DNA of 64,000 nucleotides from a virus (lineage: Duplodnaviria; Heunggongvirae; Uroviricota; Caudoviricetes). The translations under genes and the position numbers were made by a program. The stretch is taken from IMG/VR virus record IMGVR_UViG_3300035703_000003. One strand, written 5' to 3'. Under the pieces are notes generated by a model, which was given only the letters and a program-made list of their open reading frames with translations, was not told the origin of the DNA and searched no databases. This document shows, piece after piece, positions 1 through 64,000 of the stretch (positions within the stretch are counted from its first letter, which is position 1; each line of letters starts with the position of its first letter).

Positions 1-71
1 TGACGGTTGGTTACGATCCAACGCTACCGAGTCCACAGCTCAGTGTGCTACCATTATCACTACATCAGGAT

Positions 72-147
72 TGGCCCTTGGGGACGGAATCGAACCGCCG
101 ACACCATGCTCTTCAGGCATGTGTTCTACCAACTGAACTACCCAAGG
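72..147 (-). tRNA. tRNA-Phe (anticodon GAA), CCA encoded
   Basis: Hand-folded cloverleaf on the reverse complement: acceptor CCTTGGG/CCCAAGG, D-arm GTTCAGTTGGTAGAAC, anticodon loop CTGAAGA, T-loop TTCGATT, 3' CCA. Confidence 0.8.
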
Positions 148-154
148 ATAAACT

Positions 155-240
155 GGTGGGGATGGATGGATTCGAACCAACTCACCTCTACAGGAACGGA
201 TTTACAGTCCGCCGCGACTCTCCAACTTCGCCGCATCCCC
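155..240 (-). tRNA. tRNA-Tyr (anticodon GTA), long variable arm, CCA encoded
   Basis: Acceptor GGGGATG/CATCCCC, anticodon stem GCGGA/TCCGT with loop CTGTAAA, about 14-nt variable arm, T-loop TTCGAAT. Confidence 0.75.
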
Positions 241-254
241 AAATTTAAACAGTA

Positions 255-470
255 ACCTTTTGCACCTGCACGATGTTGAATCGAACTCATCGTTTAGGGA
301 CTCGAACCCTGCTTCATTTACTCTCTTGCACCAGCAAGATCCAACTTATAGTTGGTCTAAAATGCTACTCCTGGTGGGGAACGATCCCACACGGAAAGTC
401 TCGAACCTTTCCGTAACCTCTTGCAGGAGCGGGCCTTGGGACTTTCGAGATCCTTTAGGCTTTGTCTATT
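255..470 (-). ncRNA. Unresolved tRNA-like or structured RNA region (1-2 elements)
   Basis: Two T-loop-like motifs (GGGACTCGAACCC at 297-309; TCTCGAACC at 399-407) and an AACGATCCC hairpin (376-390), but I could not close canonical acceptor stems by hand. Confidence 0.3.
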
Positions 471-546
471 TGGTGCTTCTAGGAAGAATCGAACTTCCTT
501 CTAGACGCTTATCGGGCGCCTGCCTTTCCATTAGACAGTTAGAAGC
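471..546 (-). tRNA. tRNA, anticodon GAT (Ile) as folded; C at position 33 is atypical
   Basis: Acceptor GCTTCTA/TAGAAGC, T-arm GGAAG-TTCGATT-CTTCC, anticodon stem GGCGC/GCGTC with loop CCGATAA, CCA encoded. D-stem register is irregular. Confidence 0.5.
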
Positions 547-551
547 ATTAT

Positions 552-628
552 TGGTCCCGCATACGGGTTTCGAACCCGTTTCTCCGACTTGAAAGGCCAG
601 CGACCATCACCGAGTAGTCCTATGCGAG
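552..628 (-). tRNA. tRNA-Glu (anticodon TTC)
   Basis: Acceptor CTCGCAT/ATGCGGG (one G-U), T-arm ACGGG-TTCGAAA-CCCGT, anticodon stem CTGGC/GTCGG (two G-U) with loop CTTTCAA, CCA encoded. Confidence 0.6.
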
Positions 629-635
629 ATATATT

Positions 636-711
636 TGGTTGTCCAGGGTGGGATTGAACCACCGACCCCAGTCTTATCAGGACTGTGCTACTACCACTGA
701 GCTACTGGACA
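636..711 (-). tRNA. tRNA-Ile (anticodon GAT)
   Basis: Acceptor TGTCCAG/CTGGACA, D-arm GCTCAGTGGTAG, anticodon stem CAGTC/GACTG with loop CTGATAA, T-arm GGTGG-TTCAATC-CCACC, CCA encoded. Confidence 0.75.
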
Positions 712-1045
712 ATAAACTCTATTTTTACAAAAGGCAGCGAGGGGATATGCTCCGGGTCCCTAAACCTGCTCCTCTTTTCGTTACACTAGGGAATGTAACT
801 ACTTCTGCTTACTTGCTCTGCCTATTCTAGAAATAGAGTAATTGGTAGCGACATTTGGTAACGCTCCAAATCTTCAGCCTTATGAGAGCCGAGTCGGCAC
901 TTGCCGTGTCGCCAAAATATTATTAGCTTGCTGCTAGATTTTTACTCTGCCGTTATCGCCGGACATTTCATCTTCTAACACGCCCATTTGAGTTTGTTTA
1001 TAGTGGTTACTCGCAGTCTCGTTCCGCATTTCCACTTTAGCCTAA

Positions 1046-1079
1046 TAAAAAACCCTCCTAGTATCTCTACTGGAGGGTG
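1046..1079 (-). terminator. Rho-independent terminator (minus orientation)
   Basis: CCCTCC...GGAGGG hairpin followed by a T-run on the minus strand (A-run on plus), downstream of the 1290..2051 gene. Confidence 0.5.
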
Positions 1080-1289
1080 TCATTGCGTTTATGTGTATCT
1101 ACACTTATCCGCTATAACCCTCCGAGAACTCAAAGAGATACTCGTGGCGTTCAAAACGCTTAATGCTAATCATGTGTTTAGTATTGTGAGTCATCTCTTG
1201 ATTTCCTTTTGCTTATGTTAGTAATATAGTGCTTTTATTTATCATCGTCAACCGTTTTCTTTGACAATTTAGACGTATTACAAAAAAAA

Positions 1290-2051
1290 TTAGTCTTCTG
1301 TTTGAACAAAACTTGTTCTGCATATCCTAGGGTAATTTGTTAAATTTTCATAGGCTTCGTGTGGATCAGTAAGAAGTTTGCCGACAGTTATAGGTCCGTA
1401 GTTAGTGATACGTTTAGAATCTATATTATACCCTTTGTCTTCTATTGCTTCTCTATTATCAGTTACAAATTTTACAAATTCTTTGTCCCTGTTCCAATCA
1501 TGAGTAATCGCATTACCTCGCAGAGGAAATTGAACAAAAAACTTAGGTAAAACTTCGCCTCTTGTACTTGCGTTTGCTAATAGTGATATGTCTTTCTCGT
1601 CATATGCATTGGTTATATTAGATCCATAAGGGTTTGTCGATATTATGTTTTCATACATGTAGATACACAGATCTCCAAACTCGGCTTCTCCATTACAGTG
1701 TTCATAATCGTCGTCTGTGAACTTTTTTATTAAATCCTTACTTACAGGTAATAAATTAATATAAGAAACCGACAAACTATATTCTGTAAATTCCGGGTAT
1801 AACTTGTACGGTGTTTCGTTGATGCGAATCATACATAAATGCGGGACTCTAATAATTTTTTCCCACAATGGAATAATGTTTTGTATTGCATCCATACTAG
1901 TGTCAATTCGCCATTCAATAGTTGCTTTTTCAATGTCAGTAGTAGGACGTCTAATATTATAATTTACACTATCAGATACATCGCTAGGATTGTCATATAT
2001 AAAACCGTCGTAATCAACTATATCTGTTAATCCAACTACGAATTTTAACAT
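1290..2051 (-). CDS. Hypothetical protein, paralog of the adjacent 2055..2858 gene
   Basis: 253-aa ORF. Shares N-terminal K(F)V(V/I)GLTD and a central EKATIEW(R/Q)(I/L)D motif with the neighbouring ORF. Confidence 0.6.
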   Translation of the reverse strand: MLKFVVGLTDIVDYDGFIYDNPSDVSDSVNYNIRRPTTDIEKATIEWRIDTSMDAIQNIIPLWEKIIRVPHLCMIRINETPYKLYPEFTEYSLSVSYINLLPVSKDLIKKFTDDDYEHCNGEAEFGDLCIYMYENIISTNPYGSNITNAYDEKDISLLANASTRGEVLPKFFVQFPLRGNAITHDWNRDKEFVKFVTDNREAIEDKGYNIDSKRITNYGPITVGKLLTDPHEAYENLTNYPRICRTSFVQTED

Positions 2052-2054
2052 AAA

Positions 2055-2858
2055 TTAATCCTCTACTATATCAATTCGACAAACTTTATTATAAGTTTGT
2101 ATTTTTTCAAATGCGTCCTCATAATTACCAATTAAATCTCCTATAACAAGACCACCTGTTTTTGTTTTGTTATCTGATATATAGTATCCTTTAGATTCCA
2201 GAACGTCGTTGTTACTCAGCATCCAACTTTTCTGACTAATTGACATTGTCTTAGTTGGTGTTCTCGCAGAATTAGAAACAAAACTTATCGTAAATGCAGG
2301 GTATACTACACGTTCTGCAGGACTGTCTGATAACAAGTCTGTTGTGTTCATAGTTTGTGCATAGTCTAATGTGCTACGTATATTTATCCCATTACGTTCA
2401 TATGAACTTACACTATCGAGTTCTAAACTACCGTAGACTGGGATTCTATCTGTTGATATATTATCGTAGTCGGTATCTGTATATAATGGAAAATCAATGC
2501 CTGTAACAGGAATCAGCGTTGTTAGTTCTACAAAAATATCTGCATTTACTAATCTAGTTTCAGAAGAAATCCAGCTAGTATAAATCACTGACATCATATG
2601 CAACCTATTAGATTTAATGATTTTGTATACATTTATTAAGTTAGTAACAGCAGGTAATGTGTAGTCTAACTGCCATTCAATAGTTGCCTTTTCGATTGAT
2701 AATTCGATATTATTCATTAAATTATACGCATCTCGATCAGGATTTAGATCATCTAACTCAGGTCTAGCTGATTCATCTAGTAACCTATAATTAGGAATAA
2801 AACTTTCACTTTCTAAATCTGTCAGACCTATTACAAACTTCGCAGACATATTTTTCAC
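2055..2858 (-). CDS. Hypothetical protein, paralog of 1290..2051
   Basis: 267-aa ORF abutting 1290..2051 with the shared motifs listed above. Confidence 0.6.
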   Translation of the reverse strand: MKNMSAKFVIGLTDLESESFIPNYRLLDESARPELDDLNPDRDAYNLMNNIELSIEKATIEWQLDYTLPAVTNLINVYKIIKSNRLHMMSVIYTSWISSETRLVNADIFVELTTLIPVTGIDFPLYTDTDYDNISTDRIPVYGSLELDSVSSYERNGINIRSTLDYAQTMNTTDLLSDSPAERVVYPAFTISFVSNSARTPTKTMSISQKSWMLSNNDVLESKGYYISDNKTKTGGLVIGDLIGNYEDAFEKIQTYNKVCRIDIVED

Positions 2859-2886
2859 CTTTACTGTTTAGTAAATGTATTTAGTA

Positions 2887-2960
2887 TGGTGCCGGTAGAG
2901 AGAATCGAACTCCCGTCAGCTGATTACTAATCAGCTGCTAAACCACTCAGCTATACCGGC
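2887..2960 (-). tRNA. tRNA, anticodon loop TTAGTAA (anticodon AGT as read, Thr-type; A34 unusual)
   Basis: Acceptor GCCGGTA/TACCGGC, anticodon stem AGCTGA/TCAGCT, T-arm GGGAG-TTCGATT-CTCTC, CCA encoded. Confidence 0.5.
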
Positions 2961-2965
2961 ATTAT

Positions 2966-3040
<75 letters not shown>

Positions 3041-3124
3041 AATGCCTACGCCCGAAAGCGTAGGGTGCTGGTCCTCTGTGTTCTTATCTTGGGATCACAG
3101 CGGGGGTGTTAAACTTATACAAGT

Positions 3125-3637
3125 TTAATTCTCGTATAACGATTCGTAATCATCGTCTGATTCGTAATCGTCGTTGTCGACGTATTCTTGCTCTTCTGGA
3201 GCAGAACCATACGCTTTGTAATAGTCTTCATTTTCTTTTAGTATACGAAGATCAGTACCAGTTAATGCAAACTTAAGTTGAAAAAACTCATCGTAATTAT
3301 ACAACTCAGTGATAAACCAAAGTGTTCCACAACCTCCACCTGCTTTTTTAATAACACCTGTTTCGATTGATAGATCTTCAATGGCTCTTTTTAACTTAGC
3401 ACCATAGCTAGTAATGATACGTAAAAATTGTTTCTTACTTCCTAGCTTGTTCTTATCTTCTTCTGTTAATGGTGTGATGATTGCAGTGTTAGAATCATCA
3501 ATTACTACTAAGCAGTTTTTAACTTTGATACTGCCTTTAGTGTGGTTGCTATCTGGAGTTTCTTTGGTAGTCCAAGGAACGCTACAGTTTACGTGGTTTA
3601 CATAAAATGTTTCGCCACGGAACTTAAGAACCCACAT
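3125..3637 (-). CDS. Hypothetical protein with strongly acidic C-terminal tail
   Basis: 170-aa ORF. C-terminus is EEQEYVDNDDYESDDDYESLYEN. No recognisable catalytic motif. Confidence 0.55.
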   Translation of the reverse strand: MWVLKFRGETFYVNHVNCSVPWTTKETPDSNHTKGSIKVKNCLVVIDDSNTAIITPLTEEDKNKLGSKKQFLRIITSYGAKLKRAIEDLSIETGVIKKAGGGCGTLWFITELYNYDEFFQLKFALTGTDLRILKENEDYYKAYGSAPEEQEYVDNDDYESDDDYESLYEN

Positions 3638-3741
3638 AGGGATAGTATCATCTTCTAAGTGTTTTTTGTTAAAATGAAAAACTACATCTTTACAAGCATA
3701 TTCAATCTACGACATTTTATTCTCCTAATTGTTCGTATAGT

Positions 3742-3816
3742 TGGTGCGCTCTACGGGTAACGATCCCGTCTACTAAGGGTTAGAATCCTCTGACAATCCA
3801 TCTTGTCCAAGAGCGC
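3742..3816 (-). ncRNA. Atypical tRNA-like element (T-loop ATCGTTA; anticodon arm ambiguous, CUA or UCU)
   Basis: CCA encoded, acceptor GCGCTCT/AGAGCGC pairs perfectly, D-arm GACA-AGATGGAT-TGTC, T-stem ACGGG/CCCGT. The T-loop is non-canonical and the anticodon stem has two mismatches whichever register is used. Confidence 0.4.
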
Positions 3817-3822
3817 AAATAA

Positions 3823-3896
3823 TGGCGAGGGTGCAGAGAGTCGAACTCTGGCTTGCGGTTTTGGAGACCGCCGTGCTACCATAACACTTCACCGAC
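3823..3896 (-). tRNA. tRNA-Trp-like (anticodon CCA); acceptor stem has two mismatches
   Basis: T-arm CAGAG-TTCGACT-CTCTG, anticodon stem GCGGT/ACCGC with loop CTCCAAA, D-arm GTGT-TATGGTA-GCAC. Acceptor is GTCGGTG vs CACCCTC (T.T and C.C at pairs 2 and 3). Confidence 0.5.
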
Positions 3897-3902
3897 ATAA
3901 AT

Positions 3903-3978
3903 TTGGAGCGGGCGAAGGGGATCGAACCCTCGACAATCTGCTTGGAAGGCAGGAGCTCTACCGCTGAGCTACACCCGC
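3903..3978 (-). tRNA. tRNA-Gly (anticodon TCC)
   Basis: Acceptor GCGGGTG/CGCCCGC, D-arm GCTCAGCGGTAGAGC, anticodon loop CTTCCAA, T-arm GAGGG-TTCGATC-CCCTT, CCA encoded. Confidence 0.7.
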
Positions 3979-4272
3979 ATTGAATCTCTATATAAACCGG
4001 TTACTATCATCCGGAGTTACTATTTCGTTGCAACAGATTAGTTTTAGACGTTAAACGACACTCCATGTGGATTTTGTTTCGGTAACCACTCAACCATATC
4101 CCCAACTTCTCTGACCCCGGAATGCACGTCGCAGGCAGCTGGCCCTTTTCGCTAGGTCTAAACTAGTTTACTTCAGTAGTCTTGTTTGGCAGTTGCAACA
4201 AACGGTCCCGCTTACCGAAAGTAGTAGACCGCTTTAGCAGTCTTGTTGTCGTTGCTCAACACTACAATTTAT

Positions 4273-4349
4273 TGGTCCGAGTAGCAGGATTTGAACCCAC
4301 GACATCCTGGTCCCAAACCAGGCGCTCTACCAAACTGAGCTACACTCGG
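4273..4349 (-). tRNA. tRNA-Pro (anticodon TGG)
   Basis: Acceptor CCGAGTG/TACTCGG, D-arm GCTCAGTTTGGTAGAGC, anticodon stem CCTGG/CCAGG with loop TTTGGGA, T-loop TTCAAAT, CCA encoded. Confidence 0.75.
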
Positions 4350-4357
4350 ATACATTT

Positions 4358-4436
4358 TGGTCTGGGTGAAAGGATTTGAACCTTCGACCTCTCGCTTCCA
4401 AGGCGAGCACTCTAACACAGGCTGAGCTACACCCAG
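4358..4436 (-). tRNA. tRNA, anticodon TGG (second Pro-type copy)
   Basis: Acceptor CACCCAG/CTGGGTG, anticodon stem CTCGC/GCGAG with loop CTTGGAA, T-loop TTCAAAT, CCA encoded. Confidence 0.65.
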
Positions 4437-4443
4437 ATATTAT

Positions 4444-4519
4444 TGGCTGGGAAGGTAGGATTCGAACCTACAACCAACGGATTCAAAGTCCGCTACTCTA
4501 CCAATTGAGCTACTTCCCA
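4444..4519 (-). tRNA. tRNA-Gln (anticodon TTG)
   Basis: Acceptor TGGGAAG/CTTCCCA, D-arm GCTCAATTGGTAGAGT, anticodon stem GCGGA/TCCGT with loop CTTTGAA, T-arm GTAGG-TTCGAAT-CCTAC, CCA encoded. Confidence 0.75.
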
Positions 4520-4527
4520 TCAACCTT

Positions 4528-4604
4528 TGGTGCGGATGGAGGGACTCGAACCCCCAACATCTGCGTTCTAAGCGCAGCGACTCTACCAATTGGCCTACAT
4601 CCGC
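4528..4604 (-). tRNA. Class-I-shaped tRNA with anticodon TAG (Leu codon CUA), short variable arm
   Basis: Acceptor GCGGATG/CATCCGC, discriminator A, D-region GGCCAATTGGTAGAGT, anticodon stem CTGCG/CGCAG with loop CTTAGAA, 5-nt variable loop, CCA encoded. Confidence 0.6.
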
Positions 4605-4610
4605 ATAATT

Positions 4611-4694
4611 TGGAGGTCGGTGCGTGAATCGAACACGCTACTTTTCAGTGCTATGGATTTGCAATCCAACCCCTTACCATCCGGGCCACCGACC
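4611..4694 (-). tRNA. tRNA (84 nt, long variable region); anticodon loop probably TTGCAAA (GCA), assignment uncertain
   Basis: Acceptor GGTCGGT/ACCGACC pairs perfectly, T-arm GCGTG-TTCGATT-CACGC, CCA encoded. Internal arms could not be folded unambiguously. Confidence 0.45.
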
Positions 4695-4702
4695 GTTGTA
4701 TT

Positions 4703-4777
4703 TGGTGCTGGTAGAGAGAATCGAACTCCCAATCTACTCATTACAAGTGAGTTGCCTTACCATTGGGCCATACCAGC
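4703..4777 (-). tRNA. tRNA-Thr (anticodon TGT)
   Basis: Acceptor GCTGGTA/TACCAGC, anticodon stem ACTCA/TGAGT with loop CTTGTAA, T-arm GGGAG-TTCGATT-CTCTC, CCA encoded. Confidence 0.75.
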
Positions 4778-5011
4778 GATATATTCGTATACTTCTTCGT
4801 ATGTCTTAAACATACGTGTTCCGTGTTTGCTAACAACTCTTACAGAGGAGCCAAAGCACTGAACTAAACCAAAACCAGGAAACCTACCGTTGCCTGGTCG
4901 TCTGTTATTCCATCTATTACGTTTACGCACAGGTTGTGTATAAACGTGTTCTATTCCTAATAGTTCTCCACATCTTGTGTAAAACTGTTCTTTTTCTTCT
5001 GATGTTTTCAT
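4757..5011 (-). CDS. Small basic hypothetical protein inside the tRNA cluster (3' end overlaps tRNA-Thr)
   Basis: 84-aa ORF rich in R/K/N (RKRNRWNNRRPGNGRF). Its context is otherwise non-coding, so the call is tentative. Confidence 0.3.
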   Translation of the reverse strand: MKTSEEKEQFYTRCGELLGIEHVYTQPVRKRNRWNNRRPGNGRFPGFGLVQCFGSSVRVVSKHGTRMFKTYEEVYEYIAGMAQW

Positions 5012-5062
5012 ATTGTCCTCTCACATATCTTTACGGTTTTAATGGCTTAACCGAAAACCTAT

Positions 5063-5137
5063 TGGAGCGGGTAACGGGATTCGAACCCGTGACCTGGTGC
5101 TTGGCAAGCAGCCGCTCTACCCCTGAGCTACACCCGC
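5063..5137 (-). tRNA. tRNA-Gly (anticodon GCC)
   Basis: Acceptor GCGGGTG/TACCCGC, D-arm GCTCAGGGGTAGAGC, anticodon loop TTGCCAA (one C.C in the stem), T-arm ACGGG-TTCGAAT-CCCGT, CCA encoded. Confidence 0.65.
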
Positions 5138-5144
5138 ATTTATT

Positions 5145-5220
5145 TGGTGGACCCTAGCGGGATCGAACCGCTGACCTACGGCTTGCAAAACCGTCGCTCT
5201 CCCAACTGAGCTAAGAGCCC
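5145..5220 (-). tRNA. tRNA-Ala (anticodon TGC)
   Basis: Acceptor GGGCTCT/AGGGTCC (two G-U), D-arm GCTCAGTTGGGAGAGC, anticodon stem ACGGT/GCCGT with loop TTTGCAA, T-arm AGCGG-TTCGATC-CCGCT, CCA encoded. Confidence 0.7.
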
Positions 5221-5659
5221 GTATTCTATTTATAAACTACGTTTAGAAGATACACATAAACTTAGCATAACGCTCTCCGGACTAAGCCTCTGTTAGTATA
5301 TATGTGTATCGTCAAAACGTAATGTTTTGCCTAGCTTGAGATTACAGCGTAGGACGGGAGCCTTTGAGCATTACCGTTGGCCTTGCGAGCCACGTTCTCT
5401 CGTTATCCACAGAAGCCTGTTACGGTCATCCTGTATCTCCCAATGGTGCCTTTTTTGGAGAGTGGCGTTTCTCTCGTCGCACGTTGCTACTCGTCCTTCT
5501 ATCCTTCGTCTGCCTTGCGAGCAGTTCAGAGTCGCTAAACCCTTACGCTATCTTTCCGAACAACTACATCAGCCTTGCGAGCATCCGTAGACCACATTCT
5601 CTTTCGAGTGTGGCATTAACCACCTTTCACAACGTACCGGGACAGTCTTTCGCTTTTGT

Positions 5660-5730
5660 TTCAATAGTAGGAGTTGAACCTACAATCCATCGTTCTGAAT
5701 ACGATTGCATTACCGTTATGCAATATTGCG
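5660..5730 (-). ncRNA. tRNA-like element with anticodon loop ATTCAGA (anticodon UCA, would read UGA); acceptor weak, no CCA
   Basis: T-arm GTAGG-TTCAACT-CCTAC, 5-nt variable, anticodon stem ATCGT/ACGAT perfect, D-arm GCAT-AACGGTA-ATGC. Only 5 of 7 acceptor pairs form. Confidence 0.35.
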
Positions 5731-6181
5731 AACCTACTTCGATGTGCTGTCCCAGTTGCACCATATCTTGTTAGATACAGTATACAACACACCGACTGTC
5801 TTTTGCCTTGCGGGCTACTCAACGTCACTTCAAGTATCCGGGGCCTAACCCTTCCACTCTTGTAATGCTACTACGCCTTTCCTTGCGGGGTCAGACAGTG
5901 TAGCTACCTGTTAGTATTCTCCATTCGTTGCTTTGGCTGTATGCTGTTCGGGCGCCAACCCTCTTACTACTCACCGACCGGCTCTGTAGCTATCCTTTCG
6001 GACAACACACGCAACTTACTGGATACCGCCTTTCTACGGACGGGACTTGCTTTCGCATTGCGAGTCAAGTCTAACCCAGGCTTGTATAGCTGGACCATTG
6101 CTGGCGCAAGTTTATAGGAAACCTTGCTTTGGGTGCATTGCTGCACTTACCCTTAAGTTGGACGCTATACCGCCCATATAA

Positions 6182-6292
6182 ACTGTGTTTAAAACTATAC
6201 ATTGTGGAATCGAACCACCGAGCCGACCACAAGGTCGACCTGTTCCATAACATCGGCGTGGCCTACGCCTTATGTATAGTTTAAAACACAGT
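6182..6292 (-). ncRNA. Structured element: 22-bp perfect inverted repeat enclosing about 65 nt with a T-arm-like hairpin and two further hairpins
   Basis: ACTGTGTTTAAAACTATACAT (6182-6203) is the exact reverse complement of 6270-6291. The interior contains GTGG-AATCGAA-CCAC, CGACC-ACAA-GGTCG and GGCGT-GGCCT-ACGCC. Confidence 0.5.
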
Positions 6293-6346
6293 CATTACTA
6301 AATTTTCAAAGAGCGTATAAGCAACTTGTTTGCTGCTTATGTTCTT

Positions 6347-6375
6347 AATATAGTATGTGTTGCTGTCATTGTCAA
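6347..6375 (-). promoter_or_regulatory. Sigma70-type promoter TTGACA-N17-TATATT, minus strand, reading into the ncRNA locus
   Basis: Reverse complement reads TTGACAatgacagcaacacatacTATATT. It belongs to the repeated promoter-leader element 6301-6380. Confidence 0.6.
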
Positions 6376-6575
6376 CACCTTTTTTTATCTTTTTTTATTT
6401 AATTACTTGAGCCTGTTGCCACAACATCAACAGCATTATCTACAAATTTTCGGCCGTGTAGTTATGGACTTGCGTCCTTGGGGTAAGTCATTACAGTTAC
6501 TTGGAAGGATGCATTTCCTTTGTTACTACAGCCGCTAAACCGTAGCACCTTTCACTTACTGACACTCAAGTATTT

Positions 6576-6649
6576 TGGCGACCCTACGGGGACTCGAACC
6601 CCGTTCACCAGGTAGACAGCCTAGTGTAATACCCATATACCATAGGGCC
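6576..6649 (-). tRNA. tRNA-Asp (anticodon GTC)
   Basis: Acceptor GGCCCTA/TAGGGTC, anticodon stem CTAGG/CCTGG with loop CTGTCTA, T-arm CGGGG-TTCGAGT-CCCCG, CCA encoded. Confidence 0.65.
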
Positions 6650-6655
6650 AATTTA

Positions 6656-6746
6656 TGGCGGACACTCAGGGATTCGAACCCTGGGACGCCTTTCGACGCC
6701 GTCGGTTTTCAAGACCGGTGCAATAATCCATCTCTGCCAAGTGTCC
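6656..6746 (-). tRNA. tRNA-Ser (anticodon TGA), long variable arm
   Basis: Acceptor GGACACT/AGTGTCC, anticodon loop CTTGAAA, variable-arm hairpin GGCGTC-GAAA-GGCGTC, T-arm CAGGG-TTCGAAT-CCCTG, CCA encoded. Confidence 0.7.
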
Positions 6747-6749
6747 GTA

Positions 6750-6835
6750 TTGCTTTAGACTGGGCTGTTTGCAGCTTTAACCCGGCTGGTTACGGGTGCG
6801 TTCCTCACAAGGGCCGATTATATCACAGTCTAAAC
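6750..6835. ncRNA. Short inverted-repeat-bounded element (9-bp IR, TTTAGACTG/CAGTCTAAA), possible small RNA
   Basis: IR flanks about 63 nt lying between two tRNA genes. No tRNA fold was found. Confidence 0.25.
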
Positions 6836-6836
6836 T

Positions 6837-6912
6837 TGGTTGCGTTGGGTGGGACTCGAACCCACGATCTTTTGGTTATGAGCCAAACGAGATGCCGCTT
6901 CTCTACCCCGCA
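6837..6912 (-). tRNA. tRNA with anticodon CAT (Met, fMet or Ile2 type); acceptor has two G.A mismatches
   Basis: T-arm GTGGG-TTCGAGT-CCCAC, anticodon stem TTTGG/CCAAA with loop CTCATAA, D-arm GAGA-AGCGGCA-TCTC. Acceptor is TGCGGGG vs CAACGCA. Confidence 0.5.
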
Positions 6913-6927
6913 ATAGTCCTATTATAA

Positions 6928-7015
6928 TGGCGGAGCGACTGGGAGTCGAACCCAGTGAGGGATTGCTCCCTCTACAGATTAGCAATCTGCTGCATTACCA
7001 TCCTGCCCCCGCTCC
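6928..7015 (-). tRNA. tRNA-Ser (anticodon GCT), long variable arm
   Basis: Acceptor GGAGCGG/TCGCTCC, anticodon stem GCAGA/TCTGT with loop TTGCTAA, variable hairpin GAGGGA-GCAA-TCCCTC, T-arm CTGGG-TTCGACT-CCCAG, CCA encoded. Confidence 0.7.
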
Positions 7016-7022
7016 GTATATT

Positions 7023-7098
7023 TGGCTCCCTGACGTGGGCTCGAACCACGGACCCGATGATTAACAGTCATCTGCTCTACCAACTGAGCTATCAGGAA
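7023..7098 (-). tRNA. tRNA-Asn (anticodon GTT)
   Basis: Acceptor TTCCTGA/TCAGGGA, D-arm GCTCAGTTGGTAGAGC, anticodon stem GATGA/TCATC with loop CTGTTAA, T-arm CGTGG-TTCGAGC-CCACG, CCA encoded. Confidence 0.75.
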
Positions 7099-7329
7099 AC
7101 ACTATGCTTTTGGCTCTACTCAGCGTCATCCAGAGCGATTTAACTAGAGGGGTGCTTTTCTCCAGTACCGTTATTCTTGTGGCTTACGGAGTTATCCTCC
7201 TGCACTAGTTTATTCTATAAATACACGATGATAAAAAAGACTTGGTCTATTATATTACCGTGTATTATTGTTGTCAGCTTTTTTCTAGCTGTAAGCAATC
7301 TTTTTACCACATGGCATAATCATCAAATG

Positions 7330-7697
7330 CTGTTGGAAATACTTCACAGCACTGAATAATTCAATTGCTCGTTCTACTTACACATACACCCCAGCATTTC
7401 TGCGTAGTCCGCAAAGTGTTGGGTGGCCTACCCTCATTCACAGGATGTATGTGAAAATAGAATCGTTGTCTCTACTTACAAGTATGTTAGTCTGTCTTTG
7501 AAACAGCGAGCGCCCGTCGGCTTTTTACATAGGTCAACCCAACCACGCACGGAGTCGAACCGTGCTACTCCCATTTCTAACATACATGTAAGTAGAGATT
7601 TGATAATGTATGTTGGTTGCATACATCGTCTACTTACAATCCCTATCATCGCTTTCGCTAAGGAATGTGATAAGCTATAATAGCTTACCGTAATACG
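7330..7697 (-). ncRNA. Second structured non-coding locus downstream of the duplicated promoter-leader element (T-arm-like CACGG-TTCGACT-CCGTG, nested hairpins)
   Basis: No credible ORF. Inverted repeats are TGTAAGTAGAG/CTCTACTTACA and ATGTATG...CATACAT. It lies downstream of the 7698-7777 element, which is homologous to 6301-6380. Confidence 0.35.
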
Positions 7698-7777
7698 TCT
7701 AAATTGTCAAAGAGCGTGTAAACAACTTCTTGCTTACTGTGTTAACTTAGCGTCTTGTTTTTGCTTTGTCAACAACT
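7698..7777 (-). repeat. Promoter-leader repeat, copy 2 (homologous to 6301-6380)
   Basis: Shared blocks are CAAAGAGCGT(A/G)TAA(G/A)CAACTT...TTGCT...GTCAACA. Reverse complement gives TTGACA-N17-TAAGTT. Confidence 0.5.
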
Positions 7778-7836
7778 TTTTTCTTTTTTGTTTGAGTGCT
7801 TCAATCTTTGTTACAAGTTTCTGCGTCCCTTACTAG

Positions 7837-7868
7837 TTATATATAGTGTATGATGTCTTGCCTGTCAA
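7837..7868 (-). promoter_or_regulatory. Sigma70-type promoter TTGACA-N17/18-TATATA (minus strand)
   Basis: Reverse complement reads TTGACAggcaagacatcatacacTATATA and shares the ...ACACTATAT core with the other early promoters. Confidence 0.5.
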
Positions 7869-7875
7869 GTATTAT

Positions 7876-7935
7876 TTTGTCTTTTTTTTTGCCATTAAAA
7901 AAGCCCCGCAGCTTTCGCTTGGGGCCTTGGTGTTC
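7876..7935 (-). terminator. Terminator-like GC hairpin with flanking T/A runs
   Basis: GCCCCGCAGCTTTCGCTTGGGGC hairpin. On the minus strand it is followed by TTTTTTAATGGCAAAAAAAAA. Confidence 0.4.
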
Positions 7936-8294
7936 GAACTTTATAAGTTGTTCAGCTACCTCGGCCCGCCTGCACGGAATCGACACTAGGATTGCCCCCT
8001 AGTGACCATGTATTCTGTGCTGTGGTTCCGCATGTAATCATTGAACTGTTTATTCCTTATATAAGTTTATTTATCATCTGAGATAAAATTATCTTACACT
8101 TTTATTTATCATCTTGAAAATATTTAGTCTGCGTCCGGCAACTGCAAAGCCTGAGAAAGCGTTTATCGGTTTTACCAGCAGTGTTAGGACTTCTTACTTC
8201 GAATTATCTTATCGGTCCATTTTTACGCCTTAAGTAGAGAATCTCAATTATAAACTACAAGACGCAGACTAAAACTTTGGTGCCCTAAGGCGTG

Positions 8295-8735
8295 TTACAT
8301 TCCTAGTTTATACGAGCTGTTGCTCACAGTAAACGATTGCTTCCAAGACCATTCGTCTAGAACAAGTTGGTTAAACACATCGTCTTCAAGTTCGATTACG
8401 TCTTCAACACTTAGTTCAAGCATACGAGCTGCACGATTGTAATCACTTTCGTAACTACGTGGTGCAGAAGGGATACCTTTAATCTCTTTAATTTTTTCTA
8501 GATCACCTGTGTTTGCTAGTTTTGCATTTTCTTTTGTGATCTTAACAGTAAGTGTTTTGTAATCGTTAACTGCTTCATCGTATTCAGCAATGTGCTTAAT
8601 CTTGTTTTGACGAACAATCATTAGGAGCTCGTCTTTTTTCATCTTTACACTACGCATAGCGTTTCTCCCATTCATACGCATATTAAACTTCCTTAAAAGA
8701 ATATTTGGTGCCCCCGGTCGGACTCGAACCGACAC
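8295..8735 (-). CDS. Hypothetical protein
   Basis: 146-aa ORF in the minus-strand gene series, ending next to a tRNA. Confidence 0.55.
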   Translation of the reverse strand: MSVRVRPGAPNILLRKFNMRMNGRNAMRSVKMKKDELLMIVRQNKIKHIAEYDEAVNDYKTLTVKITKENAKLANTGDLEKIKEIKGIPSAPRSYESDYNRAARMLELSVEDVIELEDDVFNQLVLDEWSWKQSFTVSNSSYKLGM

Positions 8736-8782
8736 TATGCGGATTTTGAATCCGCCGACTCTACCAATTGGCCTACAGAGGC
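8706..8782 (-). tRNA. Class-I-shaped tRNA with anticodon CAA (Leu codon UUG)
   Basis: Same scaffold as 4528..4604 and 10426..10502: acceptor 3' strand CGGGGGC, discriminator A, D-region GGCCAATTGGTAGAGT, T-arm GTCGG-TTCGAGT-CCGAC. Anticodon stem GCGGA/TCCGC with loop TTCAAAA, 5-nt variable loop. Confidence 0.6.
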
Positions 8783-9069
8783 GATATTAAAACAGAGAGG
8801 AAAGAGTGAGTAATAAAGTTCTAGCAAAGTGCATGTAGCGTGGTATACAGACCTACTTTTGCAAAAAACAAATCGCAATCTACAATGCTTATATTTCCGA
8901 TTATCAACATGCAGTGTCAATTAAGACGAATATAATAAAATCGGAACACATAGCTGGAGACCATAAACGATCATGTTATGCAAGTAACGCTTGCCCGCCT
9001 CTATTCTCTTTTCTCTTTCCTACTCTGGGTAGTTTCGGGCAAGTTGCCTTGCCCTGGGTCTACCAAAAC

Positions 9070-9669
9070 TTATTCTACAATACCTGCACGAGCAAGGAAA
9101 TGCTCTGCTTCATCGTCAAGCACAATTGTAGTGCTTACGTTAAGCTCTAGCAACGAGTCTTGCAGTGCAGTCTTTACTCGCTTTAGACGAGCGAGTTCGG
9201 CTTTGAATTCTTCGATCTTCTCTTTATCGAAGATGTTAGTAGTGACAGTGTCGTCACCGAAACGACCGTAAACGTCTGCTTTGTCACGACCTTTAATCTT
9301 GCCTAGCTTACCGACAAGAACATCGTTAGCTACTGCAGGCTCTAGCTTGCTTAGACGCCCGTATAGCTGCATGTCTTTGTCTAGCATTGCTACATCAGCT
9401 AGCAAGCTATCAATACCGGAAGCGGCGTTAGCATGGGCTACTGCCTTGCGAATTTCGTAAAGAACGCCTAGCAGCTTGCCACGAGTAGCAAGATGTGTCT
9501 CAAAGCGGTTAGTAGCTTCGGACACCTTTTCGCTAGGCTTTTCGAATTCGTTAACCGAAACTTCTGTGCCTAGATCTAGTGTGCCTAGCATTTCATTAAT
9601 TGCGTGTTGTAGTGCGTTTGCTTTACGAAGTGAGATTTCCATTACTTTGTCCTTTGTGTTCGTTTTCAA
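9070..9669 (-). CDS. Hypothetical protein
   Basis: 199-aa ORF with overlapping genes upstream and downstream, consistent with operonic packing. Confidence 0.55.
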   Translation of the reverse strand: MKTNTKDKVMEISLRKANALQHAINEMLGTLDLGTEVSVNEFEKPSEKVSEATNRFETHLATRGKLLGVLYEIRKAVAHANAASGIDSLLADVAMLDKDMQLYGRLSKLEPAVANDVLVGKLGKIKGRDKADVYGRFGDDTVTTNIFDKEKIEEFKAELARLKRVKTALQDSLLELNVSTTIVLDDEAEHFLARAGIVE

Positions 9670-10246
9670 TTTTCTTTGCGATTACTTTGTGTAGACCTGG
9701 ATTAATAACTAGCATTTGTGTTACAACGTTTTCACGAATATAGTTTCTAATGTATGAAGTGTCAAGATTTGATTTGTCTTCAACCCAACTTACATTTTTT
9801 CGTTTACACCAATCAACAAACTCGTGCTTTCTGTTTAACCTAAACGGCCTAATAACGTTTTCATTTTGGTAAGGAATAATTTTACCCTCACCGTGCATAC
9901 TTGACCAAATCCACGTTTCTACACAATCATCCAAATGATGACAAGTGATAACAGGCTTTTGCCAGGCATTTAAAACTTTATAACGTTCGTTCCTCCAGTG
10001 TTCTTCTTGGCTTACGCCCTTAGGAACAACAGTGTTGATATACGAAGTGTATAGTTTTAGTTTAGTATCGTCTGCATACTGCAAAAGAAACTTGTGTGCT
10101 TGTTCACTTGTTTCTGTGCCGTGATGCACAAATTGTAGAGTAATACGATGATTTCTTTTTAGAAAATCAACAATAGCCATACTATCAACGCCGCCACTGC
10201 AAGCAATTACAACGTCTCTGGGTAGTTTGCTTTGGACTTTAATCAT
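9623..10246 (-). CDS. tilS: TilS-like tRNA(Ile)-lysidine synthetase catalytic domain (PP-loop ATPase)
   Basis: PP-loop SGGVDS near the N-terminus. Blocks FVHHGT, CHHLDDCVETW and WVEDKSNLDTSYIRNYIR resemble the TilS N-domain motifs (HVHHGL, QHLDDQCETF, WIEDESNQDDSYDRNFLR) as I recall them. It lies immediately downstream of two CAU tRNAs. Confidence 0.7.
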   Translation of the reverse strand: MIKVQSKLPRDVVIACSGGVDSMAIVDFLKRNHRITLQFVHHGTETSEQAHKFLLQYADDTKLKLYTSYINTVVPKGVSQEEHWRNERYKVLNAWQKPVITCHHLDDCVETWIWSSMHGEGKIIPYQNENVIRPFRLNRKHEFVDWCKRKNVSWVEDKSNLDTSYIRNYIRENVVTQMLVINPGLHKVIAKKIENEHKGQSNGNLTS

Positions 10247-10262
10247 CGCATTACTCTAGTTT

Positions 10263-10338
10263 GGTGGAAGGACTGGGACTCGAACCCAGATAGTTACGTT
10301 TATGAGACGTATGCATTCACCAATTATACTATCCTTCC
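10263..10338 (-). tRNA. tRNA with anticodon CAT (copy A; Met, fMet or Ile2)
   Basis: Acceptor GGAAGGA/TCCTTCC perfect, anticodon stem TACGT/ACGTA with loop CTCATAA, T-arm CTGGG-TTCGAGT-CCCAG, CCA encoded. Confidence 0.7.
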
Positions 10339-10342
10339 GATT

Positions 10343-10419
10343 TGGTAGGGGATACCGGACTTGAACCGATAACCTGCCGATTATGAGTCGGACGCTCTAA
10401 CCAATTGAGCTAATCCCCC
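10343..10419 (-). tRNA. tRNA with anticodon CAT (copy B; Met, fMet or Ile2)
   Basis: Acceptor GGGGGAT/ATCCCCT, D-arm GCTCAATTGGTTAGAGC, anticodon loop CTCATAA, T-arm ATCGG-TTCAAGT-CCGGT, CCA encoded. Confidence 0.7.
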
Positions 10420-10425
10420 TAACTT

Positions 10426-10502
10426 TGGTGCCCCCGGTCGGACTCGAACCGACACTACGCAGATTTTAAGTCTGCTGACTCTACCTATTGGCCTACAAGG
10501 GC
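10426..10502 (-). tRNA. Class-I-shaped tRNA with anticodon TAA (Leu codon UUA)
   Basis: Same scaffold as 8706..8782 (acceptor 3' strand CGGGGGC, D-region GGCCAATAGGTAGAGT, identical T-arm). Anticodon stem GCAGA/TCTGC with loop CTTAAAA, 5-nt variable loop. Confidence 0.6.
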
Positions 10503-10509
10503 GTAGTTC

Positions 10510-10592
10510 TGGTGCGGGCACCCGGACTCGAACCGGGACGCATTGAGCAAGAGATTTTAAGTCTCTCGTGGCTACCATTTCACCATGCCCGC
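10510..10592 (-). tRNA. tRNA-Leu (anticodon TAA), class II with long variable arm
   Basis: Acceptor GCGGGCA/TGCCCGC, anticodon stem AGAGA/TCTCT with loop CTTAAAA, about 11-nt variable region, T-arm CCCGG-TTCGAGT-CCGGG, CCA encoded. Confidence 0.65.
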
Positions 10593-10605
10593 ATAAGTTG
10601 TTTTT

Positions 10606-10682
<77 letters not shown>

Positions 10683-10697
10683 AGCAAAAAACAACTT

Positions 10698-10991
10698 TTA
10701 TATCTGAACAGGTAATCGACCAGTTACGCTATACATTTTCTTGATAATAGCATTAACGTCGGATTCTGTCAAGTATCCACGAACACCTTTGTTACCGGTA
10801 ATTCCAGGAAGCTCAACAAATCCAAATTCAACTCCATCATCGGAGCCGTAAGTCGCAATTTCAAAGAGATCTGAGTCTTTGCCCATACCGTCGTCAATGA
10901 CACTTAGTTGGTAGGATCCAAAACCAAGTAGAACTTGATTTCCGTTCCTCCATTTATCTTTTTGAATCATTGTAAAGTCTGACAGTTTCAT
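10698..10991 (-). CDS. Hypothetical protein
   Basis: 97-aa ORF. Confidence 0.45.
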   Translation of the reverse strand: MKLSDFTMIQKDKWRNGNQVLLGFGSYQLSVIDDGMGKDSDLFEIATYGSDDGVEFGFVELPGITGNKGVRGYLTESDVNAIIKKMYSVTGRLPVQI

Positions 10992-11385
10992 TTTGTATCT
11001 CTTGTTACAGTATTATTTATATCTTAATTTTCACGGTTTGTCAATATTATTCTTCTGTAACAGTAACTTTTTTATCTTTTGTTTCAGGATCGAACGTCAT
11101 ACTTTGTACAATTGCCTTTACATCATTTTTATCTGTTGCAACTACTACAACTTCATTATCAACACGAATGTAATATGCCATTAGTTTGACTCCTGACCGT
11201 AAGGGATGAACTCAACAGTCCACTTACCATCAGACCAAACGTTAAGGTACTTCATCCAGTATTTGTGCATACCGTATTTGTTTTTGTGAAGCCGAGTGAG
11301 GTAGCTTAGTGTGCCGCTGTGAATCATCTTGTTCATCCTCTGTTTTCTACTCTATATACATAGCACGTAGGTTGAGTGCTGTCAA

Positions 11386-11601
11386 TCAAAAAGGTTCTGG
11401 TTCTTCCACCTGGACGTATTCTTCTTCGGTCAGTCCTGCGATGTAGCTTTCGATGGTGTCCGAAAGGTGCATTTCGATGTCTTCCTGTAGGCTTTCCAGT
11501 GTGTCTTTGGGGAACTCAGGCAGTCCCGCTCTTAGTGTGTTCATAGCACTTTGGACCGCAAGGTCTACCAGAGTGTTGAGTCGTTGTTCAGAAACTACCA
11601 T
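11386..11601 (-). CDS. Small acidic hypothetical protein
   Basis: 71-aa ORF, acidic (EEEYVQVEEPEPF). Confidence 0.4.
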   Translation of the reverse strand: MVVSEQRLNTLVDLAVQSAMNTLRAGLPEFPKDTLESLQEDIEMHLSDTIESYIAGLTEEEYVQVEEPEPF

Positions 11602-11616
11602 TTTGGTTATCCTTTT

Positions 11617-11991
11617 CTACCATTTAATTCCAAGAGCCGCAAGTTCAGCTGGCGAAAGTTTGCTGATAGCGGTCAGCCGCAGATCAGCCTTACGCTTTTC
11701 GGCAGCTTCACGAGCAAGTCGCACAGCATCTTCTTTCTTATGACGTTTCCACCATGCTTCAACGTGTCCACGCTTTACACCAGCTTCTTTCCAGTCGATC
11801 CGTGCCAGCAGCCCATCAAGACCGCCAACAATCACACCTTCTTCGGCAGCAGTGAAGACGCCGCAAAGTGTAGCTTCGAAAGATTCGATATCCATCCCGT
11901 GGCGGGTTTCTTTACGAGGGGCATCCCAATCATCAGATCTGCAAGGCATTTTGTATCTCCTTATTTCGTATAGACGAAGTGCTTGTTCCAC
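11617..11991 (-). CDS. Hypothetical protein
   Basis: 124-aa ORF. Confidence 0.45.
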   Translation of the reverse strand: MEQALRLYEIRRYKMPCRSDDWDAPRKETRHGMDIESFEATLCGVFTAAEEGVIVGGLDGLLARIDWKEAGVKRGHVEAWWKRHKKEDAVRLAREAAEKRKADLRLTAISKLSPAELAALGIKW

Positions 11992-12374
11992 CGACCAACT
12001 TTGATGTCAGTGTAGAACGCAATGTGGAAGTAATCAGTCATGCTGTCGCTCTCGTCGAACCAGTCCGTGCCACGCATTGCAGCAAGAAGTTCGTTAAACA
12101 TCGAGCGGATCTTACCTTTGTAGTGGTCGTTGATCCAGTAAGTGTTAACACTGTAATGACCGTCGACAGGGTAAAAACGCTCATTGCGGCGTTCAGCAAC
12201 TTCGAGGTTAGACTTGTTAGCTTCACCAATAAGGTCAAGTTTGCCTTCAGTGATCGTCACAACAAGCGAGGAATGGTTATCAACACTGATCGAGCCTTTC
12301 ATGCCATACTTTTTCAGCACAGCTTTGATGGCCGGAGCCTTAGCACGTTTCATCTCTTGCGACACATAAGCCAT
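11961..12374 (-). CDS. Hypothetical basic protein
   Basis: 137-aa ORF located directly downstream of the promoter at 12409-12437. Confidence 0.55.
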   Translation of the reverse strand: MAYVSQEMKRAKAPAIKAVLKKYGMKGSISVDNHSSLVVTITEGKLDLIGEANKSNLEVAERRNERFYPVDGHYSVNTYWINDHYKGKIRSMFNELLAAMRGTDWFDESDSMTDYFHIAFYTDIKVGRWNKHFVYTK

Positions 12375-12408
12375 TTTTGAAGTCCTCTTCTTTACTGCCT
12401 ACATTTAT

Positions 12409-12437
12409 AATATAGTGTAAGACGTCTTGGTTGTCAA
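12409..12437 (-). promoter_or_regulatory. Sigma70-type early promoter TTGACA-N17-TATATT with AAGACGTCTT palindrome in the spacer
   Basis: Reverse complement reads TTGACAaccaagacgtcttacacTATATT. Confidence 0.65.
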
Positions 12438-12440
12438 CCT

Positions 12441-12662
12441 TTATTTAAACTGACGATTTAGTTTCGACAACGCTCGGCGCTCTGCATTGATACGCAAGCG
12501 AACTGCACCGCGAGCTTCGTTCAACAACCAGTCCCACTCACGTTGCTTGCCTTCTGGCGTATGGTTGGCCCAACGAATCCAAAACAAGCTATCTGAATCA
12601 GGACGACGACCGTATGCTGCTTCAACTAGGTCAGCTACTTTCGAATCATTGTAAGTAAACAT
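12441..12662 (-). CDS. Small hypothetical protein
   Basis: 73-aa ORF downstream of the promoter at 12689-12717. Confidence 0.5.
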   Translation of the reverse strand: MFTYNDSKVADLVEAAYGRRPDSDSLFWIRWANHTPEGKQREWDWLLNEARGAVRLRINAERRALSKLNRQFK

Positions 12663-12688
12663 TTTTGGTCTCCTTGTTGTTACATGTA

Positions 12689-12717
12689 TAATATAGTGTA
12701 AGAGCTCTTGAATGTCA
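12689..12717 (-). promoter_or_regulatory. Sigma70-type early promoter TTGACA-N17-TATATT with AAGAGCTCTT palindrome in the spacer
   Basis: Reverse complement reads TTGACAttcaagagctcttacacTATATT. The 16-bp stretch TTCAAGAGCTCTTGAA is a perfect palindrome. Confidence 0.65.
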
Positions 12718-12725
12718 ACCGCTTT

Positions 12726-13109
12726 TCAATAAGAAATTGCACTTTCTCGCATTTTATCTCCGTAAAATTTGACACCTTTTTCCTTCACAAGATCAACAAG
12801 AACTTGTGGAGTAATATCGGCAATTTCACGGAGCATATCCTCGGTGATATCATCGTCAACGTTAATCCCCCAAATTTGTGGGAATCGTTGAGGATTAAAC
12901 CGAGCTCGCATACATAGCATATTGTATGTCGAACCGATATTGTGTGGTTCAGGTTCCCCTGACAACTTAGCTACTAAGTTTTCGTTACGCCATTCGCCGA
13001 TAGGAACAATAGATTCGATTCCGTTTGTATCCCAAGAGATAAGGAATTCTGACATGTTAGCACCAATATACTGGTTCTTCGTATTCTTCGTCGTTATCTT
13101 TTTGCTCAA
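12726..13109 (-). CDS. Hypothetical protein
   Basis: 127-aa ORF. Confidence 0.5.
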   Translation of the reverse strand: MSKKITTKNTKNQYIGANMSEFLISWDTNGIESIVPIGEWRNENLVAKLSGEPEPHNIGSTYNMLCMRARFNPQRFPQIWGINVDDDITEDMLREIADITPQVLVDLVKEKGVKFYGDKMRESAISY

Positions 13110-13331
13110 GCAGATGCCGCTCGAACTCCAAGTATTCTTCGAGTGTCATGTCCATGTTATTCTCCATTGATTTTATCACACATGCCAGTGATCGCAGCCA
13201 TTCCAGCACCTTTACCGAGTGCAAACGCATACCAGCCGCATTTGGAAAAGGTGTAGGCTGTGGTGCTAATCCCTAACAACAATACAAAGCCAAACATTGC
13301 AAAAAAAGCAAAACGGTTCATGTTGTTCTCC

Positions 13332-13631
13332 TTACACCCGGATTACGTTGATATCACGATTTTCTGCTTCGTAATCAGCATCAACTGTGCCGCTCACAAA
13401 GTAACGCCGACGAGTGCCATCGGATTCAAACCCTATCTCGGTGGCATAATTTTCTTTGGGCAAGTAAGCAAACCCACGATAGTTACCGGTTTCAAACAGC
13501 ACTGCTTCGAGCAACGAAGCAACTGCTTCACGCTCGTCTGCGTTGGTATTTTTTGCAGCAAGGAAAGTATTTGCCATCTTGAGCATCTTACCAACTTCGA
13601 TCGTCTTACGAGCAGTTTTCGGCATCGGCAT
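13332..13631 (-). CDS. Hypothetical protein
   Basis: 99-aa ORF downstream of the promoter at 13655-13683. Confidence 0.5.
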   Translation of the reverse strand: MPMPKTARKTIEVGKMLKMANTFLAAKNTNADEREAVASLLEAVLFETGNYRGFAYLPKENYATEIGFESDGTRRRYFVSGTVDADYEAENRDINVIRV

Positions 13632-13654
13632 TCTCCTCTATCGCCTACATCTTA

Positions 13655-13683
13655 TATATAGTGTAAGAGCTCTTGAATGTCAA
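13655..13683 (-). promoter_or_regulatory. Sigma70-type early promoter TTGACA-N17-TATATA with AAGAGCTCTT palindrome
   Basis: Reverse complement reads TTGACAttcaagagctcttacacTATATA. Spacer is identical to that of the 12689-12717 promoter. Confidence 0.65.
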
Positions 13684-13690
13684 TCTTTTT

Positions 13691-14143
13691 TTAGAGTTTA
13701 TCTAATCTTTTTTGGTGACGACCACCTTCAAACTGTGCAGTAAAAAATGCATCTACAATAGCATATGCTTGCTCGGCAGTTGTTTGTCTACCACCTAGAC
13801 ACAATACGTTAGCGTTATTGTGCTGTCGAGTAAGTGCTGCAGTTTCTGCGTTATAGCAAAGACCTGCCCTAATGTGACTGTATCGGTTTGCTGCAATACT
13901 AATACCAATACCTGTGCCACAGATAAGGATGCCAAATTCATTACCACCTTCAGTAATAGTTTCACATACTGCTTTTGCATAATCTGGATAATCTACACTA
14001 GCAGTGTCATGACAGCCAAAATCTTTAACGACTACAGAATATTTGTCTGTAAAAGGATCTTTACTACGCAAATATGAAACAATCGCTTGTTTAAGTTCGT
14101 ATCCGCCATGGTCACAACCAATGGCAATTTTAAAGGCTGACAT
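13691..14143 (-). CDS. rpiB: RpiB/LacAB-family sugar-phosphate isomerase (ribose-5-phosphate isomerase B-like)
   Basis: 150 aa. The N-terminus KIAIGCDHGGYELK and overall length are typical of RpiB. Confidence 0.7.
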   Translation of the reverse strand: MSAFKIAIGCDHGGYELKQAIVSYLRSKDPFTDKYSVVVKDFGCHDTASVDYPDYAKAVCETITEGGNEFGILICGTGIGISIAANRYSHIRAGLCYNAETAALTRQHNNANVLCLGGRQTTAEQAYAIVDAFFTAQFEGGRHQKRLDKL

Positions 14144-14585
14144 CTTCTAATCCTGCTGCTCTAAGTTTTACAATGTTATTGATTTGGAATTGCTTTGCAT
14201 CAAGTGCTTTAATCAAGCCCATGAACTTGTTTCGTATAAGTGCAAATTCATTCACGATATGTTGTTGGTCCACAACCTCTTGAACGCCGTCTACATATTT
14301 TTCAGCATCACGACTAGTCAATGCACGATTGTAGTGTTCGAGAAATTTCTTGTAATGTTCTGTTCGTTTTTTGCGAAGTTCGATATTCAAGTATTCTAAT
14401 ATTGCTTCAATTTCCTGCAATTGGTTAAAACGATGTTCGACTATACCTGGCATGTCACGGCTGTGCTTTTCAACATTGCCTTTAAGGCCACACTCTATAC
14501 GAGCTTGTGCTAGCTGATTTTCGTAATAATCAATTGCAGGAATAATTTGAGATATGTCCTGACGGATTTCTCTAAACCAGTTCAT
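14130..14585 (-). CDS. Hypothetical protein
   Basis: 151-aa ORF. Translationally coupled to its neighbours. Confidence 0.5.
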   Translation of the reverse strand: MNWFREIRQDISQIIPAIDYYENQLAQARIECGLKGNVEKHSRDMPGIVEHRFNQLQEIEAILEYLNIELRKKRTEHYKKFLEHYNRALTSRDAEKYVDGVQEVVDQQHIVNEFALIRNKFMGLIKALDAKQFQINNIVKLRAAGLEDVSL

Positions 14586-14588
14586 TAC

Positions 14589-14879
14589 TTACCATTTATC
14601 TTCATCTTCAGAGTCATAATCTTCATAGCTGTCGCTATCAATATATACTTCTCTCAAGACTCTGTCAAGTGTGCTATCATATCCTACCCATTCGTCTGCA
14701 GTTTCAGATAAGTCGCAAACATTCTCATTAATAATGTCTAAAAACTTTTGACATGCAGTTTCTTTTTCTTTAGGGTTTAAATATGTTTTCATTGACATCC
14801 AAATGTCAACGTATGTTTGTATTTCAGATTCGTTTAGTTTCATAGTTAGTTTAGGCCTCCAAGATGTTTTGGGTATCAT
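14589..14879 (-). CDS. Small acidic hypothetical protein
   Basis: 96-aa ORF with an acidic C-terminus (DSDSYEDYDSEDEDKW). Confidence 0.45.
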   Translation of the reverse strand: MIPKTSWRPKLTMKLNESEIQTYVDIWMSMKTYLNPKEKETACQKFLDIINENVCDLSETADEWVGYDSTLDRVLREVYIDSDSYEDYDSEDEDKW

Positions 14880-15948
14880 CTTGGGTATTTAGTTCTTCCA
14901 CTACAGAATCTGTGTCGTGATCATTCCACTGTTGCATAATCAAATCCAATACTCCTTCTTCGTTAGATTCCCATGCTTTGCGGAATTTCAGAATCGCTTC
15001 ACCGGTTTCTTTGTTGATGTATTGTAGTCGGTTGCCGCTTTTAGTTAAAACAGATTTTGCTTCACAAAAGTCTACAAGCCCGCTATATGGGCTCATACCT
15101 GTTTCATACGGAATTTTTACTTGGACAGATTCAAACGGCTTCGCATAACGTGTTTTCATAATTTTACAAGAAGCACGAATACCACGCACTTCTGAAATCT
15201 TATTGCCATCTTCATCTTCTTTAAGTTTCAACTTACGCATAGCAACAACAATACTTGAAGCATAGATAAAGCCAGCGCCGCCTGAAATCTTATCGTCTGG
15301 ATCAAACATGTCTTGCGATGCATACGTATGGTTAGTTGCAACTAACCCGATATTATAATCGCCAAACATGTTAACACAATTTCGAACAAGTGCTGTAAGT
15401 GCTTTAGGCTTACGACCCATATCACCTTTAAGATCGCCTTTGCTAAATTGGTCAACATCTGTTGGAGTTAGCAACATACCAAGTGAGTCAATTACAAATA
15501 GTATTTTAGGTCTATCTGTATCTGCACTGTCTGAATATTCTTTTTTGTAATCTACCATGAGATCGTTGATAATTTTTGCAACATCATCAATCATAGCAAC
15601 GTTTAGCTTAAGAAGTTTTTCTGGCGATGTATCAACTTCCAACGCTTTGAGCCACTGCTCGTCAAGAGCGTTTTCTGTATCAACTAGAACAACAAAAATA
15701 CCTTGACGTTGTGCTTCACGAACCAAGTTGCCTGAACAAATAAATGATTTACCTGCGCCAGACTCGCCTGCAAACACTGTTACTTTACCAAGTGGAACAC
15801 CGCCGTCGAACCGACCACTGATAAGTTTATTTAATGTATAATTTCCTGTGCTAATCCAAGTATCAGGGTCTCTAAACCCGATGCTCATGCCAGGAACACT
15901 TTTAGTAATGCTCTTGCGGAATTTACTAATATCAAAAGGCTTAGCCAA
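14851..15948 (-). CDS. uvsX: RecA-family recombinase, UvsX-like
   Basis: Walker A GESGAGKSF. Blocks VFVIDSLG, ATNHTY and PYSGLVD match the RecA/UvsX core. It sits next to the gp32-like gene. Confidence 0.8.
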   Translation of the reverse strand: MAKPFDISKFRKSITKSVPGMSIGFRDPDTWISTGNYTLNKLISGRFDGGVPLGKVTVFAGESGAGKSFICSGNLVREAQRQGIFVVLVDTENALDEQWLKALEVDTSPEKLLKLNVAMIDDVAKIINDLMVDYKKEYSDSADTDRPKILFVIDSLGMLLTPTDVDQFSKGDLKGDMGRKPKALTALVRNCVNMFGDYNIGLVATNHTYASQDMFDPDDKISGGAGFIYASSIVVAMRKLKLKEDEDGNKISEVRGIRASCKIMKTRYAKPFESVQVKIPYETGMSPYSGLVDFCEAKSVLTKSGNRLQYINKETGEAILKFRKAWESNEEGVLDLIMQQWNDHDTDSVVEELNTQDDTQNILEA

Positions 15949-16013
15949 AATTTATCTCCTATAGAAAGACATATAGGGCAGCTGGTGCCGCCCTATATAT
16001 TTTCAGATTTTTA

Positions 16014-17039
16014 TTAGTTTGAGCCTCTAGCACGAATCGCTGCTAGAATGTCTTGTGCGCTGGGTTTAGCGTCACTAGTAGCCGGTTTTACAATCGGCGC
16101 ACTGGGCTTTGGAGCCGATTCCTCAAAAGGGATTTCGTCGTCTTCATCTGGCGTAGGTGCAGAGCGCACTGGTGGTTGTGCTACGCTCTTTGCCGCTGGC
16201 TTAGGCGCACTGTTATTTGCTGCACTATTGCTAGTGTCAATTTGAACACCCGACGGACGATAGAAGTTACCCCAACGTTCCGGATCATACAATTGTCCGT
16301 CTACACTAGCTTCAAACATTTCTTGAATAACACGAAGTTCTTCATCGTTTGGTTGCTTTGGTAGATAATCGTTAAGATTGAATAGACCGAACTTTTCAAT
16401 ACTTGCACGTTCTTCGCTATTTAGACTACGTTCACGACGAGCCCAAGTGCTAGTGCTATAGTCAGCATATTGACCTTTTTGTGACTTAGTCAACCGGAAG
16501 TCAGTGCCTGCTTCGTAATCTGTTGGGATATTTTCGAAGTCTGTATCCATAAGCGCACCTTTGATAATCTTAAAGATGCTAGGATTAATAATGAATCTGC
16601 GGATTGGATTCTCCGGAACAGATTCTTCTTGTAGGCTGTTTTCTGTTACAAAACCTTGGAACACGTAGCTCTTTTTCTTCCAGTATTTGCGACCAAGTTC
16701 TTCTAGGTTAGGATCTTTAAACCACCCACGAACTTCGCTAAGAACTGGGCAACTTCCTACAGGACCCCACATTTCATTACATGGAACGTTTACTGTAACC
16801 TTACGGCTATCAGGTTGACCTTTAACTCCGTTAAAGTCAATACGGATCATTTGACGTTCACGCCAAAAATAAGTGTTTGATGCGTCTCCATCTGGAAGGA
16901 AACGAATTACACTTGTTGTATTTTCTGGGATATTCCAAAATGGGAAGATAGCGTTATCGCTTGTTCCACCTGTAGATGCTCCTGATGAGCGAGCTTCTTG
17001 TTCTTTTAGTTTTGCACGAATTTCTGCCAATGTAGCCAT
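16014..17039 (-). CDS. ssDNA-binding protein, gp32-like
   Basis: The SVIRFLPDG block resembles T4 gp32 AVIRFLPSK. The acidic C-terminal tail (DEDDEIPFEES) is typical of gp32. Confidence 0.7.
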   Translation of the reverse strand: MATLAEIRAKLKEQEARSSGASTGGTSDNAIFPFWNIPENTTSVIRFLPDGDASNTYFWRERQMIRIDFNGVKGQPDSRKVTVNVPCNEMWGPVGSCPVLSEVRGWFKDPNLEELGRKYWKKKSYVFQGFVTENSLQEESVPENPIRRFIINPSIFKIIKGALMDTDFENIPTDYEAGTDFRLTKSQKGQYADYSTSTWARRERSLNSEERASIEKFGLFNLNDYLPKQPNDEELRVIQEMFEASVDGQLYDPERWGNFYRPSGVQIDTSNSAANNSAPKPAAKSVAQPPVRSAPTPDEDDEIPFEESAPKPSAPIVKPATSDAKPSAQDILAAIRARGSN

Positions 17040-17126
17040 AGTTGTTTCTCCTTATATGTGCCTATATTTTTTTGTGCCTAAGTATACCTCAGTGGCCAAA
17101 TACTTATTAACCACTAATGTAACGTA

Positions 17127-17140
17127 TTTTATTTATCATG
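17127..17140 (-). promoter_or_regulatory. Conserved GATGATAAATAAAA-type motif (late-promoter-like, compare T4 TATAAATA) upstream of the gp32-like gene
   Basis: This is one of four copies of TTTTATTTATCAT(C/G) on the plus strand (1233-1246, 8066-8078, 8100-8113, 17127-17140). Confidence 0.3.
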
Positions 17141-18505
17141 TCAATTGAAAAGATTATTTAAATTGTAACCGTTGAACACTTTTTTAATTTTACTTTCAAC
17201 AGTTGTAGTAATCGGATTTCTTTCAACAGATTCATTACCACCTTGCTGTAGCTTAGGCATCAGAGCTTTAATAGCATTTGCTGATTTCACTAGCATAGCA
17301 CGGTCTGTAATATTGTCAACCAAATCACCCATTCTTGCTAGGGTAACTGATAATTCGTCGTCGTCTTTGCCACCGGCAATAATACCGCTTAAGTATTCAA
17401 AGACAGCACCGAGTTGTTGTTGATATGGTGCTTTTGCTAAGGTAGCATTATTCATTGGATTTTCAGGATCTGATTTAATATCAACTCCTGCTTTTAAGTT
17501 TACTTTAGATATTCTATTAACTAAACCTGTTAAATTGTTCAATGTTTCTTGTGCAAAATCATCACGTTCACGAACTGCTTCCATTTCTTTAATAAGTGCG
17601 TTTACATATGGTAATGCACTATCAAGACCTTCGTCAAATGATCTAACGGTGAACTTATCTTTGATACTAGCAATATCATCTTCATTGATAGTTTGTTCCT
17701 CGGCGTTAAATTCTTCTGCCATACGAGCATAACCTTTGCTGCCTTTGCTTTTATTTAATTTCTCACGGACTGAATTTATACGAGATGACACTGCTTCAAT
17801 GATATCAAACGTATCTTCGCTTACTAAATTATTACGCAGGCTGTAACGCTTAAATTCTTTTAGTTGCTTTAATTCATCGCACATTTCAATAATGTGTTGT
17901 CCAAGTTCATCATATGGATTACCACCTTCTTTAACATGGCGCAGCATTGCACGGCCGCCAGCTAGATTGTTACTTGGAAACTTATAACGTTCGCCATCCG
18001 CATTTTCAATATAGATAGCACTAATGTTACGACTACGGCTTCCACGCTGTTCTTCATTAACTGCCTTTTTATGCTTGATAATGAGTTTTGCATTTTCTAA
18101 TTTTTGGTAGCTGCTTTTTGTGCTGCCATATGCTGCACCGATGGATTCTTGAACGTTCATATCTCTAACTTTCTGTGCTTGGTAATCAAAGTCTTTTGGA
18201 GTAATTTCTTTTGTAAATGTTTTTAAAGTATATTCAATAATACTTTGATTTGCTAAGGTTTTAAGTTGCTTGATAAGATCCCTGACTTCTTCCATCTGAG
18301 TGCCAGCACTTAAGCTAACTTTAATCTCACGCTTACTATCTGTTTCATCTAAGTTTACCATAGTGAAAGTATTAGGTATATAGAAACGACGAGCATCTTC
18401 TGGATCTACTGTGTTCTTTCCTTCGTCGGTAAACAGCTCTACATTAAAGCCATTACCTTTAATGATTTTAAAAATCTTTTCTGCAACTGATTCTGAACTT
18501 AGCAT
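17141..18505 (-). CDS. Hypothetical 454-aa protein
   Basis: Long ORF between the terminase and gp32-like genes. No motif recognised. Confidence 0.6.
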   Translation of the reverse strand: MLSSESVAEKIFKIIKGNGFNVELFTDEGKNTVDPEDARRFYIPNTFTMVNLDETDSKREIKVSLSAGTQMEEVRDLIKQLKTLANQSIIEYTLKTFTKEITPKDFDYQAQKVRDMNVQESIGAAYGSTKSSYQKLENAKLIIKHKKAVNEEQRGSRSRNISAIYIENADGERYKFPSNNLAGGRAMLRHVKEGGNPYDELGQHIIEMCDELKQLKEFKRYSLRNNLVSEDTFDIIEAVSSRINSVREKLNKSKGSKGYARMAEEFNAEEQTINEDDIASIKDKFTVRSFDEGLDSALPYVNALIKEMEAVRERDDFAQETLNNLTGLVNRISKVNLKAGVDIKSDPENPMNNATLAKAPYQQQLGAVFEYLSGIIAGGKDDDELSVTLARMGDLVDNITDRAMLVKSANAIKALMPKLQQGGNESVERNPITTTVESKIKKVFNGYNLNNLFN

Positions 18506-18527
18506 TTACATTATTCCTTTGTTATAT

Positions 18528-20093
18528 TTATGTTAAAAACACAAAAGGCATAGGAGCAAGATCTTCGTCTTCGTCAAATGTATCTTTTAGTTCGTTGTAT
18601 GTTGTTTCATCATACTGTGCAACATGTTGGGCAATACGAACTACTAGTAATAATGCCATTACTAAGTCATCTGTTTCACCATCCTTTGCAGAAAAACTAC
18701 TAGCACGGGCAACGAATGTTTTTAATTCTCTAAGTAATGCGCTACTTGATATCTCTATCTTGTTGCCTTCGACCCAAGTTTTTAATTTACTACATGCACT
18801 AAGTTTTGATTTATTAGTTGTAGTAAATCCTTTCCTATGAACACGCCCTGCAGTTTTTGGCTGACTTATAAAAGTCCCTGGAATATTATCTTCTCCGACT
18901 TCGTTAATAACAACTAACGCCGCTTCACCTAATGTATTATTCTCTACGCTCCAGTAAATTTCTGCATCTGGTGCTTCTTCTTGTACAGTCTGTAGTATAC
19001 TTTTTAATATACGTATTTGTTCAGTAATTGCTGTTTTGTTATGTTTCCACTCTGCAACTTGCTTCATACCTGGCAATTCATATACTTGTATTGCAGCATT
19101 ATCGCCGCCTGTTCCGAGACTTGGATCTAGCCCTGCTATATATGTTTTGCCTTTTTGTATGTTTTTATACCATCTAACTTGCCCGGTGCGCTTATATGGA
19201 TCTCTACCTTCCATTACACTTAACTTAAGACTACTAATAAGTGTTTCGTCTGCAGTGATGAATTCACAACCGTGTTCACGTCTAAAACGTTCTTCGCCAA
19301 TCTTACCTTGTTCTTCTGCTGCCCACTTTTCATCACGATCTGGGTGTTCACGCCAATCGACAAGTATACTCTTAAATCCGTTAACACCTACCGGAGTTTC
19401 GTTACCGTATTCGTCTTGTGTCTTGTTTGCTTGCTTCCAAATCTGAGCAAACTGGTCGTTGTCTTGGTTGGGAGTAGATGTAATAAAACACTTACCACCT
19501 GTGCTTAATGTTGGCGACAGCGAAGTCCAAAACTCGCTAGCAATACGTGGAGGGACGAACGCAAATTCGTCTAAGTAAACAAGTGTAAGAGACAAACCAC
19601 GACCGGTGTTTTCAGTTGTTGCTTGTGCAATAATTCTGCTACCGTTATCAAACTCAAGCGAGCCTTTATTGTATGCTGTAGAACCTGCACGTATGTGGTT
19701 AGGACAACATTCATACATAAAACGTATACGTTGCATAATTTCTTGAGCACCGCTCATTTTGTGTGCTGCAATTAAAATTGTGCTATCTGGTTTAAACATT
19801 GCGTACCATAGCAAGTATGCTGCGGCACAAGTTGACTTACCGGTTTGTCTAGGCAACATTGCTATACTGTAGCGATAGTTATGATAAACATCTACTAGAC
19901 GTTCTTGATATCCGAACAATTCGAATTTCATCCTACCTTTAGTAGGATGCTGAATATAACAAAATTCTTTGATAAAATATTGAGGATCTACAGCCGACAT
20001 TGCTAATTCTTGCAACTGTTGCGCTGTGAACTTTTCTTTACTATAGGGTTTTTTAACTAAATTTGTATCAACTGACATACAACTACTTATCAA
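18528..20093 (-). CDS. terL: Terminase large subunit
   Basis: 521 aa. Contains an ATPase core (ILIAAHKMSGAQE, LVYLDEFAFV Walker-B-like) and a C-terminal nuclease-like region. Confidence 0.8.
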   Translation of the reverse strand: MISSCMSVDTNLVKKPYSKEKFTAQQLQELAMSAVDPQYFIKEFCYIQHPTKGRMKFELFGYQERLVDVYHNYRYSIAMLPRQTGKSTCAAAYLLWYAMFKPDSTILIAAHKMSGAQEIMQRIRFMYECCPNHIRAGSTAYNKGSLEFDNGSRIIAQATTENTGRGLSLTLVYLDEFAFVPPRIASEFWTSLSPTLSTGGKCFITSTPNQDNDQFAQIWKQANKTQDEYGNETPVGVNGFKSILVDWREHPDRDEKWAAEEQGKIGEERFRREHGCEFITADETLISSLKLSVMEGRDPYKRTGQVRWYKNIQKGKTYIAGLDPSLGTGGDNAAIQVYELPGMKQVAEWKHNKTAITEQIRILKSILQTVQEEAPDAEIYWSVENNTLGEAALVVINEVGEDNIPGTFISQPKTAGRVHRKGFTTTNKSKLSACSKLKTWVEGNKIEISSSALLRELKTFVARASSFSAKDGETDDLVMALLLVVRIAQHVAQYDETTYNELKDTFDEDEDLAPMPFVFLT

Positions 20094-20138
20094 GATAAGA
20101 GGCAGTGTTAATACACTGCCTCTACCTGTAAACTAACC

Positions 20139-20681
20139 TTAAATGCCTGCGAGTTTTTTAAGGTAATCTAATCCTTCATTTGTTGCGCCTAGGTTATCCA
20201 TTACTTGTTTAACCATTATGCTAATATCACTTGAGCCGAGTTCTTCTGCATCATCGTGAAATGATGCAACATCGTCTATTGCTGCTTCTACACGATCTAA
20301 GCCATATTGTGTTAGAAGATCTGCCATATTGTATTTTACACTTAGCCTCTGCATGATTGCATCTTTAACTGGGTTGTCTTCTTCGGGGTATGGTGTTCCG
20401 ACAGCGCCCATAAACATACCGCCTTCACCTTCTGATGTATTTTCAACTGATTCTTCTTGTGAGTCTAGGTGCGCTCTTGCACCCATATCTGCTTCGTCGA
20501 TTGCGCTGTATACTGCGTCTAATGCTGTTTTAATATCGTTTAGCCAGGCTGGGTCGCCACCAAGTTCGTCAATCGATCTCCACAGTGCGCCGTTTTCTCT
20601 AACAACGCTGGAATACTGATCAATTGTCTCTCTCATTTTATCAAAAGTGTTTGCAATTTTCTGTTCCGACATATTATGCAA
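20139..20681 (-). CDS. Hypothetical protein with C-terminal LDYLKKLAGI motif (putative head-internal protein)
   Basis: 180 aa. Its C-terminal motif is shared with the 20674..21606 product and with the scaffold protein. Confidence 0.55.
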   Translation of the reverse strand: MHNMSEQKIANTFDKMRETIDQYSSVVRENGALWRSIDELGGDPAWLNDIKTALDAVYSAIDEADMGARAHLDSQEESVENTSEGEGGMFMGAVGTPYPEEDNPVKDAIMQRLSVKYNMADLLTQYGLDRVEAAIDDVASFHDDAEELGSSDISIMVKQVMDNLGATNEGLDYLKKLAGI

Positions 20682-21606
20682 CTCCTGCTAATTTTTTAAG
20701 ATAATTCAATGATTCGTTTGCCTTTGTTTCTTCTTTATCTTTAGCCGCTTTTTTCATCGGCTCCTTCTTATCCCCATCGCCATCAATGTCAATATAATCT
20801 GGTTTTGCTGCTTCGCCAACCTGTTTTTTATCTTTTGCTGCCTTTTTCATTGGCTCTTTTTTGTTGCCATCTTTGTCTATATCAAGGAAGTCTGGTTTTG
20901 CGCTTGCTTCATTAGTTTTTTTGTCAGCGTAATAGCCGATACCACGCTTTCTCATTAGATTTTTTTCTATCCATCTATATGCGTCGTAGTAATAGCTATT
21001 ATCACCACGCTCGCCCTGTGACTGGGCTAAAGCGTCTAGATGGTCATACAAGAAATCAATGAAATCATCTGAATATCTATTCCAGTCAATCTTGTCAATA
21101 TTACTCCAGTTGTTATCAATGCCCTCCGGTGGATCTTTCTCCATTAGATCGGATAATATATCATAATGATCTAATTCATTGATACCTTCTTCGTTAACTG
21201 CTTTTGCAATATCATGTGCTTTTTTAATTGTTGATTTCTTAAGTGGTGGTTCATCACCTGTTGATTTCATTGCCTGTGCCATGCCAACTGCATATGGATT
21301 TTTTGCCTTTTCTGCAAATGCTTTGTATGATTCTGCTACATCCTCAACTGCATAATCTGGATAAATGTCCTCGTCTACAGTTACATGATCGCCTCTTGCT
21401 TTTAAATAACGGCGTAAGCTAGTATCACTAACACTGCCTAGTGTGCTAATGCCGTCTGGAAATTCTGCTGGGTTTGGTTCTGTTGTAGCTTCATCAAAGC
21501 CTGCGCCCTCTGATTCTCCCATCCCGTCACCGCACGATGGTTCACTGCTTACTTGTTGTGATTGAACAGCGATGCCTGCTAATTTTAATAGATCCATTAA
21601 GTCCAT
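20674..21606 (-). CDS. Hypothetical protein with tandem KPD(F/Y)(L/I)DIDxDGxKKEPMKKAAKDK repeats and C-terminal LNYLKKLAGVA motif
   Basis: 310 aa. Two near-identical 25-aa repeats (DxDxDG-like) near the C-terminus. Confidence 0.55.
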   Translation of the reverse strand: MDLMDLLKLAGIAVQSQQVSSEPSCGDGMGESEGAGFDEATTEPNPAEFPDGISTLGSVSDTSLRRYLKARGDHVTVDEDIYPDYAVEDVAESYKAFAEKAKNPYAVGMAQAMKSTGDEPPLKKSTIKKAHDIAKAVNEEGINELDHYDILSDLMEKDPPEGIDNNWSNIDKIDWNRYSDDFIDFLYDHLDALAQSQGERGDNSYYYDAYRWIEKNLMRKRGIGYYADKKTNEASAKPDFLDIDKDGNKKEPMKKAAKDKKQVGEAAKPDYIDIDGDGDKKEPMKKAAKDKEETKANESLNYLKKLAGVA

Positions 21607-21607
21607 T

Positions 21608-22105
21608 TTATTTTACCTTATACTCTTTTGACAACTCAGTTTTTGGTAAGTTTTTTAAAAACTTGTTAACAAATCCATTGCCATAATAATCATCATGCTT
21701 TACTTTTGCAGAATCACTATAGTCTGCATCCGCTAACACGCTTTTTGAATCTGCAGGCTCTTCTTGAACTGCACTAATATTTTCATCTTCTAGTTTGTTA
21801 CGAACTAGAATTGCTTGCATTGGCAAGCCGGTTGCTTTTGAAATCTCTTCATGAAGAACATTACTTGTTACCGGTAACTTTGCTGTAATATCAAATATAT
21901 AAACTTCTGCAGGGCCCCATTCCGCAAAACCATACGGAGCCTTTTGCATAATAGTTTTTTTCGGAGCGCCTACGCTCTCAACGTTATACTTTAACAAATG
22001 TTGTTCTAACTTGTCAAGTTGTTCACTTGACATTTCGACTACTGTGCGAATTCTAAATTCGTAGCTTTTTTCATTTTCTGCCAAATAATGTTTTAGACTC
22101 TTCAT
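21608..22105 (-). CDS. Hypothetical protein
   Basis: 165-aa ORF, translationally coupled. Confidence 0.5.
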   Translation of the reverse strand: MKSLKHYLAENEKSYEFRIRTVVEMSSEQLDKLEQHLLKYNVESVGAPKKTIMQKAPYGFAEWGPAEVYIFDITAKLPVTSNVLHEEISKATGLPMQAILVRNKLEDENISAVQEEPADSKSVLADADYSDSAKVKHDDYYGNGFVNKFLKNLPKTELSKEYKVK

Positions 22106-22132
22106 GATAATCCTACCTGTTGTAATTATTTA

Positions 22133-22654
22133 TCACGCTTTGCCTGTTTTCATACGTTCGATAACAGCATTGATTAAACTATTTCTATCTTCAAATTCTT
22201 CTGCTTGACCGTCAATAGGATCATCTTCTTTTTCTTTAAGTGCATCATTTACTTTGCGTGTGTCGAGATCAAGTTTTGCTTTACGCATTTGTAACTCGAT
22301 CATTTTTAATTTTTTATCTAACTTTGTTTGTTTAGCAGTAATAGCATTGCTCATCATTTTTCCTGCAACATCAAAAATTGCAGCGGCATTTCTGTCATCG
22401 ACGTTTTGACCTAAGTCCATCAAGTCTTTAAATGCCTTCATTGCTTCGTCTGCATACTTGTCCATATCTTTGTCTAATGTTTCTAAGTCACGAACAACAG
22501 GCAGTGCCTGATCTATCTTATCAGCCACATCTAATGTATGCTGTAGTGTCGATAAGTCGAACCCGGTTTCTTCTTCAGCAATTAGTTGATCCACTTCGTC
22601 GTCTACTTCATCATTTGGTGGTAAATTAAAAACTTCTTCTATTTTTCTTGACAT
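22133..22654 (-). CDS. Hypothetical acidic coiled-coil protein
   Basis: 173-aa ORF. Confidence 0.5.
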   Translation of the reverse strand: MSRKIEEVFNLPPNDEVDDEVDQLIAEEETGFDLSTLQHTLDVADKIDQALPVVRDLETLDKDMDKYADEAMKAFKDLMDLGQNVDDRNAAAIFDVAGKMMSNAITAKQTKLDKKLKMIELQMRKAKLDLDTRKVNDALKEKEDDPIDGQAEEFEDRNSLINAVIERMKTGKA

Positions 22655-23085
22655 TATCTTTTTCCTGGATTGTTAAAGAGTTCATTCTCAGTTAAAACTC
22701 TAAAACCTACTCCTTGTTTTTCTGCAAATGTTTTTGCAGCTTTCCATTTTGCTTCATTCACAATCGCTTGTGCCTTTTGCTGCTGGCTCTTTGCTTTACC
22801 TAAAACTTGACCAGCTGGTTTGATTTCGATAAACTCTGCATGACGTTGTCCTGTTTTATCTTGATAAATCATAAAAAAATCAGGAACATAAACAGTTTGT
22901 CTGTTAGTGAGAGGATTAAAATAAGGAATACGATGACTTTCGCTTGCCCACGCTAAAACATAAGGATGTGCATCTAAAACTCTCATAAATTTCAACTCCC
23001 AACTTGACCGATATCTCGGTGTGTGTTTACCTATATACTTAGTTGGATTCTTTGGTTGAAATATGCCTTGTTGAAACTTGGACAT
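22654..23085 (-). CDS. Hypothetical protein
   Basis: 143-aa ORF. Start overlaps the upstream stop. Confidence 0.5.
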   Translation of the reverse strand: MSKFQQGIFQPKNPTKYIGKHTPRYRSSWELKFMRVLDAHPYVLAWASESHRIPYFNPLTNRQTVYVPDFFMIYQDKTGQRHAEFIEIKPAGQVLGKAKSQQQKAQAIVNEAKWKAAKTFAEKQGVGFRVLTENELFNNPGKR

Positions 23086-23783
23086 TATTGCCCTATAGCA
23101 TTTGAAGTCGGAGAAGTCGATGACACTCCGTTGCTATTGATAACAACAGCAACAACGTTAACTTGTTCTGGCTGGAATTGAACTTGCCATGTTACCGGAT
23201 TGCTATCGCTATAATTTACCATGTCATGGTTAACACTTGATATTGTGCAGTTAAAGCAAGTAATTTCTCTGCCCGCAGTTGCTGTATCTCTTGTTCGTAT
23301 TCGTATAAAATCAAAGAAATAACGAGTAGCATTGGTCAATACTTTAGTGCCGTATACATTGACACTTTGGTCCGACAATGCATCATAGTTAAACACATTA
23401 TTAGGTTGTAAATTAGCACCATGAAAATAGTGATGATTATATGATTCTAATATAGTTTGAAACATGTTGTCTCTTGTATCATAGAACACAACATTAAACG
23501 GTGTAGGTGTCATTCTTGTCGGAACATAACGTATCCTGTTATACTGATTAACAGGAACTACGTTATGTTGATAATCCGGCAATGAAACTGATTGAACTCG
23601 ATGAAATACAAAGTTTTCGGCTTTTAAATCATCTAAACCTGGAATACTAATAGATGGGTTAATACCCAATTGAAGTTGGAACTGAAAACGCTGCCTTGGC
23701 ATGAATATTTGCGGATCTGAATCTGCACCATATACTGCGGCGGCGGCGTTAAAAGGGCCAGTATTAAAAATTGCTCCAACCAT
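23085..23783 (-). CDS. Hypothetical protein, probably tail-associated (by position, distal to the tube gene)
   Basis: 232-aa ORF. Confidence 0.45.
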   Translation of the reverse strand: MVGAIFNTGPFNAAAAVYGADSDPQIFMPRQRFQFQLQLGINPSISIPGLDDLKAENFVFHRVQSVSLPDYQHNVVPVNQYNRIRYVPTRMTPTPFNVVFYDTRDNMFQTILESYNHHYFHGANLQPNNVFNYDALSDQSVNVYGTKVLTNATRYFFDFIRIRTRDTATAGREITCFNCTISSVNHDMVNYSDSNPVTWQVQFQPEQVNVVAVVINSNGVSSTSPTSNAIGQ

Positions 23784-23799
23784 TGTTTAAATCTATCTA

Positions 23800-24390
23800 T
23801 TAACCTGTCGCCAATCCTGCAGTTTGATCTATTGTTGCACCAGTTAGTGTTGGTAGACCTGCTGCATCATAGATTTCTGCGTTGTCGTAACGAATACTAA
23901 TTTGTATCGCAACCTGGTCACTTGATGCATAGTTCATGTCACCGTATGAAATACTGCTAATATAGCATCCTGATAATTCATATCTGTTAAGTACACCTGG
24001 GGTTGGACTTGCACCGTCTAAGTTTTCAACAACAGTTGTGAACTTATATGCAGATCCTGCTCTTGGGCTCGACTGATTCGCATGGTCAATTTGACGATTC
24101 ATTTGAGCATTTAATTCTTTTACAATAATTCCGTCGATATCATCTCTTAACATGATACCTACTTCTTGCCATGTGTGCTTACCTGCTAGATATATTCTGC
24201 TGTTATAAGCATCTAATTGAACTGGATCGTGTTGCAGTGATGGACGTCCTGCGCTAATAACGCTACGAGTAGGTGTTGCGGTAAATGCACCGCCGATGAA
24301 TGTTACACGGAAGCGGTATGCTAGTTTTGGCATAAGTGTTGTAGTGTTACCTGTGTTATCAGGAACGCCTAGTGTTGTTAAAACTGCCAT
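23800..24390 (-). CDS. Tail tube protein (gp19-like)
   Basis: 196 aa, immediately downstream of the sheath gene as in T4 genes 18-19. Assignment is by position and size. Confidence 0.55.
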   Translation of the reverse strand: MAVLTTLGVPDNTGNTTTLMPKLAYRFRVTFIGGAFTATPTRSVISAGRPSLQHDPVQLDAYNSRIYLAGKHTWQEVGIMLRDDIDGIIVKELNAQMNRQIDHANQSSPRAGSAYKFTTVVENLDGASPTPGVLNRYELSGCYISSISYGDMNYASSDQVAIQISIRYDNAEIYDAAGLPTLTGATIDQTAGLATG

Positions 24391-24437
24391 TTTAATCTCC
24401 TTTTAATACTGGCTGTATGTATTTATTAAAATTTAGT

Positions 24438-24472
24438 GAAAAAAAAATGGGCGACCTAATCGCCCATTTTAT
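24438..24472. terminator. Bidirectional rho-independent terminator between the sheath and tube genes
   Basis: GGGCGA-CCTAA-TCGCCC hairpin flanked by an A9 run and a TTTTAT run. Confidence 0.65.
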
Positions 24473-24491
24473 ACTATGTTAATTTTATATA

Positions 24492-26987
24492 TTATACTGT
24501 AGTTGCAAGTGTTCCAGTATTGACGATACGAATTGGAATGTAGATAAATTCAACTGCTTTTGCTGGTTCAATTGCTACGTCGATCCACAGTTCGTTACGA
24601 TCAATTCTAGCAGGTGTATTGTTTGATTCATCACAAACAACCACATAGTCATACACACCACGCTTTGCTAAGATATCGGCTAAGAACTTTTCAAATACTA
24701 GTTTTGCTCTTTCTCTTGTTTGTGCATCATTAAGTTCAAACAAGAATGGACGAGCTAGTGCATCAAAACGCTCTCTTAGATATGCAACAAGTCTAGCAAC
24801 GTTTACACGATCGAGCGCACTAGTTGAAGTATGTAGTGTCTTTTGTCCGTATATTACTGTTCCATTGCCAACGAATGTTGCAATAGGATTTAGCTTGTTT
24901 TGATACATCGCATCACGTTGACCTTGTGTTAGAGAAATTGCTTTGAACTCATTCTCTGTGGTTAAATAACCAACTGCACTTGCGTTTTGTACTACGCCAC
25001 GTGTTGTTCCTGCTGGTGGGAACCATACGTAGCTAATGTTATCGTTATATGCATATGTGTATAGTGCAACATGGCTAGGAGGAACAACAACTGTGTTACC
25101 ATTTAATGGTTCTGTAGTTGTTGCTGCAGGATAGTAAACTGCACTGTATGTGTTGTTAGTTACTAAGCCGTCTTCGCCGTTCTCGGTTGCAACGTTTGCG
25201 TTTTGAGCCCATTGAACAACTTGTGTTGGATTTTTACGCATTGGCGCATCGATAATAATAAACGCAGTTTCACCACGATCACTGTTTAGTGTTACTAGCT
25301 CGTCTGTCAGTTCAGGATAACCTGGTGCTGCAATTAAGCTAAAAGTATATTGTGGATCTCTGAGATCTTCGCCAGATGCAACAGCTTGCATTGCATTTAC
25401 TACGTATTGGCGTTGTGCAAATCGACCAAATCGACCACTGCCATCTGCGTGATTGCTTACTGCATTTCTCCATGCACTTGCAGTAGAATTATATGCACGA
25501 ACTGTATTTTTACTTTGTGCCATGTTAATAACAATCATACCGTTCGGATAAATGTCTGGATCTGGTGCACCTGTAATTAGTGTTGTTGCATCACCTAATG
25601 TATCTGTAATGTCAGCGAATAAAACACCACGATCAGTTGATTGATCTGTATTGTCGTATGTGATCCAACCTAGCGCACCTTTGTATACTTTTACAACTGG
25701 ATATGCACGTTCATTCGCTTGACCAAAACCTGCATTTGTTGTGTCGATCCAAACGTCATCAGTTGACGGACTAGCAGGTGCAGTTGTTCCATACGTTGGA
25801 GTTACTGCATCATAAGCGCCACTGTTAACAACATATACATCAAGTTCGTCTATTGTATTATCGAACCAAAGCTGTCCGTTTGATGCAACTGCAGATGGTT
25901 GAGATATTTGTGCATACTTCGCAACAGTAGTTCCTAATGCTTCGGGCGCTTTTGCTGTGCTTACTTTTTGTATTAAAATTAAACCTTTAGTATTAACATC
26001 AAGGTCTAATAGTATATCTCCTGTAGTAGCAGTTGAACTTGTTAGTGCAGAAACAGAACTACCGTCCTGTGGATAGAAATCTCCGATGCTAGTGCTTGCG
26101 CCTGCAGTCAATGCAGTTGTTACACCCTGAACACCGATTCTAACAAAATCGGCAAGAGATGATGAATATCTATGTGCAACTAAATCAAGTCCATTACCAG
26201 CTGATGTAGTTTTGATCCAAACATCGCCGTCGCCTGGACTTGCAGGAACGCTAAAGTGTCTTGCCCACGTAACTGTATCGCCGCTGCTCAATGTAGAATC
26301 ACTGTCTAGTTCTTCCCATGACCCGCCGATACCCTTAAAGTATTGTATAGAAACACCACCTGTTTGATTTAAGTGGAACACAACTAGATAAGTCCCGTTA
26401 ACAACAGTAGTTGAAGGTACAAATAAAGCGTCACCTGCGCTGTTTAAACCGTTTACTTCGTTTGCAACAGCATTATCGTTTACTTCAATTACAGGGGTCT
26501 TTACAACCCATGTACCTGTTGTAGTGCTATATTCATGAATACCGTATGAAGTTTCGTCTGTGTCGAACCACCAAGTGTTCGCTGTGCTAATTGCAGATGT
26601 TGGTTCAGTTGTTGTAGCTATTAGCTGAGACAAATCAACGTTTGCACGAACAATAAATGCTTGACTACCTTGACCTAAATAGCTGTATGCTGCCATCAAT
26701 CCGTATTCACTTGTTTCAGAACCTTGAATTACGCTTGAACCACTAGTAGTGAATTGTGGATTACCGAAATACTGTGTTAGTTCACGCTGTGATGTAACTC
26801 TAACTACTTCACCTGCACGAACTGACTTTGTATACAATGCAATGCCGTCAGTTTCACTACCAGTAGGATCTACTTTGTCTTGTTCGGTAGCAATTACTAG
26901 TAGTGGAATTGTGCCTGCACCTGGTGCGCCGTATGCACTTTCATCAACTACTGTAACCGATACGCCTGGGGATACTAAAGTTACCAT
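24492..26987 (-). CDS. Tail sheath protein (gp18-like)
   Basis: 831 aa. N-terminus MVTLVSPGVSVTVVDES resembles T4 gp18 MTLLSPGIELKETTVQ. C-terminal YDYVVVCDESNNTPARIDRNELWIDVAIEP matches T4 YEYRVVCDTTNNTPSVIDRNEFVATFYIQP. Confidence 0.9.
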   Translation of the reverse strand: MVTLVSPGVSVTVVDESAYGAPGAGTIPLLVIATEQDKVDPTGSETDGIALYTKSVRAGEVVRVTSQRELTQYFGNPQFTTSGSSVIQGSETSEYGLMAAYSYLGQGSQAFIVRANVDLSQLIATTTEPTSAISTANTWWFDTDETSYGIHEYSTTTGTWVVKTPVIEVNDNAVANEVNGLNSAGDALFVPSTTVVNGTYLVVFHLNQTGGVSIQYFKGIGGSWEELDSDSTLSSGDTVTWARHFSVPASPGDGDVWIKTTSAGNGLDLVAHRYSSSLADFVRIGVQGVTTALTAGASTSIGDFYPQDGSSVSALTSSTATTGDILLDLDVNTKGLILIQKVSTAKAPEALGTTVAKYAQISQPSAVASNGQLWFDNTIDELDVYVVNSGAYDAVTPTYGTTAPASPSTDDVWIDTTNAGFGQANERAYPVVKVYKGALGWITYDNTDQSTDRGVLFADITDTLGDATTLITGAPDPDIYPNGMIVINMAQSKNTVRAYNSTASAWRNAVSNHADGSGRFGRFAQRQYVVNAMQAVASGEDLRDPQYTFSLIAAPGYPELTDELVTLNSDRGETAFIIIDAPMRKNPTQVVQWAQNANVATENGEDGLVTNNTYSAVYYPAATTTEPLNGNTVVVPPSHVALYTYAYNDNISYVWFPPAGTTRGVVQNASAVGYLTTENEFKAISLTQGQRDAMYQNKLNPIATFVGNGTVIYGQKTLHTSTSALDRVNVARLVAYLRERFDALARPFLFELNDAQTRERAKLVFEKFLADILAKRGVYDYVVVCDESNNTPARIDRNELWIDVAIEPAKAVEFIYIPIRIVNTGTLATTV

Positions 26988-27079
26988 ATATTTTTACTCC
27001 TCTGGGTTTAACTATCTAAATATATTTATTAAAACCACTATATATTTCGGCGATTACGGACATTAACTACGTATATAAT

Positions 27080-27108
27080 AAAAAAAGACACCGGTAAGGT
27101 GTCTTTTA
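27080..27108. terminator. Bidirectional rho-independent terminator
   Basis: GACACC-GGTAAG-GTGTC hairpin flanked by A7 and TTTTATT runs. Confidence 0.6.
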
Positions 27109-27130
27109 TTATAAAGGTTTTATCTTAATT

Positions 27131-27661
27131 TTAGTTTAACGTTCGTCTAGGACTATCCAGATTTAACATGTTTGTCATTAACTGACTTGTGTTAAATTCA
27201 AGTTCTGCTAACGTTCCGTTATTATCGATAGTAAAATCTGCCATCCAATGTTCAAGACTCATGCTGTCTTTAGATTCTAAAGGAAGATGATCGCTTCGAT
27301 CTACCCAGACTGCAACATCAAACACACCCGTGTTCTTCATAGCAAAAAATTCACGTTTATTACGGAGACCGCAGTATATGTCGTGTGCTTTGAAAATTTC
27401 TCTGCCTAGCCTAGCTGCATCAGGAACATTATAATCGCAGATAGCATCATACCATTCTGCTCTGTGATTATGCCGGTCAGCATAACATTCTTCTTCATTA
27501 GCATAACCATATTTGTCCTTAAGATCATTAAAAATGAATAACTTACTACAAAATTTGCTACTGCTTTCAAAACTAAATCCGTAGTTGTCTCTTAAAATTT
27601 CGCAGACAGTATCTTTGCCATGGCGACCATGACCAATTATTAACAATTTAGGTAATTTCAT
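27131..27661 (-). CDS. P-loop (deoxy)nucleoside monophosphate kinase-like protein
   Basis: N-terminus MKLPKLLIIGHGRHGKDT resembles T4 gp1 dNMP kinase MKLIFLSGVKRSGKDT. Confidence 0.5.
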   Translation of the reverse strand: MKLPKLLIIGHGRHGKDTVCEILRDNYGFSFESSSKFCSKLFIFNDLKDKYGYANEEECYADRHNHRAEWYDAICDYNVPDAARLGREIFKAHDIYCGLRNKREFFAMKNTGVFDVAVWVDRSDHLPLESKDSMSLEHWMADFTIDNNGTLAELEFNTSQLMTNMLNLDSPRRTLN

Positions 27662-27712
27662 TTAGAACTCTTTTATATATTAGTTAGTTTGTAACATATT
27701 AGGCTATTATTG

Positions 27713-28456
27713 TCAACCTATTATAATTCCTAATCCTATACTACCATCAACATAAGTCTTAAGTTCGTCGTCGAGTTTATCAATTGATGCTTGTGCATCC
27801 GATCTTAGCGCATCGGCATTCAATGAAGTACCACCTTGTGGACCTGCAATAGTATTAAACTTACCTCTTGCTTCTGCTAACATTAATTTTGCATATGCAA
27901 GTGAAAGTTCTTTAATCCACGGTGCGCTATAAACATCCATTAATAATTCTTCATCTGTTCTATATTTGAAAACATGCAAAAAAACAGTGTCACTTGCTTT
28001 AACACGGCGGTGTAACAATAATTTCTTAGACACATTGTTCCAAGAAAACATAAACTTTTCACCAAATATCCGCCCCAATGCTTCTCTATTTTGTGCAAGG
28101 AAGTCATATGTAGCCATGCCGCCCGGACGACCTTGATATAATAAAAAGTTGTTTAAGTATGCAGTCTCAAAGGGTTCAATGTCGCCACCACTACTACTAT
28201 TGAGTGTTCCGCTTGTTCTGCGGTATAAGTCTTTTACATCGATAACTTCGTCTGGTAAAGTGTATTCAACTTGATCTTCTACGATGTCTAACGGTATGAA
28301 TCCTTCTTCAACTGAGTTTTCTGCTCGTTGACGATATTTCTCTACTGCTTTTTGTATAGACAACTCGTAATGTTCGGGGTCAAGTTCGACATCGACCATT
28401 TGACCGCCTAACCGGAGCTCTATTTCTTTGATGAGTGATTGCTTTTTGTTTGCCAT
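27713..28456 (-). CDS. Hypothetical protein
   Basis: 247-aa ORF. Confidence 0.5.
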   Translation of the reverse strand: MANKKQSLIKEIELRLGGQMVDVELDPEHYELSIQKAVEKYRQRAENSVEEGFIPLDIVEDQVEYTLPDEVIDVKDLYRRTSGTLNSSSGGDIEPFETAYLNNFLLYQGRPGGMATYDFLAQNREALGRIFGEKFMFSWNNVSKKLLLHRRVKASDTVFLHVFKYRTDEELLMDVYSAPWIKELSLAYAKLMLAEARGKFNTIAGPQGGTSLNADALRSDAQASIDKLDDELKTYVDGSIGLGIIIG

Positions 28457-28464
28457 GCTAATAT

Positions 28465-29160
28465 TTATACCTTAAAATAGTCAGCAACATACTTGAGTAG
28501 TTGCTTTATTTGTTTCGAGTTTGCTGGAAATATCTGACGGAATCTGTCATACGATGGCAACTCATCTCGATATCGTTCTGGATTACGCAATGCTGCTTCT
28601 GGATTGTCGGTGTCTTTCATTTCATCTGCGATGTCACGCCCATATGCCATAAGCTCATGTGGATCACGCAAATAACTACGCATCAGATCTCTATCAGTGC
28701 CGCCTGCTGCTTTTTTTTCGACGCCCTTCATATATCCGCTTTTATGCTTAGATAATACTGCAGGATCAATCTTGTCGTATTGATTCCAATGCACTGTTTC
28801 ATGTGCTAACATTCGCATTATTGTTTTTTTGAATGTTTCTGGACCCCATACACGTTCTAAATTCTTAGCGTGAAGGAAAACACGAATGCTTTTACCTTCC
28901 TTAGGGTCCCAATCTGCTGCGGCACTAACCCACTCGTTCGGATCTTTACGTGGGCTGTAGTCTGCTATGAAATCGATTGGTAGTTCATCAACGTTATTAG
29001 AGTTTAGTATTTCCTCTAACTCGTTGATGTCATCTTCGTCATCGTTGTCTTGCAAGTATTCTTGATACTCTGCAATAGAATCATCGACGATCTCCTCTAC
29101 TTGAGAAAGGAAATCGTCGTCTGGTTCTATCTTTGCTTCTAACAGTTCATGTAATCTCAT
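28465..29160 (-). CDS. Putative zinc metallopeptidase (HExxH) with acidic N-terminal region
   Basis: HETVHW motif within LAHETVHWNQ. N-terminus is extremely acidic (DNDDEDDINELEE). Confidence 0.4.
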   Translation of the reverse strand: MRLHELLEAKIEPDDDFLSQVEEIVDDSIAEYQEYLQDNDDEDDINELEEILNSNNVDELPIDFIADYSPRKDPNEWVSAAADWDPKEGKSIRVFLHAKNLERVWGPETFKKTIMRMLAHETVHWNQYDKIDPAVLSKHKSGYMKGVEKKAAGGTDRDLMRSYLRDPHELMAYGRDIADEMKDTDNPEAALRNPERYRDELPSYDRFRQIFPANSKQIKQLLKYVADYFKV

Positions 29161-29168
29161 GCATATAT

Positions 29169-30329
29169 TTATTGAAATACTTTGAGAATCACAATGTCTT
29201 CGTTGAAGCGGCCGTTCATCTTAGTATCAGTTGTCTTAAGGTAACCAAACTGTGTATCGACTTTGTGTTTAGTTACTTTCTTCCAGTGAGGTAGGATCTC
29301 TTCCGGCTTTCGAATCGTTTTTTGAACACTCTTGGTTTCATCGAAGAACTTCAACGAAGTCCCACTTACTTGGAATGTGCAATTAGCTTCAGCATAGTAT
29401 ACACCTAGCTTTCGATTTTTAGCGTTAAACACTACGGCAACAGTTGCACCAATCAAGTCTGCAGGGTTTACACTGGCAATACCATACTGTGGTTCGCTAG
29501 CTTTGAACTTGAGTTTCTTAACAAGCTCTGCAGCACTCTTTTGTTTTACTTTACGTGGTGCTTTGACTTGCTTCTTCTCTGCACGAAGAATTTCTACGGC
29601 TTGCATAACACGGGTGTAAAACTCGTAGAGTTCTTTTTGTTGCAGTTTAGTAAACCGATTATACCCTTCAGCGAGTTGTTTTTGCATCTCGTCTTGCTTT
29701 GCAGGAGTAGGAAGGTTAACTAGTTCTTCCATTTCTTCAAACGAACCTTTATACCACTCGTTAATGAAGCGGGCGTGACCAAGGTTAATCTCTTTTGCTT
29801 TGAAGTATGTTAGCGGATGCTTGTCCTTTAGCGGGTTGGCTTTAGGATCACGTAGGAAATCATCAATCCACTGCTCGAGCTCTTCGAGTTTTTCTTCAGT
29901 TGCTTCTCGCAAACGCTCTTGAATGGTAGGAACATACACTTCTTTTTTAGAAGTAGGCTTTTCACTTTGAATAACTTGTTTGCCTTCTTCTACAAGTTGG
30001 GCAAGATATTTTTTAAAGCCGTTAGCATACACTTCTGGCACAGGGTGATCGAACAAATACATCTGTGCTGTAGTAGCCCAATGACTTCCGAAGCTAAGTT
30101 TGCTTTCAGGTAGTTTGTTAATTGCAACTTGATCTTGCTTGGACATGAATTTCTTCACGTAAGCCTTAACAGCCGCACCCCATTCACGACTTTCAACTTC
30201 GTAATGGACATAAAACTTTGCTTTTTGAAAATCACCAGTAGGCATTGCTGCCATACCAGTGACTCGCCGTGATGCACGGACTGTTTTCTTTTTTCGGGGC
30301 GTTAGTGTTTTTGCAACCGCTTTAGCCAT
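29169..30329 (-). CDS. Hypothetical basic protein
   Basis: 386-aa ORF with a K/R-rich N-terminus. Confidence 0.5.
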   Translation of the reverse strand: MAKAVAKTLTPRKKKTVRASRRVTGMAAMPTGDFQKAKFYVHYEVESREWGAAVKAYVKKFMSKQDQVAINKLPESKLSFGSHWATTAQMYLFDHPVPEVYANGFKKYLAQLVEEGKQVIQSEKPTSKKEVYVPTIQERLREATEEKLEELEQWIDDFLRDPKANPLKDKHPLTYFKAKEINLGHARFINEWYKGSFEEMEELVNLPTPAKQDEMQKQLAEGYNRFTKLQQKELYEFYTRVMQAVEILRAEKKQVKAPRKVKQKSAAELVKKLKFKASEPQYGIASVNPADLIGATVAVVFNAKNRKLGVYYAEANCTFQVSGTSLKFFDETKSVQKTIRKPEEILPHWKKVTKHKVDTQFGYLKTTDTKMNGRFNEDIVILKVFQ

Positions 30330-30554
30330 TTAGCATTCCTCAAATTCAACACCGCCGTATTGGCCGATGTAATAAAGACCACGTTCGAACAGAGAAGCAG
30401 CATTTTTTGCAACTGTTTCTGTTTTGTAATAGTGACGGTCAACTAGATCTTCGTCGCCGTCTACAAAGAACGCAACTTCCCAAGACCACCCTTCGGTCTT
30501 GCTACTTCCAAAACCAACTTCGCCCCATTCTTTCGTAACAATAGCTTCACGCAT
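30330..30554 (-). CDS. Small hypothetical protein
   Basis: 74-aa ORF abutting the upstream gene. Confidence 0.45.
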   Translation of the reverse strand: MREAIVTKEWGEVGFGSSKTEGWSWEVAFFVDGDEDLVDRHYYKTETVAKNAASLFERGLYYIGQYGGVEFEEC

Positions 30555-30556
30555 CT

Positions 30557-30673
30557 ATTTACTCCTCAAAGTAAACTGAATGTTGGAACCCTGCGTTTTT
30601 ACCGTATGCGTAGGCATGGTCGACAGTATCAAAGTGATACTTTGTCCCGATGTTGTAGAAGTGACATACCCAC
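30557..30673 (-). CDS. Small ORF (about 38 aa, MWVCHFYNIGTKYHFDTVDHAYAYGKNAGFQHSVYFEE) not in the track
   Basis: Hand translation of the minus strand. Lies in an operonic position. Confidence 0.25.
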
Positions 30674-30685
30674 ATTAGAGCGTCT

Positions 30686-30832
30686 CCAGCAATTTTTCAA
30701 AATCAGCCTTCATACCTTGTGCGGCCTTCAGCGCACGTTCACGCTCAACTGTATCCTCGATGAGCATATAATTGGCAATATTAGTATCACACGCTTTGAT
30801 GTAGTTTTCAATCATCTCACGCATCTGTCTCT
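30686..30832 (-). CDS. Small ORF (about 48 aa, MREMIENYIKACDTNIANYMLIEDTVERERALKAAQGMKADFEKLLETL) not in the track
   Basis: Hand translation. It lies 20-25 bp downstream of a consensus promoter. Confidence 0.35.
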
Positions 30833-30852
30833 CCGTCGCTGCCTACATTATT

Positions 30853-30881
30853 AATATAAGCAAAGTGTCTTGGTTTGTCAA
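30853..30881 (-). promoter_or_regulatory. Sigma70-type early promoter TTGACA-N17-TATATT
   Basis: Reverse complement reads TTGACAaaccaagacactttgctTATATT. Confidence 0.6.
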
Positions 30882-31240
30882 TAACTATTTTCAAGTTTTT
30901 CGATAATCTTTTTTTCTCTGATGTATTCTGCATAACGAGTTCGACGACCGTCTTTGTCAGAACACCAGTCTTTAACACGCTGATAGCTACCGATCGAACT
31001 CTCGGGCATGTTTACAACAACAGTATGAGCAATATCTGCCAAATTCTCTCGGTTCCATGTATCTGCACGGCCCGCAGCAAGATACAAGTCATTTGCCAAA
31101 ACGCTTGTCAAAAAGCCGCCAGGTTCGAACCCATGAATAAGATAGTTTTCCACAGCTTCATCAACATAGTTATTACCAAGCGTAAAATCTATATATTTCA
31201 TTTGCGGTCTCCTTGACGTTACAATAAGACAGTAATACAT
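30878..31240 (-). CDS. Hypothetical protein (true start probably the internal Met, MKYIDF...)
   Basis: 120-aa ORF. Its 5' end overlaps the promoter, which suggests a shorter real protein. Confidence 0.4.
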   Translation of the reverse strand: MYYCLIVTSRRPQMKYIDFTLGNNYVDEAVENYLIHGFEPGGFLTSVLANDLYLAAGRADTWNRENLADIAHTVVVNMPESSIGSYQRVKDWCSDKDGRRTRYAEYIREKKIIEKLENSY

Positions 31241-31294
31241 ATTGGTTTTGAAGTCAAGAGAAAAGGGCCCGTAGGCCCTAATCCTTTTTAATTA

Positions 31295-32704
31295 TTACTT
31301 TGCTGGTGTAGCAGCAATAGTCGGGTCAACTTGCAGATCCTTTGCAGTCTTAACCATCAGCATCTGCATGAAAGTATCAACAGTGCCAAGTGCATTTCCA
31401 GCTGAACCGTTTTCTCCGCCGATTACAGTAGCAGGAACATTGATTCTAGCAGCCGCATCTGCCCAAACTTTCTGTGCTTCTGTCCATGCAGCTAGTTTTT
31501 GTGCTAGAGCACCATCAGCAAGTAGAATTGCTTCTTTTGCGTAGGCTTCAGCATCAGCAGCAACAGTTACAGCTTCAGCATCAATTCGGGCTCGGTCTAG
31601 ATTGATTGCAGCCGTTTGCTTGGCAATTTCTGCTTCTTCACGAACACGCTCTGCTTCGATTAGTGCCAACTTCTTGGTAGTTTCAGCATTAGTAGTCTTT
31701 TCAATCTGCTCAACCTTTGCTTCTGCTTGACGCTTGGCAATGTCAGTTTCACCTTGTTGGATCGCAAGCAAACGCTGTTCTTCTTGTTCTAGACGCTGTT
31801 CACGTGCCACAACTCGGCGGCTTGCAGCTTTTTTACGTTCGCCAATTTGACGTTCGTATTCGTCGTCAGGATCGATGTTTTCAAGAATAGCACTTGCTAC
31901 AGTAACGCCAATTTCAGTAAAGTCATGCGGTGTACGAACATCATTGCCGTTTGCGTCAGTAATTTTCTCCATCAATACTTTGCGAACTTCAGTGTCACCA
32001 ACTTCGCTAGTATCTTGTGCAGCATCACTATCACTAGCAGCAACACGATTTCGAATTACACCGCCAGCTTGGTTAAGACTGATCTGTCGAACCTGGGCAC
32101 GACCTTTTTCAATAGCATCTTTGAATTCGCTTTTGAACTGGTCACGCTTACCACCCGAGTAGTATTCTTCCATGGTGAACATGTTAGATACTGAGTCAAG
32201 CGATGCAGTAACAGCAGGCTTTAGAGTAGTATTGATTAGACGCTCTGGAGTTCGGAAAGTGCGAGCCATTTCTAGGAATTGCGATTGTTCCTGCGGAATG
32301 CCAAACCGTGTAGTTTGTGTTACATCACCGGTCCAGTTGTCTGCAAGTCGAACACGATATGGTTCAGCAATCGAACCTTGAAAGGCTGTGCCAGAATTTT
32401 CACCTGTAGCATCGAGTGTGTGTGCTACAGTAATATAATGTGGCCATGCAGTGCTATTACCCCAACCTGCAAAATACCAACCAGTTTCACAAGTCGAAGT
32501 TTCGTTGCCAAAAATAGTACGAACATGTTGACAGAAGCCAGCATCGTTATAATTAAAAGTACCCCAAAGTGCAGCAACAACGCCAAGCACACCAGTTGCA
32601 GTGCTGACAAGAGTGCGAACAGGACGTAGTTCTTCCGCTGTAAGAACAGCACGAATGACAAAAGCACTGATTACAAGAATAAGACCAAGAATAAGACCAA
32701 ACAT
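31295..32704 (-). CDS. Membrane-anchored SPFH/band-7-like protein with long C-terminal coiled coil
   Basis: 469 aa. N-terminal TM helix (ILGLILVISAFVIRAVL) and an E/A/K/Q-rich coiled coil reminiscent of HflK/C or flotillin. Domain call is by composition and architecture only. Confidence 0.35.
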   Translation of the reverse strand: MFGLILGLILVISAFVIRAVLTAEELRPVRTLVSTATGVLGVVAALWGTFNYNDAGFCQHVRTIFGNETSTCETGWYFAGWGNSTAWPHYITVAHTLDATGENSGTAFQGSIAEPYRVRLADNWTGDVTQTTRFGIPQEQSQFLEMARTFRTPERLINTTLKPAVTASLDSVSNMFTMEEYYSGGKRDQFKSEFKDAIEKGRAQVRQISLNQAGGVIRNRVAASDSDAAQDTSEVGDTEVRKVLMEKITDANGNDVRTPHDFTEIGVTVASAILENIDPDDEYERQIGERKKAASRRVVAREQRLEQEEQRLLAIQQGETDIAKRQAEAKVEQIEKTTNAETTKKLALIEAERVREEAEIAKQTAAINLDRARIDAEAVTVAADAEAYAKEAILLADGALAQKLAAWTEAQKVWADAAARINVPATVIGGENGSAGNALGTVDTFMQMLMVKTAKDLQVDPTIAATPAK

Positions 32705-32778
32705 TTATTTCTCCTTTTGTTAGGCCGAAGTAGTTATAAGTAAACAAAACATAGCACCGTTAAGTGCTATGTCAACTC

Positions 32779-33438
32779 TTAGTTTTCGATTGCTTCAGTT
32801 ACAATCTTAACACCATCGAAATACTTGGTAGCCTTTTCGCTCTTAGTGTCAACTGCAGTAACCTTAGCAACTGTGATACCTTTGCTATCAGTTTTTAGCA
32901 ACAGGTCGCCAATCTTAACGCTGCCTTCCTTGCCTAGATAGCTGTATTCAGTGCCGGTCCCGTTGAACTGGACACTAAAAGTGAACGGCATAACAAGTTC
33001 AACATCTTTCTTGTGATAAGCAACAAGATCGCCAGTTCCCTTCATTTCGAGAACATACTCGCCTTTGCTGTTAACCGCAAGACCAACGCCAAAAGCACCG
33101 TCTTTAGTTTGAAATAGTTTACCCTTCATTTTTCCATATCCTTGTTCAGTTTCTGTTTTGTGTTCGTCCAATAGAACAACATGCCTTACATCTAGTCGTC
33201 CTGTGCTTGCACCACTATGAACATAACGTCCATAGACAGTGCTTCCATATTCTTCTGTAACTTCGATGACTTTTGTTCCATACTTTTTACGAACTAAGTC
33301 ACCCTTTTGTAATTTCTGTGTCATTGTTTTACTCTTCGTAGGTTGTTGTTTTTGTATCCTAGATCTATTGCCCCAATATCCGTCTATCAAATGGTTTACA
33401 TAATCGTCAACCCAACTGCTATCGGTCCATTGGATCAT
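32779..33438 (-). CDS. Hypothetical protein
   Basis: 219-aa ORF. Confidence 0.5.
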   Translation of the reverse strand: MIQWTDSSWVDDYVNHLIDGYWGNRSRIQKQQPTKSKTMTQKLQKGDLVRKKYGTKVIEVTEEYGSTVYGRYVHSGASTGRLDVRHVVLLDEHKTETEQGYGKMKGKLFQTKDGAFGVGLAVNSKGEYVLEMKGTGDLVAYHKKDVELVMPFTFSVQFNGTGTEYSYLGKEGSVKIGDLLLKTDSKGITVAKVTAVDTKSEKATKYFDGVKIVTEAIEN

Positions 33439-33749
33439 TCAACAGTCACCGTTGCACCATCATACGGAACAAAAGTCATTACTTCTGGGGTAGACATCCG
33501 ACCAAGCCCAAACAGACCTGCCACGTTAGTCCATGAACCAACATATGCAGTGTAACTACCAGATGCGTCCTTGCACAGAACGTCGATCTGGTTAACAGCA
33601 CTGTCGCCATTGCCTGTAGACACTTCTACAGACAAGATTTCTGCACACTTGTCTTTGGGGTAGTATACAGTTTCGGCACTCACACCGCTATACATGAGAA
33701 TCAGTGCAAGCGTTGCAGCAACACGGTGAATTTTAGTTTTCAGTTTCAT
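33435..33749 (-). CDS. Small secreted or periplasmic protein (signal peptide)
   Basis: 104 aa. N-terminus MKLKTKIHRVAATLALILMYSGVSA is signal-peptide-like. Two Cys residues. Confidence 0.5.
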   Translation of the reverse strand: MKLKTKIHRVAATLALILMYSGVSAETVYYPKDKCAEILSVEVSTGNGDSAVNQIDVLCKDASGSYTAYVGSWTNVAGLFGLGRMSTPEVMTFVPYDGATVTVE

Positions 33750-33789
33750 GTCGTGTAATCCTTTATCGACGTTCCTACCTTACTAACAT

Positions 33790-33850
33790 AGTGAGTCGAC
33801 GCACTGTTGTCAAGAACATTTTGTCAATTTTATAGATAAATATATACATC
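33790..33850 (+). promoter_or_regulatory. Candidate plus-strand promoter region for the 33851..36785 gene block (TTGTCA, TTGTCA and GATAAATATATA elements)
   Basis: Divergent intergenic region. ATAAATAT resembles the T4 late-promoter core. Confidence 0.3.
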
Positions 33851-34942
33851 ATGCCAAGACTCAGATCATATTCACCATTCAAAACAAACGACTACAACTT
33901 TTTAGACCGTAACATCGGTGAGCAATTTAACATCGGCGGCGTTGGTGTTATTGTCCATAAGTATGTCGGACCTGCAGCGCAAGTAGACAAGGGAGACAAA
34001 AGCCAACCCAACTATATCGATGGCAGAGAGGTAGACCCACTTAGCGGAGAATTTATTAATCTCGAAGGTATTATCAACGAAACAAAAATACAAGATTTGT
34101 TGTTCTTAGAGAACCGAGATCGCAAATATGATCCTGATGTATACGAACTACGTGGTGTATATAACGTAAGCGACAACGACTTTGATTTAACACAATTTGG
34201 TTTATTCTTAAGTAACGATCAATTTTATATAACATTTCATATAAACACAATGGTAGAGATACTTGGCAGAAAACTTTTAGCTGGCGATGTTTTAGAATTA
34301 CCTACATTGCGTGAAGAATTTCCATTAGATGCCGACAAGCAACCTATTAGTAAATTTTATGTTGTGAATGATGCATCTAAAGGTGCAGAAGGTTTCAGTC
34401 AAACATGGTATCCACATATATGGCGTGTTAAGCTAAGTCCAATCAATGATAGCCAAGAATATTATGACATACTCGGTAATGCTCAGGACACAGGAAGTCT
34501 CAAAAATAACATTAGCACATATAAAGAAGAATTTAAAATCAGTGACGCTATTGTTGGTGCTGCAGCCGACTTGGATCCAGATGGCACTATGAACTTAGAT
34601 CACTTATTTGGTTATAGCTATGCTACATCAGGAGGGACTGTAAATGACAATAGTTCTTACGATCATGGAGAAACTGTAGATAGTGGGCCTACTTTCCCAA
34701 CAACCCCTTCCGAAGGACAATACTTTATCAGAACAGACTTTAATCCTGACAGAATGTTTGTTCGCAGAGGTAATAAATGGGCAAGAGTAACCGAGTATGG
34801 TGCAACAAAAACATGGTCTGACAGAACATATAATGCAAGCACATACATTAATAATGAAGACAACGTTACTGTTGTGAACAACCAAGAGTTAAGCGAAAAA
34901 CAAGCACTAAGCGAAGTGATTTTACCTAAGGCTGATGTATAA
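33851..34942 (+). CDS. Hypothetical structural protein (baseplate or tail region?)
   Basis: 363-aa ORF. First gene of a plus-strand block. Confidence 0.5.
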   Translation: MPRLRSYSPFKTNDYNFLDRNIGEQFNIGGVGVIVHKYVGPAAQVDKGDKSQPNYIDGREVDPLSGEFINLEGIINETKIQDLLFLENRDRKYDPDVYELRGVYNVSDNDFDLTQFGLFLSNDQFYITFHINTMVEILGRKLLAGDVLELPTLREEFPLDADKQPISKFYVVNDASKGAEGFSQTWYPHIWRVKLSPINDSQEYYDILGNAQDTGSLKNNISTYKEEFKISDAIVGAAADLDPDGTMNLDHLFGYSYATSGGTVNDNSSYDHGETVDSGPTFPTTPSEGQYFIRTDFNPDRMFVRRGNKWARVTEYGATKTWSDRTYNASTYINNEDNVTVVNNQELSEKQALSEVILPKADV

Positions 34943-36327
34943 TGTCAAATATAACTGCAGTTCCATATTTTTACGATAAACAACTACGCAAATACATTCA
35001 GCAATTTATAAGACTATTTGCAGGATTTCAGTTTGTTATTAGTCAAACCGATTCAGGTGAACCTATATATCAAACAGTCCCTGTTCGTTACGGAGACATG
35101 AACAGAGTAGCTGCACACATTTTAAAACAAAATAGTGAAAATGTTGTCAATACGGTTCCTTTCATTAGCTGCTATGTTATGAGTTTACAAATAGATCCTA
35201 ATAAACGTTCGTATAGTCAATTTGAAGACAGTGTTTCAGTAATCGAAAAAAAGTTCGACACTGACACAAACACTTATAGCAACGAAGCTGGTGACACATA
35301 TACACTACAACGTTATCAACCTGTGCCTTATAAATTAATGATGAATTGTGATATTTGGACTAGCAACACCGAAACTAAGATGCAGTTGCTAGAACAAATT
35401 TTAGTTTTATTCAATCCAAGTGTAAACGTTCATACAAACAACAATGCACTAGACTGGAGCAACTTGGGCATAGTGGAATTAACAAATGTGCAATGGTCAA
35501 ACCGAACAATACCACAAGGTGTCGACGACATAATTGACATTTCTACTCTTACATTTGAAATACCGATATTCATCAACCCGGCAGCAAAAGTTAAACGCAA
35601 CACTGTAATACACACAATCATTGCGAACATACACGATGTTGCAACTGGTTCTGCTGCTTTTATAGAAACAGTAGATGACATTGTTCCTAGATTTACATCA
35701 TATAAAGTTATCACTCTTGAAAATTATAAAATGAGATTTACTGTTAACAGTTCTGGTGTAGCATCTGCTGTATTGCTAAACAGCACAGGCGGAACAACTG
35801 ATAGTAGCGGTAACCCGCTACTATGGTTTGACGTATTGCAAACTTATGGCGAATTTAGAGACGGCGTAACACAATTACGATTAAAACAAACGTCCGATCC
35901 AATGGACACAACCGATGATATTATTGGAACATGTGCTATGCCGGATCCGGATGTTAACGAATTAATTGTTACATTAGATGTTGACACATTACCAGCAAAT
36001 ACACAATCTCCTGTTAACAGTATAATTAATCCAGAATATAGTTATCCCGGAGACGGCACATTGCCTGCTGCTACTAACGGCCAACGCTACTTGATACTTA
36101 ACACTATACCGGTCGGGGGAGCTTGGGGTAGTGTTGTTGCAGATAAAAATGATATTATTCAATACAATGGCACTGTTTGGGCCAGAACATTTGATGCAAG
36201 TGCAACAACAGGAACACATTACACAACTAACTTAACAACACTAGACAAGTTAAAATGGACTGGATCTCAATGGATCAGTGCGTTCGAAGGAACATACAAT
36301 CCCGGGTTTTGGAGAATATACTTGTAA
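34942..36327 (+). CDS. Hypothetical structural protein
   Basis: 461-aa ORF. Start overlaps the upstream stop (ATGTAATG). Confidence 0.5.
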   Translation: MSNITAVPYFYDKQLRKYIQQFIRLFAGFQFVISQTDSGEPIYQTVPVRYGDMNRVAAHILKQNSENVVNTVPFISCYVMSLQIDPNKRSYSQFEDSVSVIEKKFDTDTNTYSNEAGDTYTLQRYQPVPYKLMMNCDIWTSNTETKMQLLEQILVLFNPSVNVHTNNNALDWSNLGIVELTNVQWSNRTIPQGVDDIIDISTLTFEIPIFINPAAKVKRNTVIHTIIANIHDVATGSAAFIETVDDIVPRFTSYKVITLENYKMRFTVNSSGVASAVLLNSTGGTTDSSGNPLLWFDVLQTYGEFRDGVTQLRLKQTSDPMDTTDDIIGTCAMPDPDVNELIVTLDVDTLPANTQSPVNSIINPEYSYPGDGTLPAATNGQRYLILNTIPVGGAWGSVVADKNDIIQYNGTVWARTFDASATTGTHYTTNLTTLDKLKWTGSQWISAFEGTYNPGFWRIYL

Positions 36328-36785
36328 TGATTACAGCAAGTGGTTGCTGCTTCCTCGCATTAGATACCGGACGAATAATGCTACAACAACGGAGTACTGA
36401 AGTAACTCATCCACTTACATGGAGTTTTTGGGGCGGCAAGAGTGAAAATACCGAACGTCCTATCGAAACACTGTTACGAGAATGTAAGGAAGAAACGGGT
36501 CCTCTGCCTGACATAGAAAAAGTTTATCCTATACATACGTTTATAAGCGACGATAACAACTTCACATATCATACTTTTTGTGTAACAGTATTCGAAGAGT
36601 TTATACCGTTATGTAATAAAGAAAGCGCCGGCTATGCGTGGATTAAACTTGGCGCTTGGCCAAAACCCTTGCATAGAGGCGCTAAACTTGTTTTAGATAA
36701 ACCAGAGATGGTCGATAAAATAAAAACTATATATGATAGACAAAAAGGAAAACTCGATCTACCGAATTGGTTAGATAGTTTTTAG
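36326..36785 (+). CDS. Nudix hydrolase
   Basis: Nudix box GGKSENTERPIETLLRECKEETG (GX5EX7REUXEEXGU). ATG overlaps the upstream stop codon (TAATGA). The track ORF 36255..36785 uses an earlier alternative start. Confidence 0.75.
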
Positions 36786-37883
36786 TTCGCTAGCTACTCT
36801 TTTATATTCTTCCGAGTCTGTTCCGTAAATTTTAGCAATTTTATCTATCTTATTTTTTAGTATAATTTCTTTTCTTGTGTCTTCTAAATCAAAATTGATA
36901 CTATTGTATTCATCAAATCTTTTATCCAATGCAATAAAATCACTAAAGTCTATATTTACGTTATTTTCTATATCAATTAATGCAAATGTTGAGCCATCAA
37001 TAGCATATTTAGATGACAGTAAGTCAGATGAGAGAGACATATAAGAAGATAGTATTTTATTTTTTTGAGATTTAGTCGAAAGCAACATTTTGTCTTTATA
37101 GAGCATACTCGATGTTGCATACGATCTAACCCATGCAAATTTTGGATCTGTTAAATCGTTCAAAACGCCAATTGGTTCGGTGCTAAGTATCGATTTCTTA
37201 ATAAGATGTGAAATTTTATCTTTTGTTTTAGCTTGTATGTGCCTAATATAATCTGTAGGTATTAACATTGCACTGTAGTCAGAGTAGATTAAACCGGTAG
37301 ATTTATGCTTAACCGGAATATAATAAATTGTATCATTGTTGTCGGGTTTGATGTTAAAATTATATCGTAAATCAATATCTACATCTAAATCTATTAACCA
37401 TATATGAGAAACATTTAGTCTGTGCAAATCTATAGAAAAAATAATCTCATCTAAATTTTGTTTAGGTCTTATTAATTTATATCTTAATTCTTTTGGTTTT
37501 TCTAATAATTTTTTTGTAATATTTCGATCAAGCATAGAATAAAAGTATACATCAGCATATGTATAGCTAGCAATTGATTTACTCCTGACTGTATTTGATA
37601 TTACATTTGTTGGGACTAGTTTTATCACGTTCCAATCTATTGGCTTTTTAGATTCAAAAAAGCATCTAGCAAACAGATATTCTGTTTCCTTTTCTTCCGG
37701 ATAAAAGTTATAGTCGAAATCGTCGATTATTTGATCTTTGTATCTTTTATTCAAAATCCAAACAAACGGTGTGTCTGTATAACGTGCTGCTATGCTATTA
37801 TCGTGAAATTCTGATTCTTCTACTTCAATAATAGGCCAACGTTTAAAATTGCGCTTAGTTAAACTAAATGCTGTTCGTAACAT
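36771..37883 (-). CDS. Hypothetical protein, AT-rich, co-operonic with the glycosyltransferase
   Basis: 370 aa, rich in N/K/I/Y. Markedly lower GC than the flanking genes. Confidence 0.5.
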   Translation of the reverse strand: MLRTAFSLTKRNFKRWPIIEVEESEFHDNSIAARYTDTPFVWILNKRYKDQIIDDFDYNFYPEEKETEYLFARCFFESKKPIDWNVIKLVPTNVISNTVRSKSIASYTYADVYFYSMLDRNITKKLLEKPKELRYKLIRPKQNLDEIIFSIDLHRLNVSHIWLIDLDVDIDLRYNFNIKPDNNDTIYYIPVKHKSTGLIYSDYSAMLIPTDYIRHIQAKTKDKISHLIKKSILSTEPIGVLNDLTDPKFAWVRSYATSSMLYKDKMLLSTKSQKNKILSSYMSLSSDLLSSKYAIDGSTFALIDIENNVNIDFSDFIALDKRFDEYNSINFDLEDTRKEIILKNKIDKIAKIYGTDSEEYKRVASELKTI

Positions 37884-38473
37884 TATATAGTTCCCAATTC
37901 AACTGTTCCTAAATGGTAACATTTTTTACTAGTATCGACATCAACGTAAAGATTATATCCACTATCAACTAATCGTCGACAAAAATATATATCTTCACCT
38001 AAATACGAACTTGTTTGAACATCGTAATCAAACATAAACCACGGTTTAGTTATAGATCTATAAACATCTATGTTTGTTAACATAAGTCCCATGCCCACGC
38101 TAGATACGTTATGAACGCCAACAGATGCAGTTAATCTGTCATTAAAATCGTGCGTTAGGAAGGCCACGTTTCTGTATGGTTTTGTTCTAGTAGAATATGT
38201 GCAAGCTACAATATCGTAATTGTGCGACGACAATCTCTGATATAAATTTTTAGGAAAAACCATATCACTATCAAGCCAAAGTATGTAATCACATTTTGCA
38301 TTTAATGCACTACTTACTAAGGCAGTTCTTTGCTCAGGTAACACACTACCGTTTTGAAAAAACAAATTATAATCTACATTTGACCTAACTAAATGAGACG
38401 TTAATTCGTTTAAGCAATACGCAAATGCAGAATGAACTGTGTCCCGAACTGGAACACAAATTGCCAATTTCAT
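37883..38473 (-). CDS. GT-A fold glycosyltransferase (family-2-like)
   Basis: N-terminal ICVPVRD, DxD-type motif ILWLDSDMVFP and GEDIYFCRRLVDSGY block are typical of GT2-like enzymes. Confidence 0.6.
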   Translation of the reverse strand: MKLAICVPVRDTVHSAFAYCLNELTSHLVRSNVDYNLFFQNGSVLPEQRTALVSSALNAKCDYILWLDSDMVFPKNLYQRLSSHNYDIVACTYSTRTKPYRNVAFLTHDFNDRLTASVGVHNVSSVGMGLMLTNIDVYRSITKPWFMFDYDVQTSSYLGEDIYFCRRLVDSGYNLYVDVDTSKKCYHLGTVELGTI

Positions 38474-38910
38474 GTCATCAAATCGTCAGGAATAATATCT
38501 TCAGATGTAACTGATCGTTCTGCTTCTTTTGAAACATGATTTAAATAAGAAGCTATTTTTGTTACTTCTGAAACACATTCTTCGAAGTGTCTTCTAGGCA
38601 ATGATGAAATTCTCCCCATAGTCAATGATGTGACTTTTCCTTGTGAGACAAGTTCAACTGCACCTTCTTTAGCTAATCGCTTAATCCAATATTCAATTTC
38701 TTTAGCTTCAGTCATGACCAATTCTTCTTTAGGATACGATGACTCGTACTCTGACTTTAGATCTCCAAGTAATTGAATTAGAGATTTATTTTTATTAAAG
38801 AAGGAACGACTATTTTCTAACGTTAAATCTTCGCATATTTTTTTATATTTGCTTGCTACAGTAGGGTAGTTAGCTAAAGTAAATGTAGTGTATTCGAATT
38901 TTGTTGTCAT
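38470..38910 (-). CDS. Hypothetical protein
   Basis: 146-aa ORF, AT-rich, 4-bp overlap with the glycosyltransferase gene. Confidence 0.5.
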   Translation of the reverse strand: MTTKFEYTTFTLANYPTVASKYKKICEDLTLENSRSFFNKNKSLIQLLGDLKSEYESSYPKEELVMTEAKEIEYWIKRLAKEGAVELVSQGKVTSLTMGRISSLPRRHFEECVSEVTKIASYLNHVSKEAERSVTSEDIIPDDLMT

Positions 38911-38930
38911 TGATTTCTCCTATGAGTTTT

Positions 38931-39092
38931 CTTTTATCGACCGCCGAAACTTGAACTTAAGCAAACAGGGTTACCTACTGTAATACCGATGATCGTGCCA
39001 AGCGCACTTAAGCACCTGGCACTACCAGACGCAAAACCGTAATATACTTGAACAGTATTGATTGTTATAAAAGTGCCTGTTGCGGGTAACGC
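38931..39092 (-). CDS. Small hydrophobic ORF (about 53 aa, MALPATGTFITINTVQVYYGFASGSARCLSALGTIIGITVGNPVCLSSSFGGR) not in the track
   Basis: Hand translation. Lies between the giant fibre gene and the glycosyltransferase cassette. Confidence 0.25.
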
Positions 39093-39142
39093 CATTTAAT
39101 AAATCCTAGATTCTTTTTATACTAACATATTTATTAGCGACG

Positions 39143-42100
39143 TCAACCGTTTAATTTACTTTCTAACTGTGCTACTCTTTCTGCTAATTCCTTGTTTTGA
39201 ACTGTCAGCTCTTTAACAGCTTCAATTAGTAAACCAACCATGTTACCATATGCAACAGTTTTTATACCGTCTTCGTTTGTGATTACTACTTCTGGAATTA
39301 CTTCTTCGACTTCTTGTGCAATAACACCCATATGGGTTTTATTATCGTCTAAGTCTTTTCTAGTAAATGTAACACCACGAAGTTTTAATACTTTTGTTAA
39401 CGGATCTGATATTATTTCAATATTATCTTTTAATGTAACATCTGAGTAAGCACACACGTCACCTGTAGCAGTAAATGTTCCGGTATAAGAACCTGTCATT
39501 GCTACAGTAGGAGACCAACCTTCGCCTGCTGTTCCTGTTACCGAGATGCCGTTACCAGCAGTAAGTCCTGCTACATAGTTACCGGTTGTATCTGTTCCAA
39601 GAGCAACACTATTTGCAGCAATAGTAGCAGTGATTGTGATATCTGCACTTCCGTTAAACGAAGCAGATCCGGTTACATCTCCACCGAGTGAAATTGTTCT
39701 TGCTGTTGTAAGAGTCGCAGCAGAACCTGTAATATTGATGCCCCAGTTGCCAGAAGCGCCAGAACCAGTTAGTGTTGGGGCAAAGGATGTGTAATTAGTT
39801 CCGTCTAATATTGTGCGCCAAGCTGTTAAAGTACCGTTATTTCTACCCCTTACTGCTAATTGACCAGTCCTATAATCGCCAAATATTTGATGAACCCAAC
39901 TAGAACTATAAGCCTGTGAATATAAAGCACCGTCTGTTTGCCCCAGAAGAGAAACCCCAGTAATATAGCCTATGCCGTTATCATTGATAGTATCTGGACC
40001 AGCTCCATTTGTAGAATTTCCGTTCCTGAATTCAATGCCATCGATTTGGCCGGCAGTGGTTGCGCTAGAAGCATTACCACTCAAGGTAGCAGTAATAGTT
40101 CCTGCACTAAAGTTTCCACTTGCATCACGTGCAACAATGGCGTTAGCAGTATTTGCATTTGTTGCAGTAGTAGCGGAGTTTGATACCTTACCTGCAGTTG
40201 AAATTGTTGCTAATTTTGTGTCAACTATACCTGCGGCGGAATTAATATCTGCGTTAACAATCGAATCTGCAGTGATAGCCGCTGATATTGCAATGTTAGC
40301 ACTTCCATTGAACGAAGTAGCAGTTCCTGTCACATCGCCGCTTATCGCAATAGTCCTAGAAGTTTGAAGTGTGGTTGCTGTAGTTGCGTTTCCGCTCAAT
40401 GCCGCAGTAATTGTTCCTGCAGAGAAGTTACCGCTACTATCACGGAATACAATTGTGCTGCCAGTGTTAGCATTAGTTGCGTTCGATGCTACTGTAAAAG
40501 TAGAACCGCTAGATTGGTTAGCAGTAAATGTTGCACTGCCGCTTAACCCGTTTCCAGAAACAGCCAATGTTAAAGTTCCGTCGTTAGGAACACTGTATTC
40601 TGCACTTGTTGGTATATTAAAGTATGTCGAACCATCGTTTGTAAACTGCCAACGATCTGTTGTTTCATTCCATATTAATGCAGTGTTAGTGCTAGTTCCA
40701 CGTTCAATTTCGATGCCTGCGTTTTGACTAGGAGTTCCGGTTTCATCGGCATTTAAGGTGATAATATTATCACCTACGTTTAATGTAGTTGTATTAACAT
40801 AAGTTGTAGTCCCTGTTACAGTTAAGTTACCATATATGTTTACTGTATTAGTTGCACCCGAAGTGCTTGACCCGATGTTAATTGCAGTTGTTGATCCACT
40901 TGCACCGCCGGTTCCGAGGTTAATGGTCTTTGTTACACCACTAGCATTTGTTCCGGTTGCAATATTAAGTGTGTGAGCAACAGTCGATCTGTCAAGAGTG
41001 ATAGTTCCGGTTTGTGAAGTGCCACCTATTGTTAATGCACCCGATGTTTGTGCAGTTGCAAAGTCGACTGCAGCGGTTGTATTGCCACCTAGTAATGTAG
41101 TTGCAACGTTGCCTGCAGTAATAGTTCCGCCTGATACAGTTAAGTTGCCGGTAACAGTTCCTGCGCCGGCAACGTTAATTAAACCGCCAACAAATAAGTT
41201 ACCGTTCATACCAACGCCGCCGTCAACAGTTAACGCACCAGTGTCAACAGTTGTTGATGCTGTAGTATTTGTGATTGCAATAGCAGTTGCAGTTGTAGCA
41301 CCACGACCTGTTACAGATGAAAGAGTATCTGCTTCTGTTCCTGTTATAGTAATTGTGTTAGCATCAGTTCTTGTTACAGATACAATACCGCTACCAACAA
41401 AAGCAACGTTATCTGTAGATGCATCGCTACCTGTTAATCTTAATACAGTATTAGTCGCAGTTTCTGCGCTTATAGTGTATGTTGTATTTGAACCAGCAGC
41501 GGTCCAAGCTAGCTGACCCGAGCCGTTTGTTTGTAGTAAGTAACCGTTAGAACCATCGGATGTTGGCCATCTTAACCCGTCGAGTTGGATGTATCCGGAT
41601 CCGTCTGGTGTGATTAAAATGTTACCGTTACTTCCTACTGCACTAACAATGCTTTGACCGTTAACATCTAAGTTACCACCAAGTTGCGGAGTTGTATCTT
41701 CTACAATATTTCCAGTTAAACCGCCCGATGTAATAAGTGCTGCACTGAAGAAAGTCCCGCTACCATCCACTGTTCCTTTTTGTAAAACTTGGCTTGTGGT
41801 GTTTGAAGTAAATACCGTAAAATCAAGATAATCTGTTGTGCCATTTAGATATATCGTTCTATTAAGATTTGGTGATTGACCGGTAGAAGTGTTAATTATT
41901 TCTTGACTTAAAGCATATGAATTTCCGTTTTTCCTAATTTGCAAATTAGTTTGATTGTTGGAAATTACACCAGCTACCCACCATGCAGATAAAGTAACAT
42001 CATAATATCCAGCAATAGTCGGAGTAAACCGTTTAGTTGTTGGGTTCCACCAACTTTGTGCATCATCATAATCCACAAAATTAATTAATGTGTCTGCACC

Positions 42101-45100
42101 AGATGTCACTGTTTGATCTGTAGATAGTATACCTATAGCTATATAAGAACTAGCGACAATCCCGCCGCCAGCAACGTTTTGGAAATTCAACTGTCCGGCA
42201 CCGTTAGTTACAAGAGCCTGACCAATGGATCCGTCTGTTGTAGGCCATTTAATTGAGTTAATATCAACACCGCCGGTACCCGAACGAATTGCTACAGATG
42301 AAGTGCTGTTAGTGCTACCAATAGTAACAGCGGTCACACCACTAGTGGTCGAGCCGGTTGCAATGTTAACGGTTTTGGTTCCTGATGTATTTGCACCAGT
42401 CGCAATGTTAAGTGTATGAGCACTAGTGCTAGGATCTATTGTCATAGTTCCTGTTTGACTAGTACCGCCGACAGTTAGTGTTCCGCTAGTTAATGCGTTT
42501 GCAAAGCTGATGTTAGTAGTTGTGTTACCACCTAGTAATGTGGTTGCAACGTTACCTGCGCTAATGTCGCCGCCACCTACAAATAAGTCGCCTCCTATAC
42601 CAATACCACCTGTTACTATTAATGCACCAGAACTAGTGCTTGTAGAGTTAGTTGCGTTTGTTATAGAGATCGCAGTTGCAGTAGTTGCACCACGACCAGT
42701 GACAGACGATAATGTGTCGCTTTCTGCAAAAGTATTTGTAATTCTGATAGCATCACTGGCTGCATCAACGTCAATATTGATACCTGAACCACTTACAAGT
42801 GTTAGTGTGTCACCTGTCGCATCTGCTACTGCGCTACCTGTTCCTGCCCAGGTGTAACCGCTATCAGTATCTGTTACAGTAATAGTTCCAAAGTCTGAAC
42901 TTTGGCTTGTTAAGTATGTTGCTGTAGTAACCGCAGTTACGTGACCCATTTCATCAACAGATATACTTGCTATACCTGCAGATCCTTGGCTACCGCTTAA
43001 TGTCGATGTGTCTGCGTGAGCGAATGTAATTGTATCGCCCGATTCTGCAATTGTTAAGCCATAAGTTGTTCCAGTTGCACCTACTGCTAGAATTATGTCA
43101 TCTGTTCCGCTACCACTGCCGCCCGCTGTTAAACGAATAATCTCACTGTATATGTCGCCCCCTGCTTCGGTGCTTACACTGTAAGTTGTGTTAGTGTTAG
43201 TGACTGTTTCTGATCCAGTTGTATACGCTGTAACGTGTCCAAACGTATCAAATGTTAGACCTGTAACATATGTTCTAGAAGTTGCGGTTAAGTTTGCTGC
43301 AGAACTAGTATCTGCGTGAGCAATAGTTGCAGCGGTTCCTTCGCCTGCCGATGCGCTTATTGTAAGACCGCTTGTTCCTGTTTGAACTCCCGGAGTTCCG
43401 TCTGCAAGAGTTGCAACATAGTTACCAGTTGTATCTGTTCCAAGAGCAACACTATTTGCAGCAATAGTAGCAGTGATTGTTATATCAGCACTTCCGTTAA
43501 ACGAAGCAGATCCACTTAAATCACCGCCGAGTGAAATTGTTCTTGATGTTGCAAGTGTTGTTGCTGTAGTTGCGTTTCCACTAAGTGCCGCAGTGATAGT
43601 TCCTGCTGCAAAGTTACCACTACTATCACGAGCAACAACTTTTGATGCTGTATTTGTAGTAGTTGCGTCGACTGCTAGCGTTAGCCCGGCGCCTTCACTT
43701 CCGCCATTACCGCCAGTGATATATGAGCCGTTTGTAATACTTGCTACGTAGTTACCGGTTGTATCTGTTCCTAGCGCAACGCTATCTGCTGCAATAGTTG
43801 CTGTTAATGTTACGTTAGCACTTCCGTCTATACTTACGTTACCAGATAAATCGCCGGCTAATGTGATAGTTCTAGCTGTTGTCCAACTTGCTGCAGAACC
43901 TGTTATGCTTGCAACATCAAGTATTCCTGTTGTTCCGCTAAACACTTCACTTGTATTAGTTGCATCTGGAATAAAAGTAAATCGACCTGTGCTATCATCA
44001 AATCCAAAGAAACCTACCTTTGCTGCACTTCCATTGTGCCAACGGAATTCGATACCACGATCTTTATTATCATCGGTACTAGGTGCAGTGTCGCCACCTA
44101 ATGTAAGTATCGGATCATCTAGTGTTACGGTTGTGCTATTAACTGTAGTTGTAGTTCCATTTACAGTCAAATTACCAGTTACTGCTAAATTGTTATTAAC
44201 TGTGACTGTGCCACCAGATGCACTACCCAAGTTTATGTTAGTTGTTGAGCCAGATGCACCGCCTGTTCCTATGTTAACAGTTTTAGTAGTTGCGTTTGCA
44301 ACTGCGCCAGTTGATATATTAGTTGTACTTGCTGCAGTGCTGTCGTAACCTAAGTTAAGTGTTGTAGTTGCACCAAATGCGTTAACTGTTGTAGCAGTTG
44401 TATCAAATAATCCCATTGTTGCACTTGCTGCAACTATACTTGTAGTAAACGACGGACTAGTGCCAAATACTAATGCACCACTGCCAGTTTCATCACTAAT
44501 TACACCGGCTAATTCAGAGGATGAAGTTGCAGCAAAAACTGAAAGTTTATTTGCAGTGACAGCTAACGTGCCGCTTGCAGGAACAGTTACCGATGACCCG
44601 CCAGCATCTGCCGTTAATGTAATATTTCCTGTGTTCAGAGTTATAGTTCTGCTACCGTTGTTAACACCGGTTCCACCATATGTTGGGCTAATAATGCTGC
44701 CATTCCATGTTCCACTAGTAACAGTTCCAACAGTTGTAGCAGCGGCGGAATTAACAGCCGCAGTTGTAACAATTTCAGTTCTTACGTTTGCAAGTGTTTT
44801 TGGTCTAATTGCACCATCACTGGCTATTTCCACATAGTAATGTGTTGCAGCGGTTGTAGTATCTGAAGCCGATGACGTGATAGTTCCTGCACTAAAGTTA
44901 CCACTTGAGTCTCTTGCAACTATCGCACTATTTGTGTTTGAACTTGTAGCAGTGGTTGCAGAATTTGATACTTTACCTGCAGTCGAAATAGTTGCTAGTT
45001 TAGTATCGGCTATTGCTGCACTTGCGTTAATATCTGCGTTTACAATCGAATCAGCAGTGATGGCTGCTGATATTGCAATATTAGCACTACCATCGAATGA

Positions 45101-47161
45101 AGTGGCAGTTCCAGTTACATCTCCGCTTATTGCAATAGTTCTTGCTGTTGCAAGTGTTGTTGCTGTAGTTGCGTTTCCACTAAGTGCCGCAGTGATAGTT
45201 CCTGCTGCAAAGTTACCGCTGCTATCACGAGCAACAACCTTTGATGCTGTATTTGTAGTAGTTGCGTCTACAGCTAGTGTTAACGTTGCACCTTCACTGC
45301 CGCCATTACCACCTGTTATGAATGAGCCGTTTGTAATACTTGCTACATAGTTACCGGTTGTATCTGTTCCAAGAGCAACACTATTTGCACCGATTGTTGC
45401 AGTTAATGTCACGTCAGCAGTTCCGTTTATACTAACATTTCCTGATAAATCACCACCAAGTGTTATTGTTCTACTATTTGCCCATGAACTAGCTGTAGTT
45501 GCATTTCCGCTTAGTGCCGCAGTTAATGTTCCAACAACTGTTAAGTCACCTCGCACATTTGCATCATTTGCAACTTCTAAAGAATTGTGTATCCTTGCAT
45601 TATTATAAACTATTAAATTATTTTTAACGTGTAAATCTTCGTCAACTATTAATCTATTTCCGGTAACTCTAGCCGATTCTGAAGTTGTATCATATTCGAA
45701 TATTTTATCATTGTCTGAACATACCACAAATACTTTGTTAGCAGTCGAGCTTAAATCAAACCCAGACGGATTGGTGGCATTAACTGTTGAAGTAATTGTG
45801 CTGATATCAACTTCATCTGCATATGCTGCAGATGTGATGTTCCAAGAAGAGCTTAAATTAAATTTAGATATAGAATCATGAACACTGTCTAATACATATA
45901 ATGTATTACCATCTGAAGTCATTTTTATTGACGTAGGCTTAGGAACATTTGCAGAAATGCTAAGTTGTTGAGAATAAGTTGCAGTAGTTATGTCCCATGC
46001 AGTTCCTAAGTTATATTCATATATCCTTGTATTTTGTTGGCCCAGTATATACATTTTTGTACCGTCTGGTTTAAAAAATAATCCATGAGGCTGTGTATCT
46101 TGTGAAGATATATCTATGCTATCAACAAATGATGCAGTAGATAAGTTCCAACCGGTAGATAAATCATATTGATGGACACTAGTGCTATCGGTACCTACTA
46201 CATAAATTTTTGTTCCGTCTGCTTTGACAAATAACGATGTTGGTGTAGTTTCCTCTGCACTTACATCAAGTGATTCAAGATAACTTAATGTATCTACTTT
46301 ATAAGGAGTGTTAAATAAATACTGGTAAACAGTAGCTAAACTTCCAGTCGATAGCAGATAAAATCCGTTTGTATTATCGATAAAAATTTCTGTTACATTG
46401 GTATCTTCAGAAGTAGTGCTAAACAAGTTTCCGTTGTATTTCCAAGAATCTGTGCCGGTAGTAGATCCAACAGATACTTCGCCAAAATCGATTGCAGTTG
46501 CAGCAATGTTTCCGTTAACATCAAGTTTAAAGCTAACACCTGGTGTTGTAGTATCGCTTTCGCCATACCCTAATCTCATACTATGAGCAACTGTAAGTTT
46601 ACCATCAGTTGTAAGTGCCATTGCACCTTGTGCAACAGTATGTGTCGAATCGCCCCACCAGAATCCTTGACTATTATTATTATCCATTTGGAAAGTCATG
46701 GCTTTTTCTGTATCAACACCACCATAAGTTACACTGTCTACTAAACCTATTGTATATGTGCTATTATTCCATAGTCTATACTTGTCTCTACCACTTGCGG
46801 CTGATAGAGTAACATTACCGCCAGATACTATTAAATTCCCCGCAACATCCAATTCACCTGTGCTTTTGATTCTGAGCTTTTCTGCGGCTGTGGCGCCAGC
46901 TGCCATTGTTTTAAATACAAAGTCAAAATCTTCACTACCTGATGTTACATCAGTTGTTACAACTTCAATCAAACCACCGATTTCATTATTAGTGTTGCTA
47001 GTTTCTGTAATAAATCGAAGTCCGGTACCTATGCCATTGGCAGGTGTCCCTGTGGTAGTATGCGTTAGCGTAATTGGATAAACTACGCTATCATTAAAAG
47101 CATCATTTTCTGTATATGTGCTAAACGCTGTATTTAAAAATTCGCTTAGATATTGCGCCAT
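39143..47161 (-). CDS. Giant tail fibre protein (2672 aa) with repetitive beta-rich core and C-terminal intramolecular-chaperone (peptidase S74-like) domain
   Basis: About 100-aa tandem repeats (ARDSSGNF(A/S)AGTITAALSGNATTATTLAT(A/S)RTI...). Conserved fibre block LDDPILTLGGDTAPSTDDNKDRGIEFRWHNGSAAKVGFFGFDDSTGRFTFIPDA. C-terminus ...CAYSDVTLKDNIEII...LRGVTFTRK...HMGVIAQEVEEVIPEVV matches the autoproteolytic chaperone domain of endosialidases and L-shaped fibres. Confidence 0.75.
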   Translation of the reverse strand: MAQYLSEFLNTAFSTYTENDAFNDSVVYPITLTHTTTGTPANGIGTGLRFITETSNTNNEIGGLIEVVTTDVTSGSEDFDFVFKTMAAGATAAEKLRIKSTGELDVAGNLIVSGGNVTLSAASGRDKYRLWNNSTYTIGLVDSVTYGGVDTEKAMTFQMDNNNSQGFWWGDSTHTVAQGAMALTTDGKLTVAHSMRLGYGESDTTTPGVSFKLDVNGNIAATAIDFGEVSVGSTTGTDSWKYNGNLFSTTSEDTNVTEIFIDNTNGFYLLSTGSLATVYQYLFNTPYKVDTLSYLESLDVSAEETTPTSLFVKADGTKIYVVGTDSTSVHQYDLSTGWNLSTASFVDSIDISSQDTQPHGLFFKPDGTKMYILGQQNTRIYEYNLGTAWDITTATYSQQLSISANVPKPTSIKMTSDGNTLYVLDSVHDSISKFNLSSSWNITSAAYADEVDISTITSTVNATNPSGFDLSSTANKVFVVCSDNDKIFEYDTTSESARVTGNRLIVDEDLHVKNNLIVYNNARIHNSLEVANDANVRGDLTVVGTLTAALSGNATTASSWANSRTITLGGDLSGNVSINGTADVTLTATIGANSVALGTDTTGNYVASITNGSFITGGNGGSEGATLTLAVDATTTNTASKVVARDSSGNFAAGTITAALSGNATTATTLATARTIAISGDVTGTATSFDGSANIAISAAITADSIVNADINASAAIADTKLATISTAGKVSNSATTATSSNTNSAIVARDSSGNFSAGTITSSASDTTTAATHYYVEIASDGAIRPKTLANVRTEIVTTAAVNSAAATTVGTVTSGTWNGSIISPTYGGTGVNNGSRTITLNTGNITLTADAGGSSVTVPASGTLAVTANKLSVFAATSSSELAGVISDETGSGALVFGTSPSFTTSIVAASATMGLFDTTATTVNAFGATTTLNLGYDSTAASTTNISTGAVANATTKTVNIGTGGASGSTTNINLGSASGGTVTVNNNLAVTGNLTVNGTTTTVNSTTVTLDDPILTLGGDTAPSTDDNKDRGIEFRWHNGSAAKVGFFGFDDSTGRFTFIPDATNTSEVFSGTTGILDVASITGSAASWTTARTITLAGDLSGNVSIDGSANVTLTATIAADSVALGTDTTGNYVASITNGSYITGGNGGSEGAGLTLAVDATTTNTASKVVARDSSGNFAAGTITAALSGNATTATTLATSRTISLGGDLSGSASFNGSADITITATIAANSVALGTDTTGNYVATLADGTPGVQTGTSGLTISASAGEGTAATIAHADTSSAANLTATSRTYVTGLTFDTFGHVTAYTTGSETVTNTNTTYSVSTEAGGDIYSEIIRLTAGGSGSGTDDIILAVGATGTTYGLTIAESGDTITFAHADTSTLSGSQGSAGIASISVDEMGHVTAVTTATYLTSQSSDFGTITVTDTDSGYTWAGTGSAVADATGDTLTLVSGSGINIDVDAASDAIRITNTFAESDTLSSVTGRGATTATAISITNATNSTSTSSGALIVTGGIGIGGDLFVGGGDISAGNVATTLLGGNTTTNISFANALTSGTLTVGGTSQTGTMTIDPSTSAHTLNIATGANTSGTKTVNIATGSTTSGVTAVTIGSTNSTSSVAIRSGTGGVDINSIKWPTTDGSIGQALVTNGAGQLNFQNVAGGGIVASSYIAIGILSTDQTVTSGADTLINFVDYDDAQSWWNPTTKRFTPTIAGYYDVTLSAWWVAGVISNNQTNLQIRKNGNSYALSQEIINTSTGQSPNLNRTIYLNGTTDYLDFTVFTSNTTSQVLQKGTVDGSGTFFSAALITSGGLTGNIVEDTTPQLGGNLDVNGQSIVSAVGSNGNILITPDGSGYIQLDGLRWPTSDGSNGYLLQTNGSGQLAWTAAGSNTTYTISAETATNTVLRLTGSDASTDNVAFVGSGIVSVTRTDANTITITGTEADTLSSVTGRGATTATAIAITNTTASTTVDTGALTVDGGVGMNGNLFVGGLINVAGAGTVTGNLTVSGGTITAGNVATTLLGGNTTAAVDFATAQTSGALTIGGTSQTGTITLDRSTVAHTLNIATGTNASGVTKTINLGTGGASGSTTAINIGSSTSGATNTVNIYGNLTVTGTTTYVNTTTLNVGDNIITLNADETGTPSQNAGIEIERGTSTNTALIWNETTDRWQFTNDGSTYFNIPTSAEYSVPNDGTLTLAVSGNGLSGSATFTANQSSGSTFTVASNATNANTGSTIVFRDSSGNFSAGTITAALSGNATTATTLQTSRTIAISGDVTGTATSFNGSANIAISAAITADSIVNADINSAAGIVDTKLATISTAGKVSNSATTATNANTANAIVARDASGNFSAGTITATLSGNASSATTAGQIDGIEFRNGNSTNGAGPDTINDNGIGYITGVSLLGQTDGALYSQAYSSSWVHQIFGDYRTGQLAVRGRNNGTLTAWRTILDGTNYTSFAPTLTGSGASGNWGINITGSAATLTTARTISLGGDVTGSASFNGSADITITATIAANSVALGTDTTGNYVAGLTAGNGISVTGTAGEGWSPTVAMTGSYTGTFTATGDVCAYSDVTLKDNIEIISDPLTKVLKLRGVTFTRKDLDDNKTHMGVIAQEVEEVIPEVVITNEDGIKTVAYGNMVGLLIEAVKELTVQNKELAERVAQLESKLNG
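39950..45360 (-). repeat. Multiple near-identical ~0.3-kb nucleotide repeats inside the giant fibre gene, also shared with gene 51217..57033
   Basis: Antisense track ORFs 43473..43751, 44877..45350 (and 39972..40367) translate to nearly identical peptides (...ASVVAVVAFPLSAAVIVPAAKLPLLSRATTFDAVFVVVASTASV...), as do 53795..54073 and 54083..54718 in the second gene. The underlying DNA is therefore roughly 90 percent or more identical. Confidence 0.7.
45660..46295 (-). repeat. Four tandem copies of an approximately 50-aa repeat in the N-terminal part of the giant fibre
   Basis: Repeats read ...FVKADGTKIYVVGTDSTSVHQYDLSTGWNLSTASF..., ...FFKPDGTKMYILGQQNTRIYEYNLGTAWDITTATY..., ...KMTSDGNTLYVLDSVHDSISKFNLSSSWNITSAAY... 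and a fourth variant. Confidence 0.5.
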
Positions 47162-47171
47162 TTATTCTTCC

Positions 47172-50087
47172 TTATGCTTGTGCTTCTGACCATCTTAGCA
47201 ACACACTTGCTCGTGCTGTACCTGTTGTTGTTCTTACGTTTATAGCTAGAATATCAGGACCGTCTGGATATTTGTAATCACCCCCTAACGGCGCTCCTGT
47301 TAATTCTTTCAATCTAGACAAGTCGATTAATCCGTCTGTTGCACCGTCTGTTGTCGACGGTGCTGTAAACGCAAAAACTTGTTCTCCGGGCAATGCTGCG
47401 CTACCAGTACTCCAAGTTACACTTGTTGCAATCTGTGCAAAGCTAGGCTGGCCACCGACTGATTCTGTGTTAAGTGCAGACCATGTTGCGTTACTAAAAT
47501 TCTTAGGATTTAATATACCTTCGATAACAGTTGCTCCCGAAGATGTACCAGAGCTAACTGCAGTACTAAGTGCTTGTAATAACAACTGACTTCTATTTAA
47601 TAAATCTTTTGCACCTAGTTGTCCTACTGCGCTGTTTGCCACGCTAGGTGCAAGTCTTATTAAGAAGAATGTTTGTGTTGTTGTGCTTATGTTAACATGA
47701 GTGCGCTGATAGTTAAAGAAGTATCCACGGTCTTCATCATATCCGCCATCTGCAATTAATGCACTACCCCAGTGTGTGAGAGTTGGACTACAAGTGTTAC
47801 TAATAATAATAGCACCTGTATTTGCAGTGTGTGTTGTTGCACTTCCCGCTGTCAAGTTGTTTATATTACCTTGTTGATATTGCACTAACGTAGCTGCTCT
47901 AGTACATCCGGTGAAATTTCCTGGGCCTGTGGTTGTACTTCTGCCAGTATATGAAACGATTTCGTTATCTATATACAATGTGCCAACATCAGGGAATAGC
48001 GTTAAATCTGCTGCCGGGACCGTAGTTTGAGATCCATTCATACTAGCTGTTAAGTATGTGCTAGGACTATCATTCTCGATACTATAACGAATAGGCAAGT
48101 TACCACTTCTCATATATGCTTCGTCATTAATATTGTTATTTTTAAATCTGTGAGCCATTACCCAATGACCATCACTTCCTCTAGCCATGAAGTCAATATA
48201 ACCTGCACCATACCAGCTATATTGAATACCCATCATTTGCATTTTATTTAAATCGATGGTGTAACCACTTGGACCTGTACCGTCCATATTATCTATATTG
48301 AAATCACCTTGTTTAACTCTAAGTTCTTCTACAAGAGATACACGAACCCCGCTAGCTGCAATACCCCTATAGTCCGGTGTTACAAATATGTTAGTATCGT
48401 CGTACACTTGAGTCACGAAGTGAATCATACCCCTAATAACAATACGGTCACCCACTCGTAATTGTTGTGTAAATCGTGTGCCGTCGCCGACTACTAAGTT
48501 GTCGTTAGGGTTAACAGTAACCGTTCCTGCAGTTTGAAATGTACTACTGCGTCTTACACAATACAAATCGATTCCGTTGAATTCCCAGAATATACCGTTT
48601 TGATCGTCAAAAACTCCAGCACGAACTGCAGCACCTTGCCAATTTTTGACATATATTTTTGTTTTACGATCTAACGCCGGTGTAGCACTACCAAGACTTG
48701 TTGTTGCAGTAACAGTAAATGTATAGTCGTCGACAATACTAGCAACTGTATAAGTTCCGTTATACCCACCTGTAGTGACACCTTGCAATTCAATTGTCGA
48801 TCCTGCCTGTAATCCATGATCTATAGCATCTGTTTCAATAGTTATAGTAGATCCAGAACTTGTGCCGCTTGCTGAAACTGATATAATACTATAATTTGGT
48901 TTAAATAAGGTACCTGTTGACCATACATATCCTTTCCCCGACTGATATCTGAAATACTTTTTAGTTTGTCGAACAACTGCAGCGCCGTATGTTGGTGTTT
49001 TAGTAGATAAAATAACACCGCCATCCATTGGTCTGTGCAAAATTGTTGCGTTTGACTGTACGTGTAATGTCACACTAGACGGACTGCTTACTGCACCGCC
49101 TGCTCTTGCGAGATATGTTAATGATGTTAAACTAGGTGTTGATAACACAACAAACGGGCCAGATGCTAATGCAGCATTAGTTCCCGAACCGACAGTAACG
49201 TGTATTAATGTTCCAGGTATTAATCCATGGGGTCCTAAGAAGTTTAATGTAATAGTACTAGGGTTGCTACCGTTGCTAGATGCACCGTTATTAGGAACGC
49301 TTGCACCGTTATAAAATTCTCCACGTTTTACTAACGTTTCGTCTGTTTTTAAACTTTGGCCGTTTGACGTTCCTACTAAGCCTCTAGCAAAATATGTTAC
49401 ACTAGTACTAGAAGGAACGCTAAACACTACAAAGTTACCGTCGGCACGACTAAATCCGGATATACCTGAATTTAGTCCGCTTACGTTCACTACTGCGCCA
49501 ACTGCCATGCCGTGTGTAGTGGTAAATGTAACAGTAATCAAACTATTAGAACTACTAGTAGTTGTATAATTTGTAGTGATGGTTGATACTTCTAAGTCAA
49601 TACCTGGCAATTCATACGCACCTGGATAACCTCTTACTGTTCCATACCCTGCCCACTTGGTTGGCTGAAGACCATATTCAAAGTCAGCGTCAATTAGTGA
49701 TTGCGGGTTAGATACTCTCATACGGTCAATTGCGTCTGTACCAAATCCCCAGGGTTTGATCGACATTGCTTCGTGATCTTTGCTTTCTAGATAGATAGAC
49801 AACCTGTCAGTTGAGCTCATTGTGCTAGTATCTGCTGCAAGAGTTAGTGTAGTGTATCCGTCTGTCTTGTATGATATACTAGGAAATACTGTTCCGTAAT
49901 TGCCTGATGTAAATGCAGTTGTTGTTCCGGCAAAATCACTATCTGCAAAATTGTAAATTATAACGTTATCAGTTGTGTTAGTTATAACTAAAAAGTCTTC
50001 TAATACATATCTTCCCGGTATTATAATTGTGCCGGAGCCAGCGGCTGCGGGAGAAAATACATATTCACTTATTCGTTTCTTTGCCAT
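47172..50087 (-). CDS. Large structural protein (971 aa), tail fibre or baseplate-associated
   Basis: Long beta-rich S/T/G/N-rich ORF within the fibre operon. Confidence 0.6.
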   Translation of the reverse strand: MAKKRISEYVFSPAAAGSGTIIIPGRYVLEDFLVITNTTDNVIIYNFADSDFAGTTTAFTSGNYGTVFPSISYKTDGYTTLTLAADTSTMSSTDRLSIYLESKDHEAMSIKPWGFGTDAIDRMRVSNPQSLIDADFEYGLQPTKWAGYGTVRGYPGAYELPGIDLEVSTITTNYTTTSSSNSLITVTFTTTHGMAVGAVVNVSGLNSGISGFSRADGNFVVFSVPSSTSVTYFARGLVGTSNGQSLKTDETLVKRGEFYNGASVPNNGASSNGSNPSTITLNFLGPHGLIPGTLIHVTVGSGTNAALASGPFVVLSTPSLTSLTYLARAGGAVSSPSSVTLHVQSNATILHRPMDGGVILSTKTPTYGAAVVRQTKKYFRYQSGKGYVWSTGTLFKPNYSIISVSASGTSSGSTITIETDAIDHGLQAGSTIELQGVTTGGYNGTYTVASIVDDYTFTVTATTSLGSATPALDRKTKIYVKNWQGAAVRAGVFDDQNGIFWEFNGIDLYCVRRSSTFQTAGTVTVNPNDNLVVGDGTRFTQQLRVGDRIVIRGMIHFVTQVYDDTNIFVTPDYRGIAASGVRVSLVEELRVKQGDFNIDNMDGTGPSGYTIDLNKMQMMGIQYSWYGAGYIDFMARGSDGHWVMAHRFKNNNINDEAYMRSGNLPIRYSIENDSPSTYLTASMNGSQTTVPAADLTLFPDVGTLYIDNEIVSYTGRSTTTGPGNFTGCTRAATLVQYQQGNINNLTAGSATTHTANTGAIIISNTCSPTLTHWGSALIADGGYDEDRGYFFNYQRTHVNISTTTQTFFLIRLAPSVANSAVGQLGAKDLLNRSQLLLQALSTAVSSGTSSGATVIEGILNPKNFSNATWSALNTESVGGQPSFAQIATSVTWSTGSAALPGEQVFAFTAPSTTDGATDGLIDLSRLKELTGAPLGGDYKYPDGPDILAINVRTTTGTARASVLLRWSEAQA

Positions 50088-50098
50088 TTTTTTTCCTA

Positions 50099-51184
50099 TT
50101 ATCCTAGTGCAATCGCTATTGCCACTGTTGTTGATATTGGTGTATCTAACCCAGAAGGTCCTGCATCACCTTCTGGTCCTGCTGCACCAACGGCAGCATA
50201 AACTTGCCAAGTTGTGCCGCTATAAACAAAATCTATTTTAATTTGACCTAAGTCTAATATAAAGTTGTCTGCAACACCTTCTATTGTGCTTCCGTTTCTT
50301 GCTATTGTTAAATTGTTTGCTTCCCAGTTATCTATATCAAACACTACCACAGTGTCGCCCGCACTGGGAGATGCAGGTAGTGTTATTGTAAAACTGCCGC
50401 CCGATGTATTTGTTAAAATCCTATCACCTGCAGATGCAGTATAGTTTGCTGTTTTTGTTAAATAGTTACCGGCTACTGCACTTTGCACAAATTGTGTTGT
50501 TGCGAGTTGTGTTGTATTTGTGCCAGATGACGCTGTAGGTGCAGTAGGTGTTCCAGTAAGTGCAGGACTTATTGAAAATACTAAATTACCTGTTCCTGTT
50601 TCATCAGAAATAACACTTGCAAGTTGTGAACTTGTAGTAGCGGCAAAAGAACCTAAATGATCTTGTAATCTAGCAAACGTTCCGTTTGCAGTAGGTAACG
50701 TTAATGTAGGTGTGCCTGCTGCAGCCGGTGCAGTTATAGTTGCAGTTCCTGAACTAGAACCTGATATTAATAAAGTTTTACCTGCCGCAAGTGCTATATG
50801 TTCACTACTAGTCCATGCATCTGTAGCATTAACCCAGTTTAATGTTTTATCTGTAGCACCTTTGAGAGTTATGCCGCCGCCGTCTGCGGTTGTGTCTGAC
50901 GGTGAAGATACCGAGCCCAATTCAATATTTTTGTCGTCAACTGAAATTGTTGTGCTGTTAACAGTAGTTGTTGTTCCGTTTACAGTTAAATTTCCTGTTA
51001 CAACTAAGTTATTGTTAACTGTTGTGTTTCCAGTGCCTGCGCCCAAAGCAATTGTGGTTGCAGCACCAAATGCGTTAACTGTTGTAGCAGTTGTGTTAAT
51101 CAAACTTAAAGTTGTAACACCAGTTGTGATATCTCCGCCCACAACCAAGCCGTTTTTGACTACAAAATTTTTATCATTGGCCAC
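50099..51184 (-). CDS. Tail fibre protein (361 aa) sharing the NNNL(A/V)VTGNLTVNGTTTTVNSTT(V/I) block with the giant fibres
   Basis: Motif shared with 39143..47161 and 51217..57033. C-terminal triple GAAGPEGDAGPSG (collagen-like G-x-x) segment. Confidence 0.65.
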   Translation of the reverse strand: MANDKNFVVKNGLVVGGDITTGVTTLSLINTTATTVNAFGAATTIALGAGTGNTTVNNNLVVTGNLTVNGTTTTVNSTTISVDDKNIELGSVSSPSDTTADGGGITLKGATDKTLNWVNATDAWTSSEHIALAAGKTLLISGSSSGTATITAPAAAGTPTLTLPTANGTFARLQDHLGSFAATTSSQLASVISDETGTGNLVFSISPALTGTPTAPTASSGTNTTQLATTQFVQSAVAGNYLTKTANYTASAGDRILTNTSGGSFTITLPASPSAGDTVVVFDIDNWEANNLTIARNGSTIEGVADNFILDLGQIKIDFVYSGTTWQVYAAVGAAGPEGDAGPSGLDTPISTTVAIAIALG

Positions 51185-51216
51185 GGTTCACTCTCCCCAA
51201 TTGGCATATATTGTAT

Positions 51217-54200
51217 TTATGCAAGGAGAAGAGTCTGAACTATTTTATATTGTGTGCTATTGGTACTTACTTGTGTTGCTAATATTCTAACATTTCCACT
51301 ACTAATGTCAACATCATATGCTGCTAAATCACTAGCGCCTGTGTTAACCATAGCATATTGTGTTGCACTAGCTGTAGTTCCGTTGTGAACAATTAACATT
51401 TCTGTTATGCTTCTTGCACCGGATACTGTATCTCTAGCTTGTATAACAACTTTGCCGCCGCCAAACGTAGTAGCACTGAATGATGCAATTGATGTTTGTG
51501 TAACGGTTGCTAATGTAGCAGTTGCACTATCTAAATTATATGTGCTATCAATTCTGATTGCACCGTCAACATGTAACTTTTCTGCTGGTGTTGAAGTATT
51601 AATACCAACATTGCCGTTTAATAATGTGTAACCTGTTCCAGTTGGAGTTAATGTTATATTTTGGTCAGAACCACCGGCTGTAATAGTAATTGCGCTCGAA
51701 CCGGTTATATTACCTACACCAGTTAAATTACCCGAAACATTTGCACTACCATCGAAGTTTTGACCCCACAGAGTTCTTGTAGTTTGTAGTGTAGTTGCAG
51801 TTGTTGCGTTTCCGCTTAACGCTGCAGTAATAGTTCCGGCAGTAAAGTTACCGCTTGAATCCCTGGCAACTATAGCACTGTTTGTATTTGAACTAGTCGC
51901 TGTTGTTGCAGAGTTGGATACTTTACCCGCAGTTGATATTGTTGCTAGTTTTGTATCAGCAATTGCTGCAGCGGAATTTATGTCTGCGTTTACAATTGAA
52001 TCAGCAGTGATAGCCGCTGATATTGTGATATCGGCGCTTCCATTAAACGAAGTAGCAGTTCCTGTGACATCTCCACTTATCGCAATGTTTCTTGCTGTAG
52101 TTAGTGTGTCTGCATTACCTGCTGTTGCAACGTTTAGATTTGAAACTCGAGTCGTTGATGTAATTACAAATGGCGCTGTGCCAGTTGCAATGGTGTTTGT
52201 TAATTGGTTGTTCATGTTAAGTGTAGTTACACTAGTAAGAGAACCTGTAACGTTAGCAGAACCATTGAAGTTTTGACCCCAAAGTGTTCTAGTAGTTGTT
52301 AGTGTTGCTGCACTACCTGTTGTGTTCTGGTTACCAGTAGTATTAACACCTGGCAAATCAATATTAGCCGATCCATCAAAACTTACACCGCCAATATTTC
52401 TTGCAGTTTGTAATGTTGTTGCTGTAGTTGCATTTCCACTTAATGCAGCGGTAATTGTTCCTGCAGTAAAGTTACCACTTGCGTCTCTAGCAACAATAGC
52501 GTTAGCTGTGTTTGCGTTTGTTGCTGTTGTTGCCGTGTTGGATACTTTACCTGCAGTTGAAATCGTTGCTAGCTTTGTATCAGCAATTGCTGCAGCGGAA
52601 TTTATATCTGCGTTAACAATTGAATCAGCAGTGATAGCTGCTGATATTGTAATATCAGCGCTTCCATTAAACGAAGTAGCAGTTCCTGTGACATCTCCAC
52701 TTATCGCAATGTTTCTTGCAGTTTGTAGTGTAGTTGCAGTAGTTGCGTTTCCACTTAATGCAGCGGTAACTGTTCCTGCGCTGAAGTTGCCGCTCGAATC
52801 TCTAGCAACTATAGCACTATTTGTATTTGAACTAGTAGCAGTAGTAGCGGAGTTTGATACTTTACCAGCTGTTGATATTGTTGCTAGCTTTGTGTCAACT
52901 ATACCTGCTGCGGAATTTATATCTGCGTTAACAATTGAATCAGCAGTGATAGCTGCCGATATAGTGATATCGGCGCTTCCATTGAACGACGTTGCAGTTC
53001 CTGTCACATCTCCGCTTATTGCAATATTTCTTGCTGTTGCTAATGTTGTTGCAGTAGATGCATTACCTACTAGAGCACCCCTAAAGTTTGCTGCTTGAAT
53101 ATCAGCAAGAGCAAAAGAGGCATGACTAGTATCAATAAATGGACTTACATCTGGCTCTGGGGTATATCCTTTAAATACTTTAAAATATCCATCACTTGCA
53201 TCCCTAAAGAAGCCGCCGTGTTGATAAGAAGTATCATAATATCCAAATGCAAAACCTAAATCCGGATTTGCATTTGTTCTTGCTCGTGCTGTTCCGCCCG
53301 AAACATATGAACCAGTTGCAGTATTTGCTATAGTAAACGAATTCGTTGCAACTGCAGTTATAGTTTGATTTGATAAGTTATACGCAGATGGATCTACACC
53401 GATAATACTTACAGACATACCCGGTGTATAATTATGAACTTCGTTGGTGGTATAAACAACGTTTGTGCCATCTCCTACTACATTGGTTATGGTTGTTAAT
53501 ATCGCCTGATTCATGTAGATCATATTATCAGTTACTGATAAATTAGCAGCGGTAGTGGTGGTAGTTGTACCACCTACAGACAAGTTACCGTCTATAGTGA
53601 CATTACCATCGAACAATCCATTATTAAATGTCACGTTTGCAGTAGTCGAAACGTCTTGTCCGATTGCAATTGTTGGAGTTGCACCTTCACCTGTGTTGTT
53701 TGATAATGTTACACCCGTGCCTGCTACAAGACTTGCTACGTAGTTACCAGTTGTATCAGTTCCAAGAGCAACACTATCTGCAGCAATTGTTGCAGTGATA
53801 GTAATATCAGCCGACCCATTGAACGAAGCAGACCCGCTCAGATCTCCTCCAAGGGAAATAGTTCTTGATGTCGCAAGTGTAGTTGCTGTAGTTGCGTTTC
53901 CACTTAGTGCCGCAGTGATAGTTCCTGCTGCAAAATTACCACTACTATCTCGAGCAACAACCTTTGATGCTGTATTTGTGCTAGTTGCGTCGACAGCCAG
54001 TGTTAGTCCAGCGCCTTCGCTTCCGCCATTGCCACCAGTGATGTATGATCCGTTTGTAATACTTGCTACGTAGTTACCAGTTGTGTCGGTGCCAAGAGCA
54101 ACACTATCTGCTACAATAGTTGCAGTTAATGTTACGTTAGCACTTCCATCAATACTCACATTACCTGATAAGTCACCACCGAGTGTTATTGTTCTACTAT

Positions 54201-57033
54201 TTGCCCATGAACTAGCCGTCGACGCATTACCGCTTAGTGCCGCTGTAATTGTTCCTGCAGTAAAGTTACCGCTTGAATCCCTGGCAACTATCGCACTATT
54301 TGTGTTTGAACTTGTAGCAGTAGTTGCAGAATTTGATACTTTACCTGCAGTTGATATTGTTGCTAGTTTTGTGTCAGCTATTGCTGCACTCGAATTTATG
54401 TCTGCGTTTACAATCGAATCCGCAGTAATACCTGCTGATATTGTAATGTCAGCACTTCCGTTAAACGAAGTAGCAGTTCCTGTGACATCTCCGCTTATTG
54501 CAATAGTTCTTGCTGTTGCAAGTGTTGTTGCTGTAGATGCATTTCCGCTTAGTGCTGCAGTGATAGTTCCTGCTGCAAAGTTACCGCTGCTATCACGAGC
54601 AACAACCTTTGACGATGTATTTGTGCTAGTTGCGTCAACTGCTAGCGTTAGTCCAGCGCCTTCACTGCCGCCGTCACCGCCGGTAATATATGAGCCATTG
54701 GTGATACTTGCTACGTAGTTACCGGTTGTATCTGTTCCAAGAGCAACACTATTTGCTGTTATTGTTGCGGTTAATGTTCCGTTTGCTAAATCAGTTAGAG
54801 TTACGCTTCCAGACAAGTCTCCTGCAAGTGTAATAGTAGGATCTGGTTTATTTAAAATATCAGACCAATCTACATTTGCATCTATTGTTCCTTTTGTTCC
54901 ACTAAACACTTCGCTCGTGTTAGTTGCATCTGGAATAAAAGTAAACTTACCTGTGCTATCGTCGAAACCGAAGAATCCTATTTTAGCACTAGTTCCGTTA
55001 TGCCAACGGAATTCTATACCTCTGTCTTTGTTATCGTCTGAGGATGGAGAAGTATCTCCACCTAATGTAATAACAGGATCGTCTATTGTGGTTACAGTTG
55101 AATTAACTGTGGTTGTAGTTCCGTTAACTGTTAAGTTTCCTGTAACAATCAAGTTGTTACCAATTGTTACGTCGTTGGGCAATCCAACAGTTATAGTTTG
55201 GCCACTAGCAACTGCTTCTATTTCATTTGTTGTTCCGGCAATAGTTAAAGTTTGTGTGCTTAAATTAACAGTCCCAGTTCCGGAAGTTCCTGCAATGCTT
55301 AATGTTTGTCCAGAAGATGCAGAGTCAACGTATGCTTTAATGCTTTGTTGAGTAGCAAGAGCAGTTGCACTATTGCTTGCCATGTTATCTTCATCTAAGA
55401 TACTATTAATAAGTGTAGTAGAATTGATTGTTAAACTAGAAGATACAGTCAATGCACCAGTTAATGCAAGTGTAGATCCGTTAAATGTTAGATTAGCACT
55501 GTCTTGTAGTTCACCACTACTACCAGCATAAACTACACGGTTTGCTGTTAGATCAGTTACGCTAGCACTTGCTAATGTAGTTTGACCAGTAACGCCTAAT
55601 GTTCCTGTAATCGCAGTATCACCAGATGCAACAGCTACAGTAAACTTATTTGTAGCAATTGCAAAAGTAGTATTGTCAAAAGTTAAATTTGCATTATCTT
55701 GTAATCTGCCTGCAGTTCCGACATATACTAATCTATTCGAAACAAGGTCTGATACTTTTAAATTTGCAACAGTTGTAGCACCATTGACATCTAGTGTGCC
55801 AGCAACTAATGTGTTACCGGTTGTAGCGTTTACTGTAAACTTGTTTGTAGCAACATCGAAGTTTCCGTCTACACCTGTTGCGCCAGTGACATCTAATGTG
55901 CCGGCAACTGCAGTATTACCAGTTGTAGCGTTAACTGTAAACTTGTTTGTAGCAACATCGAAGTTTCCATCTATGCCGGCTGCACCAGTGACATCTAATA
56001 TTCCAGCAATTGCTGTATTACCCGATGTAGCATTTACTGTAAACTTGTTTGTAGCAATGTCAAAGTTTCCATCAATACCTACTGCGCTAGTAACATCTAG
56101 TGTTCCAGCAATTGCTGTATTGCCTGAAGCGGCATTTACTGTAAACTTATTTGTAGCAACATCAAAACTTCCGTCTACACCTAATGATCCGGTTACATCC
56201 AATGCACCTGCAATTGCAGTATTACCTGATGAAACGTTTACTGTAAATTTGTTTGTAGCAATTGCAAATGTAGTTGCATCAAATGTTAAATTAGCATCGT
56301 CATCTAACTCGCCATCAACGGTTGCTATAATAATTCTATTACTAGTTAAGTTACTAACTTTAAGTTTACTTGCAATTACATCTCCGGTTCCGTTTGGAGT
56401 TATATTGATATTACCGTTTGTATTTGTGCTAGTGATAGCATTACCGTCAATTCTAATATTATCAATATTAAACTGTCCAGTAACATTAGCTGTTCCTGCT
56501 AATGCTAAAGTTGAACCGTTAAATGTTAAATTTGCGCTGTCTTGTAATTCTCCACTAGTTCCTGCATATGTAATACGATTATTTGTTAAATCGCTTATGT
56601 TAGCACTTGCTAATGTAGTTTGACCGGTAACGCCTAGTGTTCCTGCAATTGCAGTATTACCGTTAGAATTAGTTATTACAAACTTGTTTAGTAATGCACC
56701 GTATCTGAAATCACCGTTTTCGTCTATTTGTAATCTATGACTTCCATTTGTGTAAAAGTCTAAATCATTGTTATTAGCACCTGGAGCAGTTTCAGCAATA
56801 ATATACGTGTTGCCATCAACGTCTTTAACACCGCCAAGACTTGTCCAGTTTGTGTTGACATATCCTTCAAACGATTGTAGAGTAGAGTTAAATCTTATTT
56901 CACCTGAGTTAGGAGTATTTGGACGTTCAAACGTTGTTCCTGACGGAATTCTAATACTACCAGTATTATTAATAGTTATAGTCTCGGTATTAGAGCTAAT
57001 TCTATTTCGTTGGTGGTCAAAATTTAATGCCAT
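51217..57033 (-). CDS. Giant tail fibre protein 2 (1938 aa), repeat-rich
   Basis: Six approximately 34-aa N-terminal repeats (TNKFTVNA(T/S)SGNTAIAG(T/I)LDVTG...GNFD(I/V)A). Shares the conserved IDDPVITLGGDTSPSSDDNKDRGIEFRWHNGTSAKIGFFGFDDSTGKFTFIPDA block and the ~100-aa tandem repeats with 39143..47161. Confidence 0.75.
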   Translation of the reverse strand: MALNFDHQRNRISSNTETITINNTGSIRIPSGTTFERPNTPNSGEIRFNSTLQSFEGYVNTNWTSLGGVKDVDGNTYIIAETAPGANNNDLDFYTNGSHRLQIDENGDFRYGALLNKFVITNSNGNTAIAGTLGVTGQTTLASANISDLTNNRITYAGTSGELQDSANLTFNGSTLALAGTANVTGQFNIDNIRIDGNAITSTNTNGNINITPNGTGDVIASKLKVSNLTSNRIIIATVDGELDDDANLTFDATTFAIATNKFTVNVSSGNTAIAGALDVTGSLGVDGSFDVATNKFTVNAASGNTAIAGTLDVTSAVGIDGNFDIATNKFTVNATSGNTAIAGILDVTGAAGIDGNFDVATNKFTVNATTGNTAVAGTLDVTGATGVDGNFDVATNKFTVNATTGNTLVAGTLDVNGATTVANLKVSDLVSNRLVYVGTAGRLQDNANLTFDNTTFAIATNKFTVAVASGDTAITGTLGVTGQTTLASASVTDLTANRVVYAGSSGELQDSANLTFNGSTLALTGALTVSSSLTINSTTLINSILDEDNMASNSATALATQQSIKAYVDSASSGQTLSIAGTSGTGTVNLSTQTLTIAGTTNEIEAVASGQTITVGLPNDVTIGNNLIVTGNLTVNGTTTTVNSTVTTIDDPVITLGGDTSPSSDDNKDRGIEFRWHNGTSAKIGFFGFDDSTGKFTFIPDATNTSEVFSGTKGTIDANVDWSDILNKPDPTITLAGDLSGSVTLTDLANGTLTATITANSVALGTDTTGNYVASITNGSYITGGDGGSEGAGLTLAVDATSTNTSSKVVARDSSGNFAAGTITAALSGNASTATTLATARTIAISGDVTGTATSFNGSADITISAGITADSIVNADINSSAAIADTKLATISTAGKVSNSATTATSSNTNSAIVARDSSGNFTAGTITAALSGNASTASSWANSRTITLGGDLSGNVSIDGSANVTLTATIVADSVALGTDTTGNYVASITNGSYITGGNGGSEGAGLTLAVDATSTNTASKVVARDSSGNFAAGTITAALSGNATTATTLATSRTISLGGDLSGSASFNGSADITITATIAADSVALGTDTTGNYVASLVAGTGVTLSNNTGEGATPTIAIGQDVSTTANVTFNNGLFDGNVTIDGNLSVGGTTTTTTAANLSVTDNMIYMNQAILTTITNVVGDGTNVVYTTNEVHNYTPGMSVSIIGVDPSAYNLSNQTITAVATNSFTIANTATGSYVSGGTARARTNANPDLGFAFGYYDTSYQHGGFFRDASDGYFKVFKGYTPEPDVSPFIDTSHASFALADIQAANFRGALVGNASTATTLATARNIAISGDVTGTATSFNGSADITISAAITADSIVNADINSAAGIVDTKLATISTAGKVSNSATTATSSNTNSAIVARDSSGNFSAGTVTAALSGNATTATTLQTARNIAISGDVTGTATSFNGSADITISAAITADSIVNADINSAAAIADTKLATISTAGKVSNTATTATNANTANAIVARDASGNFTAGTITAALSGNATTATTLQTARNIGGVSFDGSANIDLPGVNTTGNQNTTGSAATLTTTRTLWGQNFNGSANVTGSLTSVTTLNMNNQLTNTIATGTAPFVITSTTRVSNLNVATAGNADTLTTARNIAISGDVTGTATSFNGSADITISAAITADSIVNADINSAAAIADTKLATISTAGKVSNSATTATSSNTNSAIVARDSSGNFTAGTITAALSGNATTATTLQTTRTLWGQNFDGSANVSGNLTGVGNITGSSAITITAGGSDQNITLTPTGTGYTLLNGNVGINTSTPAEKLHVDGAIRIDSTYNLDSATATLATVTQTSIASFSATTFGGGKVVIQARDTVSGARSITEMLIVHNGTTASATQYAMVNTGASDLAAYDVDISSGNVRILATQVSTNSTQYKIVQTLLLA
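51800..54730 (-). repeat. Repeat copies in fibre gene 2 homologous to those in 39950..45360
   Basis: Antisense ORFs 51914..52276, 52322..53098, 53795..54073 and 54083..54718 encode peptides near-identical to antisense ORFs in the first fibre gene. Confidence 0.7.
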
Positions 57034-57079
57034 TCTACTCTCACTTGTTTATAATATTTATCGCATTGAATACGTTCTA

Positions 57080-57808
57080 TTACGGCACTAATAACAACTT
57101 AGTATATCCACTACCAATGGCTGCAGTATTAGAACCACCATATGGATTAGCGGTTGCTTCTGCTGTTAATGCCGATGTAGGTACAATAAAGTTGCCTGTA
57201 TAAACAGCAAGTCCTTTTACTAGACGGAAGTTAGTGATAGCACCAACAAATGCTGCATTAGTTGCATAAGTGTTAGTATTTCCTACTACAAATGGAGTTA
57301 TAGTATCATTGATATTGTCGGTGTTAGAAATTGTTAATCCTAAGAGCGTTCCGTTACGATATACACTAAGAGTTGTTCCTGATCTTACTACTGCAAAGTG
57401 ATACCAAGTGTCGATAGTAGTAGCACCGGCACTATTGTAATCTGTATCAGCATCGCCGCCACTCCAGAAGTAGAACGTTCCAGTTTCAATACTGACACCA
57501 AAGTCTATAGCAGGATAATCACCAACAGTAAACACACGTTGAAATTGCGATAAAGTAGTCTGGCGACTAAACCATTCTACAGTAAAATCTCCGGTGCCCA
57601 TAGCCCAATCGACACTAGCTGGTGTTTCTATATAACTATTCACACTTGAACTAAAGATATAACTGTTACCGCCACCTGAGAATGGACTGATAGCAGATGT
57701 TGTAACTGCTGATCCTATAGTAAGTGTAGGATTAGAAAATGAAGGAGGTGCAGGTGTTATAACTTTCCTACGACCGAAACTAAAAGAACCTGAGAAACTA
57801 CTGAGCAT
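57080..57808 (-). CDS. Putative fibre-tip or receptor-binding protein with concanavalin/LamG-like jelly-roll signature
   Basis: 242 aa. Segment ...WFSRQTTLSQFQRVFTVGDYPAIDFGVSIETGTFYFWSGG...YRNGTLLG resembles lectin/LamG-type folds. Call is compositional only. Confidence 0.35.
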   Translation of the reverse strand: MLSSFSGSFSFGRRKVITPAPPSFSNPTLTIGSAVTTSAISPFSGGGNSYIFSSSVNSYIETPASVDWAMGTGDFTVEWFSRQTTLSQFQRVFTVGDYPAIDFGVSIETGTFYFWSGGDADTDYNSAGATTIDTWYHFAVVRSGTTLSVYRNGTLLGLTISNTDNINDTITPFVVGNTNTYATNAAFVGAITNFRLVKGLAVYTGNFIVPTSALTAEATANPYGGSNTAAIGSGYTKLLLVP

Positions 57809-57809
57809 C

Positions 57810-58928
57810 TTAGAATCCTGTCATCTGTCCAAAGACAGTGTATCCGCCTGAAAATGCTAAAATACTAAATGTCACTACATCGTGTCTATTGCTACTAGGT
57901 GTGGGCGTTGCATTTCCCTGCCAGTTTATGGTCTGAGCACTTCCGCCAATCTGCAGGGCATTTGGATAATAACCTGTGCCGCTTTGATCGATGATGATAG
58001 TTACCGTAGTAGCATAACCCACGCTCAAGTTCAGATTAGTTAGATTCACAGTCCAGTTAGCGTCTGGGCTTGCGTGATAGAATATGTTTCCAGCGGAACA
58101 ATCGTGTGTGACTGTGCCTGTGGCATCTGCTAGTTCCTGATACTTTTCATGTATAGCATCATCAATTTTTAATATAACTGACACTGTAGAAGTTAAGTAA
58201 GAGCTTAAATCTGGCGGAGTATATGTAAACACACCTGTTGTGTTGTTATAAGCAATACTTCCATCACCTGAAGCTGTTCCTTCTGCTCCAACACTGAAAC
58301 TAGAAAGTGTCGTTGCACCAATACCTGCTGGAGTCGGCGGAGTATATGTAAACACACCTGTTGTGTTGTTATAAGCAATACTTCCATCACCTGAAGCTGT
58401 TCCTTCTGCGCCTACGCTTAAAGAAGATAACAATGCAACTGTTCCACTTGCATTAGGCAATGTTATTGTGTTATCTGCTGTTGGATCTGTAACTGTTAAT
58501 GTTGTTTCATTTGCATCAGCAGATGATCCTTCAAACACAATACTGCTACCGTTAATGTTTAAACCTAAAAATGTCGGAGAATCTGAAACAGCCAATCCAT
58601 AAACAGATCCGGTTGCGCTTATATTACCAGCTGCGCTTAGTGTAAAATCTAAATTCAACTGACCTTGTGTAGTGGTAGTTGTATCACTTACACTAACTGC
58701 AACAGTGCCGTTTGCGTCCGGAAGAATAATGTCTCTGTCTGCTGTCACTGTTGTTGCTTGTAACTTTACTTCCCAATCGTCTGGCGTAGTACCTTCAAAT
58801 ATTAACTTAGTTCCTTGACTGATCCAGATATTTCCTTGCGGATATAATGCAATATCAGCATCGCTCTGTATATCTAAATCGTCGTTCTTTTTACCACTAA
58901 TACCTGTAGGAAATCTCGTTTCTGTCAT
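57810..58928 (-). CDS. Structural protein (372 aa) with internal tandem duplication
   Basis: SVGAEGTASGDGSIAYNNTTGVFTYTPP occurs twice, matching a ~110-bp direct DNA repeat near 58200-58420. Confidence 0.55.
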   Translation of the reverse strand: MTETRFPTGISGKKNDDLDIQSDADIALYPQGNIWISQGTKLIFEGTTPDDWEVKLQATTVTADRDIILPDANGTVAVSVSDTTTTTQGQLNLDFTLSAAGNISATGSVYGLAVSDSPTFLGLNINGSSIVFEGSSADANETTLTVTDPTADNTITLPNASGTVALLSSLSVGAEGTASGDGSIAYNNTTGVFTYTPPTPAGIGATTLSSFSVGAEGTASGDGSIAYNNTTGVFTYTPPDLSSYLTSTVSVILKIDDAIHEKYQELADATGTVTHDCSAGNIFYHASPDANWTVNLTNLNLSVGYATTVTIIIDQSGTGYYPNALQIGGSAQTINWQGNATPTPSSNRHDVVTFSILAFSGGYTVFGQMTGF

Positions 58929-58968
58929 TTCAGCTTCTCCTTGTTATACATATTTATTTAAAAATCCA

Positions 58969-59002
58969 TAAAAAAACAGGGTCCGAAGACCCTGTTCTTA
59001 TT
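58969..59002. terminator. Strong bidirectional rho-independent terminator downstream of the major capsid gene
   Basis: CAGGGTC-CGAA-GACCCTG hairpin flanked by A7 and T-rich runs. Confidence 0.7.
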
Positions 59003-59018
59003 TGTAGTTTACAAACTA

Positions 59019-60176
59019 TTAGCTGAAGCTTAGGTTTGCAGTTGTAACAGCAATCTTGCTTAGGTAGTCTGCAGCGTTACCAAGAGATGAAGCTTGGTTG
59101 CTTAGTTCTACATAACCATAACGTGTCATGAAGCTAACTACTGGCTCGAATGTGCTTGGATCTAGAACAGTTCCTGAGCTCATTAGAGGAATGTATGGGC
59201 AATAGAATGCCGCTGCGTCAGTTTCGGTTGAACCCTTATAACCAACTAGGACGTCATCGTTTGCTGCATACTGGTTTACATAAACCTTCATAGTGCCATT
59301 TAGAGTACCGACAAACTTGGTGTTAGTTGGTGCTTCGAATGGGCCTTCAGTTGTTCTTGCGAAAGCTGAAGTAGTTGCTGACTGTAGTACAGTTAGAACA
59401 GTTGGGCTAACAACTACCCAGTTACCTGCACCACGACGTGTGCGGGCTGCGATAGTGTTTGCATTCTTGTTGATTAGAACTGCTAGTGCAGCATGTTCGT
59501 CACCAACGAAAGTTGCAGTGCCGCTTACGCCAGCTTGGTTGTAAGTATCAGCTGCAGTGCCTGCTAGTGAACTTAGGCTTGCAATGATTTCCTGATCGAT
59601 TTCAGCAGTGATTTCTTGTGCAAGTGCTTGCATGATTTCTGCTTCAACGTCTAGGCCGTGCATTGCGTTAGCATCTTGAGCAGCTTCAAAAGTCCAACGT
59701 GCTGATAGCTTACGTGTTTTAGCTTCAACAGTTTGCTTTAGAACTTGGATGCTTAGTTTCTTACCAGCAACACCTTCTAGTGCGCTTGTAGAATCCGCAC
59801 GGTTAGTGCTTGCGTTACCTGAGTAACCAGTTGCAATTGCGAATGGGCTTAGAGCTTCATCGCCTGCAGTTGCTGAGTCAAATGTTTCAGCGTAACGAAC
59901 ACGTAGAGTGTGGATTTGGCCTACTGGGCCAGTCATTGGCTGCACACCAACGATCTCGTTGGCGATAACAGTTGGCATTACACGACGGATAACTGGAAGG
60001 ATAACTTTGTTAAGTGTAGCAATGTTACCAGCTTGTGTTGCACCTGAGGATGCAGATTCTGCAAGGTATCTCTTGGTATTCTCAAGAGTTGTTTCCATTA
60101 CTTTTTTCTTTGTTCCAGTAAGACCATCGGTAAGGGCTTCTTTGGTAGCTGACCAATTTTCAAATAGGTTGCTCAT
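59019..60176 (-). CDS. Major capsid protein (gp23-like)
   Basis: IANEIVGVQPMTGPVGQIHTLRVRY matches T4 gp23 IAFDICGVQPMNSPTGQVFALRAVY. C-terminal VYVNQYA...VGYKG...FYCPYIP...FEPVVSFMTRYGY matches T4 VYIDQYA...VGYKG...YYAPYVA...FQPVMGFKTRYGI. Confidence 0.9.
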   Translation of the reverse strand: MSNLFENWSATKEALTDGLTGTKKKVMETTLENTKRYLAESASSGATQAGNIATLNKVILPVIRRVMPTVIANEIVGVQPMTGPVGQIHTLRVRYAETFDSATAGDEALSPFAIATGYSGNASTNRADSTSALEGVAGKKLSIQVLKQTVEAKTRKLSARWTFEAAQDANAMHGLDVEAEIMQALAQEITAEIDQEIIASLSSLAGTAADTYNQAGVSGTATFVGDEHAALAVLINKNANTIAARTRRGAGNWVVVSPTVLTVLQSATTSAFARTTEGPFEAPTNTKFVGTLNGTMKVYVNQYAANDDVLVGYKGSTETDAAAFYCPYIPLMSSGTVLDPSTFEPVVSFMTRYGYVELSNQASSLGNAADYLSKIAVTTANLSFS

Positions 60177-60188
60177 TTTTCGGTCTCC

Positions 60189-61283
60189 TTAGTTTAGTCC
60201 GGCTAGTTTGCGAAGGTTTACAATATTGGCATCGACTGCAGCTTCTGCTACACTTTGCTTATTACCTGTGACTTCTTTTGCAGATTCGCTCAGGACCTTC
60301 TTAGTTTCTACTTTTTTAGTATCTTCCCTCAATACAGATGGTAGATACTTGTTGAATGCACTTTGCAGTTCTTTTGTTTGAACGCTTTCAAGTAATGCAC
60401 CCATTATTTCTTTATGCTGCTTTGAAAGTGGAGACATCATTTCATTCATGATGGCTTTTCTTTCTGATTTGTCTGCTACAATACGAGCATTACGTGCTGA
60501 TTCTTGTAGTTGAACATCTTTTGCAGCGATAGTTTTTGAAGCTTCATTTAGTTTGCTGCTTAGTTCGTTGACTTTTTTGTTTAGTTTTGCAGTTTCAGTG
60601 CCTTCGTTAAGCATACTGCTCATAAACTCAGCTGCAAATGTTTCAAATATCTTACGGCCGAAAGTGTTTTGCTTTGCGACATGGATATCTTCACGTAGTA
60701 CAGTAAGTTCTTTCTTGATAGTTGATTCAAGAATAGAATTTACTTTCTTTGCAGCGTTTTCAACAAACTCACGCTTTGCAGACTCGATTACAGCCTTGCC
60801 TTCTTTTATCATTTTGACTTTAGCTTCAACTAGTGAGCGTTTGTCTTCATGAAACTCGTTTAGCTCTTTGGTAAGTTGCTCAAGAACAAAACCCTCTAAT
60901 GTGGTCATATTTGCTTTTTGAGCGTTACGATCTTCGCGAAGTTCGGAAACTTCTTTACGAAGTGCTTCCATTACAAACCCATCAAGAACCTTTGCGTGTT
61001 CCATCATATGCTTGCGGTAAGCTACACGATCTTCAGCTAACTTGGATTTGTCTGCTTTGAACTCGTTAAGTTCTGCAGCAATGACATCACCTAGCATCGA
61101 ATCCATTGCTTCTACAATTTGCGACTTGTCATTTTCATAACGTTGTGCAAATTCTTCTCTAAGTTCTGCTGTGATTTGTTCACGTGCTTCACTTAGTTGT
61201 GCTTGCCATGCTTCGTTGATTGAAGATCTTACCTCTTCGGAGAGCGTCTTTGAGCTTAATAGTTCATCTATTGCGTGAGCCAT
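60189..61283 (-). CDS. Prohead scaffolding protein (gp22-like), coiled-coil, C-terminal LRKLAGLN
   Basis: 364 aa with all-helical, charged heptad-like composition, positioned between the protease and MCP genes as in T4. Confidence 0.6.
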   Translation of the reverse strand: MAHAIDELLSSKTLSEEVRSSINEAWQAQLSEAREQITAELREEFAQRYENDKSQIVEAMDSMLGDVIAAELNEFKADKSKLAEDRVAYRKHMMEHAKVLDGFVMEALRKEVSELREDRNAQKANMTTLEGFVLEQLTKELNEFHEDKRSLVEAKVKMIKEGKAVIESAKREFVENAAKKVNSILESTIKKELTVLREDIHVAKQNTFGRKIFETFAAEFMSSMLNEGTETAKLNKKVNELSSKLNEASKTIAAKDVQLQESARNARIVADKSERKAIMNEMMSPLSKQHKEIMGALLESVQTKELQSAFNKYLPSVLREDTKKVETKKVLSESAKEVTGNKQSVAEAAVDANIVNLRKLAGLN

Positions 61284-61284
61284 A

Positions 61285-61923
61285 TTAATCTCTCCTATAC
61301 TTTAAGTTGGTTATAAGTTTTGTTACCTCTTCTTGAAGGTAACGTTGTGCTTTTGCATCATGCTTAACAGCACTAGCAACATCCATTAATACATTTCCAC
61401 GTCTATGATTCATAATTCTTTCATAGATTGGATCAGGATATGCATCTGGGGCGCTCGGATTAGCAACTATGTCGACAGTGATTATTTCGAAGTCTTTGAC
61501 ATGTCCATTTTCACTTACGTTGCCGCTTCCCCGACTGGAAACGCCCAGTTTTACTCCACTTTCCAATAAGGTTTTACAAATATTTCCCATTGGAGTTGGC
61601 AGAATTTTTAGTTTACCTACACCATTAGCACCGTCGATATCCATCTCGGTGATAATGTGACTTACACGATCAAGGTTGATGTTTAAATCATCAGGGTGAT
61701 CAGCCTCACCTAAAACGCTATATCCTTTTTTGATTTTTTCATTAATAACTTTTACAGCTTTATGAATTTCATCTTTTGGATAAATGCGATTGTTTTGATT
61801 ACGCACATCACCTTCGATAAAAATACCTTTCATATACAAGCTCTTACCGCTAGCTTCGTCTATAGCTTCGGTAATAATATTTGCTTGATTAAATGTTAGG
61901 TGCTCGGTGAGTGGCTTAAACAT
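61285..61923 (-). CDS. Prohead core protease (gp21-like)
   Basis: 212 aa, the same length as T4 gp21. Blocks GEADHPDD, RVSHIITEM, LGVSSRGSG and DIVANPS match the gp21/U9-family pattern. Confidence 0.8.
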   Translation of the reverse strand: MFKPLTEHLTFNQANIITEAIDEASGKSLYMKGIFIEGDVRNQNNRIYPKDEIHKAVKVINEKIKKGYSVLGEADHPDDLNINLDRVSHIITEMDIDGANGVGKLKILPTPMGNICKTLLESGVKLGVSSRGSGNVSENGHVKDFEIITVDIVANPSAPDAYPDPIYERIMNHRRGNVLMDVASAVKHDAKAQRYLQEEVTKLITNLKYRRD

Positions 61924-61924
61924 A

Positions 61925-62668
61925 TTACTTCATCTCTCTTTTTGGTGCTGGTGCTGAACTTAGCTTTGCTCCGCCTTCTGGGCCTTTAACGCTCATTTGC
62001 TTTGCTGCTGGTGCTTTACCACCGGTTTCGACTTTAGTGTCAGTTGGGTGTGGCTTTGCATCAGTTGGACCTTTGCCGCCTTTACCTACTGGTGACTTTG
62101 CACTGTTGTCGCTACCGTCTGCCATGTTTGCTTTTACTGACTTAAGAGCAACTGATTCGCCGAATGCTTTCATGCTTTCGTCTTCATCACCTTCTTCTGC
62201 TTCTTCGTCGCCTTCTTCTGCATCACCCATTAGGTCTGCAAATGCTGCACGAAGTTCTGCAATAGCATCTTCAACATTTGCTAATGCTGCTTCTGCGTCA
62301 GAGTCGTCGCCTTCCATGTCGTCTTCTGCGCCCATGTCGTCATCAGCACCCATATCGAATGATAGTTCGTCTGATGCTTCATCGTCGTCCATTTCTTCTG
62401 CATCGAAAATTTCTTCGTTATCGATTTCTTCTTCTGCAGTTTCGATGTCGCTAAGGAAATCGTCTTCCTCATCGCTTACATCGATTGTTTCGTCTAGATC
62501 TTCGTCTTGAATTTCTTCTTCGACTTCTTCATCACTTTCAGTAATAGCTGACCAGTGATTCTTTGCTTTTTCAACAAAGATAGTGTGTAGAAGGTCAGAT
62601 GCCTTCTCACGCTCGTCGTTAACAAGATATTCAAGGACTTTAACTAGTGAATCCTTGTGATTGCTCAT
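61925..62668 (-). CDS. Highly acidic prohead core or internal protein
   Basis: 247 aa. Contains long D/E runs (DDDMGAEDDMEGDD) and a basic G/K-rich C-terminus. Position corresponds to T4 gp68/gp67. Confidence 0.55.
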   Translation of the reverse strand: MSNHKDSLVKVLEYLVNDEREKASDLLHTIFVEKAKNHWSAITESDEEVEEEIQDEDLDETIDVSDEEDDFLSDIETAEEEIDNEEIFDAEEMDDDEASDELSFDMGADDDMGAEDDMEGDDSDAEAALANVEDAIAELRAAFADLMGDAEEGDEEAEEGDEDESMKAFGESVALKSVKANMADGSDNSAKSPVGKGGKGPTDAKPHPTDTKVETGGKAPAAKQMSVKGPEGGAKLSSAPAPKREMK

Positions 62669-62830
62669 TTGTTAATCTCCTTAAAAAAATTTACAGGCTT
62701 ACCAAGATGGTTTACAGTTTTATTTAGCAACCAAGACAGTTTACCTGCTCAAATGGTAGTAAAAACAGCACTTTTTGATTAAACTACTTTGTATAAGTAG
62801 TTTTTGTGCTGTTTTACAATTTTTAAAATG

Positions 62831-63037
62831 TTATTCGGCTGCTGGTTTAGAATAGATGTCTTTAATACTTTCTATTCTAGATGCATATTCCGTAGCATGA
62901 ACTTCACGTTGTTTACGCAATCTGTTAAGATGCTTTAACGTTAATCTACTACGGCGAGTATCGTCTATTTTACGATTACTGTAATCGTTGTCTTCTGCAT
63001 CATAATACTCAATTAAAAACTCGTTACTACGCATCAT
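62831..63037 (-). CDS. Small prohead-associated protein (gp67-like by position)
   Basis: 68-aa ORF between the portal and core-protein genes. Confidence 0.4.
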   Translation of the reverse strand: MMRSNEFLIEYYDAEDNDYSNRKIDDTRRSRLTLKHLNRLRKQREVHATEYASRIESIKDIYSKPAAE

Positions 63038-64000
63038 TATAATCCTTCTTGGCCTGCTGGCGGTGTGGGAGCATTTTCAGTGCCACTGATCGGACTACCT
63101 TCTTCTGCCGGAGTTTCGTCAGGAGTCATATCTCCCATGTCAGGTGCTGTATCAAAACCTCTAACACCTACACTACCTAATCCTGGTGTGCTTTCTGAAT
63201 CAGGTGTGGTTCCTGGTTTATTTTCTTCTTCCCACATACGTTCATTTTCTATTATCTCGTCTTCTGTTAAACCGAGATACTTGCTTAATACAAAACGTCT
63301 GCTTAAGTATGGAACAGGTTCCAAGTTAGCAAATACGTTAGCACGGGCAGCATGAACTTCGATTTCTTTATATTCACTGAACGATTGTGGTTCTGTGAAC
63401 TTAAGTTCAAAAATACCACTGTCGATATTAATGCCACGATTTTTCATAAAGAGTTTGAATTCTTTGTCAAATACAGGACTAATAATATTTTGTAATCTTC
63501 TACAATACTGATTGAATCTGTATTCTTGAATAAATGCAGTTCCTACTTTGCCATCAACATATGTTGCTGTTCCGTCATCTGGACCTGTCGGTAAGTAACT
63601 TGAAGGAACACGTAACGCTCTTAACATTTTATTTGTAAAATATCTTAAATCGTCGATCTCACCTAAGTTAGTCCCACCTGGTAATACTTCTACTTTACTA
63701 CCACGTCCTTCTGCAGTTTGAGCAAAGAAATAATCTTCCATAATGCTTAAAGGATTATATGCTGCATCCATAATAGTTGTGCCGCCGCCTGTTCTACTAG
63801 GAATACGCTTTTGGTGTATTTCATTTTTAACACGCTCAACAAAACCCATCGCTTTGTTTGCAGGCATGTTACCTACGTCAACATAAAACACACGGCGTTC
63901 AGGTGCTCTTTGAACACGGTAGATAATAATACTATCTTCAAGTAATTCTTTTTGCTTGTAAGTTTTAAAGATAGGGTCTAGTATACTACTACCAAACGGA
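63037..64000 (-). CDS. Portal protein (gp20-like), C-terminal part; the gene runs off the window end
   Basis: The frame of the track ORF 63037..63891 stays open upstream to position 64000 with no in-frame stop. Position matches the T4 order 20-67-68-21-22-23. Confidence 0.55.
   Translation of the reverse strand, partial: PFGSSILDPIFKTYKQKELLEDSIIIYRVQRAPERRVFYVDVGNMPANKAMGFVERVKNEIHQKRIPSRTGGGTTIMDAAYNPLSIMEDYFFAQTAEGRGSKVEVLPGGTNLGEIDDLRYFTNKMLRALRVPSSYLPTGPDDGTATYVDGKVGTAFIQEYRFNQYCRRLQNIISPVFDKEFKLFMKNRGINIDSGIFELKFTEPQSFSEYKEIEVHAARANVFANLEPVPYLSRRFVLSKYLGLTEDEIIENERMWEEENKPGTTPDSESTPGLGSVGVRGFDTAPDMGDMTPDETPAEEGSPISGTENAPTPPAGQEGL

Follow-up and report, generated by a model that had tools for sequence, protein, structure and literature searches.

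Three genes in the window, the 64,000-nucleotide stretch of viral DNA analysed here, combine leucine anticodons with a variable loop of only 5 nt and quite probably, as judged from their sequences, encode functional elongator tRNAs that accept leucine and belong to the type I tRNA-Leu family. They should be annotated as ordinary short-loop tRNA-Leu genes, not as anomalies, suppressors or decoys. All three lie in a tRNA gene array together with a canonical long-arm tRNA-Leu gene, and the features concerned are the following (the threshold of the Rfam tRNA model is 29 bits):

1-10682, minus strand, tRNA gene array holding four Leu genes (30 ARAGORN calls, 31 Rfam tRNA matches)
4528-4604, minus strand, type I tRNA-Leu(UAG) (ARAGORN; Rfam tRNA 60.4 bits; 77 nt, CCA encoded)
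8706-8782, minus strand, type I tRNA-Leu(CAA) (ARAGORN; Rfam tRNA 54.7 bits; 77 nt, CCA encoded)
10426-10502, minus strand, type I tRNA-Leu(UAA) (ARAGORN; Rfam tRNA 54.4 bits; 77 nt, CCA encoded)
10510-10592, minus strand, canonical class II tRNA-Leu(UAA) (ARAGORN; Rfam tRNA 56.5 bits; 83 nt)

Folds, paralogy and conservation of the short genes

Besides tRNA genes, the array carries a GOLLD RNA and a TilS-like gene, and its gene order is kept in the related contigs L124 and L125. The window is from a jumbo myovirus with a terminase 58% identical to the PA5oct terminase and a GC content of 40% (GC3 0.27), and the cultured phages nearest to it infect Proteobacteria.

The hand folds of the earlier note, with their anticodons and 5-nt variable loops, were reproduced both by ARAGORN and by a positional parse, neither of which placed a long arm in any of the three genes. 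Each forms a 7/5 cloverleaf with a variable loop in the range of 4-6 nt, read by the parse as AUGUU, AUAGU, and GUAGU in the UAG, CAA, and UAA genes, respectively, and these anticodons are of the leucine types NAG or YAA. A long variable arm, i.e., a stem-loop of at least about 10 nt, is absent from all three and present in the adjoining gene at 10510-10592, where the parse gives a variable region of 12 nt. The 7-bp acceptor stem and the 5-bp T stem are completely paired in the three parsed genes and covary in the family, which rules out an Allo-tRNA or tRNA-Sec-like fold (8/4 or 9/3). In the UAG gene, the parse gives the acceptor stem GCGGAUG/CAUCCGC, the D arm GGCC-AAUUGGUAG-AGUC, and A73.

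The three short genes are mutual closest relatives within the window, at 65-89% core identity, and the remaining window tRNAs reach at most 61% core identity to them. The paralogy proposed earlier holds. The three have the D region UAGGCCAAU(U/A)GGUAGAGUC and discriminator A73 in common, and the T arm GUCGG-UUCGAGU-CCGAC and the 3' acceptor strand CGGGGGC are identical between the CAA and UAA genes, exactly as had been noted. The short UAA gene, with 89% core identity to the CAA gene, is a recent paralogue of it. An origin from another identity with a mutated anticodon is ruled out, as the best non-Leu core identity is at most 61% and the D arm is of Leu type.

Folded one at a time, the sequences give MFE structures with a cloverleaf and a 5-nt variable loop at weak z-scores (-1.1 to -1.8). 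Such weak z-scores are usual for tRNAs, and the main support for the folds comes from tRNA models and covariation rather than from single-sequence MFE. In an alignment of 116 distinct short tRNA-Leu sequences the helices are 96-99% paired, changes on both sides occur at 20 of the 20 helix pairs, and the covariation score is 0.953 versus 0.219 after shuffling (none of 500 shuffles reaches it), falling to at most 0.19 with partners slid; a non-standard 13:22 is seen in 115 of the 116. Although the weak z-scores might hint at prediction artefacts or decaying pseudogenes, this explanation is extremely improbable and is already contradicted by calls from two independent detectors (ARAGORN and Rfam), by synteny across related contigs, and by strong covariation in every helix. 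The UAG gene is kept in L124, with a compensatory change of G7:C66 to A7:U66, and in L125, and the CAA gene is kept in the same two contigs, where acceptor-stem changes restore pairing.

Leucine identity and predicted decoding

The determinants of E. coli tRNA-Leu comprise A73, A15-U48, G18G19, A20a, G18:U55, G19-C56, and U54:A58, and the long arm is dispensable, a minimal arm-less tRNA-Leu still being charged (review PMC9976931). In the parse, all three short genes possess the complete E. coli-type identity set A73, U8:A14, A15:U48, and U54:A58, and have the 9-nt D-loop AAU(U/A)GGUAG, which includes G18G19, on a 3-bp D-stem, an unpaired C13:A22, and the T-loop UUCGAGU. In these features, the AAUUGGUAG D-loop included, as well as in elbow pairs and Leu anticodons, they resemble canonical class II tRNA-Leu of E. 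coli or T4, from which they differ by a variable region of 5 nt instead of 10-19 nt. Leu-body features are near-invariant throughout the short family, including members that were not selected by pattern: among 66 independent short Leu tRNAs, which are neighbours of pattern-selected ones and do not themselves match the search pattern, A73 is present in 61, U8:A14 in 59, and A15:U48 in 57, whereas among the other class I tRNAs of these loci (916 sequences) the frequencies are 56% for A73 and 27% for A15:U48.

Host LeuRS would recognize the short tRNAs through A73 and the elbow between D-loop and T-loop, i.e., U8:A14, A15:U48, G18G19 in the 9-nt D-loop on the 3-bp D-stem, and U54:A58, and loss of the arm would be tolerated because bacterial LeuRS does not need it. 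The short tRNAs are predicted to read UUA, UUG, and CUA, the Leu codons most used by this AT-rich phage, and U34 wobble may extend decoding to additional CUN codons. The codon usage check that the earlier note had proposed shows heavy use of all three: over 17,135 codons, the Leu codon shares are 38.0% for UUA, 20.5% for CUA, and 12.2% for UUG, together 71% of the Leu codons of conserved structural genes. Suppressor or stop-reading tRNAs, which would carry CUA, UUA, or UCA (5'-3') and read UAG, UAA, or UGA, are ruled out, as the anticodons UAG, CAA, and UAA (5'-3') pair with the sense codons CUA, UUG, and UUA.

Recoding, in which a non-leucine residue loaded on the short tRNAs would give CUA, UUG, and UUA a new meaning in phage genes, is a reading suggested by the unusual shape alone and is hardly credible. 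Besides LeuRS, two synthetases disregard the anticodon: SerRS, which depends on the long arm missing from the three genes, and AlaRS, which depends on G3:U70. At 3:70 the three genes have G:C, C:G, and C:G, and G3:U70 is found in none of the 66 independent family members. The remaining synthetases rely on anticodon bases that the short genes lack (established identity rules, PMC9976931). Furthermore, recoding would be drastic given the share of these codons in structural genes, and a canonical tRNA-Leu(UAA) is encoded next door.

A biochemical precedent exists in Streptomyces coelicolor, whose type I tRNA-Leu(CAA) is leucylated with a kcat/Km of 6.25 s-1 uM-1 but is charged neither by E. coli LeuRS nor by one Streptomyces LeuRS, the leucine-specific domain of the enzyme being decisive (Fan et al., NAR 2019, PMC6614811). 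Like the window genes, it has a 5-nt variable loop, a bacterial tRNA-Leu body, U8:A14, A73, and G18G19, and the chromosomal Streptomyces gene L244 is 82% identical to the window CAA gene (61 of 74 positions), the D-loop being shared and the T arm identical. In contrast, the Streptomyces case is chromosomal, concerns one isoacceptor (CAA), and belongs to a high-GC actinomycete having a LeuRS with a special leucine-specific domain, whereas the window encodes three isoacceptors (UAG, CAA, and UAA) in a 40% GC jumbo phage with relatives in Proteobacteria, and charging is predicted. Since E. coli LeuRS fails on the Streptomyces tRNA, charging by a proteobacterial host enzyme cannot be taken for granted, and the question of which host LeuRS enzymes accept short tRNAs becomes a testable one. 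Of the three fates considered in the earlier note, the one that the complete identity set and the Streptomyces match support is recognition by LeuRS via A73 and tertiary elements, and no result of the analysis favours a different amino acid or a role as decoys.

Animal mitochondrial type I tRNA-Leu has a short variable loop and the determinants A73 and A14 (PMC9976931), as in the window, and human mitochondrial tRNA-Leu(UUR) is not charged by ScoLeuRS (PMC6614811). [quoted passage not shown] A sequence relationship between the two is not to be expected.

Distribution of short tRNA-Leu in phages and bacteria

The long arm is needed by SerRS and bacterial TyrRS, not by LeuRS. In a viral sample assembled without seeding on Leu, short forms account for 19 of 59 tRNA-Leu, compared with 0 of 64 tRNA-Ser and 0 of 18 tRNA-Tyr (Fisher p = 9e-9), which amounts to a natural experiment on which class II synthetase-tRNA pair can dispense with the arm. 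The short form thus accounts for roughly one in three phage tRNA-Leu genes in this sample and is widespread and under-described, not exceptional, and the earlier view that short-arm Leu tRNAs are unusual in phages finds no support. These counts contrast with reviews, in which tRNA-Leu is long-armed everywhere save in animal mitochondria (PMC9976931), and the Streptomyces case has been called rare (PMC6614811). In our literature search, the shape was met in record annotations and no discussion of it in phages was found.

The same shape is annotated as tRNA-Leu in cultured phages of Pseudomonas (phiPsa374 and vB_PseuGesM_254), Vibrio (1.081.O), Sinorhizobium (Phosso), Bacillus (P59), and Mycobacterium (I3), and short-loop tRNA-Leu(TAG) of the same shape occurs in Mycobacterium tRNA arrays (PMC6582537). 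Like the window genes, the short tRNA-Leu of cultured phages are 74-78 nt long, lie in tRNA arrays, and have the same D-loop motif, A73, and Leu anticodons, and Ser and Tyr tRNAs in those arrays keep their long arms. Annotated phage tRNA-Leu genes are among the blastn matches of the window genes; these phages represent other lineages whose DNA similarity to the window is limited to tRNAs. The UAG gene has 94% core identity to L267, and the CAA and UAA genes have 82-86% to L215. On chromosomes, short tRNA-Leu occurs as single genes in Bifidobacteriaceae, in Streptomyces and other Actinomycetota, and in some Rhodobacterales (Alphaproteobacteria), and in Bifidobacteriaceae, Streptomyces, Paracoccus, and Rhodobacter the gene stands in a single-copy housekeeping context. 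Most short genes have A9 and C13, whereas long-arm genes have G9 together with G13 or A13. L066 and L114, a short and a long form, have 92% core identity. Within tRNA-Leu the short shape is derived, the arm having been lost several times, and the window genes belong to the A9, C13:A22 lineage that is very widespread in phages and present in some bacteria.

This distribution bears on the idea that the short tRNAs are un- or poorly charged by host LeuRS and act as decoys or regulators, sequestering host enzymes or nucleases or signalling as uncharged tRNAs, for which the failure of E. coli LeuRS in vitro (PMC6614811) and the proteobacterial hosts of the nearest cultured relatives might speak. 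We regard it as very unlikely. All six Leu anticodons are found on the short scaffold in phages, the Pseudomonas, Vibrio, and Sinorhizobium phages have exclusively short-arm Leu genes within the examined stretches of their tRNA clusters, and alphaproteobacterial chromosomes have short genes among housekeeping genes. In addition, the anticodons fit the most used Leu codons of the phage, and anticodon stems and loops, acceptor stems, and the encoded CCA are kept with compensatory changes, as decoding predicts.

The paired UAA genes and the loss of the arm

The UAA anticodon does stand on two scaffolds, as the earlier note had described, a short one at 10426-10502 and a long-arm one at 10510-10592, and the parse gives the identical anticodon loop CUUAAAA for both. 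For functional leucine-accepting tRNAs, the pair would most simply add to the supply for UUA, the most frequent Leu codon. However, dosage alone leaves unexplained the different scaffold of the second copy and the retention of the tandem in five out of five related genomes (the window and L123-L126).

The arm-less shape, with leucine charging intact, might instead be kept as a counter-defence, escaping nucleases or toxins that act on the class II variable arm, with the long UAA tRNA as the efficient substrate and the short one as a resistant hedge. Phage tRNAs are known to rescue translation after defence systems cut host tRNAs, and Retron-Eco7 PtuAB cuts E. coli tRNA-Tyr in the variable loop, a phage tRNA-Tyr with a different loop escaping (PMC12673091). 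Conservation of the tandem fits such a role, as does the repeated origin of short from long forms (L066/L114), and the identity of the anticodon loops means that any functional difference between long and short UAA tRNAs must lie elsewhere in the body. We nevertheless consider it unlikely. A defence system targeting the variable arm of tRNA-Leu was not found in the literature, counter-defence cannot be the reason for the housekeeping-context short genes of Bifidobacteriaceae, Streptomyces, Paracoccus, and Rhodobacter, and neutral loss of an arm that can be spared accounts for the pattern just as well. Similarly doubtful is the broader proposal that arm loss is adaptive, not neutral, and hides a leucine-charged tRNA from host factors acting on class II tRNAs, for example variable-loop nucleases, toxins, and modification or turnover enzymes, the tandem being a hedge of charging efficiency against resistance; if true, it would imply in vivo charging of the short tRNAs by proteobacterial LeuRS, against what the E. 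coli enzyme did with the Streptomyces substrate in vitro.

Within the tandem, the short UAA gene always lies immediately downstream of the long-arm gene in L123-L126, being identical in L123 and L124 and diverged yet short in L125 and L126. The core sequence of the long-arm gene is identical across L123-L126, with variation confined to the variable-arm loop.

Anatomy of the short tRNA-Leu genes

ARAGORN assigns 30 tRNA genes to the window between 72 and 10682, all on the minus strand, and four of them are tRNA-Leu genes.

4528-4604, minus strand, tRNA-Leu(tag), 77 nt, CCA encoded
8706-8782, minus strand, tRNA-Leu(caa), 77 nt, CCA encoded
10426-10502, minus strand, tRNA-Leu(taa), short, 77 nt, CCA encoded
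10510-10592, minus strand, tRNA-Leu(taa), long, 83 nt

All four are recognized by the Rfam tRNA model with 54-60 bits (threshold 29). By positional parse, the variable loops of the short genes consist of 5 nt each (AUGUU, AUAGU, and GUAGU) and the variable region of the long UAA gene of 12 nt, and single-sequence folding of the short genes recovers a short-loop cloverleaf. This confirms the observation of the earlier note. In all three short genes, an acceptor stem of 7 bp is followed by U8 and by a D arm of the form GGCC-AAU(U/A)GGUAG-AGUC with a 9-nt D-loop, and A14 and A15 are present. The D-stem comprises only 3 bp (10:25, 11:24, and 12:23), leaving C13 and A22 unpaired, the variable loop terminates with U48, and the T-loop UUCGAGU (U54, A58) and A73 are invariably present. 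The CAA and short UAA genes are identical in their T arms and in their 3' acceptor strands. The positional parse thus reproduces every structural detail of the earlier note: the D region common to the short genes, A73, and, for CAA and UAA, the identical T arms and 3' acceptor strands. Core identity among the three short genes is 65-89% and does not exceed 61% with other isoacceptors of the window.

The Leu identity set of E. coli consists of A73, the A15-U48 Levitt pair, G18G19 and A20a in the D-loop, G18:U55, G19-C56, and U54:A58, and the long arm is dispensable, as an arm-less minimal tRNA-Leu is still charged (PMC9976931). The anatomy of the short genes is this identity set and, therefore, they are tRNA-Leu bodies minus the arm rather than class I tRNAs of different identity whose anticodon has changed. 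Descent by anticodon shift from tRNA-Gln, or from other class I tRNAs whose D-loop contains a similar AAUUGGUA, was considered and rejected at an overall identity of at most 56%; in tRNA-Gln the look-alike AAUUGGUA motif lies in another register, on a 4-bp D-stem with a loop of 8 nt. Suppressor tRNAs were discarded as well, as the anticodons of the short genes pair with sense Leu codons.

Distribution and origin of the short form

In blastn searches against cultured phages, the 77-nt genes find gapless matches annotated as tRNA-Leu in many of them.

Short tRNA-Leu genes of cultured phages, verified with ARAGORN
Pseudomonas phage vB_PseuGesM_254: CAA, UAG
Pseudomonas phage phiPsa374: UAG
Sinorhizobium phage Phosso: GAG, CAA
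Vibrio phage 1.081.O (Schizotequatrovirus): UAG
Bacillus phage P59: UAG, UAA
Mycobacterium phage I3: CAG, GAG, CAA

In each of these six phages tRNA-Ser and, if present, tRNA-Tyr are long-armed. A scan of IMG/VR with a pattern combining the D-loop, a Leu anticodon loop and short spacing gives at least 120 matches; those listed, together with two cultured-phage loci, hold at least 198 short Leu tRNAs with all six Leu anticodons, and among the matches listed there are often two to four per contig. Since the D-loop is fixed by this pattern, the control consists of 66 short Leu genes of the same loci that do not fit it. They possess A73 (61/66), U8:A14 (59/66), and A15:U48 (57/66), and none has G3:U70 (0/66); among the other class I tRNAs of these loci (n = 916), A73 occurs in 56% and A15:U48 in 27%. 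In a gapless alignment of 116 distinct family members, the covariation score is 0.953 versus 0.219 in shuffles (reached in 0 of 500) and at most 0.19 with the partners slid. Helices are 96-99% paired, both sides change in 20 of 20 helix pairs, and 13:22 is non-standard in 115 of the 116 sequences. Covariation strongly backs the predicted cloverleaf of the short Leu family.

A viral sample not seeded on Leu but on the 3' end of G73 tRNAs (119 loci, 1.07 Mb, 597 good tRNAs) contains 59 distinct tRNA-Leu, of which 19 are short, 2 intermediate, and 38 long. With 19 of 59 viral tRNA-Leu being short, and many cultured phages possessing them, the premise of the earlier note that short-arm tRNA-Leu are rare in phages is wrong. 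All 19 carry A73 and A15:U48, and short forms are absent from tRNA-Ser (0/64) and tRNA-Tyr (0/18) of the sample (Fisher p = 9e-9). Arm loss is confined to the class II tRNA whose synthetase can do without the arm, which is the strongest comparative argument for charging of the short tRNAs by LeuRS. No paper on type I or short-variable tRNA-Leu of phages was found in the literature, and useful sources are limited to a Streptomyces study (PMC6614811), a passing remark on Mycobacterium tRNA arrays, and general identity reviews.

With the TilS-like ORF at 9623-10246 as query, 66 related viral contigs were retrieved. In the four closest relatives (L123-L126; 79-90% protein identity) the long UAA gene is directly followed by a short UAA gene in 4/4 cases, and short CAA and UAG genes are likewise present in L124 and L125, with the gene order unchanged. 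In the UAG gene, G7:C66 of the window is A7:U66 in L124, and in the CAA gene, where the window has U4·G69 and U6·G67, L124 has C4:G69 and L125 is Watson-Crick throughout. These differences are compensatory. Farther relatives among the retrieved contigs have long-arm Leu genes only and the syntenic place in L126 holds a long-arm CAA gene, so that the short genes characterize a sub-clade of this phage group.

On average, the best match of a short Leu gene is 85% identical when short and 70% when long. A9 and C13 occur together in 195 of 301 short Leu genes, including the three of the window, whereas long-arm Leu genes have G9 with G13 or A13. Several short genes, however, match a long-arm gene closely in everything but the arm, at 92% identity in the loci L066 and L114 and at 86-87% in L273/L256, L133/L193, and L007/L087. 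The arm was thus lost repeatedly, and one lineage spread widely. For the CAA gene of this phage lineage, the comparison does not support a plain in-place loss of the arm, as D arm and anticodon stem differ from those of the long CAA gene in L126. The two genes agree in the T arm and over most of the acceptor stem at a core identity of 73%, and the difference at the syntenic site looks like replacement or recombination.

The same pattern gives at least 120 matches in GTDB species genomes and, among the matches listed, two kinds of loci exist, tRNA arrays (up to 34 tRNAs in 8 kb) and single genes (66 loci). Most listed single genes are tRNA-Leu(CAA), from Bifidobacterium, Gardnerella and allies, Streptomyces, Nocardiopsis, Mobiluncus, and Senegalimassilia; single tRNA-Leu(UAA) genes occur in Auritidibacter, Paracoccus, Rhodobacter, and others. 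In Paracoccus yibinensis (L243) and Rhodobacter sp. KR11 (L268), the short UAA gene lies amid housekeeping genes, e.g., for MetRS, arginase, and CoA transferase, and is therefore not obviously prophage cargo. Throughout the Bifidobacteriaceae loci (L192-L266), short tRNA-Leu(CAA) is a single-copy chromosomal gene in housekeeping contexts. Type I tRNA-Leu in bacteria is thus far wider than the single published case from Streptomyces. The listed Streptomyces gene (L244) matches the CAA gene of the window in 61 of 74 positions; the two have the same D-loop, and their T arms are identical.

Decoding and charging

In 45 ORFs of the window (17,135 codons; GC3 = 0.27), Leu is encoded by UUA (38.0%), CUU (20.9%), CUA (20.5%), UUG (12.2%), CUC (4.8%), and CUG (3.7%). 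The phage Leu anticodons (UAA twice, UAG, and CAA) fit codons totalling 71% of Leu and the duplicated anticodon corresponds to the commonest codon; codon supply for an AT-rich phage is the simplest reading of the short tRNAs. Mischarging with another amino acid is unlikely under known identity rules, as SerRS requires the long arm and AlaRS requires G3:U70, both absent from the short genes, and the remaining synthetases read anticodon bases that these genes lack (PMC9976931).

LeuRS of S. coelicolor leucylates its own type I tRNA-Leu(CAA) roughly half as efficiently as its type II tRNA, whereas LeuRS of E. coli and one Streptomyces LeuRS do not charge type I tRNA-Leu(CAA), the leucine-specific domain being decisive (PMC6614811). 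Charging of the window's short tRNAs by the host LeuRS is therefore an inference; its likelihood is raised by the numerous phages of Pseudomonas, Vibrio, and rhizobia with short genes and by the short genes on Rhodobacterales chromosomes. It is the leading hypothesis of the earlier note, charging by LeuRS through A73 and tertiary elements, that the Leu identity set and arm loss in Leu only support.

It is conceivable that the short shape itself is adaptive, for example by escaping factors that act on class II tRNAs; PtuAB of Retron-Eco7 cleaves tRNA-Tyr inside the variable loop (PMC12673091). By positional parse, the anticodon loop is the same in the long and the short UAA gene, so any functional difference must lie in the tRNA body, but the occurrence of short tRNA-Leu on chromosomes argues that an adaptive reason is not required. 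The three tRNA genes are real and conserved, belong to an existing, little-discussed family, and very probably encode ordinary Leu-accepting tRNAs.

Genomic setting and other elements of the tRNA array

The window (GC about 40%) codes for a T4-type large terminase, tail sheath, gp15-like sheath stabiliser, UvsX, SSB, and two giant structural proteins, and its terminase shares no more than 58% identity with the terminases of PA5oct, Phosso, and Atu_ph07, all jumbo myoviruses. Searched for near-identical DNA among cultured phages, the tRNA region gives scattered single-tRNA matches only and no related or near-identical genome. Pfam scans of the small ORFs around the tRNAs match only the TilS-like PP-loop protein and RpiB, and nothing of tRNA-repair or LeuRS type; an Rfam scan of the remainder of the window gives no matches.

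4611-4694, minus strand, tRNA-Cys(GCA), 84 nt, variable region 14 nt
5333-5795, minus strand, full-length GOLLD RNA (RF02032) inside the tRNA array, 193.7 bits (threshold 150)
5658-5730, tRNA-like element enclosed by the GOLLD RNA, tRNA-SeC(tca) by ARAGORN, 48 bits with the Rfam tRNA model
9623-10246, minus strand, PP-loop ATPase (PF01171), 207 aa, like the TilS N-terminal domain
10262-10419, minus strand, two CAU-anticodon tRNAs adjoining the TilS-like gene
39143-47161, minus strand, ORF of 2672 aa, structural module
51217-57033, minus strand, ORF of 1938 aa, structural module

Between the two giant ORFs sits a 971-aa virion protein with an endosialidase-type beta-barrel. The TilS-like protein is conserved in the 66 related viral contigs; its position beside CAU tRNAs, together with AUA accounting for 29% of phage Ile codons, suggests a phage-borne tRNA-Ile2 with its own lysidine synthase. 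At the position in gene order equivalent to that of the tRNA-like element within GOLLD, the relatives L124 and L125 carry a tRNA whose anticodon loop is irregular, called '???(tgat)' and '???(at)'. The stretches 5800-6570 and 7100-8295 inside the array lack ORFs of at least 90 aa, and permissive Rfam settings give only a weak sub-threshold match there, overlapping the tRNA at 6579-6649; they may therefore hold undescribed non-coding RNAs.

The tRNA-Cys(GCA) presents the reverse anomaly to the short-armed Leu, as its variable region folds into a hairpin of 3 bp that ends in a GAAA tetraloop; G8 and G14 replace U8 and A14, and position 73 is U. Such class II-like tRNA-Cys, with varying GNRA loops and stems, are kept in L124-L126, L128, L137, L146, L153, L157, and other related contigs. 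We know of no description of a long-armed tRNA-Cys. Arm length is labile in this direction too among the G73-seeded viral loci (L313-L431), where 8 of 22 tRNA-Ile are tRNA-Ile(UAU) of 90-96 nt with a long variable region containing a recurring motif like CAGAUUAG or CAGAUAAUUGG. Long arms are also present in 6 of 29 tRNA-Asn, and scattered Gly, Lys, Met, and Gln tRNA genes have variable regions of 11-25 nt; examples of long variable regions are found in L326, L345, L368, L401, L425, and L428.

Follow-up and report, generated by a model that had tools for sequence, protein, structure and literature searches.

The DNA analysed here, a stretch of 64,000 nucleotides to which we refer as the window, contains the gene of a GOLLD RNA that belongs to an uncultured jumbo myovirus and lies among the tRNA genes of an array, flanked by two small hairpin RNAs. 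ARAGORN finds 30 tRNA genes in the window on the same strand as GOLLD. Protein genes of the window include those of a T4-type terminase and of a tail sheath with 46% identity to the PA5oct sheath, and a Pfam scan of 20 ORFs revealed a PP-loop (TilS-like) ATPase, RpiB, a RecA-like protein, the terminase and other structural proteins, while neither a Ro60/TROVE domain nor RNA-processing enzymes were found among these 20 ORFs. The 40 long ORFs of the window end in TAA (35), TGA (4) or TAG (1), and UGA serves as a stop codon in this phage. A megablast comparison of the region with 50,697 phage records gave zero matches; relatives (about 40 related loci, designated below by numbers preceded by L) were recovered only through the 'distant' blastn mode. 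A search for the host by a scan of genome contigs returned two MAG contigs only (a 1.2-kb Rickettsiales contig and a contig of the BD1-7 clade), from which no host can be inferred. In the order of the predicted transcript, the following features occupy the locus:

6347..6375, minus strand: sigma-70-type promoter, with the -35 element TTGACA at 6375..6370, a 17-nt spacer and the -10 element TATATT at 6352..6347
6317..6340, minus strand: 5'-end hairpin of the predicted transcript, AUAAGCA-10 nt-UGCUUAU (sequence and alignment of relatives)
6181..6293 (stem element 6182-6292), minus strand: module A, a tRNA-like RNA of 111 nt (fold and covariation)
5796..6177, minus strand: 5' domain of GOLLD, its less conserved half, outside the Rfam model (alignment and RNAalifold)
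5333..5795, minus strand: GOLLD region under Rfam RF02032, comprising the linker with the hairpin that precedes it and the conserved 3' domain
5658..5730, minus strand: tRNA-shaped insert in the GOLLD linker (ARAGORN 'tRNA-SeC, anticodon tca'; Rfam tRNA model, 48.2 bits)
5238..5321, minus strand: module B, a second long hairpin between GOLLD and tRNA-Ala (fold)
5063..5220, minus strand: tRNA-Ala(UGC) and tRNA-Gly(GCC), directly downstream (ARAGORN and Rfam)

The stretch that the preliminary description had flagged as about 1.1 kb of non-coding structured RNA is a GOLLD gene, i.e., a member of an already described family and not a new kind of RNA. The Rfam scan suggested in that description was run, and its answer was GOLLD (RF02032): the minus strand of 5333-5795 matches with 193.7 bits (E ~1e-54 to 8.7e-54), above the gathering score of 150 of the curated covariance model, and the match spans model positions 1-416 of 416 and is not truncated. 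The other RNAs named there as candidates (tmRNA, RNase P, 6S RNA, group I intron, retron msr) had no Rfam match at E<=1 over positions 1-12000 or at E<=10 over positions 5100-6600, and ARAGORN likewise found no tmRNA in the window. Comparison of 19 non-redundant sequences stretches the RNA beyond the Rfam model, to about 6177..5333 or ~845 nt. It thus has the giant size of the family (about 800 nt or more) and its division into a less conserved 5' and a conserved 3' domain, with a tRNA-shaped insert in the linker between the two; the variable linker that holds a tRNA-like element, the encoding by a phage and the location in a tRNA array are further family features found here. Between the window and L027, identity is ~82% in the 5' domain and ~99% in the 3' region.

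That the locus is highly structured, as had been claimed, was borne out by the covariation analysis proposed along with the claim. Compensatory changes are present in 130 of the 205 predicted pairs (RNAalifold, 19-sequence alignment; covariation term -49.6 kcal/mol), which gives covariation support to an ornate secondary structure. They occur all through the 5' domain (alignment columns 17-440) and in long-range helices, for example between columns 124-132 and 314-324, 483-491 and 626-635, and 636-644 and 786-794. These results bear on one of the readings offered in the preliminary description, by which several small stable RNAs, independent of each other, are processed from the region as an enlarged counterpart of the T4 species 1 and 2, and a repeated motif marks where processing or protein binding takes place. 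The position inside a tRNA array would suit such a reading, and modules A and B are truly separate and move around in relatives. The 845 nt between them, however, behave as one RNA joined by long-range helices with compensatory changes, a single Rfam model covers 463 nt of it end to end, and the motif copies are hairpin loops within the GOLLD fold, which leaves the array a highly improbable account of the locus.

The absence of a credible ORF, noted previously, also stands: the open frames at the locus are short or antisense only, and no codon signal is seen across 19 relatives. A plus-strand protein, encoded for instance by the 136-codon open frame 5364-5774, could be proposed because antisense open frames (76-223 codons) overlie GOLLD in all relatives, but their length, frame and position differ from one relative to another. 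Column variability at the three codon positions (0.62, 0.61 and 0.49 in the 19 relatives) shows no third-position excess, length differences among these relatives are mostly not multiples of three, and the conservation is accounted for by compensatory RNA pairs. The pyrimidine-rich antisense strand would make stops rare by its composition. Next to no probability remains for a protein-coding gene here.

The motif (C/G)CTTGCG(A/G)G, reported in six copies, is a real repeat with five exact copies (5381, 5513, 5573, 5806 and 5881), the first two of which had been placed correctly and the other three 1-3 nt away (5570, 5803 and 5880). These five are all the copies in 64 kb, where 0.98 would be expected, and five were reached in 0 of 100 shuffles. 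The supposed sixth copy at 6056 reads CATTGCGAG, outside the pattern, lies in a hairpin that varies among relatives and was rejected as a chance look-alike. Five of the six CCTTGCGAG copies originally listed form hairpin loops of GOLLD with the conserved sequence CGCAA:

5881..5889, minus strand: CCCGCAAGG, (C)CGCAA-loop hairpin of the 5' domain (pairs 340-351 and 341-350)
5806..5814, minus strand: CCCGCAAGG, CGCAA-loop hairpin of the 5' domain (pairs 421-431..423-429)
5573..5581, minus strand: CUCGCAAGG, CGCAA-loop hairpin that agrees with the Rfam consensus ggcuCGCAAggcc (pairs 691-701..693-699)
5513..5521, minus strand: CUCGCAAGG, CGCAA-loop hairpin of the 3' domain (pairs 749-763..753-759)
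5381..5389, minus strand: CUCGCAAGG, CGCAA-loop hairpin of the 3' domain (pairs 884-896..887-893; loop invariant in 19 sequences)

Pair 422-430 of the hairpin at 5806..5814 is seen both as C-G and as U-A. The motif is a structural element of the GOLLD fold rather than a processing or protein-binding site of an array. The five loops are conserved hairpin caps that present adenosines, and they may engage in A-minor contacts, either tertiary or quaternary. The second repeat of the region, TTCTCTCG, had been described as repeated hairpins; it occurs there twice (5395 and 5469), each copy being a single strand of a different GOLLD element and not a hairpin of its own, and its enrichment in the window is not significant (3 found, 1.03 expected, 3 reached in 8 of 100 shuffles).

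GOLLD, described since 2009 according to the citation of Weinberg et al. 2009 in PMC12286853, is among the largest bacterial and phage RNAs without a known function, and its expression is stated in the same source, again by citation, to rise during phage lytic growth. The structure was solved in 2025 (PMC12286853): by cryo-EM, GOLLD env-38 (PDB 9MEE) is a hollow 14-mer cage of D7 symmetry, assembled without protein, with an inward linker that sometimes holds a tRNA. The 3' domain of the S. agalactiae GOLLD forms 8-, 10- and 12-mers (PMC12990946). The copy described here shares with the family its approximate size, the less conserved 5' and conserved 3' domains, the linker, the tRNA island and the CGCAA-type loops of the consensus. 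It is far from env-38 in sequence, however, and nhmmer profiles of the 5' and 3' domains of its clade gave no match to the env-38 sequence. ROOL is likewise a large phage RNA found near tRNA islands, which assembles into a cage of RNA alone with its disordered linker pointing inward (PMC12286853), whereas the cage is a prediction for the RNA studied here; the two are unrelated in sequence and fold, and there was no Rfam ROOL match in the scanned region of the window.

Four published phages can be compared more directly: the roseobacter phages DSS3P8, DSS3_MAL1 and MD18 and the Sinorhizobium phage Phosso, whose GOLLD RNAs are borne out by Rfam. Their 3' regions have 67-77% identity to that of the window over the 9-37% of the query that blastn aligns, and their 5' domains are of the same type, since an nhmmer profile of the 5' domain matches upstream of the Rfam GOLLD in all four (E 1e-12 to 5e-24). 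A tRNA or tRNA-like insert occupies the same linker position in three of them (DSS3_MAL1, MD18 and Phosso; annotated as tRNA-Arg in the first two), and none was found in DSS3P8. The three roseophages carry a permuted tmRNA after GOLLD, in contrast to the window. With genomes of ~147-150 kb (roseophages) and 469 kb (Phosso), these phages are not close protein-level relatives of the source phage. A single further GOLLD copy adds little by itself; its value lies in the deep set of close relatives, which shows structural selection on the entire 845-nt fold, including the 5' domain, in the tRNA arrays of jumbo phages.

The TTGACA-N17-TATATT promoter recognized in the preliminary description agrees with the consensus at 11 of 12 positions and is preceded by an A-rich tract. 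Its hexamers are invariant in 5 relatives, as parts of the strings GTTGAC and CTATATTAA, and the 17-nt spacer varies in sequence and is constant in length. Transcription is predicted to start at ~6340, so that the transcript would begin with the hairpin 6317..6340; the stem of this hairpin is retained in L113, where its first pair has changed from A-U to G-C, and the hairpin may act as a stabiliser of the 5' end. On the minus strand between tRNA-Ala(UGC) and tRNA-Gly(GCC) no terminator-like site was found, and judging from the sequence both tRNAs are probably co-transcribed with the upstream unit. The conserved promoter would thus drive a transcript with the order 5' hairpin, module A, GOLLD, module B, tRNA-Ala and tRNA-Gly. 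We assign a probability of about 0.93 to this reading of the locus as a whole, i.e., a single unit of transcription, in the tRNA array of a jumbo myovirus, that includes GOLLD, the modules and the tRNAs.

Module A corresponds to the element 6182-6292, which had been presented as a part of the large RNA with a perfect 22-bp stem. It is a real structured element, but its stem consists of 21-nt arms with one U-U mismatch (95% complementary) and 69 nt between them, and in relatives the element is found elsewhere in the tRNA arrays. Its predicted fold (-50.6 kcal/mol, z = -6.6) contains the T-arm-like hairpin noted before (GUGG-UUCGAUU-CCAC), a D-arm-like hairpin (GGCGU-AGGCC-ACGCC), a 4-bp mini hairpin and a 7-bp variable-arm-like hairpin. 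Among 9 distinct members, 95.4% of cells are paired and both sides have changed in 25 of 41 pairs. Module A is not a canonical tRNA: neither ARAGORN nor the Rfam tRNA model calls it, its terminal stem has 21 bp where an acceptor stem has 7, and its 'anticodon' arm has 4 bp and a 4-5-nt loop instead of the canonical 5-bp stem and 7-nt loop. Rfam searches with module A alone at E<=10 returned nothing above noise, the matches being to a CRISPR repeat, to ALIL and, over 15 nt of T-loop, to tmRNA. A covariance model of module A (R1) found no second copy in the window, so the other long-stem hairpins there are not of the same family; weak R1 matches in related loci (20-38 bits) mostly reflect any long hairpin.

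The 4-nt gap that separates module A from the GOLLD start in the window and in L113 could suggest that the module is simply the 5' end of GOLLD. Alternatively, its long terminal stem joined to a tRNA-like module with T- and D-arm features recalls Y RNAs, which are also found in phages (PMC4201824), and module A might be a bacterial Y RNA of the YrlA type that tethers Ro60. The same module, however, stands beside tRNA-Met, tRNA-Gln or tRNA-Val in L056, L082/L093, L125, L168 and L170, and in front of GOLLD L056 has a different core within the same outer stem. The Rfam YrlA model has no match even at E<=10, and no TROVE domain is present among the 20 ORFs scanned, whereas YrlA is encoded beside Ro60. 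In addition, the long stem of YrlA replaces the anticodon arm, while that of module A is at the acceptor position and abuts the T-arm. We consider either alternative very unlikely. As a structured RNA that is conserved, belongs to no Rfam family, is independent of GOLLD and moves within the tRNA arrays of relatives, module A is a candidate for a new family of small RNAs in such phage arrays.

Module B has 21-nt arms (90% complementary) around a 42-nt core (-28.5 kcal/mol, z = -4.0); it follows GOLLD in L056 and is located elsewhere in the array in L111. This hairpin and the tRNA-like element 5658-5730 had both escaped the preliminary description. RNase III requires double-stranded RNA of about two helical turns and is, for this reason, a candidate enzyme for the stems of modules A and B. 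In what is the most tentative step of the scheme, these stems of 21-22 bp would most likely be processing or insulating elements that separate GOLLD from neighbouring RNAs. Close spacing of genes is normal in this array, so the adjacency of the modules to GOLLD may carry no meaning.

If the homology with env-38 extends to architecture, the GOLLD RNA described here would fold and multimerise without protein into a closed cage, with the 5' domains as caps, the 3' domains as a ring and the linker pointing inward. We infer cage formation from this distant homologue, and the number of subunits may differ from 14, as the multimers of the S. agalactiae 3' domain do. Since the linker points inward in env-38, the tRNA-shaped insert would sit inside the cage. 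A tRNA-shaped element is also found inside the mycobacterial GOLLD, again in a large tRNA array: a tRNA-Phe is located in J13/15, and 'inhibited storage' was proposed for the element (PMC12990946). The suggestion of the preliminary description that the locus might be tRNA-like holds in part for two of its sub-elements, the insert and module A.

The insert has an acceptor stem of 5 bp and no encoded CCA. In 18 relatives pairing is essentially complete in its D, anticodon and T stems, with many compensatory changes (the exceptions in the anticodon stem are two relatives with one terminal mismatch and a third with an internal one), while the acceptor stem has 4-6 bp, never 7 bp, and CCA is encoded in none. 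Of 29 other tRNAs in the window, 27 have at least 7 acceptor pairs in a row by a rough check that tolerates shifts of register, and CCA follows most of these tRNAs. One could nevertheless suppose that the insert is cut out of GOLLD and takes part in translation as a true tRNA, either an opal suppressor or one for selenocysteine: it is called by both ARAGORN and the Rfam tRNA model, its cloverleaf stems are intact, it has U33 and a 7-nt loop, and canonical Lys- or Arg-like loops are frequent in relatives. Besides the acceptor stem and the missing CCA, this is contradicted by the use of UGA as a stop, by the lack of the selenocysteine-type 8/5 architecture and of a long variable arm, and by the anticodon loop itself, which in L027, whose 3' half is ~99% identical, is the 8-nt CUUAUGAA and in further close relatives carries other triplets. 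Moreover, no separate RNA was detected for the pseudo-tRNA inside the Mycobacterium GOLLD (PMC6582537). There is little to recommend the suppressor tRNA as an explanation. The insert departs from canonical decoding tRNAs in acceptor stem, CCA and loop constraint. Given the 5-bp acceptor stem, the absence of CCA, and a UCA 'anticodon' where UGA is a stop codon of the phage, we read it as a structural or recognition module and not as an ordinary decoding tRNA. The linker tRNA is probably built in such a way that normal maturation fails.

The anticodon loop of the insert differs in 4 of 6 near-identical pairs, where its rate of change is some 30 times that of the sequence around it, and loops of 8 nt occur as well. 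Such change between near-identical relatives sets the insert apart from the mycobacterial element, and no report of fast loop change in a GOLLD-internal tRNA was found in the accessible GOLLD literature. A search in cis for a site complementary to the variable loop gave nothing consistent; three matches of 6-7 nt to the insert's own T-loop look coincidental. A retron and a diversity-generating retroelement were considered and rejected, as there is no reverse transcriptase in the 20 ORFs scanned and the variable patch has just 7-8 nt. It is conceivable, though we regard it as rather unlikely, that the insert of this GOLLD lineage presents a rapidly diversifying anticodon loop, either within an RNA cage or after release from it. 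As a decoy or a sponge, it might for example bind host enzymes or defence systems that recognize the anticodon loops of tRNAs, and module A, as a family of tRNA-like RNAs with 21-bp terminal stems not described before, would serve alongside it in processing or in accessory roles in phage tRNA arrays. Canonical loops, Lys-like (CUCUUAA) or Arg-like (CUUCUAA), persist in many relatives, which hints at anticodon-dependent recognition in those lineages. In some lineages, the anticodon loop of the insert is a hot spot, mutational or selective, and this makes the purpose of the embedded tRNA testable.

The window starts with a tRNA array of 11 kb, in which all 30 genes lie on the minus strand, and the promoter-driven structured non-coding RNA that the preliminary description placed at 5230-6376, within this array, is a new member of the GOLLD family in an uncultured jumbo phage. 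In the Rfam scan, 5333..5795 (minus strand) matches GOLLD RNA (RF02032), scoring 193.7 bits where the gathering score is 150 (E = 8.7e-54); the match is complete (416 of 416 model positions, no truncation). No other large-RNA family was found at the flagged region even at E<=10, which excludes RNase P RNA, tmRNA, 6S RNA, group I and II introns, retron msr and ROOL; the family assigned is thus GOLLD and none of those named earlier as candidates (tmRNA, RNase P, 6S, group I intron, retron msr). The GOLLD family has been known since 2009, and the repeated motif, the tRNA-array setting and the internal tRNA of the locus are already known features of this family.

Features of the locus and of the surrounding array
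6375..6347, minus strand: promoter TTGACA-17-TATATT, 11 of 12 consensus positions
6340..6317, minus strand: 7-bp hairpin at the predicted transcript 5' end
6182-6292: tRNA-like element (module A)
6177 to 5333, minus strand: GOLLD RNA, extent as judged from relatives
5658..5730: tRNA-shaped insert
5238-5321: second long hairpin, after GOLLD (module B)
7469-7598, 716-839, 10136-10258, 8118-8278 and 1051-1151, minus strand: hairpins of the tRNA array with 18-22-nt arms and 65-125-nt cores

The Rfam model is limited to the conserved 3' part of GOLLD, and the stretch from 5796 to the promoter was deduced from relatives. Megablast against 50,697 phage records gave zero matches to the region; sensitive blastn gave partial matches in four cultured-phage groups, the roseobacter phages DSS3_MAL1, MD18 and DSS3P8 and the Sinorhizobium phage Phosso, all of which bear GOLLD at the matched site by Rfam. 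A degenerate 3'-domain pattern retrieved 120 IMG/VR stretches, about 40 of them with homologues of the entire region. Distant homologues (68-72% identical) keep query positions ~200-1044, i.e., 6177..5333 of the window, and the promoter-proximal 180 nt are common to the closest relatives only. For an alignment of 19 non-redundant full-length copies, RNAalifold predicted 205 base pairs, 130 of which retain pairing via two-sided changes (covariation term -49.6 kcal/mol), and the covariation looked for across relatives is therefore present. It supports both the Rfam-modelled part and the 5' domain (columns 17-440), and the supported helices include long-range ones enclosing hundreds of nucleotides. 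From the span conserved in relatives and the covariation through the 5' domain, the GOLLD RNA is about 845 nt long, in agreement with the size and two-domain layout of the family (PMC12286853), and it is under strong structural selection. A 5'-domain nhmmer profile matches DNA directly upstream of the Rfam GOLLD in DSS3P8, MD18, DSS3_MAL1 and Phosso (E 1e-12 to 5e-24), and so this type of 5' domain already exists in published phage genomes. Compared with 13777-14523 of the related locus L027, 5333-6177 shows a mosaic divergence (5' domain ~82% identical, 3' region ~99%), which suggests recombination between the two parts of GOLLD. Unlike the window, which has no tmRNA, the three roseobacter phages carry a permuted two-piece tmRNA gene of the alphaproteobacterial type 60-210 nt beyond GOLLD.

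Permuted tmRNA genes after GOLLD
L001 (DSS3_MAL1): 2060-2476
L002 (MD18): 2214-2629
L004 (DSS3P8): 2152-2538

The promoter, which was proposed from its match to the consensus, is conserved: in five relatives its hexamers (GTTGAC, CTATATTAA) are invariant, and its 17-nt spacer varies in sequence and is constant in length. An A-rich tract lies upstream of it. No terminator-like site was found on the minus strand between GOLLD and tRNA-Ala/tRNA-Gly. Antisense open frames are present in every relative, which might point to a protein-coding gene, but their length, frame and position all vary, and inter-relative length differences are mostly not multiples of three. In a 136-codon antisense frame the variability by codon position is 0.62, 0.61 and 0.49, so that the third-position excess is absent. 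A coding antisense frame was rejected on these grounds, and the view that the region holds no credible ORF stands.

The motif (C/G)CTTGCG(A/G)G was initially counted six times. Five copies are real: they are the only ones in 64 kb, all inside the GOLLD RNA, with 0.98 expected by chance and none of 100 shuffles reaching five. The sixth, at position 6056 (CATTGCGAG), does not fit the pattern and lies within a hairpin whose sequence differs among relatives. Read as RNA, the copies have the sequence C(U/C)CGCAAGG, and each forms the end of a hairpin whose loop is the pentanucleotide CGCAA; three are in the 3' domain and two in the 5' domain. One 3'-domain copy aligns with a CGCAA hairpin of the Rfam consensus, the second CGCAA loop of which is missing from the window's clade. 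Across the 19 sequences the loops are nearly invariant and the stems covary. Since the tertiary and quaternary contacts of the solved GOLLD structure are mainly A-minor interactions and kissing loops (PMC12286853), we infer that the CGCAA loops may donate adenosines to such contacts. The supposed repeated TTCTCTCG hairpins did not hold up: the sequence occurs twice in the region without enrichment, as single strands of two different GOLLD elements.

The insert at 5658..5730 was called by ARAGORN as "tRNA-SeC, anticodon tca" and scores 48.2 bits with the Rfam tRNA model. It is located in an unpaired linker of the GOLLD model, a known tRNA site in some members which points into the cage (PMC12286853, PMC12990946). 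In 18 distinct relatives, pairing in its D, anticodon and T stems is essentially complete and is backed by many compensatory changes, the exceptions being one terminal mismatch in two anticodon stems and an internal mismatch in a third. The acceptor stem always has fewer than seven pairs, 1:72 and/or 2:71 being mismatched in all 18, and none of them encodes CCA. By a rough, register-tolerant check, 27 of the 29 other tRNAs of the window have at least seven consecutive acceptor pairs, and CCA follows most. The insert thus lacks the features that a tRNA needs to mature (7-bp acceptor stem, CCA). Nor is a UGA-reading tRNA needed, since the phage uses the standard genetic code and TGA is among the stop codons of 40 long ORFs (TAA 35, TGA 4, TAG 1). 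The "anticodon" varies among relatives (UCA, UGA, UCU, CUU, UAG), with 8-nt loops as well; in 39 distinct copies, 13 loops are Lys-like CUCUUAA, 8 are Arg-like CUUCUAA and the remainder are odd. Five of the nine positions that differ between the window and L027 in the 3' half fall within this loop, as do five of 19 differences in 826 nt between the related loci L087 and L031, and of the six pairs that diverge by at most 3.2% in the rest of the sequence (2030 nt compared, 25 differences in all) four have unlike loops. The loop is thus a hot spot of change; a search in cis for a site complementary to it was negative. A mycobacterial GOLLD likewise contains an internal pseudo-tRNA, not detectable as a separate RNA (PMC6582537), so a non-canonical insert is no novelty in itself. 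No description of the loop hypervariability was found in the accessible GOLLD literature, and we regard it as a side observation worth a brief mention. A putative short helix UUCGC/GCGAA (5725-5729 with 5647-5651; alignment columns about 505-512 and 616-626) may close the linker, its form in the related loci L038, L083 and L022 being UU(U)GC(G)/(C)GCAA(A); since it overlaps the first acceptor nucleotides, it would be an alternative to the acceptor pairing.

Module A had been described as a 22-bp perfect stem with a T-arm-like hairpin; the T-arm is real, but the stem has 21-nt arms with a single U-U mismatch. Folding (z = -6.6) gives a five-way junction. Besides the long stem it has a D-arm-like hairpin (GGCGU-AGGCC-ACGCC), a mini hairpin of 4 bp, a hairpin of 7 bp where a tRNA has its variable arm, and the T-arm GUGG-UUCGAUU-CCAC, which sits directly against the long stem's 3' strand in tRNA fashion. 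With a covariance model based on five copies, viral and metagenome contigs yielded nine distinct members, two with entirely different outer stems of ~21 bp. In the model-fitted alignment 95.4% of cells pair, against 34-51% in slid controls, and 25 of 41 pairs changed on both sides. Module A is separate from GOLLD, as shown by the relatives L056, L082/L093, L125, L168 and L170, in which it precedes tRNA-Met, tRNA-Gln or tRNA-Val. In L056, the closest relative, the module A core lies at 4365-4481, before tRNA-Met, and at 5112-5303, before GOLLD, the outer stem known from module A (CACUGUGUUUAAAACUA...) surrounds a different ~135-nt core with its own T-arm-like hairpin; it seems that conserved stems can take up different cores. 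ARAGORN made no call on module A, and no Rfam family matched it. YrlA-type Y RNAs have their long stem in place of the anticodon arm, and their gene adjoins Ro60 (PMC4201824); module A differs in both respects, and no TROVE protein was found among 20 ORFs scanned. It is best described as a tRNA-like RNA resident in the tRNA array and, being outside known Rfam families, is again worth a note, not a headline.

Module B has a folding z-score of -4.0, and the related locus L034 likewise has long hairpins on both sides of GOLLD. The five further array hairpins have z-scores of -3.4 to -5.5, except for the 8118 element (-1.3); the 7469 element contains a T-arm-like CACGG-UUCGACU-CCGUG, and several are kept in L056. 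None matched the module A model, and they were rejected as members of its family. The tRNA-Arg(UCU) gene at 10606-10682 has a leader and a trailer that pair with one another (10595-10697), lengthening its acceptor stem by ~13 bp into a helix of ~22 positions, the same length class as the module A and B stems. Judging from their anatomy, the ~21-22-bp stems of modules A and B (two helical turns) could be substrates of a double-strand-specific nuclease, e.g., RNase III, the cleavage of which would release GOLLD from the array transcript. Alternatively, they may merely protect the ends of independent small RNAs. By analogy with its family, the GOLLD RNA would form a closed multimeric cage without the help of protein, and the insert would lie within it; the roles proposed for GOLLD are to store or shield the tRNA that it contains and to encapsulate other molecules (PMC12286853, PMC12990946).

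Most tRNA genes of the array (1-10700) encode the 3' CCA, and their spacing is only 5-9 nt. A ~1.2-kb gap at 7099-8295, without tRNA, sizeable ORF or Rfam match, is syntenic in L056 and contains a promoter-like CTGACA-17-TATAAT at 7277..7249 (11 of 12 positions); it could hold further RNAs outside known families. Within the array, the ORF at 9623-10246 (minus strand) encodes a PP-loop ATPase domain (PF01171, E 2e-29) of the TilS (tRNA-Ile lysidine synthetase) family and adjoins three tRNAs with the CAU anticodon, so one of these may be a lysidine-dependent tRNA-Ile. A scan of bacterial genomes yielded nothing from which the host could be inferred. Among the proteins encoded in the window are a large terminase of the T4 type, a gp15-like tail sheath stabiliser and a tail sheath that shares 46% identity with its counterpart in the Pseudomonas jumbo phage PA5oct, and many related contigs are 280-520 kb long. 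The structural gene region also contains two giant ORFs on the minus strand, 39143-47161 (2672 codons) and 51217-57033 (1938 codons).

Follow-up and report, generated by a model that had tools for sequence, protein, structure and literature searches.

A tRNA-like domain with a UCA anticodon embedded in a phage GOLLD RNA

The finding of a tRNA-like element with a UCA anticodon, which would decode UGA, in the tRNA island of an uncultured phage has led us to wonder whether this element serves translation as an opal-suppressor, selenocysteine or tryptophan tRNA, or whether its cloverleaf has been kept for another purpose. The DNA analysed here, hereafter the window, is the whole stretch of 64,000 nucleotides taken from the virus record IMGVR_UViG_3300035703_000003. 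The element lies there in a tRNA island, where ARAGORN made 30 calls, all in the same orientation, and the window elsewhere carries myovirus genes, among them those of the large terminase, the tail sheath and a gp15-like protein; no cultured phage was matched when 22 kb of the window were searched with megablast. From the evidence discussed below, we consider it very probable that the element is a non-decoding structural domain of tRNA shape and tRNA origin, located in J13/15, the internal linker of GOLLD, a large RNA of phages, and that its UCA triplet is unselected.

A cloverleaf in the linker of GOLLD

ARAGORN called a tRNA of 73 nt with anticodon tca at 5658..5730 on the minus strand of the window, the label 'SeC' being given because of that anticodon alone, and the Rfam tRNA model matched 5659..5730 (-) with 48.2 bits (E 3e-7 for the 64-kb window; gathering score of the family, 29 bits). 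This match falls entirely inside a larger one. The GOLLD model RF02032 aligns to 5795..5333 (-) over its full length (model positions 1-416) with 193.7 bits, the gathering score being 150 bits, and in the covariance-model alignment the tRNA occupies model positions about 63-132, which belong to the variable linker, a part left unstructured by the model and bounded by its first hairpin on one side and its long-range pseudoknot on the other. Conservation with related loci, as determined by blastn of 5226..6575, extends over ~6205..5238 and amounts to 89.5% for locus L021 and 87.4% for L027; the upstream part of GOLLD, about 410 nt, is conserved in closer relatives only. The features of this locus are listed below in window coordinates.

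6347..6375 (-): promoter-like site TTGACA-17-TATATT, 11/12 by consensus match only, upstream of the GOLLD transcript
5796..6205 (-): GOLLD 5' domain, approximate, delimited by sequence conservation among related loci
5333..5795 (-): GOLLD conserved 3' domain (RF02032, 193.7 bits), its variable linker filled by the tRNA-like domain
5728..5732 (-): tentative 5' strand of a clamp helix, UUCGC, overlapping acceptor nucleotides 1-3 and pairing with GCGAA
5659..5730 (-): tRNA-like domain, a cloverleaf of 72 nt up to discriminator A73 (ARAGORN end 5658), by the Rfam tRNA model and covariation over 25 homologues
5707..5721 (-): D arm GCAU-AACGGUA-AUGC with A14 and G18G19, stem 4/4 paired in 25/25 sequences
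5689..5705 (-): anticodon stem-loop AUCGU/ACGAU, 5/5 pairs kept through compensatory changes
5694..5700 (-): loop at the anticodon position, AUUCAGA, with UCA at 5698..5696 and G at position 37, read from the sequence
5667..5683 (-): T arm GUAGG-UUCAACU-CCUAC, stem 5/5 paired in 25/25 sequences
5649..5653 (-): tentative 3' strand of the clamp helix, GCGAA, pairing with UUCGC

When the element is parsed directly, the acceptor strands CGCAAUA/UAUUGAA form five of seven pairs, the mismatches being C1.A72 and G2.A71; U8 and U9 stand between the acceptor and the D arm, the variable region is GGAUU (5 nt), and discriminator A73 is followed by CAAAAG, with no CCA. The features that hold a tRNA core together (U8, A14, G18G19 and the T-loop UUCAACU) are all present, and A15 pairs with U48. 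The original prediction of a UCA tRNA-like element at 5660-5730 is therefore borne out by both programs and assigned to the minus strand, on which the strings then quoted, ATCGT/ACGAT and ATTCAGA, are correct readings. Its clean D, anticodon and T arms were recovered by direct parse, by the covariance model and by covariation among the 25 homologues, and the parse likewise returned the five acceptor pairs out of seven and the lack of an encoded CCA that had been described. Automated folding, proposed at that time as a check, gave a divided answer: ARAGORN and the Rfam model yield a cloverleaf, but the minimum free energy (MFE) fold of the isolated element does not (-16 kcal/mol, z = -1.9), a result that says little in the case of an AU-rich tRNA. 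Since MFE folding missed it, the cloverleaf assignment rests on the covariance-model score together with covariation.

A recent duplication of a tRNA of the island was considered as the source of the element and rejected, the best global identity being 67% among the 29 others, and tRNA-Arg(UCU) not being in the top matches.

It is known from cryo-EM of other members that GOLLD assembles into a nanocage of 14 copies, in which the variable linker points to the inside and is disordered (Kretsch et al. 2025, PMC12286853). A mycobacterial GOLLD holds a pseudo-tRNA, for which no separate product was seen on a Northern blot (Behra et al. 2019, PMC6582537), and a 2026 review describes a tRNA-Phe embedded in J13/15 along with the idea of an 'inhibited storage' (PMC12990946); the same review cites Morgado et al. 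2020 for linker-embedded GOLLD tRNAs. The element of the window is like these GOLLD linker tRNAs and pseudo-tRNAs in its position, RNA family and phage tRNA-island setting, and in being a cloverleaf of doubtful function. The locus is a new GOLLD with an embedded tRNA-like domain, from an uncultured myovirus, and belongs to a kind of feature that is already known.

Conserved core and variable loop among related loci

Four cultured phages with a homologous GOLLD were found by blastn (DSS3_MAL1, MD18, DSS3P8 and Phosso), and a motif of the GOLLD core, located directly downstream of the linker, led to further loci, 17 from IMG/VR and 29 from metagenomes; the GTDB genomes scanned for this clade's core motif gave 0 matches. 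ARAGORN called a homologue of the tRNA-like element at the corresponding position of GOLLD in 44 of the 50 related loci, that is 45 of 51 with the window included. The loci without a call are accounted for by contig ends (four loci are cut there, three of them without a call), by Phosso and by two loci, L004 and L015, from which an arm of the linker element has been lost. The linker element of Phosso, a Sinorhizobium phage, scores 54 bits with the Rfam tRNA model, and the GOLLD of DSS3P8 has no intact linker element. Twenty-five distinct intact copies make up the set used for the comparison of structure.

Over these homologues, pairing amounts to 100% of cells in the D and T stems and to 99% in the anticodon stem, and double compensatory changes are numerous; one pair of the anticodon stem is seen as CG, UA, AU and GC. 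The whole named structure is paired in 97.5% of cells versus 36-50% (about 40%) when the partners are slid, and 14 pairs show changes on both sides, a result that none of 500 shuffles matched (0/500). U8 and A14 are invariant, the GG of the D-loop is retained, and the tertiary 15-48 pair covaries, being A-U in 11 copies, G-C in 8, U-A in 5 and A.A in one. The T-loop is of the UUCRA type in 24 of 25 copies, L033 having UUCAC. This pattern shows that the L-shaped tRNA core of the linker element is under clear purifying selection; as read from these alignments, the tRNA-like domain is an integral part of the GOLLD transcript unit. GOLLD does not strictly require the domain, however, since an arm of it has been lost in L004 and L015.

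Such losses, together with the defective acceptor end, the missing CCA and a drifting anticodon loop, are also what one would put forward for a functionless tRNA pseudogene in decay, trapped when GOLLD inserted into the tRNA array or grew within it. We hold this to be highly improbable, given that three stems have kept a pairing of 99-100% through compensatory changes, that U8 and A14 do not vary and the 15-48 pair covaries, all this in GOLLD bodies at about 68-75% identity, and that the window and locus L007 are 16% different over GOLLD but have 0 differences, outside the loop, over the ~100 nt compared in and around the element. Since the L-shaped core is under purifying selection, we do not regard the element as a decaying pseudogene, and of the 'degenerate pseudo-tRNA inside a structured RNA' that had been proposed as an alternative, the structured RNA stands, the element lying in the GOLLD linker, but the word degenerate does not suit its selected core.

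The anticodon loop contrasts with the structural domain that carries it. It occurs in 17 distinct forms in 25 unique homologues, five of these forms having 8 nt, and the apparent anticodons include UCU, UGA, UAG, AUG, GAU, UGG, UUU and UGC; UCA is found in the window only, among 51 loci. The nearest relatives have UCU, UGA or 8-nt loops. Locus L007, which equals the window over about 100 nt save for this loop, has CUUAUGAA versus AUUCAGA; L005 has CUUGAUA, L021 has AUUGAUAA, and the AUUCUAA of L027 is two substitutions away from the loop of the window. Anticodons that would be called 'Ser' and 'Leu' occur on class-I bodies with variable regions of 4-5 nt. Many loops contain UGA, UAA or UAG, triplets that are frequent by chance in AU-rich loops of 7-8 nt, and the loop of the window contains none of them.

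One form recurs: several of the deep branches, namely the L008 group, Phosso and L039, have the canonical Arg-UCU loop CUUCUAA, and UCU is therefore the likely ancestral state of the loop. The element probably descends from a tRNA of Arg-UCU type, and in this UCU-type ancestry the element of this clade is unlike the published embedded GOLLD tRNA, which is a tRNA-Phe.

The variability of the loop is compatible with a simple lack of constraint. One may also imagine that loop changes are due to diversifying selection, the domains being tethered decoys that track host defences directed at tRNA (anticodon nucleases) or other factors that bind anticodon loops; if this were true, GOLLD would represent an RNA-only anti-defence sponge, with a dozen or so tRNA decoys in each cage, a scenario that we find quite unlikely. 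A kissing loop with a fixed position of GOLLD was sought by mapping loop-complementary 5-mers on a full-length alignment of 30 sequences and was rejected, the best column bin being common to only 3 of 14 loop types and coinciding with the element's own T-loop.

It is worth mentioning how these elements appear in public records. In the GenBank entries of the roseophages DSS3_MAL1 and MD18 (MN602268 and MT270409), the GOLLD-embedded element is annotated as tRNA-Arg and GOLLD itself is unannotated. The embedded elements of these two phages (L001, 3255-3330; L002, 3241-3316) have G33, an acceptor stem of 5/7 pairs and no CCA. Caution is called for with such annotations, 'tRNA-SeC' here and 'tRNA-Arg' in the related records, as they can lead to false inferences about recoding or tRNA repertoire.

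The acceptor end and the question of decoding

Acceptor pairs 4-7 are formed in 21-25 of the 25 copies and pairs 1-3 in 7-14 only, and a full stem of 7/7 pairs is found in 0 of 25 homologues. No CCA is encoded in 22 of 24 embedded copies; CCA ends 242 of the 247 distinct free-standing tRNAs of the same loci. In the window, CCA is encoded in all the other Rfam-aligned tRNAs checked (28/28), the embedded element being the sole exception, and 7/7 acceptor pairs are formed in 26 of these 28. The two that fall short are tRNA-Trp, with a real tandem mismatch, and one tRNA-Met, whose coordinates as used lay 1 nt off those of ARAGORN. Taken with the loops, these comparisons indicate that selection is on the tRNA shape, and not on the anticodon or the aminoacyl end.

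The embedded elements of L028 and L033 have kept G1-C72, A73 and an encoded CCA, with the loop UUUAGGC, and some lineages may on that account yield a processable tRNA.

A short helix possibly forms at the base of the element. The strands UUCGC and GCGAA can pair in 20-21 of the 25 homologues, and in Phosso and L039, which have UUGCG/CGCAA instead, pairing is kept and slipped by one nucleotide; the covariation of the helix is essentially a single event. We tentatively suggest that this helix clamps the base of the tRNA-like domain, which, if real, would account for the mismatched terminal acceptor pairs.

Could the element nevertheless decode UGA? A functional opal-suppressor or Trp(UCA) tRNA would have to be excised by RNase P and RNase Z, completed with CCA by a nucleotidyltransferase and charged, and it would bring about a partial or regulated read-through of UGA. 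Suppressor tRNAs are known in some phages together with stop-codon recoding, and the element resembles those of stop-recoded phages in its tRNA-island context and in an anticodon complementary to a stop codon. Its cloverleaf scores above the Rfam threshold, U33, a purine at position 37 and an intact tertiary core are present, and roseophage relatives possess a nucleotidyltransferase gene adjoining the tRNA cluster; if the element were released, its 3' end might in principle be completed by a CCA-adding enzyme. Unlike phage suppressor tRNAs, however, the element has an unconserved anticodon, UCA being unique to the window and the loop different in every close relative, a broken acceptor stem (C1.A72 and G2.A71) and no CCA, and no recoded genes were found among the 47 ORFs of the window. 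Tryptophanyl-tRNA synthetase recognises an identity set made of the G73 discriminator and the anticodon, and the element has A73 versus G73 on the window's own tRNA-Trp(CCA). A G37 following A36 is furthermore atypical of tRNAs reading UNN codons. The architecture of a Sec tRNA is absent from the element, which has no long variable arm, no 8+5 acceptor/T arrangement, and a D stem of 4 bp, not 6.

The coding side of the window gives the same impression. As had been observed before, its genes end normally with all three stops: the 47 ORFs taken as genes terminate with TAA in 38 cases, TGA in 8 and TAG in 1. Beyond TGA, the next in-frame stop comes within 0-19 codons in seven of the eight genes, and an extension of 94 codons was seen once, for an ORF that is itself doubtful. 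The late genes of the window contain no in-frame TGA under code 11, the terminase, sheath and gp15-like genes and the ORFs of 2672, 1938 and 971 aa being uninterrupted, and reading TGA as sense in the window merges no genes beyond what is obtained with TAG as sense. In the one organism tested, moreover, the GOLLD pseudo-tRNA was undetected as a separate RNA (PMC6582537). With a loop that is unconserved, an acceptor end that is defective and lacks CCA, A73, no Sec architecture and TGA as an ordinary stop, the assignment to an opal-suppressor, Sec or Trp(UGA) tRNA is not supported, and we regard a functional suppressor as extremely improbable.

The rarity of TAG as a stop, 1 of 47 genes, is probably compositional in a DNA of 40% G+C.

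A role without decoding might also be that of a processing signal, comparable to mascRNA in MALAT1: the tRNA-like fold would be recognised by RNase P and/or RNase Z, the GOLLD precursor would be divided at this site into its 5' and 3' domains, and any small RNA set free would be a by-product. The elbow and the coaxial stack of the T and inner acceptor stems, which both enzymes recognise, are conserved; GOLLD lies in a co-oriented tRNA array that needs these enzymes, and its 5' and 3' halves form separate three-dimensional domains (PMC12286853). On the other hand, cleavage would have to take place at the outer acceptor pairs, and these are systematically mismatched or sequestered; GOLLDs that have no tRNA in their linker assemble at full length (PMC12286853; PMC12990946), and no product was detected in Mycobacterium (PMC6582537), so that we look upon a processing signal as unlikely.

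We come back to a non-decoding structural domain. According to this proposal, a tRNA ancestor would have kept the D, anticodon and T helices, the U8-A14 and 15-48 interactions and the elbow formed by G18G19 and the T-loop, and it would have lost what translation demands, namely the terminal acceptor pairs (the 5' end possibly pairing with the downstream GCGAA), the CCA and a fixed anticodon loop. UCA would be no more than the state reached by drift in the lineage of the window. If the linker faces the interior of the nanocage here as in the published cryo-EM of other GOLLDs, about a dozen tRNA mimics would be tethered in each assembly by their acceptor ends, with their anticodon loops pointing inward. 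The most likely use of these mimics would be as a handle or a bait for a partner that recognises the shape of tRNA. For GOLLD in this clade, the constraint drawn from the comparison is that elbow, core and helices are selected while the anticodon and the aminoacyl end are not; this suggests that the role of the linker depends on tRNA mimicry rather than on delivery of a translating tRNA. We consider this contrast between a conserved L-shaped core and a free anticodon loop as mildly new, for it was not found in the GOLLD literature with which we compared our data (PMC12286853, PMC6582537 and PMC12990946).

Other tRNA-shaped modules reside in larger RNAs and do no ordinary decoding, such as mascRNA in MALAT1, the tRNA-like structures (TLS) at the 3' end of plant viruses and the tRNA-like domain of tmRNA, and the GOLLD element is like them in this respect. 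Plant-virus TLS and tmRNA keep a functional acceptor end with CCA, whereas in the GOLLD element it is this end that is degraded; mascRNA is cleaved out of MALAT1, a release of which the GOLLD element shows no sign. The element had no Rfam match to the mascRNA, TLS or tmRNA families, a weak mascRNA match in the window lying on a tRNA-Asp.

Neighbouring structured RNAs and tRNA genes

Several features in the surroundings of GOLLD deserve a mention. Between the promoter-like site and the body of GOLLD, a near-perfect stem of 21 bp (ACUGUGUUUUAAACUAUACAU / AUGUAUAGUUUUAAACACAGU) at 6187-6293 (-) encloses four hairpins that meet in a multi-way junction, and one of them resembles a T arm (GUGG-UUCGAUU-CCAC). 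The fold has an MFE of -50.6 kcal/mol (z = -7.1), and the module had no match in Rfam or by ARAGORN. As homologous copies occur on either side of GOLLD depending on the locus, upstream in L021 and downstream in L011, L013 and L029, the module looks like an independent and possibly uncharacterised structured RNA.

Another long hairpin (GAUACACAUA ... UAUGUGUAUC), at 5240-5300 (-), adjoins the GOLLD match on its 3' side, ahead of tRNA-Ala, and may act as a processing or terminator-like element; the 111-nt stretch 5225-5335 folds with an MFE of -29.2 kcal/mol (z = -3.3), and the hairpin has no U-tract. In DSS3_MAL1 and MD18, GOLLD is closely followed by a permuted tmRNA of the alpha type.

Within the tRNA island, tRNA-Trp(CCA) at 3823-3896 (-) encodes CCA and G73 and shows tandem acceptor mismatches, U2.U71 and C3.C70. 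The same odd acceptor, GUCGGUG/CACCCUC, is found in the closest relative, L021, where ARAGORN makes no call for it.

At 9623-10246 (-) and 10262-10419 (-), finally, an ORF whose product has a PP-loop domain of the ATP_bind_3 family (E 1.9e-29) lies directly beside two tRNAs with a CAU anticodon. ATP_bind_3 is a Pfam family that, we assume, takes in TilS, and this adjacency suggests a phage-encoded tRNA-Ile2 lysidine system, in which one of the 'Met' calls would really be a tRNA-Ile(CAU).
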